Positions 1 through 32,836 of a stretch of 32,836 nucleotides of DNA are shown here, piece by piece. Every line of letters begins with the position of its first letter. Within the stretch, counting starts at the first letter, position 1. The stretch lies in NCBI GenBank assembly GCA_024137785.1, contig JAHRHZ010000002.1:5880172-5913007 (forward strand), read 5' to 3'. Position numbers and translations under genes: made by a program. The notes beneath the pieces were generated by a model, which did not search any database, was not told where the DNA came from, and saw only the letters and a list, made by a program, of their open reading frames with translations. This DNA comes from Ginglymostoma cirratum. Taxonomy: Eukaryota.

Positions 1-394
1 TCCACCTCCCTAACCTGTTTTTCCTCTCACCTCAAGCCACACCCCCATCTCCTATCCACTAACATCATCCCGCCCCCTTGACCTGTCCGTCCTCCCTGGA
101 CTGACCTATCTCCTCCCTACCCTCCTACCTACACTCACCTTTACTGGCTCCATCCCCGCCTCTTCGACTTGTCTGCCTCCTCTCCACCTATCCTCTCCTC
201 TATCCATCCTCTATCCGCCTCCCCCTCTCTCCCTATTTATTTCAGAACCCTCTTCCCCTCCCTCATTTCTGATGAAGGGTTTAGGCCCGAAACGTCAAGT
301 TTTCCTGCTCCTATGATGCTGCTTGACCTGCTGCGTTCATCCAGCCCCATGCTTGTTATCTCGGATTCTCCAGCATCTGCAGTACCTTTTATCT
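1..394 (+). mobile_element. Penelope-like element 3' terminal (pLTR) fragment, running off the left edge of the window
   Basis: Near-identical to the 3' tail of the RT/GIY-YIG element (reverse complement of ~5232-5640, and 7200-7634). Contains CTGATGA...GAAACGTC at 269-296. Confidence 0.9.
266..299 (+). ncRNA. Minimal type I hammerhead ribozyme motif in a Penelope terminal repeat
   Basis: tttCTGATGAagggtttaggcccGAAACGTCaag has the CUGAUGA core, a GGG/CCC helix II, GAAA, a palindromic ACGT helix III, a GUC cleavage triplet and a ttt/aag helix I. Confidence 0.7.
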
Positions 395-447
395 CTTTAT
401 CTTCACCACACTGTTTGCCTTCCTCTTCATACCCTCTGTCCGGGTAC
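395..447 (-). pseudogene. TRIM pseudogene, remnant of the linker exon after the 23-nt exon
   Basis: Reads (R)YPDRGYEEEGKQCGEDK in phase 2, continuing the 23-nt exon. The expected acceptor AG reads AT, and the exon is cut by the Penelope insertion at ~394. Confidence 0.5.
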
Positions 448-529
448 ATATTTAAATGGGATTGATCTAATGACTCGCTGCTGGATATAAACTGTGACCA
501 CTGTGTGAGCATTTGGATTAAGTACGCAC

Positions 530-552
530 CTTTTTCTCAATCTCTTCAGTTT
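530..552 (-). pseudogene. TRIM pseudogene, 23-nt micro-exon
   Basis: tcctgcAG|AAACTGAAGAGATTGAGAAAAAG|GTgcgt encodes KLKRLRK(R). A 23-nt phase 0-2 exon after the long coiled-coil exon is typical of TRIM-B30.2 genes. Confidence 0.75.
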
Positions 553-1739
553 CTGCAGGACACAGAGTCAGAAGCAATTTTAGAAATATGTAGTGCTGTT
601 CAGATTGCTCATCGTTAAATAATACACTTAATGCTTTTAGTAAAATATGAACGGATTTATGTGGAGTTTTCACTGATGATGTAAGTGATAGCATTTCAAT
701 TACCACATCTGCAGCTCCCCTTCCCTCCAACATATTCAAATGAGATTCCTCCACTGCTGAATCCCTTGAAGATTCGCTGATCAGTTAATTTTATTTCTGG
801 TTTCTATTTTACAAGTAACATAGATCCTGCCTCTGTGGCCCTAAGCTGGTGACAGTGATGTTGCATCTAACCTCAGCATTCACTCAAAGGTGAAATAATA
901 GCTGTACCATCTCTTGGATACCTCTAGGCAGCTCTAGGGCAACATATTCAGTACCTGTGAACACAACAGATGAGAACAAGGAGAGTAGATTCATTGTAAT
1001 GCCTATACAGTCAAACATCTTGCTTTGTTTGCTGAATTAGGAGTCTAGGACAAGGGATCTTTTTAAACAACTGAGCCAGACTCCCTACGAGTGAATTTGG
1101 GAATTCCTTTATGAAAAATGCTAATAGCTGTTTGGACTCTGATTCAACTGTCACAAGAGATGCGAGATGAATGTTTAAATATGAAGTCAAGAGTTTTTTC
1201 ATTAACAACAAGATTAAGTGACTTGAGGAGAATGTAAATACTGCAGCTAGTTGTGGTTGACTACAAATCTACTCTAAAACCTTAACGTGCAGCTAGGTCA
1301 CAGATCAGCCACAATGTCAATGAATGGTGAATCATCAGTCCTCTATGTTGAACACTAATTAGAAGCTTTCAGGTGACCGTGGGCACAGAATGTGCTCTGT
1401 ATGGGAGAATTCAATGTCCAATATAAAGAATTCCACAGTAGCACCACCTATTGAGTGAGCTGGCTCAATTCTGTAGGGTATCTTTGCCAGTCTGGGTAGT
1501 GGAAAATTGTGAGATAACCAACAAGATGAAAAAAAAGACTTCAACAAATCTTCATAAATTTACCTGTTGTTAATACACCTGTCCATGACAGTATATTGCA
1601 GGTAAAGAAGCATGCCCTTTTCTACTTCAGCCAGAATGGAAACCAAACCCTATAATTTTGGCATTAATCTGAGCTGCATGGCAGCAGTCTAGCCAACTGA
1701 GATAAACCCTGCCTCTACCCTGTCATGTCACAGAGGTAG

Positions 1740-2600
1740 AAATCAGTTATATCAATGATGGTACAAGGAAGGAGTTGGAAGCACATCTTGGGGTCAAATA
1801 TGACAAGAAATTTGTAAAAGGTCTGGTTCAGGAGCTGGAAGAGAAGTCATTGATGGTGATTTCCTGGCTGCAATTAGCTAGATAGGACTGGAACCAGGCA
1901 TGTACTGTCCCACCATGCTGGAGAGGCATTCAAGAGGGTGATGGCATACCAGCCATCTCAAAGACAATGGAACTTTGGAATAAAATGAGGAAGGATAGTT
2001 TACTGTTTCCACAGAAACACAAAATGCTGTATGCCACAATGAAAAGAAATATTTCTCTAGCGTGACTGGGACAGAAATCAGGTTGTAGTTATTCAAACAT
2101 CCAATTCCAGGAGACATAGCCATAGATTTGAGAAGTGACAACATGTTTGTGGACTTTCAAGAAGAACTGAAGAAGTTCCGACTTGGAGTAACTTGTAAGG
2201 ACAGAAGGTCAAGGACATTTTGGTTTTGGAATAGAATGAAATTGGGAAATTTCAAAACAGGGAAATCAAATTTGAAGAGACAGAACTATTAACAACATGG
2301 GGAAGTTGGGTGGTCAGCAGTTTAATGGGAATATGTTTTAACAAGGAAGGGCTGGGTCTCATGAGCAAAATTAGCCCAGAAAGGATTAACCAGAAATAAG
2401 AGAAAATCTAAAGGAAAATCTGTATTCCAAGGTTATGGTAAGGGGAAGACTTAGAGGAACTTTAACCACGTGGGCTAATGAGAGGGAGGGACGTGGTGAA
2501 AGCACCTGAGCAGATAGTATTGTCTTGGTCACAAAGAAATCCATGAATTCTTTATATTTGTTAGAAATGAGGGATCTATAGATGGTTTAAAGTGCAGTGC
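1740..2600 (-). mobile_element. Highly decayed LINE-like fragments (possibly L2/CR1 group)
   Basis: Purine-rich degenerate stretch resembling the antisense of old LINE ORF2 sequence. No intact frame, and the family is uncertain. Confidence 0.3.
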
Positions 2601-2810
2601 ATCTTTACTCTGCCACTCTGGTTCCAGTTACAGTGCAGCCACTATCAGATTTTTACTGTGTGTGACTATCTCTTTGACATTCAAAGCCCTTGGCTGATTC
2701 CTGTTTGCCCTCTGTTACACTGTACATTGTGCATTGTGGTGATGGGGTTTGAGACATATCGCAAAGTACACTTTGTCAAACAGCTTGAGGATTAGATTGT
2801 AAAGGGTTAC

Positions 2811-3042
2811 ATTGGAAAAAAAATACTGACTTGCTACTTGATATTCATATAAAAGTTCAACGTGTTCTCTTCAAGTAAAGGGAATTTTTCTTCAATTCTC
2901 AGGTTCTCCTTCATTGGTCGCAAATCTTCCTCCTTTTGTCTCCTCAGCTCTTCGATTACATGTTTCTGTTCATCTTCAAAGTATTGATACATTTTGGAAA
3001 ATTGTGCAGATGTGTATTGCTCATGAGATTCAGCATAAGATG
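2811..3042 (-). pseudogene. TRIM pseudogene, long coiled-coil exon (232 nt)
   Basis: Bounded by ctatcAG| and |GTaacc. Translates SHEQYTSAQFSKMYQYFEDEQKHVIEELRRQKEEDLRPMKENLRIEEKFPLLEENTLNFYMNIK*QVSIF, resembling the ~231-nt coiled-coil exon of TRIM39/TRIM69/nuclear factor 7-like genes. Has an in-frame TAG and a frameshift at the 5' end. Confidence 0.85.
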
Positions 3043-3113
3043 CTGATAGAAATCACGTAAACAGTAGGTTGTTTAAGGGTTATAATTGTGTTTAAAGGGA
3101 CCAGAAATCATAC

Positions 3114-3172
3114 ATACAATTCTGAAATCTTCTTCTGCTGCTGTTTTAATTTACGTTTGCTTTTCTTTTCCT
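3114..3172 (-). pseudogene. TRIM pseudogene, 3' part of the first coiled-coil (~96-nt type) exon
   Basis: Reads KEKKSKRKLKQQQKKISELY|GTatga, followed by a 71-nt intron to the next exon. The 5' part is replaced by a Gypsy LTR fragment. Confidence 0.7.
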
Positions 3173-3700
3173 TGCCAGACATCATGTTCAGTCTGACAGC
3201 TGTCTCTGATGCAGCTGGATCAATGTCAAAATGTCTCCATGTGTAAATAAAGATGGCTTAGTGAAGTGATCCCAGCTTTATCAGTGATGATGAGAGAAAA
3301 GCACGCTCCTGCAGAAATTTACTTGTAACAGTTGTCTTTGAGTTGGAGTAAGCATTTCTGGGACTATGCCATTACTTAGGAAGCTTGACTCATTCAATCC
3401 TGCCTTTGAATACTGGATCAGTATGTGGAAAGAATGCATTTTTTTTTACCGGCCAAATGACATTGGGACAGATGAAATGCTTCATAACTGCTTTTAGACC
3501 TGCAGCATTTTCGATTATTAAGGGCCTAACTTTCCTTGAGGCACCAGATACTAACACCTTTCAAGAGTTGATGGATTTATTTAAGGAATATTACAACCCC
3601 AAGCCTCCTCTAATTCTGAAATGCTATTGGTTTTACTCGGCCATTTGAGAACCAGGGAATCGATATCAGGATTTTTGACTCGGTTAAGATGACTGGCAGG
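3173..3700 (+). mobile_element. Decayed Gypsy-type LTR retrotransposon: LTR 3' half plus gag N-terminus
   Basis: 3173-3280 aligns with the reverse complement of the LTR at 29330-29565 (gttcagtctga.agctg.ctctga.g.agctggatca...tgtgtaaataaag). From the ATG at 3366 it reads MPLLRKLDSFNPAFEYW/QYVERMHFF...AAFSIIKGLTFLEAPDTNTFQELMDLFKEYYNPKPPLIL...SGFLTRLR*LA, with frameshifts and stops. Confidence 0.8.
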
Positions 3701-5625
3701 GAACTGCAAGATGATTCATTTTGGGCGGAAGAACAGGGACAGGTAATGTAACATAAAGGGTACAATTCCAAAGGATGGTGCAGGAACATAAGGATGTTTA
3801 TATACATGTGCACAAATCATTGAATTGACAGAGAAGATTTGGAGAATAGTTAAAAATGCATATGGGATGCCAAGTTTTATGAACAGGGGCAAAACTGCAA
3901 AGATTTCCAGTGCTGTAACCATTCTCTGATACTATGATTTATTTGCCAGTTTTGCATTGTGTTTTATAACATTTTGTTTGGCCCACATGGACCAACTTAA
4001 ACACTGTTTGTTATTTGGATTCCTTAATTCTAACAATGGAGGAAGTGGTCGATTTCGTGGTCATCAAGACTATTAGTAACTTCAAATCCTAATTTTTATC
4101 ATTTGTTGCTCCATGTATTTGTGAAAATAACTTTAAAATAGCAATTTACTTATTCCACTCTCCTCAGTTATGGTTTTTTAATGTGCAATGCATTTTATCC
4201 TCAAAGAATTCATACACTTCCTTATGCTTCTTGCAGTAGAACAGGAACCACAGCAAGGGCTAATTTCCTTTGGCGAACCTGACTGAGTGGTCAGTTGTGG
4301 AATCTGAGAGTTAACAATTTGAATAGCTTCTACCAATTTTGAAAATTGTTATACTTAATTGATATTCAAGTATTTTCCTTTGGCGATAGTGATTTGTAAT
4401 TTACACCACGCTCCCTGCTGGTATAAGGTCAATGGTGGGGGGGGAAACTATTAATTGCCAGCTTCCTTTAGGTAGTTTAGCTTTCATACCTTCCTAACTG
4501 TCCTGTATGTCAACACTTTAGGGTCTAAAAATCAGATGATACTCCTGATTACACAGGTTTGGTGGGATTAATCAATAGTTGTCTAACTACAGACAAATCT
4601 TTAAAATGTGATCATTAGATATCCTTGATATCACAAACACCAAGAGGTGGAAGTCGACTCTTGATATGGCCAATGCAGGTGCCTAGAAGAAGCAACAACA
4701 AAATGGCACAGTCAGTTTTACTAACCATGACTGAACGTCAAATTTTCCAGTTGTGTTCAAATGAATACATGACAAAATAGAAGGATCACACACAATTCTA
4801 CCTCATGACGGCGTTACTTATGCTCAAAACACAGCTGTCTTCTCTGACATGATTTGAAGAATCCTCCAAGGAAAACAAACATTCAGCAGCGATATTGATG
4901 CCAAAGAATGACAAAGTGCAATCAAAGGTCCACCAAGATTCCAGTACAGCAACAATTTATATCTGAATGTTTCATTGTCAGACAGTAGACTTTTAACCCA
5001 ACCAAGTTGTCATGCACTTAAAATGTCACTGACTTAGAGGGAGATGGGTTAGTGGTAAGCCTACTTTACTGGTGCTAATCAATTATATGAACAATTTAAT
5101 GACCAGAAAAAAGCCGCCTGCAGTCTCTCCTCACCATTGGGTCAAGACACATCCTGTTGCAGTCTGCATCCCATCCCTTCCCATACACCTACAGATCCAT
5201 AACTCCCAAAACTATAACCACCCCTTAGATAATAGGTACTGCAGATGCTGGAGAATCTGAGATAACAAGGTATGGAGCCGGATGAACACAGCAGGCCAAG
5301 CAGCATCATAGGAGCAGGAAAGCTTGACGTTTTGGGCCTAGACCCTTCATCAGAAATGGGGGAGGGGAAGAGGGTTCTGAAATAAATAGGGAGAGAGGGG
5401 GAGGCGGATAGAAGATGGGTAGAGGAGAGGATAGGTGGAGAGGAGGCAGAGAAGTCAAAGAGGCTGGGATGGAGCCAGTAAAGGTGAGTGTAGGTGGGGG
5501 GGTAGGGAGGAGATAGGTCAGTCCAGGGAGGACGGACAGTTCAAGGGGGCGGGATGAGGTTAGTAGATAGGAGATGGGGGTGGGGCTTGAGGTGGGAGGA
5601 GGGGATAGGTGAGAGAAAAATCAGG

Positions 5626-6954
5626 TTAGGGAGGCGGAGATGAGCTGTGCTGGTTTTGAGATGCGGTTGGGGGAGGGGAGATTTTGAAGCTTGTGAAATC
5701 CACATTGATACCATTGGGCTGCAAGGTTCCCAGGCTGAATATGATTTGCTGTTCCTGCAGTCTTCGGGTGGCATCATTGTGGCATTGCAGGAGGCCCAGG
5801 ATGGACATGTCATCTGAGGAATGGGAGGGGGAGTTGAAATGGTTCGTAACTGGGAGGTGAAGTTGTTTGTTGCGGACTGAGCGCAGGTGTTCTGCAAAGC
5901 GGTCCCCAAGCCTCTGCTTGGTTTCCCCGATGTAGAGGAGGCCACAACGGGTACAGCGGATGCAGTATACCACATTGGCAGATGTGCAGGTGAACATCTG
6001 CTTGATGTGGAAAGTCTTCTTGGGGCGTGGGATTGGGGTGAGGGAGGAGGTGTGGGGGCAGGTGTAGCACTTCCTGCGGTTGCAAGGAAAAGTGCCGGGT
6101 GTGGTGGGGCTGGAGGGGAGCGTGGAGCGGACAAGGGAGTCACGGAGGGAGTGGTCCCTCCGGAAAGCAGACAAGGGTGGGGAGGGAAAAATGCCTTTGG
6201 TGGTGGCGTCAGATTGCAGATGGCGGAAGTGTCGGAGGATGATGCGTTGGATCCGGAGGTTGGTGGGGTGGTACGTGAGGTGGAGGGGGATTCTTTTTTG
6301 GTTGTTATTGCGGGGATGGGATGTGAGGGATGAGTTGCGGGAAATGCAGGTAACCCGGTTGAGGGCGTTCTCGACCACTGCGGGGGGGAAGTTGCGGTCC
6401 TTGAAGAATGAGGACATCTGAGATGTGCGGGAGTGGAATGCCTCATCTTGGGAGCAGATGCGGCGGAGGCGAAGGAATTGGAAATAGGGGATGGCATTTT
6501 TGCAGGAAGGTGGGTGGGAGGAGGTGTATTCCAGGTAGCTGTGGGAGTCAGTGGGCTTGAAATGGACATCGATTTCTAGGTGGTTACCCGAGATGGAGAC
6601 AGAGAGGTCCAGGCAGGAGAGAGAAGTGTTGGAGATGGTCCAGGTGAACTTCAGGTTGGGGTGGAAGGTGTTGGTGAAGTGCATGAAGTGTTCGAGCTCC
6701 TCGTGGGAGCATGAAGCGGCGCCGATACAGTCATCAATGTAACGGAGGAAGAGGTGGGGTTTAGGGCCAGTGTAGGTACGGAAGAGGGATTGTTCCACAT
6801 AACCTACAAAGAGGCAGGTATAGCTTGGGCCCATGCGGGTACCCATGGCCACCCGCTTTATCTGTAGGAAGTGGGAGGAATTGAAAGAGAAGTTGTTGAG
6901 GGTGAGGACGAGTTCGGTTAAGCGGATGAGGGTGTCAGTGGAGGGGGATATCAC
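5626..6954 (-). CDS. Penelope-like reverse transcriptase (C-terminal part) plus GIY-YIG endonuclease, 5'-truncated
   Basis: Open 442-codon frame with RT motifs VAMGTRMGPSY and FLRYIDDC, the linker YLEYTSSHPPSCKNAIP, the Cys motif PCNRRKCYTC and the endonuclease motif NVVYCIRC...LLYIGETKQRLGDRFAEH. Confidence 0.92.
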   Translation of the reverse strand: MISPSTDTLIRLTELVLTLNNFSFNSSHFLQIKRVAMGTRMGPSYTCLFVGYVEQSLFRTYTGPKPHLFLRYIDDCIGAASCSHEELEHFMHFTNTFHPNLKFTWTISNTSLSCLDLSVSISGNHLEIDVHFKPTDSHSYLEYTSSHPPSCKNAIPYFQFLRLRRICSQDEAFHSRTSQMSSFFKDRNFPPAVVENALNRVTCISRNSSLTSHPRNNNQKRIPLHLTYHPTNLRIQRIILRHFRHLQSDATTKGIFPSPPLSAFRRDHSLRDSLVRSTLPSSPTTPGTFPCNRRKCYTCPHTSSLTPIPRPKKTFHIKQMFTCTSANVVYCIRCTRCGLLYIGETKQRLGDRFAEHLRSVRNKQLHLPVTNHFNSPSHSSDDMSILGLLQCHNDATRRLQEQQIIFSLGTLQPNGINVDFTSFKISPPPTASQNQHSSSPPP

Positions 6955-7281
6955 TCAGTTCGCAACAAACAACTGCACCTCCCAGTCTCGAACCATTTCA
7001 ACTTCCCCCCCGCCCCCCCATTCCTCAGATGACATGTCCATCCTGGGCCTCCTGCAATGCCACAATGATGCCACCCGAAGGCTGCAGGAACAGCAAATCA
7101 TATTCAGCCTGGGAACCCTGCAGCCCAATGACATCAATGTGGATTTCACAAGCTTCAAAATCTCCCCTCCCCCAACCGCATCCCAAAACCAGCCCAGCTC
7201 GTCCCCGCCTCCCTAACCTGTCCTTCCTCTCACCTATCCCCTCCTCCCACCTCAAGCCCCACCCCCATCTCCTATCTATTA

Positions 7282-7381
7282 NNNNNNNNNNNNNNNNNNN
7301 NNNNNNNNNNNNNNNNNNNNNNNNNNNNNNNNNNNNNNNNNNNNNNNNNNNNNNNNNNNNNNNNNNNNNNNNNNNNNNNNN
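7282..7381. other. Assembly gap (100 N)
   Basis: Run of N inside the inverted Penelope tail. Confidence 1.
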
Positions 7382-7541
7382 CCTCCCTACCCCCCCCCCC
7401 CCACCTACACTCACCTTTACTGGCTTCATCCCAGCCTCTTTGACTTCTCTGCCTCCTCTCCACCTATCCTCTCCTCTATCCATCTTCTATCTGCCTCCCC
7501 CTCTCTCCCTATTTATTTCAGAACCCTCTTCCCCTCCCCCA

Positions 7542-7575
7542 TTTCTGATGAAGGGTCTAGGCCCGAAACGTCAAG
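7542..7575 (+). ncRNA. Minimal hammerhead ribozyme motif (intact core)
   Basis: tttCTGATGAagggtctaggcccGAAACGTCaag. Confidence 0.7.
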
Positions 7576-8399
7576 CTTTCCTGCTCCTATGATGCTGCTT
7601 GGCCTGCTGTGTTCATCCAGCTCCACACCTTGTTACCACCCCTTAGATATTTTGTTCTATATTCACTGTAGAGAAAATTGATGCAGTTAGAAATCAGAGA
7701 GGGGTCTGTGATATATCTGAACAGATTAGCATTGATAGGGAGGAGGTATTAGCAGGTTTGAAAGTGAATAAATCCTTGGCCTAGATGTGATATATCCCTG
7801 GCTGGGAGGAACAAGAGGACATTTCAGGTGCTCTGACATTTCAAACCCGCTCTGGCCCCAGGGAGGGAGTCTGAAGTGCAGATGTTGGAGTTTGGGATCA
7901 TCATTAAACCTATGTCACTCGGTATTCTATTATTGATAATTCCTGTATAGCATGAAACCTCATTAACTGTGTTACAGTAATAGCTAGCCTTCCACAAGCA
8001 TTAAAAAAAATGTTGTTGAACACATTTCGCTCAATTATGAGTGGAATGTTTTTGGAAATAAGAAGGTTTTATTCTTGGAATGTAAACTAACCCTCAGATG
8101 AAGACGGACAAGGGGCAATGGTCATTGAACCTCATGAGAAGCTGCCAAAAGGATTCAGAAAATTGACTGAGACAGTGTACATTACCTGCACCTCTAACTC
8201 AGGCAAAACAATGGGAGCTGAAGAGAAAAGAGGGCTGTCATTTGGTGGCCTCCGCAGGCAGCAGTACTCATCAGGCAATCTACAGAGAGCTGTTGTCTCC
8301 AAATGGAAGATGGACATGAATAAGAGAAGGAAGACACAGGGAAGAGTTCCCTAACATTTCAGCTCAAGAGCTTCATAACTTTAACGAGACCAAAACAAT

Positions 8400-9395
8400 C
8401 CAAAACAAAAGCTGAAGGGTCTTCTTGTGGCTGGAAGCCTGTATCCAGTGCAAACAATAGGTTTCAGTTCTTGTCCCTTGCATTTTCAGTCTACATTAAT
8501 GATATAAACATAAAGGTAGGAGATATGATCCGTAAGTTTGCAGATCACATGAAAATTGGTGGTGTGCTAGGTAGCTACAGGGCAATATAGACCAGCTGGT
8601 CAGATGGGCTGAAGAGTGGCAAATGAGATCTAATTCTGAAATGTGTGAGATGATACATTTTGGGAGAACAGGAACCTAGACTATGAACCATAGGAAATAC
8701 AAGAGATCCAAGGGACCTTCATGTGCATGTTGACAGATCTTTGAAGGCAACAGGACAGGCCAATAAGGTGGATAAGAAAGCATATGGGATACTTACCTTA
8801 CATTAAACATAAGAGCAGGGGTGTTATGATGTAGCTGTTAAAGATATTGGTCCATAGCTGGAGGACTGCGTGCAGTTCCATTGCCACAACATGGGAAGGA
8901 TGTAGTTGCATAATGGAGGAAGCAGAGGAGATTCACCAGGATGTTGCCTGGTCCGGAGTGATTCAGCAATGATGAAAGACTAGATAGGCTGAGATTGTTT
9001 TCCTAAAAACACAGAAGGCTGAGGTGGCACATGATTGAGGTGTACAAATTATGCGGGGCATAGATAGGGAGAAACAGTTTCCATTCGCGGAGGGGTCAAA
9101 AACGATGAGGCGCATATTTAAACTAAGGAGCAGAAGGCTACAGGAGATTTAAAGCAATATGTTTTTCAGCCAGAACATTGTGGGTATCTGGAACTCACTG
9201 CCTAAAAGGGTGGCAGAGGTGGGAATCCACAAGACTTTGAAGAAGTACTCAAATGAGCACTTGAAAAGCCATGGCAGAGAAGGTCATGAGCCAAGTGCTA
9301 GGAAATGGAATTAGAATGAAACTTGACGACCATTGTGGAAATGGTGGGCTGATTGGTCATTTCCTGGGCTGTAAAAGACTCCATATCTCTATGAT
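8400..9395 (+). mobile_element. Decayed CR1 LINE, 3' portion (RT C-terminus and 3' UTR)
   Basis: Remnants of the KFADDTKIGGV motif (aagtttgcagatcacatgaaaattggtggtgtg) and of the QRRFTRMLPG and WNSLP motifs, followed by a typical CR1 tail. Many stops. Confidence 0.85.
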
Positions 9396-10444
9396 TGTGT
9401 GCTATTAGGAAGCAACGTGGACTTTTTGACACAAAAGAGACCCAATGTGTCGATCCTTTCCTGCTATGTATGCTTGTGCAATATTATTGTTGAAAATATT
9501 CCCTGCTCCCTTTCCATATCCTCTGTAACATTTTCCTAATACACGGATTACAACTGTAAACAATACTAGCCTCATAAATTTATTGAGTTAAATGTATATT
9601 TGTCACAATCCACACATTTGTATTATTCTGTTTGAAATACTATATACTTGTGAGCTATATTGAATAAATTTGGATTTCTGTGAAGTTTTCTGGACAGGAA
9701 GGTGTTAAAGAGCCTTGATAGTTGAAACATGGATATGTTTGCAGAGAGTGGGGGTTGCAGTTGTGATGATTCAAGGGTGAAAATAAGTAACCACTAAACT
9801 GCAATAAGTAACAGTTATTGACAATAGTTCAAGCCAAGGTATAAGAGCCCTAAAGATGGTTCAAAGATGTAAAAAGGCAGCGTGGAGGAATGGAACAAAG
9901 TATTAAGAGTATTGAGGATTAAAATAACTAGCAAACAAAACAGACATAATGGTAGCAATTGAGGTGAGAGTTGTCATGGCTGAGAAGAGACAGAAGTATG
10001 GGTTCTCTCACTGGAGAATGAGAAGGAAGATGGATATAATGTGCAGCTTAATGCAGAAGTGAAAGAAATTAGCCTGTGCCTTCTTTCTCCCTGTGTCCCA
10101 GTGAAGTCAAAAGTAGTCACACAGAAGTGATGAAAATGGGCTGTGACAGGTTTGTGTGTAGAGGTTGTTGCCTCTAGAGCGGTCAGTTAATCCGGTTGTA
10201 CAACTTTCAGAGCTGGGCCTCCAGAAGTGACAAAAATTACAGAATGGTGATAAATTACACAAAAATACCATGATGAGCTCACCTACACAAGAAAGAAATA
10301 AATTAGAAAGAGGGTTTCATTCAGATATATCTGATTTTCAAATCTCATTGTGAGTTTACAAAAATGGCAAATTCGAGACAGACACAATTTAATCTGTAGC
10401 TTTAGATATCTAAACATAAAATTTGAGAGGTACATATAGCAAAA

Positions 10445-10740
10445 TCATCCCAATGTTTCACTCAATTCCCATGCTTCTGTGATAATCCTGCTTTCGCCCC
10501 ATTGTCTTGAGTCAGTTCCAGTCTAATCCCACTGCTCTATTCTCTCCCCATAGTCCTCTAACAATCCCAAATAAATCCCATTTGATCCAAAAGAACTTAC
10601 TGTTGTACTCTCTTGCCACAGCCCTGTCTGTCCCAATCTAATCCCAGTCTAATTTGTCTGCCTTGTTTCATTCTTTTAGCCCCGTATCCAACCCAGTTTA
10701 ATCATTGCTCCACTCTCACCATTGCGTGTAACATCTTCCT
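10445..10740. repeat. Degenerate ~45-50-bp tandem repeat (aatcccagtctaatcccactg...tctccccatagccctgt); related arrays at ~30050-30265 and ~31215-31290
   Basis: Recurrent aatccca and ccccatag(t/c)cct motifs at roughly regular spacing. Confidence 0.5.
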
Positions 10741-11170
10741 TCAATCTACTCACTCAATCACTCAGACCACCTCAAAACATTTCTTGTCCGACAACCCCGA
10801 CTGACCATAGACCCCCTTGACTGTTCATTGCTACTGAACATACAAGCCACCTGGCTATCTGCCTGCTGTAAAAAGTGAGACAAACCAATGCAAAGAGATG
10901 CTGTGTAATCCAAGTAAGCATAAAGTGAGGGAGTGTTAAGAAAATGAGTTCAGAGACCTGAGATGTCCCCTGTTCCTGGCAGCTGCACTGCAATGTCACG
11001 ATGTCAGTCATTCCAAAGTGCTGGACTGTTTTGCAAATGAGTCCTGTATGTGCTATGATGAGGTGATGAAGCTGCTGTTTTGCAAATGCTATTGATGGTG
11101 AGTGCAGGTGGTCACGGGGCATGTAGTGTGCCCTGGGTTATTGCTGACCAAGACGGAGGCTTGGAGAAGA

Positions 11171-11333
11171 GATAATAGGAGCTGCAGATGCTGGAGAATC
11201 TGAGGTAACAAGGTGTGGAGCTGGATGAACACCAGATTTCTGATGAAGGGTCTAGGCCCGAAACGTCAAGCTTTCCTGCTCCTATGATGCTGCTTGGCCT
11301 GCTGTGTTCATCCAGCTCCACACCTTGTTATCT
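11171..11333. mobile_element. Short Penelope-derived insertion made of two inverted terminal fragments
   Basis: Same sequence as the tail of the 5232-7634 element. Flanked by the 17-bp direct repeat CGGAGGCTTGGAGAAGA at 11154-11170 and 11334-11350. Intact hammerhead motif at 11237-11270. Confidence 0.9.
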
Positions 11334-12132
11334 CGGAGGCTTGGAGAAGATGCCGGAGAGCTGCTGCCACCAAGTGCCTATTCAGAATTTCACATTGAGA
11401 ACTATCACTACCTGGTTGCTCCACATGACCTGGAAAGAAGCAATTTTAAACAAGGCAAGATTAAATAATAGTGAGATGTTAATTTACGCAAATAGGCCTC
11501 TCACCATTCACCAGCAAGAGTCTCATTGAGACATTAAAACCTTCCATGGATAATGGGGCTTCGCTTTTCTGAACATTGAGAATCTTGTTTTTTCCCTTTT
11601 TTACCATTCTTTCACAATTGACTCGCATATGCCCACCTCACTCAGGAGCAGGAAAGTTTCTGTCACCATTCAACGTAACCCTCCTTTTTTTTTAATTAAT
11701 CCTGTTGTTTTCCCTATATCTGCAATCACTTACAAGATATTTCATGCAGCACCTTCCAGGTATCATTAAAGGTCATTTATCAGAAATGTTCGTCTGAATG
11801 TTAGGTTTGTCACTGGCTGAGCATCAATTTAATTGAATTTCATGAAGGAATTCTCTCCACAAGGCCTATTGATTTTCCTCATTCAATCATCAAAACCCAA
11901 CTCATTAGCTATTGACCCCACCCCTATGGTGCATGTCTCATCCAACTCTAGCCCACTTTTGCAATTCTGCTCCTAATTCGCAGCTTGTATCACTAAAGCA
12001 AATGATCTCGAGTCTTTTCACATGGTTGTTTGTGGAAGCTTGCTGTGCATAAATGGTTTCCCAATTTCTTTCATTGAAAGAATGTTTAACAGGCTAAAGT
12101 GTATACCTCTGCTGTAAAGGTCAGACTCCACT

Positions 12133-12210
12133 CCATGGTAACTAATGACCGAACAATCTTTTCAGCCTCACTGGATTTTGTTATCAGATTTGCTGCACAT
12201 GAGCACCAAT
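12133..12210 (+). promoter_or_regulatory. Putative MHC SXY-like promoter module (X1/X2 and a degenerate Y box), plus CCAAT
   Basis: CCATGGTAACTAATGAC at 12133-12149 resembles an RFX X1 site plus the TGAC of X2. CTCACTGG at 12167 lies 19 bp after the X1 core, where a Y box (CTGATTGG) normally sits. CCAAT at 12206-12210. The module is 95-170 bp upstream of the ATG. Confidence 0.5.
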
Positions 12211-12303
12211 AGGTAGCTTCAGCACAGCGTGGTGTTCAATTGCATACAAGATTATGTTACTTACAGAAGCTTCCCTGCTGGTTAAACAGTTCGTCTTTAC
12301 AAC

Positions 12304-12355
12304 ATGCTCCTTGTTATTTTGCTGCATGTTTACTGTGTGTTCATAGTCTCCTCTG
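12304..12355 (+). CDS. MHC class I-like gene, exon 1 (signal peptide)
   Basis: aacATG...MLLVILLHVYCVFIVSS+G|GTaagc is a hydrophobic 17-aa leader ending VSS, with a strong phase-1 donor that joins in frame to alpha1 (G+AT=Asp). Confidence 0.8.
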
Positions 12356-13029
12356 GTAAGCAATTCAAACAGCTGGTATATGTGGATAGAATTGAAAGGT
12401 ACCTGGAGATTTCAGTGTCAAAGGTTCAGGTTTTGAGTGTTTGATTGTCTTGGGTGCGTCAGTGATCTAGGGCAAGGATTCTCCTTGTACCAGGAGAGAG
12501 AGTCGCAGCGAGAAATCGTGATAAAGATTTGTTTTCCAAGCTCATGATCCAGACAGTTATTTATGGAGATACATCTGTTGTCAAAATGCACATGCAAATA
12601 ATGATCATTGTGTAATGAAGTCTTACAGCTGTAATTTGGAACTGGAATGAAAAGAAAGTAAGGTGAGGGGGGAAAGTAACTGGGAATGCTAATGGAATTT
12701 AAAGAGAAGAATGACACTGGGAAGTAAAAGGAGAGAAAGTGTTAAATGGTAAAGCCTGGGAAAGAAATTTTGCACCACAATTAGGTGGTTATTTAAGCAT
12801 TTTTTTTCATGTAAAGGGCAAAATCAGCATCTGAACCTGAACTGAGGAACAGAAGTGAAACCTACCCACAACTGTGGTGTTGAAGTGGGCATTGCAGGAA
12901 GGTGTGGGGGGTGGAATTAGAGGCGTGGGACATTTAGGCCGAAGGGAGGGGGAAAGGGGTGCATTGCATTTCAGTAGCAAGTGCAGCGAATTCTTTTTAT
13001 GCGTGAATTTTATTCTTTTGGCTTTATCT

Positions 13030-13470
13030 ACACTGAGAACTGTGGATGTTCAGTCGCTTAGTATGTTGAAGGCAGAAGTCAACAGATTTTTAGCTATACA
13101 TGTCATAAAAGAATAGTCCTGGGTAATGGTGTCTAAGTAGGTGATCAGCCATAATCTGGAATGGTGGAGCAGCATTGAGGGGCTGATGGGTCTCTCCTGC
13201 TCCGAAGTCTCTCCCTTTGTTTTCCACTCCACATTTTGCTTCCTACCAATTTGCTGTTTCTGGTGGTGAGGCTAGAAATCTGCCACAAATGTTAGTGATT
13301 GTGTAACAATGCATAAATGGGACTTTGTCTGATTTACAGGAGGTGATGAATGGAGTCCCACAATGCTCTGTACTGGAGCTTCGACCTTTCACTTTTGACT
13401 TAGGTGAAGGGAATGAAAGTGTGGTAGCTAAACTTGCAAGTGACACAAAGATAGGAAAGTATGATGTGAA
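13030..13470 (+). mobile_element. CR1 LINE fragments
   Basis: CR1 tail (gatcagccataatctggaatggtggagcag) and RT remnants (ggagtcccacaatgctctgtactgg; gctaaacttgcaagtgacacaaagatagg). Confidence 0.7.
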
Positions 13471-13835
13471 GAAAGTATAAGGAGTGGACGCTTCCCAGCC
13501 CCTGAACAATGTGGCCCATGGCGGGGAAGTAAGGAAAATTGCATTAGATGGCTAGCAAGGAGCTTCTCAATGGCAAGAGCAACTGGTCCCACTTTCAATC
13601 CAAGTGCTGAAGATTGAATGGTGAGAGGCCTACACACTATTATCGTATTATTAGTTTATTTCACTCCATTATTATGCAGTTTGGCACTCTCCCATTTGAT
13701 GGATAGAAACTCGACAATGACAATGACAATGATTTATAACTGATTGGATTTATTGTAGTCACATGTACCGAAGCACAGTGAAGTTTTGTTTTGTAAGAAG
13801 CTCAGGCAGATCATAGTAAACAAGGACATACAGAT

Positions 13836-14037
13836 AGCAAGGTGTAGAAATGGAGGAACACAGCAGGTCAAGCAGCATCAGAGGAGCAGGAAGGCTGACG
13901 TTTTTGGGCCTAGACCCTTCTTCAGAAACCGAAACGTCAGCCTTCCTGCTCCTCTGATGCTGTTTGGCCTGCTGCGTGCATCCAGCTCTACACCTTGCTA
14001 TCTCAGATTCTTCAGCATCTGCAGTTCCTACTATCTA
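13836..14037. mobile_element. Short Penelope-derived insertion (second subfamily) with inverted halves
   Basis: Tail sequence present in both orientations. Flanked by the 14-bp direct repeat AAGGACATACAGAT (13822-13835) / AAGGACATTCAGAT (14038-14051). Confidence 0.85.
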
Positions 14038-16113
14038 AAGGACATTCAGATCATGGGTTTTTAGTAAGAGTGAAGCATACAGATTCCAGCTTCACAGGAG
14101 GTGCACAATTCCCAACACAAAGGACAGAACAGATATCTAGCAGCTCCAGCTTGCTGAAAGCTCCTCTAAATGTTTGTCTTGGACTCACTTGATAGGCATC
14201 AAATGCACGGGCCCCCATCTGCTGAGTTTGATATCGAACTAGTATGATCCTCGCTGGACCCTGATGGTTCATCTCTGCACTTTCTGCACTTTAACGTTGC
14301 ATTTAGAATGCACCAACACCTTTCTTTGGAAGGCTACTGCAAGGACACATTGTGTGTAGGGATAGCGCCCATCATATCGACTGGACCTGGCTGCATCTGA
14401 GGGTCTGCTCAATTGTTCTGTTAGCAGTCATTCACTTTGTGTCTGCTTTGATGTCGTTGCCTTGCATTTCACCCTTCAGCTGCACTTTTGAAGGGCCCAA
14501 TTCTACTCCTATGTCTTATGGTCTTATGGGTTACACATGTTACTGCATGGCACCATGCTATGTCAATTTCACAGCTATGGCATGCACCAGCAGACCGCGC
14601 AGCAAACACGCTGTGATTGCTTTAGCCAAATAGTTATGTCTGAAAGTTTAAGGGGAGTGGTCCTCAGACACTCGAATGTGGTTCGGGAGAAGCTGTCTAT
14701 TCGCAGTTCAAGTACTTGGGCATGGTCAGTCATCCACTTGGGGCTGTCAGGGTCAGGGACTCTGAATTGCTCCAGTTTGGGAGGTGGCCCATTGTAAGTC
14801 CAACAGGTTTATGTCTGTGGATTCACTGTAAGGCATTTGGGGAACGTCACAGAGATCATTCAGAGCCTGGTCAGTAATCATTTAGGGCTATTCCTTCAGA
14901 TCAGTAAGGGGAATAGGCCATAGTCAGTCCTTGGGTTCAGTATAATGAAAATGATGTGGTGGAGGGAAGCTATCAGGGGACCCTACTTTGAGAGGGAAAT
15001 GGGAAAAGTTAATTCTGAGGATTGGAACCAAGGGGACAAGGAGGATGAAGGGAGGAAATGGGACACATTAGGAGGGGAGAACTATCATGCAGAGGAGGAC
15101 ATGGAATATCGTGGGAGACGTGTTATCCAACAGTAGCTGTCAATATGGCCTTGATGAGAGGACTGTGGAGCATGATAGGGGGCTGGCCCAAACTGTGGGG
15201 ACATGGTTCAAGCAGTAAGGATGATAGTTGCAGACATATTTCCAGGCAGTAGATGGAAACAAGTGGAGGGTGAGGGCTCAATGGGCTGTCTAGGAAGTGC
15301 CAGGAAGAAAGCAATATGGAGACTCTGTAGAGTTGGGGGAGCGGGCATGGGGTAGGCCTCTCTTGATTCCCATATTGAGCCTGCAACTCACTGTGCCAAG
15401 CTGTTCCACATTCACCCGATTCCTAATGTGAACTGCAAATGGAAAATGGCTGCAACCACAGCCAGAGTGGGTGGAATCAGTGTTTTGATTCTGTTCTAAC
15501 ACACAATGGTCCATTTCTGAGCAATGGGTGGCCTTTCAAGGGTAAATGCATTAATCATGCACTTGCAGAGTACAGGTATATCTGTATTCACAGCATCAGA
15601 CATGTGAAATGCAAGCAAAGTCCAATTGTGTGGGGTTCAAATCCCAGTCACAAGCAATCCTGATCATATCATTTCTGACTGAATACAGCCATCTTTATGA
15701 AACAGAAGTAATCAAGGGGATGTTAAAGGTGGTACCTACAGATGACAAGCTCGAAGCTAATGTATGATCTAATAGGCTACACAAGGGCAAGCAGGTAACT
15801 CTCTCTCACCCTGAACTGTAAATACACTCCAGTATGATCATACATGCAATTTGCCCTTTCCCAGATGGTGTAGGGTTGGGAGCACAATGTATCAGTACTC
15901 ATAGAGCATTTATAATCTCCTACTATCTCTTTGCTTCATTCATCTGAGTAAGGTCCCATGTCAAAATTTAATATACAGGTATTCTATGATCTTCCTTGTT
16001 GTAGTCCTCCATGCCTCCATCTGTGAAGCTAAAGCATCATTTAATAGCGACTCACACCACTGAAGGACCTGTTCTGTTTCTGATATTGTCCAGTTTCATT
16101 AAAACTGTGGCTG

Positions 16114-17150
16114 ATGGATCAAGCTAGGGCAGGGGTTATAGTTGCTATTGCTGAGGTGTCTCTGTGGTGCAGAGAGATTGAGGAGGAACAGATACACCAG
16201 CAAGCCCAGGACAAGCAAGAACCTCCAGGGGCTGCTGAACAGCTTCCAGATGAGCAGTCCCGATACGCAGGAGATAGAGAAGGGCCAGAATTGTTTGTCC
16301 TTGTTTCTATTTGCTGCAAAATGTGGAAGGTATAGTGTTGCTGCAAGGATGAAGCTGTCCCTTGATGCTCTCATAGAACTTTTCCAACTACTGGAGCAGG
16401 ACCTGGAGGAGGGCTGGGCAGTCATCCCATCCTGGAGGCCATCTGGCCTCCTTTGAAGCTCCATTGAATGTTGATGCAGCTGGTTCCTTCCAAGGAGTAC
16501 TGGGTCCCGATTTGAAGCCTTTCAGTCCTCAATCCACAAATGGATGAAGGCCATTCCTATGCAATTTGTACCAGATCACAATCTTTCGTCTTATTTCCCC
16601 ATGACTAAGTCAATTCCGCAGCCTACACAATGGGCCTTCCTGAAGTGCAACACACAATAGGCTGTACATATGTCATGACTGTGTTAATCAATTGAAAAGG
16701 CTTCTAACTCATTGAAATACAAACCATCTGTAGTCCAGATATGCTGGAACCAGCTGTGGTGCCTTGAGAACTTTTATGTTCCCGCTGCATTTCAATGGCC
16801 AGAAGCCTGGCAAGAATGGTTACCGAGAGACAAGGGCAACCCACTGTGACCATGACTGATGTCTCTATTAAGCAAACTTCTGACTGAGGTGAAGACAAGA
16901 TATGATACAGCACACTCTTCAACAAGGGCCATGATGGAGCACACAATAGGCCTGCTGAAGATGAGGTTCCACTTTTAGGATCAGCCTGGGGAAGCCTTGA
17001 GGTAGCTCTGGACAGCATACATTGCTTAATCCTGACATGCTGTGGGCTGCAGAACTACAGCAGGCTAAAAGGAGATGTGTTGGAGGCTGAAGATCTGGAA
17101 GGATAGCAATTGTCATCTAAGAAGGAAGATATGGACTTTGAACAGGAGGA
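16114..17150 (+). mobile_element. Decayed PIF/Harbinger (HARBI1-like) DDE transposase
   Basis: Fragments in the correct order: LSLDALIELFQLLEQDL, AAGSFQG, QSSIHKW, GLPEVQHTIGCTYV (cf. GFPxVxGAIDCTHV), LIN*KGF, WLPRDKGNPL*P*LM (cf. WLLGDxGYPLxxWLM), TRAMMEHTIGLLKMRF, TCCGLQN. Multiple stops and frameshifts. Confidence 0.85.
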
Positions 17151-17549
17151 AAATCACCAACTGCGGTGATTGAGCAGTATTGGGTGCTACCAGCCAAACA
17201 GGATTTAAATGACACCCAGTTCCAATAGACGTGAGCTGGGTGCAGTGATCAGTCAATGATTGTAAATTTGTTGAAGCTCAAAAGGCAAGCAATTCCTATC
17301 TCTTCCAGGAGTCAGATGCAACTTCTGCTTGTTTGATTTCTGTTTGCTTTTGCTATTACTGAAAGAAGTGAAACGTCTGAATCATTGAAATCTTTTCCTT
17401 AATCGTCCCACATTCAACAATATAAAATAATGGGCAACACTGGGCATTGGGAGAATGATAGCGCTGAATTAGAAAGGACATTAAGATGGTATGTGGTAAA
17501 GACAGATAAGCTGTGGGTGGTTAAACAGTGGTAGATATACAAATGTACA

Positions 17550-17830
17550 CTTGGAGTCATAGGGATGTACAGCACAGAAACAGAACCTTTGGTCCAACTC
17601 ATCCATGCCAAACTGATATTCCAAATTAATCTAGTTCCATTTGTCAGCATTTGGTCCATATCCCTCTAAACCCTTCCTACTATTATACCAACCTGATGCT
17701 TTTTAAATGTTGTAATTGTACCCGCCTCGACCACCTCCTCTGGCAGCTCCTTCCATACGTGTAGCACCCTCTGTGTGAAAAAGTTGCTCTTAGGTCCCTT
17801 TTAAATCTTTCCCCTTTCACTTTAAACCCT
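17550..17830 (-). mobile_element. CR1 LINE 3' end
   Basis: Reverse complement matches the + strand CR1 tail at 28770-29020. Confidence 0.85.
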
Positions 17831-18199
17831 GCATATTAGTTGTGTACTCCCATGTGGCCTGAGCAGTTTATTAGTTGCTATCCTACAATGTGCAAGGTAA
17901 AGGGGAACTCTGGACTGCCAGCAATTGACCCGTTGGGCCACAAAGAATTCAATTGCCGTGGACCATGAGATATCCTGGCAGTGGCAAATACCTCTGCTTA
18001 TGGTGAGTGGGAGAATAGAATGTGCTGGGTGCTGTAAGGATGTGGTGTGTAGCTAAAGAGGTGAGTTTGGGACAAAAGCTGCATAGCATGCAAAACAATA
18101 CTTTCATTGTATACATTTGACAATAGTAAATCAAAACCTGCTAGGCTTCGTGGGGCATATACCTAAAATGGCACTGAGCCAATTTCAGGTAATTTCCAG

Positions 18200-19830
18200 C
18201 TCAAGGAGTTTGTAGAAGGATGCAAATTGGTTAATTGAGTAGGTAAGAATCTGGCAGAAGAAGTATGTCATTAGAAAATGTGAAATTGTTCACTTTGGCA
18301 GGAAAAACAAAAAAGGAGGGAATCACTAAGACACAGAGTGACTACAGAATTCTGAAACATGCAGTGACTTTGATGTTCTTATGTATGACTGACAGAAAGT
18401 TAACATGCAGGTACAACACATAATTGAGAAGGTTAATAGTCATGATTACATGAGAGACTAAACATATGTGTTGTGCTTCAGGTATACAGAGCTTTGGTGA
18501 GACCACATCTCAAATACTGTGTGTTGTCCACTTAAGGAAGGATGTAAATACATTGGAGGGGGATCAGACGAGGTTTACTACATTGATACCTTGAATGAGC
18601 GGCTTGTCTAATGAGGCTAGATTGGACTTGGGTTTGCTTTGACTGGATATTTACATATATTGCAGAAAATGTTGTTCTTCCTTGTCTTCAACACCCCATT
18701 CCTTTTCAAAACGCATCAACTCCTTTCAAACCACATTTTAGCTGTGATTTTCCTCACTTCTTTAAAGTACTCACGGGCCTCCTTGCTTGCCAGCTCTGCA
18801 TCCTGTCCAGTCTCATGTTCCTACTTACTATTTTCACTGCTCCAACTCTGGGTTATGCTTCCCCCACCCATCGCTATTAACTTTGTTCTGGTGGTTACAC
18901 CTCCATTCTCTCATGTTCCTGCCCTCCTTCAATACATCTGTCTTGAGTCTTCCTTCCTCCAGAATACAAAATCGTGGACCATCTTCTACCTGACTGCCCT
19001 TTTGTGGTTTCCTTTCTGCGCAGCTTCTCTGTGTACACAAAGAATGGTGTATTAATGTGACCCGTTGCATACAATCAAAACATGTCTCCCTTGAGCCTTT
19101 TCCATGTTACAGTTATATGGTTGCAGATCTTTAACTTAACCACATGTATTCACCTTGGATCCATAACTCTCAAACAGACACAGCAGGTGGTAAAGAAGGA
19201 AAATGGTACGTTGGCCTTCATGGCGAGAAGATACGGGAGCAGTGATGCATTTCTGCAATTGTAAAGGGTTGGTGAGACCACACCTGGAGAGTATTGTGAG
19301 CAGTTTTGATCACCTTATCTGAGAAAGGACATTCTGGTTATGGAGGGTATGTAACAAAGGTTTACCAGCCTGATTCCTGGGATGGCAGGACTGACGTATG
19401 AAGTGAGACAGGATTGGATAAGACTATATTTCCTGGAGTTTAGATGATTGAGGGAGATCTCTTAGAGAACTATAAAATTCTAATAGGACCAGGCAGGGTA
19501 AATGCAGGAATGGTATTCTTGATGACTGGGGAATACAAAACTAGGGGTCACAGTCTAAGAATATGGAGTAGGCCATTTAGGACTGAGACGAGGAGAAATG
19601 TCTTCATCCAGAAAGTGGTGAGCCTGTGGAATTTTCTGCTACAGAAGGTGGTTGAGACCCAAATATTGAATGTTTTTCAGAAGGATTTAGATGTATTTCT
19701 GAGGGCGAAAAGGATCAAACGGTATGGGGAGAAAGCAAGAACAGAGTACTGGAGTTGAATGATCAGCCATAATCATATTGAATAGCAGCGCAGACTCAAA
19801 GGGCCGAATGGCCTACTCCTGGTCCTTTTT
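18200..19830. mobile_element. Cluster of CR1 LINE fragments (+ strand at ~18200-18640 and ~19170-19830; probable - strand piece between)
   Basis: Translated remnants LVRPHLKYCV, GDLLENYKIL, TRGHSLRIWSRPFRTETRRNVFIQKVVSLWN; tail gggccgaatggcctactcctg. Confidence 0.8.
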
Positions 19831-20599
19831 ATACAAACTCTTTGTGTAACAGAATGCTCTCAATCTGTTCTCAAACAAGTAACTGACCCTCCAGCTTCAA
19901 TTGCTTTTTGCAGAGAATGTGTTGCAGATTTCTAGTCTCCTTAGCATGAGGAAAAGCTTTCTAAAATCATTGGTGCCTTATTCAGGCCTCACCCTCTTGA
20001 GAAATTTCTTTAAATTTGGTAACTGGATGTTAACTTCCCTGGAAAATAAGCAGCATTTATTACCCACTGCTATAATTTTCGCTCTATCCATTCTACCAAA
20101 TTCTTAATCACCTAATTTACAGAACCAGTCACACTTCATTCCTGAAGGGAGAATTAATCTAACCTGTACAACCTAGGCTCATATTTTAATGCTCTGGAAT
20201 CAAATCACTTCACAAAAGGAATGAAGTATCTCACAAGACACCTGTGATCAGACAGCGGATGTATTTCAATGGCTCTGGGGCCTTTCTTGAGGTTGTGACA
20301 GGTCCCATATAAATGTGAATTATTTCTGAACCTCCTCCTGCTACACTAGCAGGGTGACACTGAAATTTGATGTAGATTCTAATCTTGTCCTTTGTTTCCT
20401 TCTTCAGCTCACAATGAACTTTGACACTGTCTAGTCTGTTGGTTAGGCCCAAGAATTTTTTCTTGTTTCTGAGCAATTACTGTCATTTATTACAGTTTCT
20501 GAATGAGTAAAGGCCAAAATGAACTTGTGTTTCTGCTTATGAAGGCAATTAGCTGCTGCACTGACAATACTTCAAGCAGTGTCAGAGATAATCATCTTA

Positions 20600-21852
20600 A
20601 TATGTATGTTTAATAAATGGGCATATATTGGACAATGTCATACTGCAATTTGAGTTTGGAACTTTGTGTGTTACTAATTAACTTGCTTTTCTGTAGCCAT
20701 GTTGTGAGCTACATTGGCAGGCTAAATGCTTTCTATTTACTTTAGGAAGTTACAACCTATTAAGATTGGCAATTGTACCTCAAAGCTTATGAAATACATA
20801 AAGGTCGGGGTTTTTTTAAGGTGATCAGAGACTTAACTTAAAGGGAGACTTATGGTCTCGGTTCTATTTGGAATCGGGTGGTTCTTTGATGGAGATGGTT
20901 GCAAACAGCAGTGCTCCTTCAAAAGGGAGAGTATAATGAAGCCGGATTACCATACAGTAATGAGTTAATGATAATCCCAAACCAAATATGTTGGGATAAA
21001 ACCCTTAAGAGACTCCTTGAAGCTGAGTATATTTAAGCTCAGGTGTATGTTAGCTATGAGCTCCAGAAAAAGCTATCAATGTCTCTAGTCTAGGAGTTAA
21101 GTCAGTTATCTTAAATCTATGTAAGTATTAGGGAAACAGATTCTGGTTTGTGTACTGTACAAGGGTTGCTGTTCAGCACTTCCAATGGCGTTGTTTGTTT
21201 TGTGAAACTTAGAATCCCTACAGTGTGGAAACAGGCTATTCAGCCCTATGCATACTGATTCGCTGAAGGGCATCCCACTCAGAATCACCTCACACCCTAT
21301 CCCTGTAACTCTGCATTTCCCATGGCCAATCCACCTAACTTGCACCTCCCTGGACACTATATGGGCAATTTAGCATGGCCAATCCACCTAACCTGCACAT
21401 CTTCGCACTGTGGGAGGGAACCAGAGCACCTGGAGGAAACTCTCACAGATGCAGGGAGAATGTACAAACTCCACACAGATGGTCGCCTGAGGATGGAATC
21501 AAACTCGAGTCTCTGGCATTGTGAGACAGCAGTGCTAACCACTGAGCTACCGTGAAAGCCACCCTGAAAGAAGCATTAATGGGGTTATAGTTTTACAGTG
21601 TGTTAAAAACTCTGAATTTGTTTTATAAGTAAATAGATTTATTGGTTTATTCTATTTTGCCTCTGTTTAATTTGCATAATAAACCTCTGTTGTTTTGCTA
21701 TAACAAATTTGCAACATTTCATATTTCTGTATTTGTGAGAGACCACCTCAATTACCTAGAATGAAACAAAAATATGATCTATCAAGTCAGATCCCAGTCC
21801 ATGATCTCAACTGAGATCTGACTTGTCCAATAATAACATCAGCTGGGATCAC
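20600..21852 (+). mobile_element. Probable solo LTR interrupted by a SINE (boundaries approximate)
   Basis: TATA-like tatttaa at ~21029, AATAAA at ~21678, and an end (gatctgacttgtccaataataacatcagctgggatca) resembling LTR termini recalled from shark genomes. Confidence 0.35.
21210..21555 (-). mobile_element. HE1-type tRNA-derived SINE
   Basis: Reverse complement starts cacggtagctcagtggttagcactgctg (A box) and has a B-box-like gagtttgattcc. Colinear with the copy at 26440-26785; CR1-like tail. Confidence 0.9.
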
Positions 21853-22488
21853 CTGTACCAAACTGTGGTGGTAGAATCATCAATTTTTTTAACATGACTG
21901 TCTGGTTTCCATTGCAAGAGAAGACAGGAAATCTTGGTTTCTGGATCCCTCACAGTCAATATAAATCCTATAAATCCCACCCTATGTTTGTTTTAATGAT
22001 GGTTAGTTCCTGCCCTCACTGACAGTTTAGACATTTTCATCAGAGCCCTTCAACTATCTCAGTCTCACTGAAAAGAATCTCAATCTGCCCTCCTTGCTCA
22101 GGCCCACCATGCTCAGGAATGACCTGGGCAAAAAATCTATCACCAGCTTTCAATCACCTTGATATCCTCCTTAACAAGGTACAAAATGATCAAATATTCA
22201 AACTATGCTCTTTGGAAATCTTTATAAGAATGTTGTGGAGTAGACTTAACGTGGACTTAAACTGAGCGTAAAATAGGAAGGAACACACACGAGGTGGGGT
22301 TCAGACAGGAAAATGGAATCAAGTCATGCTGTTATTGATTAGTAAGCAGTTGGAGGAGCAACCTGGCTTATTCCTGTTTTCTTTTTATATTCAAGTTGAA
22401 CATTAATCTGTTATTCTCACAGTTATACTCACAGTTATTTTACAATCAATGACGATTATAGGACTGTTTCCTCTCTGTAATCCTTCAG

Positions 22489-22749
22489 ATTTTCACGCCC
22501 TCACATTTTACTACTTACTGAACCTTGGCCAGGCTGAACTGCCTGAGTACAGTTTGTTGGCGATGCTAGATGACTACCACATAATTTATTTCGACAGCAC
22601 ACTGGAGTTGTGCGTACCCAGACAACACTGGATGGCACAATCCTTCCCAAAGGATCACTGGGCCATGATGACTATCACAATGGCAGGATTACACGGTCTT
22701 GTAAAAGGAAACATTGAGATATTTTACCAACAACACCATGGAGGTTCTG
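22489..22749 (+). CDS. MHC class I-like gene, exon 2 (alpha1 domain, 87 aa)
   Basis: ccttcAG|AT...TCTG|GTaggt, 261 nt, phase 1-1. Translates DFHALTFYYLLNLGQAELPEYSLLAMLDDYHIIYFDSTLELCVPRQHWMAQSFPKDHWAMMTITMAGLHGLVKGNIEIFYQQHHGGS, with class I hallmarks H3, LPEY, MLDD, YFDS, PRxxWM and W60. Confidence 0.95.
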
Positions 22750-23085
22750 GTAGGTGTTTTCACAACAACGGTGAAGTAACTAATTTGTATTGAGACAGTG
22801 TCATAGTAACATCCTGAACTGTTTCACACAGGGAACCGGTAATGGAATTAGCTGGATGTTGTCACTTTCTGGGAATAACGCAGAAAGCATTAGTGCACAG
22901 CAAAATCAATGAGGTGATTCACTTGCTTTTGTTTGCGTACAAGAAGTGAAACCACCAGCATCTCAGTAGCTTGATTGAACAGGGAGAACCTTGTTTTAAA
23001 TAATCTATATGATGGCATTTTTGACAAGGCAGCATTCAGTATTGCCTTTCAGACAGTGAAGCTCTCTTCAGTACTCCACCTCGAA

Positions 23086-23420
23086 AAGTGCAACACTCAT
23101 TCAGTACCTTACTGTAATTCTGAAATTGCAGCACTCCCGAGCGCTGTTCATTTCACAATGCAGCATTCCGTCAGTACTGATCTATGGACAGCGCAGCACT
23201 CCCTCAGTACTGACCGTCTGACAGTGCGGCACTCCCTCAGCACTGACCCTCTGACAGTGCGGCACTCCCTCAGCACTGACCCTCTGACAGTGCGGCACTC
23301 CCTCAGCACTGACCCTCTGTCAGTGCAGCACTTACTCAGTGCATTTAGCCTGATAGTGCAGTTCTGTCTCAGTGCTGATGCTCCAAGGGGCAGTACCCAT
23401 CAGGACTGACCTGCTGATGA
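23086..23420. repeat. 33-bp minisatellite CTGACAGTGCGGCACTCCCTCAGCACTGACCCT
   Basis: Three perfect copies at 23218-23316, with progressively degenerate copies on both sides. Confidence 0.95.
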
Positions 23421-24762
23421 TACAGTGCTCAAAATACCATCAAGCTGACATACCACTTTGGTGTGGTGACAACATCAGCTTAATGTCATTGCAGATTTAT
23501 GTAATGATCACCAAAGAATTTTGGCATGATTTCAAAAGTGTAGGAAGTGAAACCTTGAGGAACTTCTTCTGGCATTGTCATAAAGATTTGCAGGAGTTGC
23601 AGTAGACCACAATGGTTAATATCACCAGTTAGTGCCAACCTTTGAGATATGCCAGATCCTTTTTTAACATTTCAATTCACAAACATTGAGTATCTCAGCA
23701 GCTTATTCTGGAGATCAATTGTTCTTTGTGTTCAGATGTATGTAACTTATTGATCTATTGGATTAAACAGCCTGTTTTGTTGATGTAAATATTAAGTCAC
23801 TTACAGCTATGATAAGAGTTGAGTACCACAGAATAGTTTAAAACTTGTTTTTGGATGGATACTGGCATTTATTGCACATCTCTGCCAAACATTAATGCCC
23901 ATGAGAATGTAGTAAAACATGTGAATGCAATCTCAATTTACAACTGTTTTGAAATATAAGAACTGAATAAAGTCTTCCAGCTTTTCATATCTTATCTGCC
24001 ACTCATGTAGATCCATGCTTAACCTGTTTTTGACACTCATTGACTTGACTTCACTTTCTACTCTTTGATACCCTCACTGAACATAATTGTTTCTGTCTCA
24101 GAATTTGAATATCTGATTGATCTCCAATGGGAGAAGCCATTTGGCTCATCTGGATTGAAGTAAATATTTATGTTCCAGGTTAGTTTGCTCCAACTCAAGT
24201 TCATCTCACCTGATCAGCATATCCACAGATTCCTTCCTCTGTCTTGTGTTTCTCTATTATAATGTACCCCTACTAGTCATCTCAACCACTTCCAATCATC
24301 ATGAACTTCAGCTTCTAAATCACAATTGGATTTAATAAATACTATCTTAGAGAAAGCAAGATCTCCACCTTAGGATGTACCATCTTTGTGAAAAACTGCA
24401 TCCTGGTTTCAGTCCTCAATGACTTAGTTTGAATTTTGATCTGACGCCTCTTATCCTTGAGTCTGCCACCAGAGGAATGCAGCTTCTCTGGAATTACTTG
24501 CATGAAGCTTTCCACCTCGGTCAGTCTTCACCTCTTTCTCCTCCTTTAAGGTACCACTGGAAACTGACTTCTTTACAACAGGCGTCCAGTATCCTCTGTG
24601 GAGCTTGGGAGAGTTGGGGAGGGAATCTCGGTAAATCGTACTCCTGAAGTACCTTGGGACATTTTGTATTGAAATGGCCATAGAAATATAAGCTGTTTTG
24701 TATCTAGCTGACTGAACCCTTTTCACATTGTGAAATGATTTGAATGTTAATGCTCTCTTCAG

Positions 24763-25038
24763 GTCTTTTCTTCATCCAAGGAATGTGTGGCTGTGAATTG
24801 CACACTGATAATTCCACTGATGGGTTTATAAAGCTCGGATATGATGGGCAGGACGCATTTGTTTTCAATAAGGATAGAATGAGTTGGATTGCATTCAATC
24901 CAGAGTTCCAAGCATTAGCAGACCGGTTGAATCTCCACACCTTCATGAACAAATACTTCAAGACTCTGTTGGAAAAGGACTGCGTGAAAGGGCTGCTGAC
25001 ATACCTTAAATGTGGCCAAGCAGCGCTGCAGAGGACAG
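24763..25038 (+). CDS. MHC class I-like gene, exon 3 (alpha2 domain, 92 aa)
   Basis: ctcttcAG|GT...ACAG|GTatgg, 276 nt, phase 1-1. Translates GLFFIQGMCGCELHTDNSTDGFIKLGYDGQDAFVFNKDRMSWIAFNPEFQALADRLNLHTFMNKYFKTLLEKDCVKGLLTYLKCGQAALQRT, with Q96, GC101, YDGxD, W133, C164 and YLxxG..LQRT. Confidence 0.97.
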
Positions 25039-26439
25039 GTATGGTTCAGGATCAGGTCTTAGATGAAAACTGTGCCAGTGCCTTGTGCAATTCATAGATC
25101 ACCTTTCCTATCAATTTTGTTCATTGTAGATTTTTCAACTTTCATCAATGTCCAATTATTGAGCCCCCAACTCCAAGAATTCTTTATATCTGATCTTTAA
25201 TAGAAAGCAGCAGTGCCTGGGCCATGCCTTGCTTTTTCTTGGTAAAGTCACAATTCATGTCTGCATTTTTCCTTCGATTCACAATAAAAACTAGCAGAAG
25301 TCATGCCCTTTCACTTTGTATTTAGTTTCAATCATTCTTTTCCAAAGGACCCACTTGTCAGTCCTTTTTTTTCACGACTTGTTATTACACACTACTTGTA
25401 TAGGTGGAACCTGAATTGAGAATCTCTGACTCAAAGAAAGGCACATTATCACTGCACCACAAGAGCCCCTTTGTCCCTCCTTCATTTATTTACTTTAGTT
25501 TATTCTGTTATTCTTTCATTCAGAAGTGCTGACCTTATATTTTCCCCATCAACATATTGCCCATGGTATCTTTTTGTCATCTATGAAACACTAGCGGAAA
25601 ATCACCTGTTTCCCAATTAATTAATTTACATGGTAAGCTCATTAAGGGCAATGCAAAGTCAAAGCTGAGGGAGAGATTGTGGGAGGGGCTGGTGGGCTAA
25701 ATCATAATGGACGTGGAGGGGAAAATATAGCATCACACCAATTTCAGTGCCCACTTCTCTCTAAAGGCATCAAGACGGACACTGTGTGCTGTCTCTCCAA
25801 TGACACCCAGGCTTGAACGTAATGGTGGAAGAGGAGCAGGCAGTCAGCAGAGATGACCCTCTCCACAGCCCGCTGCCTAGATGTGTTTATAGACAGCCTG
25901 GCCAAGCCCACAAGTAGACCCACAAAGAGGTCCTCCTTTCTGCCAACTGCCCAAAGATTAGGAGTGTATGTCCCTTCTTTATATCTACAGTCTCTTAATA
26001 AACGAATTAACATAAATCTCCTCCTTAACTTCTGGCTATATTAGCAATGGTGATAATAGGGCTGTTGTGGTCTCATATTTGTGTCTCTACATCAGGGGCC
26101 TAAGTCTTGGGATCACATCTCATCAGTTCCAAAAGTGTGCATTAAAATCTCGGAATAGGTTGACTAGAAGATATCTGTGATGTGATAATGGTTGCTTTAT
26201 CCAATTGTAATGAAGATAATACTGCCTTTCAGTCCTTTTCAAAACTTAAAAAGAGATGGACAGCTCACATCAACTGCATCATGGAACGAGTGGTGTATTA
26301 GCAGAGCCAATTGATTCTTAATTTATATATGGTGGGCAGGCTTCCAATTTTAGCACCAGTGCAAACTTTGTATTGTGGAGATGAAGGAAGGTGATAGGAT
26401 GGACACTCGCCCCCTTTTATGTGCCCTCATAGCCCAGTG

Positions 26440-26785
26440 GCAGCATGGTGGCTCAGTGGTTAGCACTGCTGACTCACAGCACCAGGGACGTAGGTTTGAT
26501 TCTCGCCTTGGGCGACTGTCTGTGTGGAGGCTGCACATTCTCCCTGTGTTCCTCCGAGTGCTCTGATTTCCTCCCACAGTCCAAAGATGTACAGGTTAGT
26601 TGGATTGCCTATGGTAAATTGTCCATAGTACGAAGGGATGTGCAAGCTAGGTGGCTTAGCTATGGTAAATGCAGGTATTCAGGCATAGGGTAGGGGATGG
26701 GTCTGATAAGATGCTCTTTGGAGCGTCAGTGTGGACTCAGTGGGCTGAATAGTCTGTTTCCACACTATGCAGATTCTGTTCTGTG
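26440..26785 (+). mobile_element. HE1-type tRNA-derived SINE
   Basis: gcatggtggctcagtggttagcactgctg (A box), ggtttgattc (B box), body ttcctcccacagtccaaagatgt.caggttag, CR1-like tail. Confidence 0.9.
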
Positions 26786-26949
26786 ATTGGATGACATTAC
26801 ACCCATGAGGGGCATGTATAATGTTGCCCAGCTTGTTGATGACTACTGTGTCAAGTCTCTTCATAATTATGAAACCGTCTAGATTATCCTCTCACCTTCC
26901 TCTTTCATGACTGTCATTTGTCAGCATCAGTCCAAAGCCTTCATAGAGG

Positions 26950-27245
26950 CATAGAAACAGACAACAGGAAATCAGGAGTGGGCCATTTGACTCTTTAAGG
27001 CTGCTCAACCATTCAGTATAATCATGGCTGATCACCAACTTAGTACCCGTAATATGCCCAAAATACTTTGACCCTTTTCACCCTAAGAAATATAACTAAC
27101 TCCTTCTTGAAAACATTCAATGAATTGATCTTAAATGCTTGCTGTCGCAGAGAATTCCACAGGCTCATCAATTTCTGAGCAAAGACATTTCTCCTCACCT
27201 CATTCCTGGATGGCCCACCCTGCATTCTTGAACTGTGACCTGTGT
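26950..27245 (-). mobile_element. CR1 LINE 3' end
   Basis: The - strand translates GHSSRMQGGPSRNEVRRNVFAQKLMSLWNSL, followed by the CR1 tail. Confidence 0.85.
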
Positions 27246-27364
27246 GAGCTGAGGATTTTGATAATAAACAGGGAAATTTTAAAAAATTAAAAAGAGAATT
27301 TTCCACAAATATACAAGTGAAATCTTGTAGATGCCAGGGCTCTTGTGGGTTAGGGAGAAATGAT

Positions 27365-27700
27365 GGCCATGTGGTACTATCGCTGGACTATTAATTCAGT
27401 GACCTAGGTAATGTTCTGGGTACCTGGATTCAAATCTCGCAATGGTAGAATTTGAATTCAATTATTAAAAAAATTTGGAATTAAGAGTCTAATGATGACC
27501 ATTGCCAATTGTTGGAAAAACCCATCTTGTTCACTAATGTCCTTTAGGGAAGGAAACTGACACCCTTACCTGATCTGGCCTACACATGATTTCAGACCCA
27601 CAGCAATATGGTTGACTCTTAACTTCCTTGGGGGCAATTAGAGATGGACAAGAAATGCAGCCTAGCCAGGGATGCCCTCATCATGTGAATGTACAAAGAA
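27365..27700 (+). mobile_element. tRNA-derived SINE (second family)
   Basis: tRNA-like head (gtggtactatcgctggacta...ggattcaaatc), conserved-looking core ggaaggaaactg...ccttacctgatctggcctaca, and an A-rich end. Confidence 0.7.
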
Positions 27701-27821
27701 AGAAAATGTCTGAACTAAAAGGGGAAGGGCCTGGAAATTCTGATGTGTAAATTTGGAGAGAGGGAAACAGGTTGGTGACTTTTTTTTATCAGTGATTTTA
27801 GTCTTTGGTTAACTCTCTCAG

Positions 27822-28094
27822 TCAGCCCTGAGGTGTTCATTGGGAGCAGGACTGATGGTGAGCAAGCCCTGAGACTCTCCTGCCTTGTTCTGGGCTTTTA
27901 TCCTGGGGATATCGAGGTGACCTGGCTGAGGAATGGACTGGTGGTCCTTGACGTTGAATCCACTGACGTGCTCCCCTATCAAGATGAGACGTATCGGGTG
28001 ACGAAGACGTTCAAACTCAGTCGAGATGATGGGGAGAGGTACTCCTGTCATATTGAGCATACCAGCCTCATACAGGAGCTCAATGTACCCTGGG
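27822..28094 (+). CDS. MHC class I-like gene, exon 4 (alpha3, C1-set Ig domain, 91 aa)
   Basis: ctctctcAG|TC...TGGG|GTaagt, 273 nt, phase 1-1. Translates VSPEVFIGSRTDGEQALRLSCLVLGFYPGDIEVTWLRNGLVVLDVESTDVLPYQDETYRVTKTFKLSRDDGERYSCHIEHTSLIQELNVPW, with LxC..GFYP..I.V.W and YSCHIEHxSL. Confidence 0.97.
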
Positions 28095-28280
28095 GTAAGT
28101 ACCAAGTTGACTGGTGCAGGGTTCTTCCTGTAGACCTGGGTGCTCAGCCCAGTTCGGAGAGAACTTGTCTCATCCGTCATGGTCAGTGATGGTAAGATTA
28201 TTTTCTAAAAGATGTGAGACCAGTCAAGTCACTATAGTCTTACCAGACCATAAGGTTGACCTCTCATTACTGACTGGTGA

Positions 28281-29021
28281 CATGCAAGGTTTTGCATTTT
28301 GGTAAAACAAACAAGGGCAATTAAATGTAGGCATTGGGTTGTGTTTGAGAACAAAGAGGTCTAGGGGTTCAGTACATAATTCTTTGAAATTTGCATCACA
28401 TATTGATAGGGTGATTAAGAAGGTGTTTAGAACACTTGCCTTCATTGCTCAGACCATTGACTATAGGAGTTAAGACATCATGTCGAAGTTGTACAGGACA
28501 TTGGTGAGACCTCTTCTGGAGTATTGTGTCCAGTTCTGGTTGGCCTGTTATAGGAAGGATATTGTTAAGCTGGAGAGGGTTCAGAAAAGATTTACCAGGA
28601 TGTTGCTGGGAATGGGATGTTTGAATTATGAGGAGAGGCTGGATAGGCTGGAACTTTTTTCACTGGAGCGTAGGAGGTTGAGGGGTGATGTTGTAGAGGT
28701 TTATAAAATCATGAGGGGCATAGATAAGGTGAACAAGACTACGGGCATATTTTTCAGGCGATAGGAGAAAGATTTAAAAAAAAAAATGAGGGGCAACCTT
28801 TTTACACAAAGAGTGGTTCGTGTGTGGAATGAACTTCCACAGGAAGTGATGGATACAGGTACAGTTAGAACATTTAAAAGACATTTGGATAAGTACATGA
28901 ATAAGGAATATTTGGAGGGATATAGGCCAAGCACAGACAGGTGGGACTAGTTTATTTTGGGATTATGGTCAGCATGGACTGGTTGGACTGAAGGGTTTGT
29001 TTCCATGCTGTATGACTCTAC
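28281..29021 (+). mobile_element. CR1 LINE 3' fragment, apparently inserted into an older SINE
   Basis: Translates LYRTLVRPLLEYCVQFW...LERVQKRFTRML...LERRRLRGDVVEVYKIMRG; tail ends ccatgctgtatgactcta. Confidence 0.92.
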
Positions 29022-29182
29022 AGGGGGTAATTTAACTTGAGGGCCACCATGCCTCAGGTTATGGGAAAAATTGAGAAGAAGCATTCTACTTGATAATCTC
29101 AGCTGGTGTGGGGATTGAATCCTCACTGTTAGTGTCACACTGCTTCACAAATCAACTATCCAGCTAATTAAGCTAAACCACC
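29022..29182 (-). mobile_element. tRNA-derived SINE head; the remainder is probably at ~28222-28280, on the other side of the CR1
   Basis: Reverse complement reads ggtttagcttaattagctggatag...ggattcaatcccc (A/B-box-like). A similar head lies at ~1630-1710. Confidence 0.6.
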
Positions 29183-29329
29183 AGCCATGAGACCAGTAAA
29201 TGTTAGTATTCAGGGGTATTTCAGCATCTCTATTGCTAGAGAGAAATAGCAATAGGGATATCCCACTTGAGCCTGCTTTTCTATTCAGCGACTGATCAGT
29301 GACCATTACCAGTAGGCACTTATTTCTTT

Positions 29330-29565
29330 TGAAATAACTCCACAGAGGCTGGTATACCATCACCAAAACACCCTTTATTTACACAAGGAAAGTCCTCGAC
29401 CCTGATCCAGCTTCCTCAGAGCCAGCTCTCAGACTGAACACAATCTTTGGCACTCCTGTTTATCTTCCTCAGCCAGGCCTCCCTGATTGGACCACGTTAA
29501 CAGCCCCAATCAGGGAGCTCATATTCTATGAGGCCCATCTGCCTGACCTCGTTACAATTCCTACA
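29330..29565 (-). mobile_element. Gypsy-type solo LTR (236 bp)
   Basis: Reverse complement runs TGTAG...TTTCA (TG...CA termini), with internal CCAAT boxes and AATAAA. Homologous to the LTR preceding gag at 3173. The flanks TCTTT/TCTAT may be a 5-bp TSD with one mismatch. Confidence 0.8.
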
Positions 29566-29759
29566 TCTATGGATAACAAAAACCTGTCAGTGTTGTGTAT
29601 TCAAATTGCAAATTATTGTGGCATAACTGGCCTTTTATAGAAGAGACTTCCAAACTTCTTTCAAGCCTATATTACTGAAGGTCAATCCATGTTATTTGCA
29701 GTACAAGACTCATATATACTTGCCCTTGTATGGTGCCCAGAATGTTATATGTGGTCTCA

Positions 29760-29985
29760 CCACTTCTCTCAGAATGTAGTCAGAGCGTGAAATTCTCTTC
29801 TCCAGAAGGTAGTGGAGACTGGGTCTTTAAATTTATTCCAGGCTGAGTTAGATAGATGTTTGGTTGACAAGGAAGCAGAATGGAAAGCAGAGATGAGACC
29901 ACAGGCACGATCTTATTGAATGCTTGAGTGGACTTGAAGGACCAAATAGCCTACTCCTGCTCTTAGGTCCAATGTCTGTATATCC
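29760..29985 (+). mobile_element. CR1 LINE 3' tail fragment
   Basis: aggctgagttagatagat...gatcttattgaatg...aaggaccaaatagcctactcctgctc. Confidence 0.75.
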
Positions 29986-30739
29986 CTATGACTGATTAGA
30001 TCATGGAACAGATACTTGGACCATTGTAATTGTAATATTTGCTAAATTAATCCCAAACTAATTCCACGGTCCCACTCTCTTCCCAAAACTCTGCATCAAG
30101 CCCTAGAAAATGTCACTCTCCTGTTCTCTCCTTATCACCCTATATCAATCCCAAATGTATTCAACTTGTGTGCTGTCTACTCATAGCCCTATATTAATTA
30201 CAAACTCATCCCACTGTCCCACTATCTGCCCCATAACCGTGTATCAATGAAAGTCCACTCTCCTGTGCTGTGGTTGTAACTGTTGCAGGAATTTCCGGGG
30301 TCTGGTTTTGGCCCTACTATCCTACGACTTTTACCTGCAGTGAGTGACCAGACAGAGACGTATAGAATTTTGAAAATGGCCTTTATGACTTAGCCTTTGC
30401 AAGGGAACTCCAGTTTATCTAAAAATGAAATGCTGGAAACCACAAACAAAAGATCACAGAAGCAGTTATATTCTTGGATTTGGTCACAAGAAAATGACAC
30501 ATACCAATTAAGAGGTGTAGTTACTGAAGTTGAATAATTAATATTGATTAGGTTTACATCATACACAGAATATGAGTGCAATTAATCTATCACTACATAG
30601 CTATGCCTGTCTAATTGTAATATATGTTTAGTGTAAGGGCACATATATATTATCAGGTCATAAGGATACTGTAGGCTCCAATTTGTCTTTATATAATCAT
30701 TCATGCCTGACCTGCCTATATCAATTACCTTCTTCTGGA

Positions 30740-30942
30740 TCTGTCAGCATCTGTGAAGAAAAAAATCAGAGTTAACATTTCGAGTCCGGTGACCCTTCCT
30801 CAGAACAGTTCTGAGGAAGGGTCACCGGACCTGAAATGTTAACTCTGATTTTTTTCTTCACAGATGCTGCCAGACCTGCTGAGCTTTTCCAGCAACTTTG
30901 TTTTTGTTTCTGATTTACAGCATCAGCAGTTCTTTCGGTTTT
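30740..30942. mobile_element. Short Penelope-derived insertion (third subfamily) containing a 135-bp palindrome
   Basis: 67-bp inverted arms centred on 30807, each carrying CTGAGGA...GAAATGTT. Flanked by the approximate direct repeat aattaccttc/aattgccttc. Confidence 0.8.
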
Positions 30943-31559
30943 TAATTGCCTTCCCTTGACTGATCCCTCTGATGTTTTAATGACTTCCTTCTAGGCCCAG
31001 AGTTTCAATGAATAAACCACTCTTGGTTTGGCTATGGCACTATCAATATTATTCCTTTGCTATCTTGAAAGAAAAGTTGGTTTCAAGAATAAATGGTCCC
31101 TTGTATTGTTTAACTAACAGTTTTGTCTCCTTGTGAATTACCTACAGCTAGACGTTCGAAACTGTGTTGCTCTGTAAGTTAATTTATTAAATTATTGTTT
31201 TTTAAACCCTTTCAATAACCCTATGTCAATCCCATTATGCCATTGCCCCACTTTTTCCCCATAGTCCTGTACCAAGACCAAAGTTAATCCTACATTCTTG
31301 AAAGGTGATACATAAATTCAAATGCTCTTTCTGATGGTGCATGTAGAGCAGTAGTTTGCAGTTTATTGAAGTACACCATAAATTTAATTTTAAATTACTA
31401 TTTATTGATATCATTTTAATGTGAACTGTATGTGTCAACAGAGCGCACATCATATGGAGCCATTAAGTTGGGAACTATGACCGGAGCATCAGCCATCTCC
31501 CTCACTCTTTTTGGGATCATCACGGGAGTTGGTTTCTGGAGAAAGAGACAGAGTGGTCA

Positions 31560-31700
31560 GCCTAACAGAGACCAGCAGGTGTAGTCGGAGAGCAACAGAG
31601 GCTGGCAGAGACCAACAAAGGTTAACAGAGACAGACGGAGATCAGCAGAGACCAGCAGAGTATATCAGAAATGTTCAGAGAATAACAGTGACCAGCAGGT
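31560..31700. repeat. Degenerate short tandem repeat (cagagaccag-like units)
   Basis: Recurrent CAGAG at ~10/20-bp periodicity. Confidence 0.55.
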
Positions 31701-31949
31701 GGCCAGCATTCTCTTCCTACGTTTCCCTGAGCCTCTGAACCCGTGACTGGCATGTTTGGTGTCAGAGAATGGTAGGAGTTCTGATCCTTCCTGTAGAACA
31801 GACCAAGCTTCTCATAGTGACCTTCACATCGCAATTGCTCTCTACATCCTGACCCCTCCCGCTCCCAACCATCACCACTGCCCTGGTCCAGAGCTAGGTC
31901 CAGATCCAGTTGCTAACTGTAAAGATTAACGGTAGCAGCAGAATTATGC

Positions 31950-32450
31950 ATAAAATAGAACAGAATAAATAAGGTCCATAGAGCCTGCTGTCTCATTGAA
32001 GATGATCATGGCTGAAGTTTGACATCAACGTATCTTATGTACCCTGGTTCCATATCCCTTGATTCATCTTATGCCCCATTAATATCCAGTCGAGTCCACA
32101 CATCATTCGAGCATCTTTGTGAGAAACAGTTCTAAAGATTAACAACCCACTGTGGAGGAGTTTATCTTCATCTCATCATGAAAAGTTTGATCCCTTATTC
32201 TAAGATTGTGACTGCCAGCTTTGGACAACCAATCAGCTGCACAGACTCTACTTTGTCCAACTTTCGACATTTCACTGAGATCACCTCTATTTTTCCAAAC
32301 TTCAGACAGCCTGTTTTACTCACATTTGCCATGTAGGAGAGCCATTTCATACAATAAACATTTGAACTGTCATTGGGTTCGAGTCCAAGTATGTCCTTCC
32401 TTAGGTAAAGATACCCACACTGTACACAATAGTCCAGTTTTGATTTCATC
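31950..32450 (-). mobile_element. Decayed CR1 LINE fragment
   Basis: The - strand translates LDYCVQCGYLYLRKDILGLE, and CR1 tail-like sequence lies at the left end. Confidence 0.75.
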
Positions 32451-32559
32451 GTAACTCTACATAATCATAGTTGGACTTCTTCACTCTTTCAAACCTTCTT
32501 GCCCTTTTAATTGTTTTTTGTGATCTACATGTTAGCATTTTGTGATTTTTTTAAAAGTT

Positions 32560-32836
32560 TGATTTGTTTTGATTTATTATTGTCACATGTACTTAGGTTA
32601 TACCATAGGAAGTGTATTAGGGTAATAGAACAGAGCGAAGAATGCAATGTTGTGGCTGCAGAGAAGGTGTACAAAGTGTGAGATCAACATTAAATTTATA
32701 ATTTGAGAGGTCCATTCAGAAATCTAATAACAGCAGAGAAGAAGCTGTTCTTGAATCTGTTGGTCCGTGTTTAAGCTTTTGTATCTTCTGCCTGACAGAA
32801 GAGGTTGGAAGAGATTATAACCGAGGTGGGAGAGGT
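32560..32836 (-). mobile_element. Rex1/Babar-like LINE 3' end
   Basis: tttgatttattattgtcacatgtac terminus with a short tandem tail, and gaagctgttcttgaatctg...cttttgtatcttctgcctga. Similar termini at ~13745 and ~18090-18135. Confidence 0.6.

Follow-up and report, generated by a model that had tools for sequence, protein, structure and literature searches.

In the evolution of adaptive immunity, it is an open question whether the presentation of lipids and small molecules, as by CD1 and MR1, is as old as that of peptides. So far, two class I lineages in sharks and rays, UFA and UGA, are known to have apolar grooves, and both have PDB entries, titled 'shark nonclassical MHC class I, UFA' (8gm8) and 'Crystal structure of shark nonclassical MHC class I, UGA' (9ch4, released 2026-03-18). 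Our literature search turned up no primary paper on 9CH4, on UFA, UGA, or UHA, or on CD1-like structures of sharks. UFA has been described as CD1-like and was mapped to the MHC-Ib cluster (PMC10751288), and a 2025 review, citing a personal communication, attributes the binding of CD1d-type lipids to both UFA and UGA (PMC12562908). The gene described here belongs to a third lineage, the neighbour and sister of UGA, which predates the shark-ray split and has a groove that is even more apolar and better conserved. The existence of this third apolar lineage speaks for non-peptide presenters having radiated early within the primordial MHC, and the gene can serve as a defined starting point for ligand elution, for determining a structure, and for work with tetramers.

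The gene is located on the forward strand of the window, the whole stretch of 32,836 nucleotides that was analysed. Its features are organized as follows, with slashes marking the exon borders:

12304..12355, forward strand: exon 1, ATG and 17-residue signal peptide MLLVILLHVYCVFIVSS; 52 nt, phase-1 end, donor CTG/GTAAGC
22489..22749, forward strand: exon 2, alpha1 domain; 261 nt, phase 1, TTCAG/AT ... TCTG/GTAGGT
24763..25038, forward strand: exon 3, alpha2 domain; 276 nt, phase 1, TTCAG/GT ... ACAG/GTATGG
27822..28094, forward strand: exon 4, alpha3 Ig C1-set domain; 273 nt, phase 1, CTCAG/TC ... TGGG/GTAAGT
31442..31584, forward strand: exon 5, connecting peptide, transmembrane helix LGTMTGASAISLTLFGIITGVGFW, and tail; acceptor CAACAG/AG, phase 1
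31563..31698, forward strand: 20-nt tandem repeat, 6.8 copies, overlapping the last tail codons and the 3' region

The first four exons, with their canonical GT-AG phase-1 borders and a reading frame free of stop codons, had been proposed in a preliminary description and were all reproduced from the sequence. That description ended the gene at 28094 and missed the fifth exon, which was located by tblastn of the ortholog P0001 against the window and extends the gene to 12304–31584. Exon 5 ends with the basic stop-transfer segment RKRQ followed by the short sequence SGQPNRDQQV, which together form a 14-residue tail, and the stop codon TAG (31582–31584). The NCBI model of the Stegostoma ortholog has the same ending, ...FWRKRQIGQSNRDQQM. 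The presence of the transmembrane segment and tail makes the gene complete at 334 codons, and a secreted molecule is ruled out by this exon, found by homology. An additional splice from position 31552 or 31555 within exon 5 may be possible. In the Pristiophorus ortholog P0100, the equivalent of the tandem repeat is translated as a long tail rich in RDQQR/AET. The leader encoded by exon 1 closely resembles those annotated for the orthologs from Heptranchias (P0102) and Pristiophorus (P0100), MLLVTLLNVYCVP.VSS.

The gene has the architecture of MHC class I, with one exon for each of the leader, alpha1, alpha2, alpha3, and transmembrane parts, phase-1 introns, the C101–C164 pair, and the alpha3 cysteine pair. 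Exon 3 also contributes an NST glycosylation sequon and an extra cysteine, at position 99. In searches made exon by exon, the alpha2 domain matches the Pfam family MHC_I with an E-value of 2e-15, and alpha3 matches C1-set with 7e-17, whereas the match of alpha1 to MHC_I reaches only 0.0036, which is under the family cut-off. The term 'divergent', used in the preliminary description, is thus fair. Class I promoter elements were sought by reading the sequence of positions 11800–12303, and nothing convincing was found there.

The gene is apparently transcribed. Two public runs from the same organism (organism A), X1 and X5, the type of which is unrecorded, provide a depth of 2–5. Their contigs cover exons only, contain 0 differences, and break at the predicted junctions, and the unique intron bins have zero depth. 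Exon 2 is represented by an exon-only X1 contig (22574–22724, 0 differences), and exon 3 by an X5 contig that begins at the 5' exon border with a two-letter overhang and by an X1 contig (24840–24990, 0 differences). A 304-nt X5 contig spans exon 4 exactly, without differences, and overhangs it by 10 letters on the 5' side and 18 letters on the 3' side, neither of which fits the introns. Since the contigs stop at the exon borders and their overhangs are unlike the introns, the pattern is as from cDNA. Contigs of a relative, organism B, contain at least four differences in the alpha1 exon, at least two of which are silent and at least two replacing.

Judged from its sequence, the gene is a member of an old lineage common to sharks and rays, which is sister to UGA. 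NCBI lists orthologs from 12 sharks and rays, five of them rays and skates, under the label 'MR1-like'. Most species have one ortholog, and Pristiophorus and Leucoraja have two partial models each. With the skate ortholog P0001 as the query, the 12 ortholog proteins score 368–563 bits, whereas the best full-length non-ortholog scores 196 bits, and the tandem two-gene model P0109 scores 313 bits. The zebra shark (Stegostoma) copy P0104 is 96, 95, and 90% identical to the window gene in alpha1, alpha2, and alpha3, respectively (alpha1, 96.5%). Between shark and ray orthologs, the identity is 70% in alpha1, 75% in alpha2, and 58% in alpha3; thus, the ligand platform is more conserved than alpha3.

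Per-domain phylogenies, which the preliminary description had called for, place the orthologs in a clade of their own in each domain (SH-aLRT support of 100 for alpha1, 98 for alpha2, and 91 for alpha3), distinct from the clades of 9ch4 (UGA) and 8gm8 (UFA). In the alpha1 tree, this clade is the sister of the UGA clade with a support of 86. The lineage also stands apart from a large shark-only clade without C101 and C164. The preliminary description had left open a described or an undescribed lineage; the gene falls outside UFA and UGA, but it is not unique, because the annotation of orthologs in 12 species shows that it is not a one-off divergent gene. The sawfish ortholog is located between b2m/brd2 and col11a2/rxrb, followed by three class I genes. 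The UGA gene is adjacent to the ortholog in both skate and sawfish; the lineage lies directly upstream of the UGA genes in the MHC-Ib cluster. The sawfish copy appears as 'MHC-Ib' in Verissimo et al. 2023.

Among solved structures, UGA (9ch4) gives the best match to each of the three domains, with E-values of 1e-21 for alpha1, 2e-17 for alpha2, and 7e-17 for alpha3. The two lineages share the helix motifs TIT.AG.HG..KG and MN.YFK.LLE.DC, both have L159 and have lost T143, and both occur in sharks and rays. However, the identity to UGA (9ch4 and its orthologs P0004, P0183–P0195, and P0086) is just 37–49% per domain, and at an identity of about 40–45%, the ligand class of UGA may not carry over. 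UGA retains three to six of the nine peptide-anchor residues (Y59, K146, W147), in contrast to one or two in this lineage, and its groove is less apolar and twice as charged. UGA has F99, whereas this lineage has a conserved cysteine at that position, and the N86 glycan site kept in UGA is lost here. Stegostoma (P0104 and P0186) and Pristis (P0098 and P0191), for example, each carry a gene of either lineage, and the lineages are thus paralogs. Membership of UGA is ruled out by this co-occurrence together with the separate clades in all three domain trees.

UFA, for which P0030, P0033, and P0096 were used as relatives, is likewise a nonclassical class I lineage of sharks and rays from the MHC-Ib cluster, and has weak similarity to the window gene in alpha1 (E-value of 6e-10). 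It forms a separate clade, its alpha2 has no BLAST match to that of the window gene, and its type of C-terminus is hydrophobic without a cytoplasmic tail, whereas here the transmembrane helix is followed by a basic tail. Membership of UFA is ruled out by these differences and by co-occurrence in the same species. From what Almeida et al. 2020 are said to have described, UDA keeps eight of the nine anchor residues and also occurs in chimaeras, and the window gene, with one of nine, is set apart from UDA by this description. Similarly, Almeida et al. 2021 reportedly described UEA as a large multigene family restricted to sharks and UCA as found in dogfish only; by that description, neither fits a gene that is present once per species in most species and occurs in five rays and skates.

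The residues that hold peptide termini in classical class I molecules are almost completely replaced. A gapless alignment of alpha1 and alpha2 to the classical-type shark sequence P0116, which has Y7, Y59, R84, F123, T143, K146, W147, Y159, and Y171, gives F7, H59, Q84, A123, L143, R146, L147, L159, and Y171 in the window, exactly the residues listed in the preliminary description. Only one of the nine anchors (Y171) is kept, which places the gene outside classical class I of the shark UAA type and agrees with the earlier view of a nonclassical molecule that does not hold peptide termini in the classical manner. The orthologs keep one or two of the nine, and W147 is retained in most of them. 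The groove residues M63, M67, L70, L73, V74, I80, F81, I95, G97, C99, I114, L116, F156, and G167 are all as had been claimed, as are the beta2m-contact and fold residues H3, Q96, D119-G120, D122, C101–C164, and the alpha3 cysteine pair.

The claim that the groove is unusually apolar also stands. The mean Kyte-Doolittle hydrophobicity over 44 groove positions is 1.44 in the window gene, in comparison to 0.58 in the UGA lineage and -0.14 in the classical-type sequences, and ranks second among the 83 class I sequences compared. The values of the ortholog lineage are 1.28–1.44, and 5% of the groove positions of the window gene are charged. The string of groove residues is nearly invariant across sharks and rays, including the small residues G69, G76, G97, C99, and A123.

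The ortholog P0105, which is 87, 87, and 80% identical to the window gene in alpha1, alpha2, and alpha3, was folded as a stand-in, and its AlphaFold model has a pLDDT of 84. The model has the class I fold, with Z-scores of 27–29 to class I structures, and is closest to UGA (9ch4; Z-score of 29.0, rmsd of 1.8 Å over 268 residues). After UGA, its neighbours by Z-score are avian class I structures (26.8–27.5); the neighbours in this range include Mamu-B*098 in complex with a lipopeptide and YF1*7.1 bound to ligands of the N-myristoyl or N-palmitoyl type. The best 50 structural matches of the P0105 model include no CD1 entry. In Foldseek, MR1 has the top E-values (2e-29, 33% identity).

The resemblance to MR1 extends to the sequence, since MR1 is the best non-shark match of alpha2 (about 1e-15, gapless over 87 residues), and in both, the platform is more conserved than alpha3. 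However, the similarity of alpha1 to MR1 is weak (2e-5), and the rmsd of the P0105 model to MR1 is 3.1 Å, in contrast to 1.8 Å to UGA. The alpha2 score to MR1 is raised by an FNKD stretch that is specific to orectolobiforms; most other orthologs have FDKD, and Pristis has FDKE. The MR1 ligand residues are K43, which forms a Schiff base, and a cradle of R9, S24, Y62, W69, R94, I96, Y152, and W156. With the alpha2 positions taken from the gapless alignment and the alpha1 positions counted by hand against MR1 numbering, K43, R9, S24, Y62, W69, R94, I96, and W156 correspond to C, Y, L, M, L, G, C, and L in the window gene, and Y152 alone is kept. At the K43 position, other orthologs have Ala, Thr, or Ile. 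The absence of the MR1 ligand residues rules out an MR1 ortholog and makes the label 'MR1-like' misleading.

The lineage shares with CD1 an apolar groove, the loss of peptide anchors, a single-copy gene, and a conserved ligand platform. It differs from CD1 in that no specific relationship by sequence was found, with the match to the CD1-type Pfam model PF16497 scoring 29 bits, below the cut-off of 35, whereas MHC_I scores 57 bits, and in that the P0105 model has a backbone closer to those of class I and UGA than to that of CD1. CD1 molecules have a deep hydrophobic A'/F' cavity with lipid in it, and CD1b, CD1c, and CD1d use endosomal sorting motifs to sample lipids; no CD1-type YxxPhi motif was found in the tails of the window gene and its orthologs.

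On balance, we consider it probable that this is a functional, five-exon, membrane-anchored nonclassical class I gene of an orectolobiform shark, sister to UGA, the product of which displays a hydrophobic non-peptide ligand, most likely a lipid. The heavy chain would pair with beta2m, as is predicted from the retained class I fold and beta2m-contact residues and from the kinship with UGA and UFA. With the residues that clamp peptide ends replaced and nearly every residue that lines the groove apolar or small, binding of a lipid or another apolar ligand is plausible. An open cavity would hold this ligand, which would be hydrophobic, conserved, and not a peptide; a lipid is most likely, in line with the reports on UGA and UFA, and the complex would be displayed at the cell surface to a putative receptor of innate-like lymphocytes.

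The apolar groove is also compatible with the presentation of hydrophobic peptides, or of peptides or amino acids that carry acyl groups, instead of free lipids, which we consider unlikely. Chicken YF1*7.1 and macaque Mamu-B*098, class I folds with apolar pockets, present such ligands and are among the structural neighbours of the model, which overall has a class I backbone and not one of the CD1 type; furthermore, Y171 is kept, as is W147 in most orthologs. However, eight of the nine residues that contact peptide termini are replaced, few groove positions are charged, and a groove that hardly varies among sharks and rays speaks for a single conserved ligand type and not for a peptide repertoire.

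It is similarly doubtful that the protein presents no ligand and instead works by surface contacts, being itself a ligand or receptor in the manner of HFE, FcRn, MIC, and ZAG, with the apolar residues packing the two helices together. The many bulky side chains (F, L, M, I, and W) could fill or close the groove, and HFE (1e-11) and zinc-alpha2-glycoprotein (1e-10) are among the better matches of alpha2, but the conserved G69, G76, G97, C99, and A123 would leave space. In addition, lipids are reported in UFA and in the sister lineage UGA, and the platform is more strongly conserved than alpha3, as in MR1 and CD1d. That the gene is a recently inactivated or non-functional copy is very improbable: although the depth in the two cDNA-like runs is low and a large protein collection lacks an entry for this gene from the species itself, each of the five exons has an open frame and canonical splice sites, the identity to the zebra shark ortholog is 90–96%, neither the fold residues nor the two disulfides are disrupted, and contigs that look spliced were found.

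Beyond the display of a lipid or other apolar ligand, a more specific reading, which we regard as quite improbable, is that the genes form, beside UFA and UGA, a third ancient ligand-presenting class I lineage without a published name, in which a covalent bond from Cys99 would hold a small apolar or electrophilic ligand, and which would restrict innate-like T cells of its own. Such a tether, if real, would parallel the use of K43 by MR1. Cys99 is located on the groove floor and is conserved in 12 of 12 orthologs.

The gene has a predicted coding region of 334 codons at 12304-31584, divided into five exons:

12304-12355, + strand: exon 1, leader, 52 nt, begins with ATG, read from the sequence
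22489-22749, + strand: exon 2, a1 domain, 261 nt, read from the sequence
24763-25038, + strand: exon 3, a2 domain, 276 nt, read from the sequence
27822-28094, + strand: exon 4, a3 domain, 273 nt, read from the sequence
from 31442, + strand: exon 5, transmembrane segment and tail, TAG stop at 31582-31584, placed by tblastn and the acceptor CAACAG/AG

The preliminary description had reported the first four exons, and their borders and phase were reproduced exactly in the window sequence. They are bordered by AG and GT, read directly, with phase 1 throughout, and the a1, a2, and a3 domains translate as open frames. The gene span of 12304-28094 given there holds for these four exons but falls short at its end, as the fifth exon takes the coding region to 31584. 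Exon 5 was located by a tblastn search of the window with the skate ortholog P0001 (match 31432-31659), and its acceptor at 31442 continues phase 1. The exon is translated as E-RTSYGAIK-LGTMTGASAISLTLFGIITGVGFW-RKRQ-SGQPNRDQQV-stop, and the NCBI model of the zebra shark ortholog has the same ending (...FWRKRQIGQSNRDQQM). Since exon 5 encodes a transmembrane segment, the product is predicted to be a type I membrane protein. Additional splicing may occur from the weak donors at 31552 or 31555. A first exon so far from the others, across a 10-kb intron, is supported by the resemblance of the leader to those annotated for the orthologs of Heptranchias and Pristiophorus. A 20-nt tandem repeat (31563-31698) starts within the codons of the cytoplasmic tail, and its equivalent in the sawshark ortholog is translated as a tail of about 90 residues. 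Ortholog tails range in length from 14 to about 90 residues, and the length seems to be set by the position of the first stop within this repeat.

The a2 exon was present in six public runs in one search, and contigs from four of them were placed on 22400-28200. The contigs of X1 and X5, two runs of organism A from one study whose run type is not on record, are cDNA-like, and the gene is apparently transcribed. Their pieces are exclusively exon-internal and without differences from the window (22574-22724, 24840-24990, 27953-28094, 24762-24871, and 27819-28094). They match up to the predicted exon borders, beyond which come 2 to 18 letters incompatible with the introns; depth is low (2-5) and falls to zero in unique intron bins. 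The exon-only pieces and their overhangs support the junctions 22749>24763 and 25038>27822, and splicing out of 28094. The acceptor of the predicted junction 28094>31442 was placed by homology and phase. The contigs of X2 and X3, from organism B, run continuously through the introns over 22425-28128 with about 96-97% identity (approximately 3.5% divergence), and represent the orthologous locus in a closely related organism. The a1 exon of organism B has at least four differences from the window. Two of these alter the protein: in the exon frame, A becomes V at codon 3 and M becomes T at codon 59.

Searched exon by exon, the a2 and a3 domains match the Pfam MHC_I (2e-15) and Ig C1-set (7e-17) profiles, respectively. 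The a1 domain reaches only an E-value of 0.0036 against MHC_I, under the curated cut-off, and therefore departs from the general class I profile, in agreement with the high divergence claimed at the outset. The a1 and a2 domains align without gaps to P0116, a classical-type shark class I protein with all nine residues that hold peptide termini, so that HLA-A2 numbering is easily transferred. The alignment gives the same nine residues as had been listed from the sequence, F7, H59, Q84, A123, L143, R146, L147, L159, and Y171, of which only Y171 is kept. All 12 orthologs share these residues, except that W147 is present outside Orectolobiformes, and UGA proteins keep three to six of the nine. The apolar character ascribed to the groove was borne out by its composition, and the window ranks second in groove hydrophobicity among 83 sequences.

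Groove composition, as mean Kyte-Doolittle value and charged fraction over 44 groove positions
Window: 1.44; 5% charged
Ortholog lineage: 1.28 (1.04-1.47); 5% charged
UGA lineage: 0.58; 11% charged
16 classical-type sequences: -0.14; 15% charged

The string of groove residues is nearly invariant from sharks through rays, with conserved small residues at positions 69, 76, 97, 99, and 123. Cys99 is found in every ortholog, whereas UGA has Phe at this position. The N86 glycan site is gone in the lineage, which has a conserved NST site in the a2 loop in its place. Between sharks and rays, identity amounts to 70% in a1, 75% in a2, and 58% in a3, in comparison with 61, 64, and 60% for UGA. Monomorphic presenters, among them MR1 and CD1d, likewise conserve the platform more than a3; classical class I molecules show the opposite. 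Two groove changes are confined to orectolobiform sharks: a Cys gained at HLA position 45 (22611-22613), which is A, T, or I in the remaining orthologs, and the replacement of W147 by Leu (24927-24929), where the others have W.

A search with a1 against 1.8 billion representative proteins returned 82 matches at E ≤0.001, one of which, with 73% identity, was P0001. With P0001 as the query, 12 proteins scored 368-563 bits and the next full-length non-ortholog 196; the tandem two-gene model P0109 scored 313 bits. Orthologs occur in Leucoraja, Pristis, Mobula, Hypanus, Pristiophorus, Heptranchias, Scyliorhinus torazame, Stegostoma, Hemiscyllium, Chiloscyllium, Mustelus, and Cetorhinus. Most species have one, and Pristiophorus and Leucoraja have a second, partial model (P0110 and P0111). 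The zebra shark protein as a query returned the same set, with no Ginglymostoma cirratum protein for the gene in that search. Identities of the window domains a1, a2, and a3 are 96.5, 94.5, and 90% to Stegostoma and 87, 87, and 80% to Hemiscyllium, as expected for an orectolobiform species.

Among solved structures, all three domains match 9ch4 best (a1 1e-21, a2 2e-17, a3 7e-17), an entry titled "Crystal structure of shark nonclassical MHC class I, UGA". The AlphaFold model (pLDDT 84) of ortholog P0105, which is 87/87/80% identical to the window and served as a stand-in for its protein, was superimposed onto 9ch4 with a Z-score of 29.0 and an rmsd of 1.8 Å over 268 residues with 40% identity. 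The model of the UFA relative P0033 matched 8gm8, titled "shark nonclassical MHC class I, UFA". We calculated the per-domain phylogenies proposed in the preliminary description by maximum likelihood with SH-aLRT support. The lineage of the gene forms a clade in every domain tree (a1 100, a2 98, a3 91), as does UGA (88, 99, 100), and the two are sisters in the a1 tree with a support of 86. UFA and a large shark-only clade lacking the a2 disulfide are placed elsewhere. These separate clades rule out membership of UGA or UFA; UDA, UEA, and UCA are probably also distinct, judging from their defining features and from the copy number and taxon range observed here. In the a2 tree, the lineage and UGA cluster with three elephant-shark genes with a support of 90, which hints at a superlineage older than the chimaera-elasmobranch split. 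The three Callorhinchus milii genes, P0129, P0138, and P0144, are named MR1-like, ZAG-like, and F10-like.

With the UGA-type protein P0004 as the query, UGA genes were found in both sharks and rays, one to three in each species, and they occur together with orthologs of the gene in the same species. In skate, a single 127-kb contig carries the ortholog and a UGA-type gene under successive accession numbers. The co-occurrence, the sister clades, and the adjacent genes indicate that the gene is a tandem paralog of UGA that originated before the shark-ray split. The sawfish ortholog, LOC127585976, maps between b2m/brd2 and col11a2/rxrb and is followed by three more class I genes, the nearest 42 kb downstream, all labeled only "MHC-Ib" (Verissimo et al. 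2023 supplement). The gene had been suggested to belong either to the described UBA-UFA series or to an undescribed lineage. It belongs to a separate clade sister to UGA that is not wholly new, as its orthologs are already annotated in databases; we found no name for it in the literature searched.

The label "MR1-like", under which NCBI annotates the orthologs, stems from a strong, gapless a2 match (~1e-15) and the top Foldseek E-values. MR1 identity fails the residue test: the ligand residues K43, R9, S24, Y62, W69, R94, I96, and W156 correspond to C, Y, L, M, L, G, C, and L in the window (those of a1 counted by hand against MR1 numbering), and only Y152 is common to both. HLA position 45 (HLA M45) is what we take to be the position of MR1 K43. 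Furthermore, the a1 match to MR1 is weak (2e-5), and the FNKD stretch, which contributes to the a2 similarity, is orectolobiform-specific. Assignment to the CD1 family is not supported: the CD1-type Pfam profile is under its cut-off, no CD1 entry is among the best 50 structural matches, and no ortholog tail contains a YxxPhi or dileucine motif. The likeness to CD1 is functional at most and limited to the apolar groove.

We give a somewhat better than even chance to the gene product displaying a conserved hydrophobic non-peptide ligand to an innate-like lymphocyte receptor. The heavy chain would pair with beta2m, and the molecule, probably monomorphic, would be anchored at the cell surface with the ligand held in a groove cavity for display to the receptor. 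The kinship argument for a lipid-type ligand rests on a 2025 review (PMC12562908), according to which UFA and UGA bind CD1d-type lipids (crystal structures and mass spectrometry, via personal communication), and on the description of UFA as CD1-like (Verissimo et al. 2023, PMC10751288). Presentation of hydrophobic or acylated peptides, of the YF1*7.1 type, is unlikely, and a packed, ligand-free groove of the HFE/FcRn type is similarly doubtful. A decaying gene is very unlikely. Of the initial interpretation as a lipid- or small-ligand-presenting lineage, the apolar groove, the loss of anchors, and the intact gene are supported; rather than standing alone, the gene joins a known elasmobranch class I group with apolar grooves.

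The class I gene is preceded by a GC-rich, strongly GC-skewed block that contains a 442-codon open frame (5626-6954, - strand). The frame includes a GIY-YIG nuclease domain (Pfam 2e-5), as is typical of Penelope-like retroelements. A partial duplicate of the frame lies at 6833-7216 (+ strand), and an N gap at 7282-7381. Intron 2 contains 4.6 copies of a 33-nt minisatellite (23155-23339), the unit of which is a very abundant genome-wide repeat, as judged from a summed contig depth of >1 million in the DNA-like runs. Depth is also very high at 26280-26667 and 27444-27637 in intron 3, and at ~21100-21550, where numerous contigs break off at the edges. These stretches are probably intronic SINE copies, as their translations resemble tRNA-derived SINE cores.
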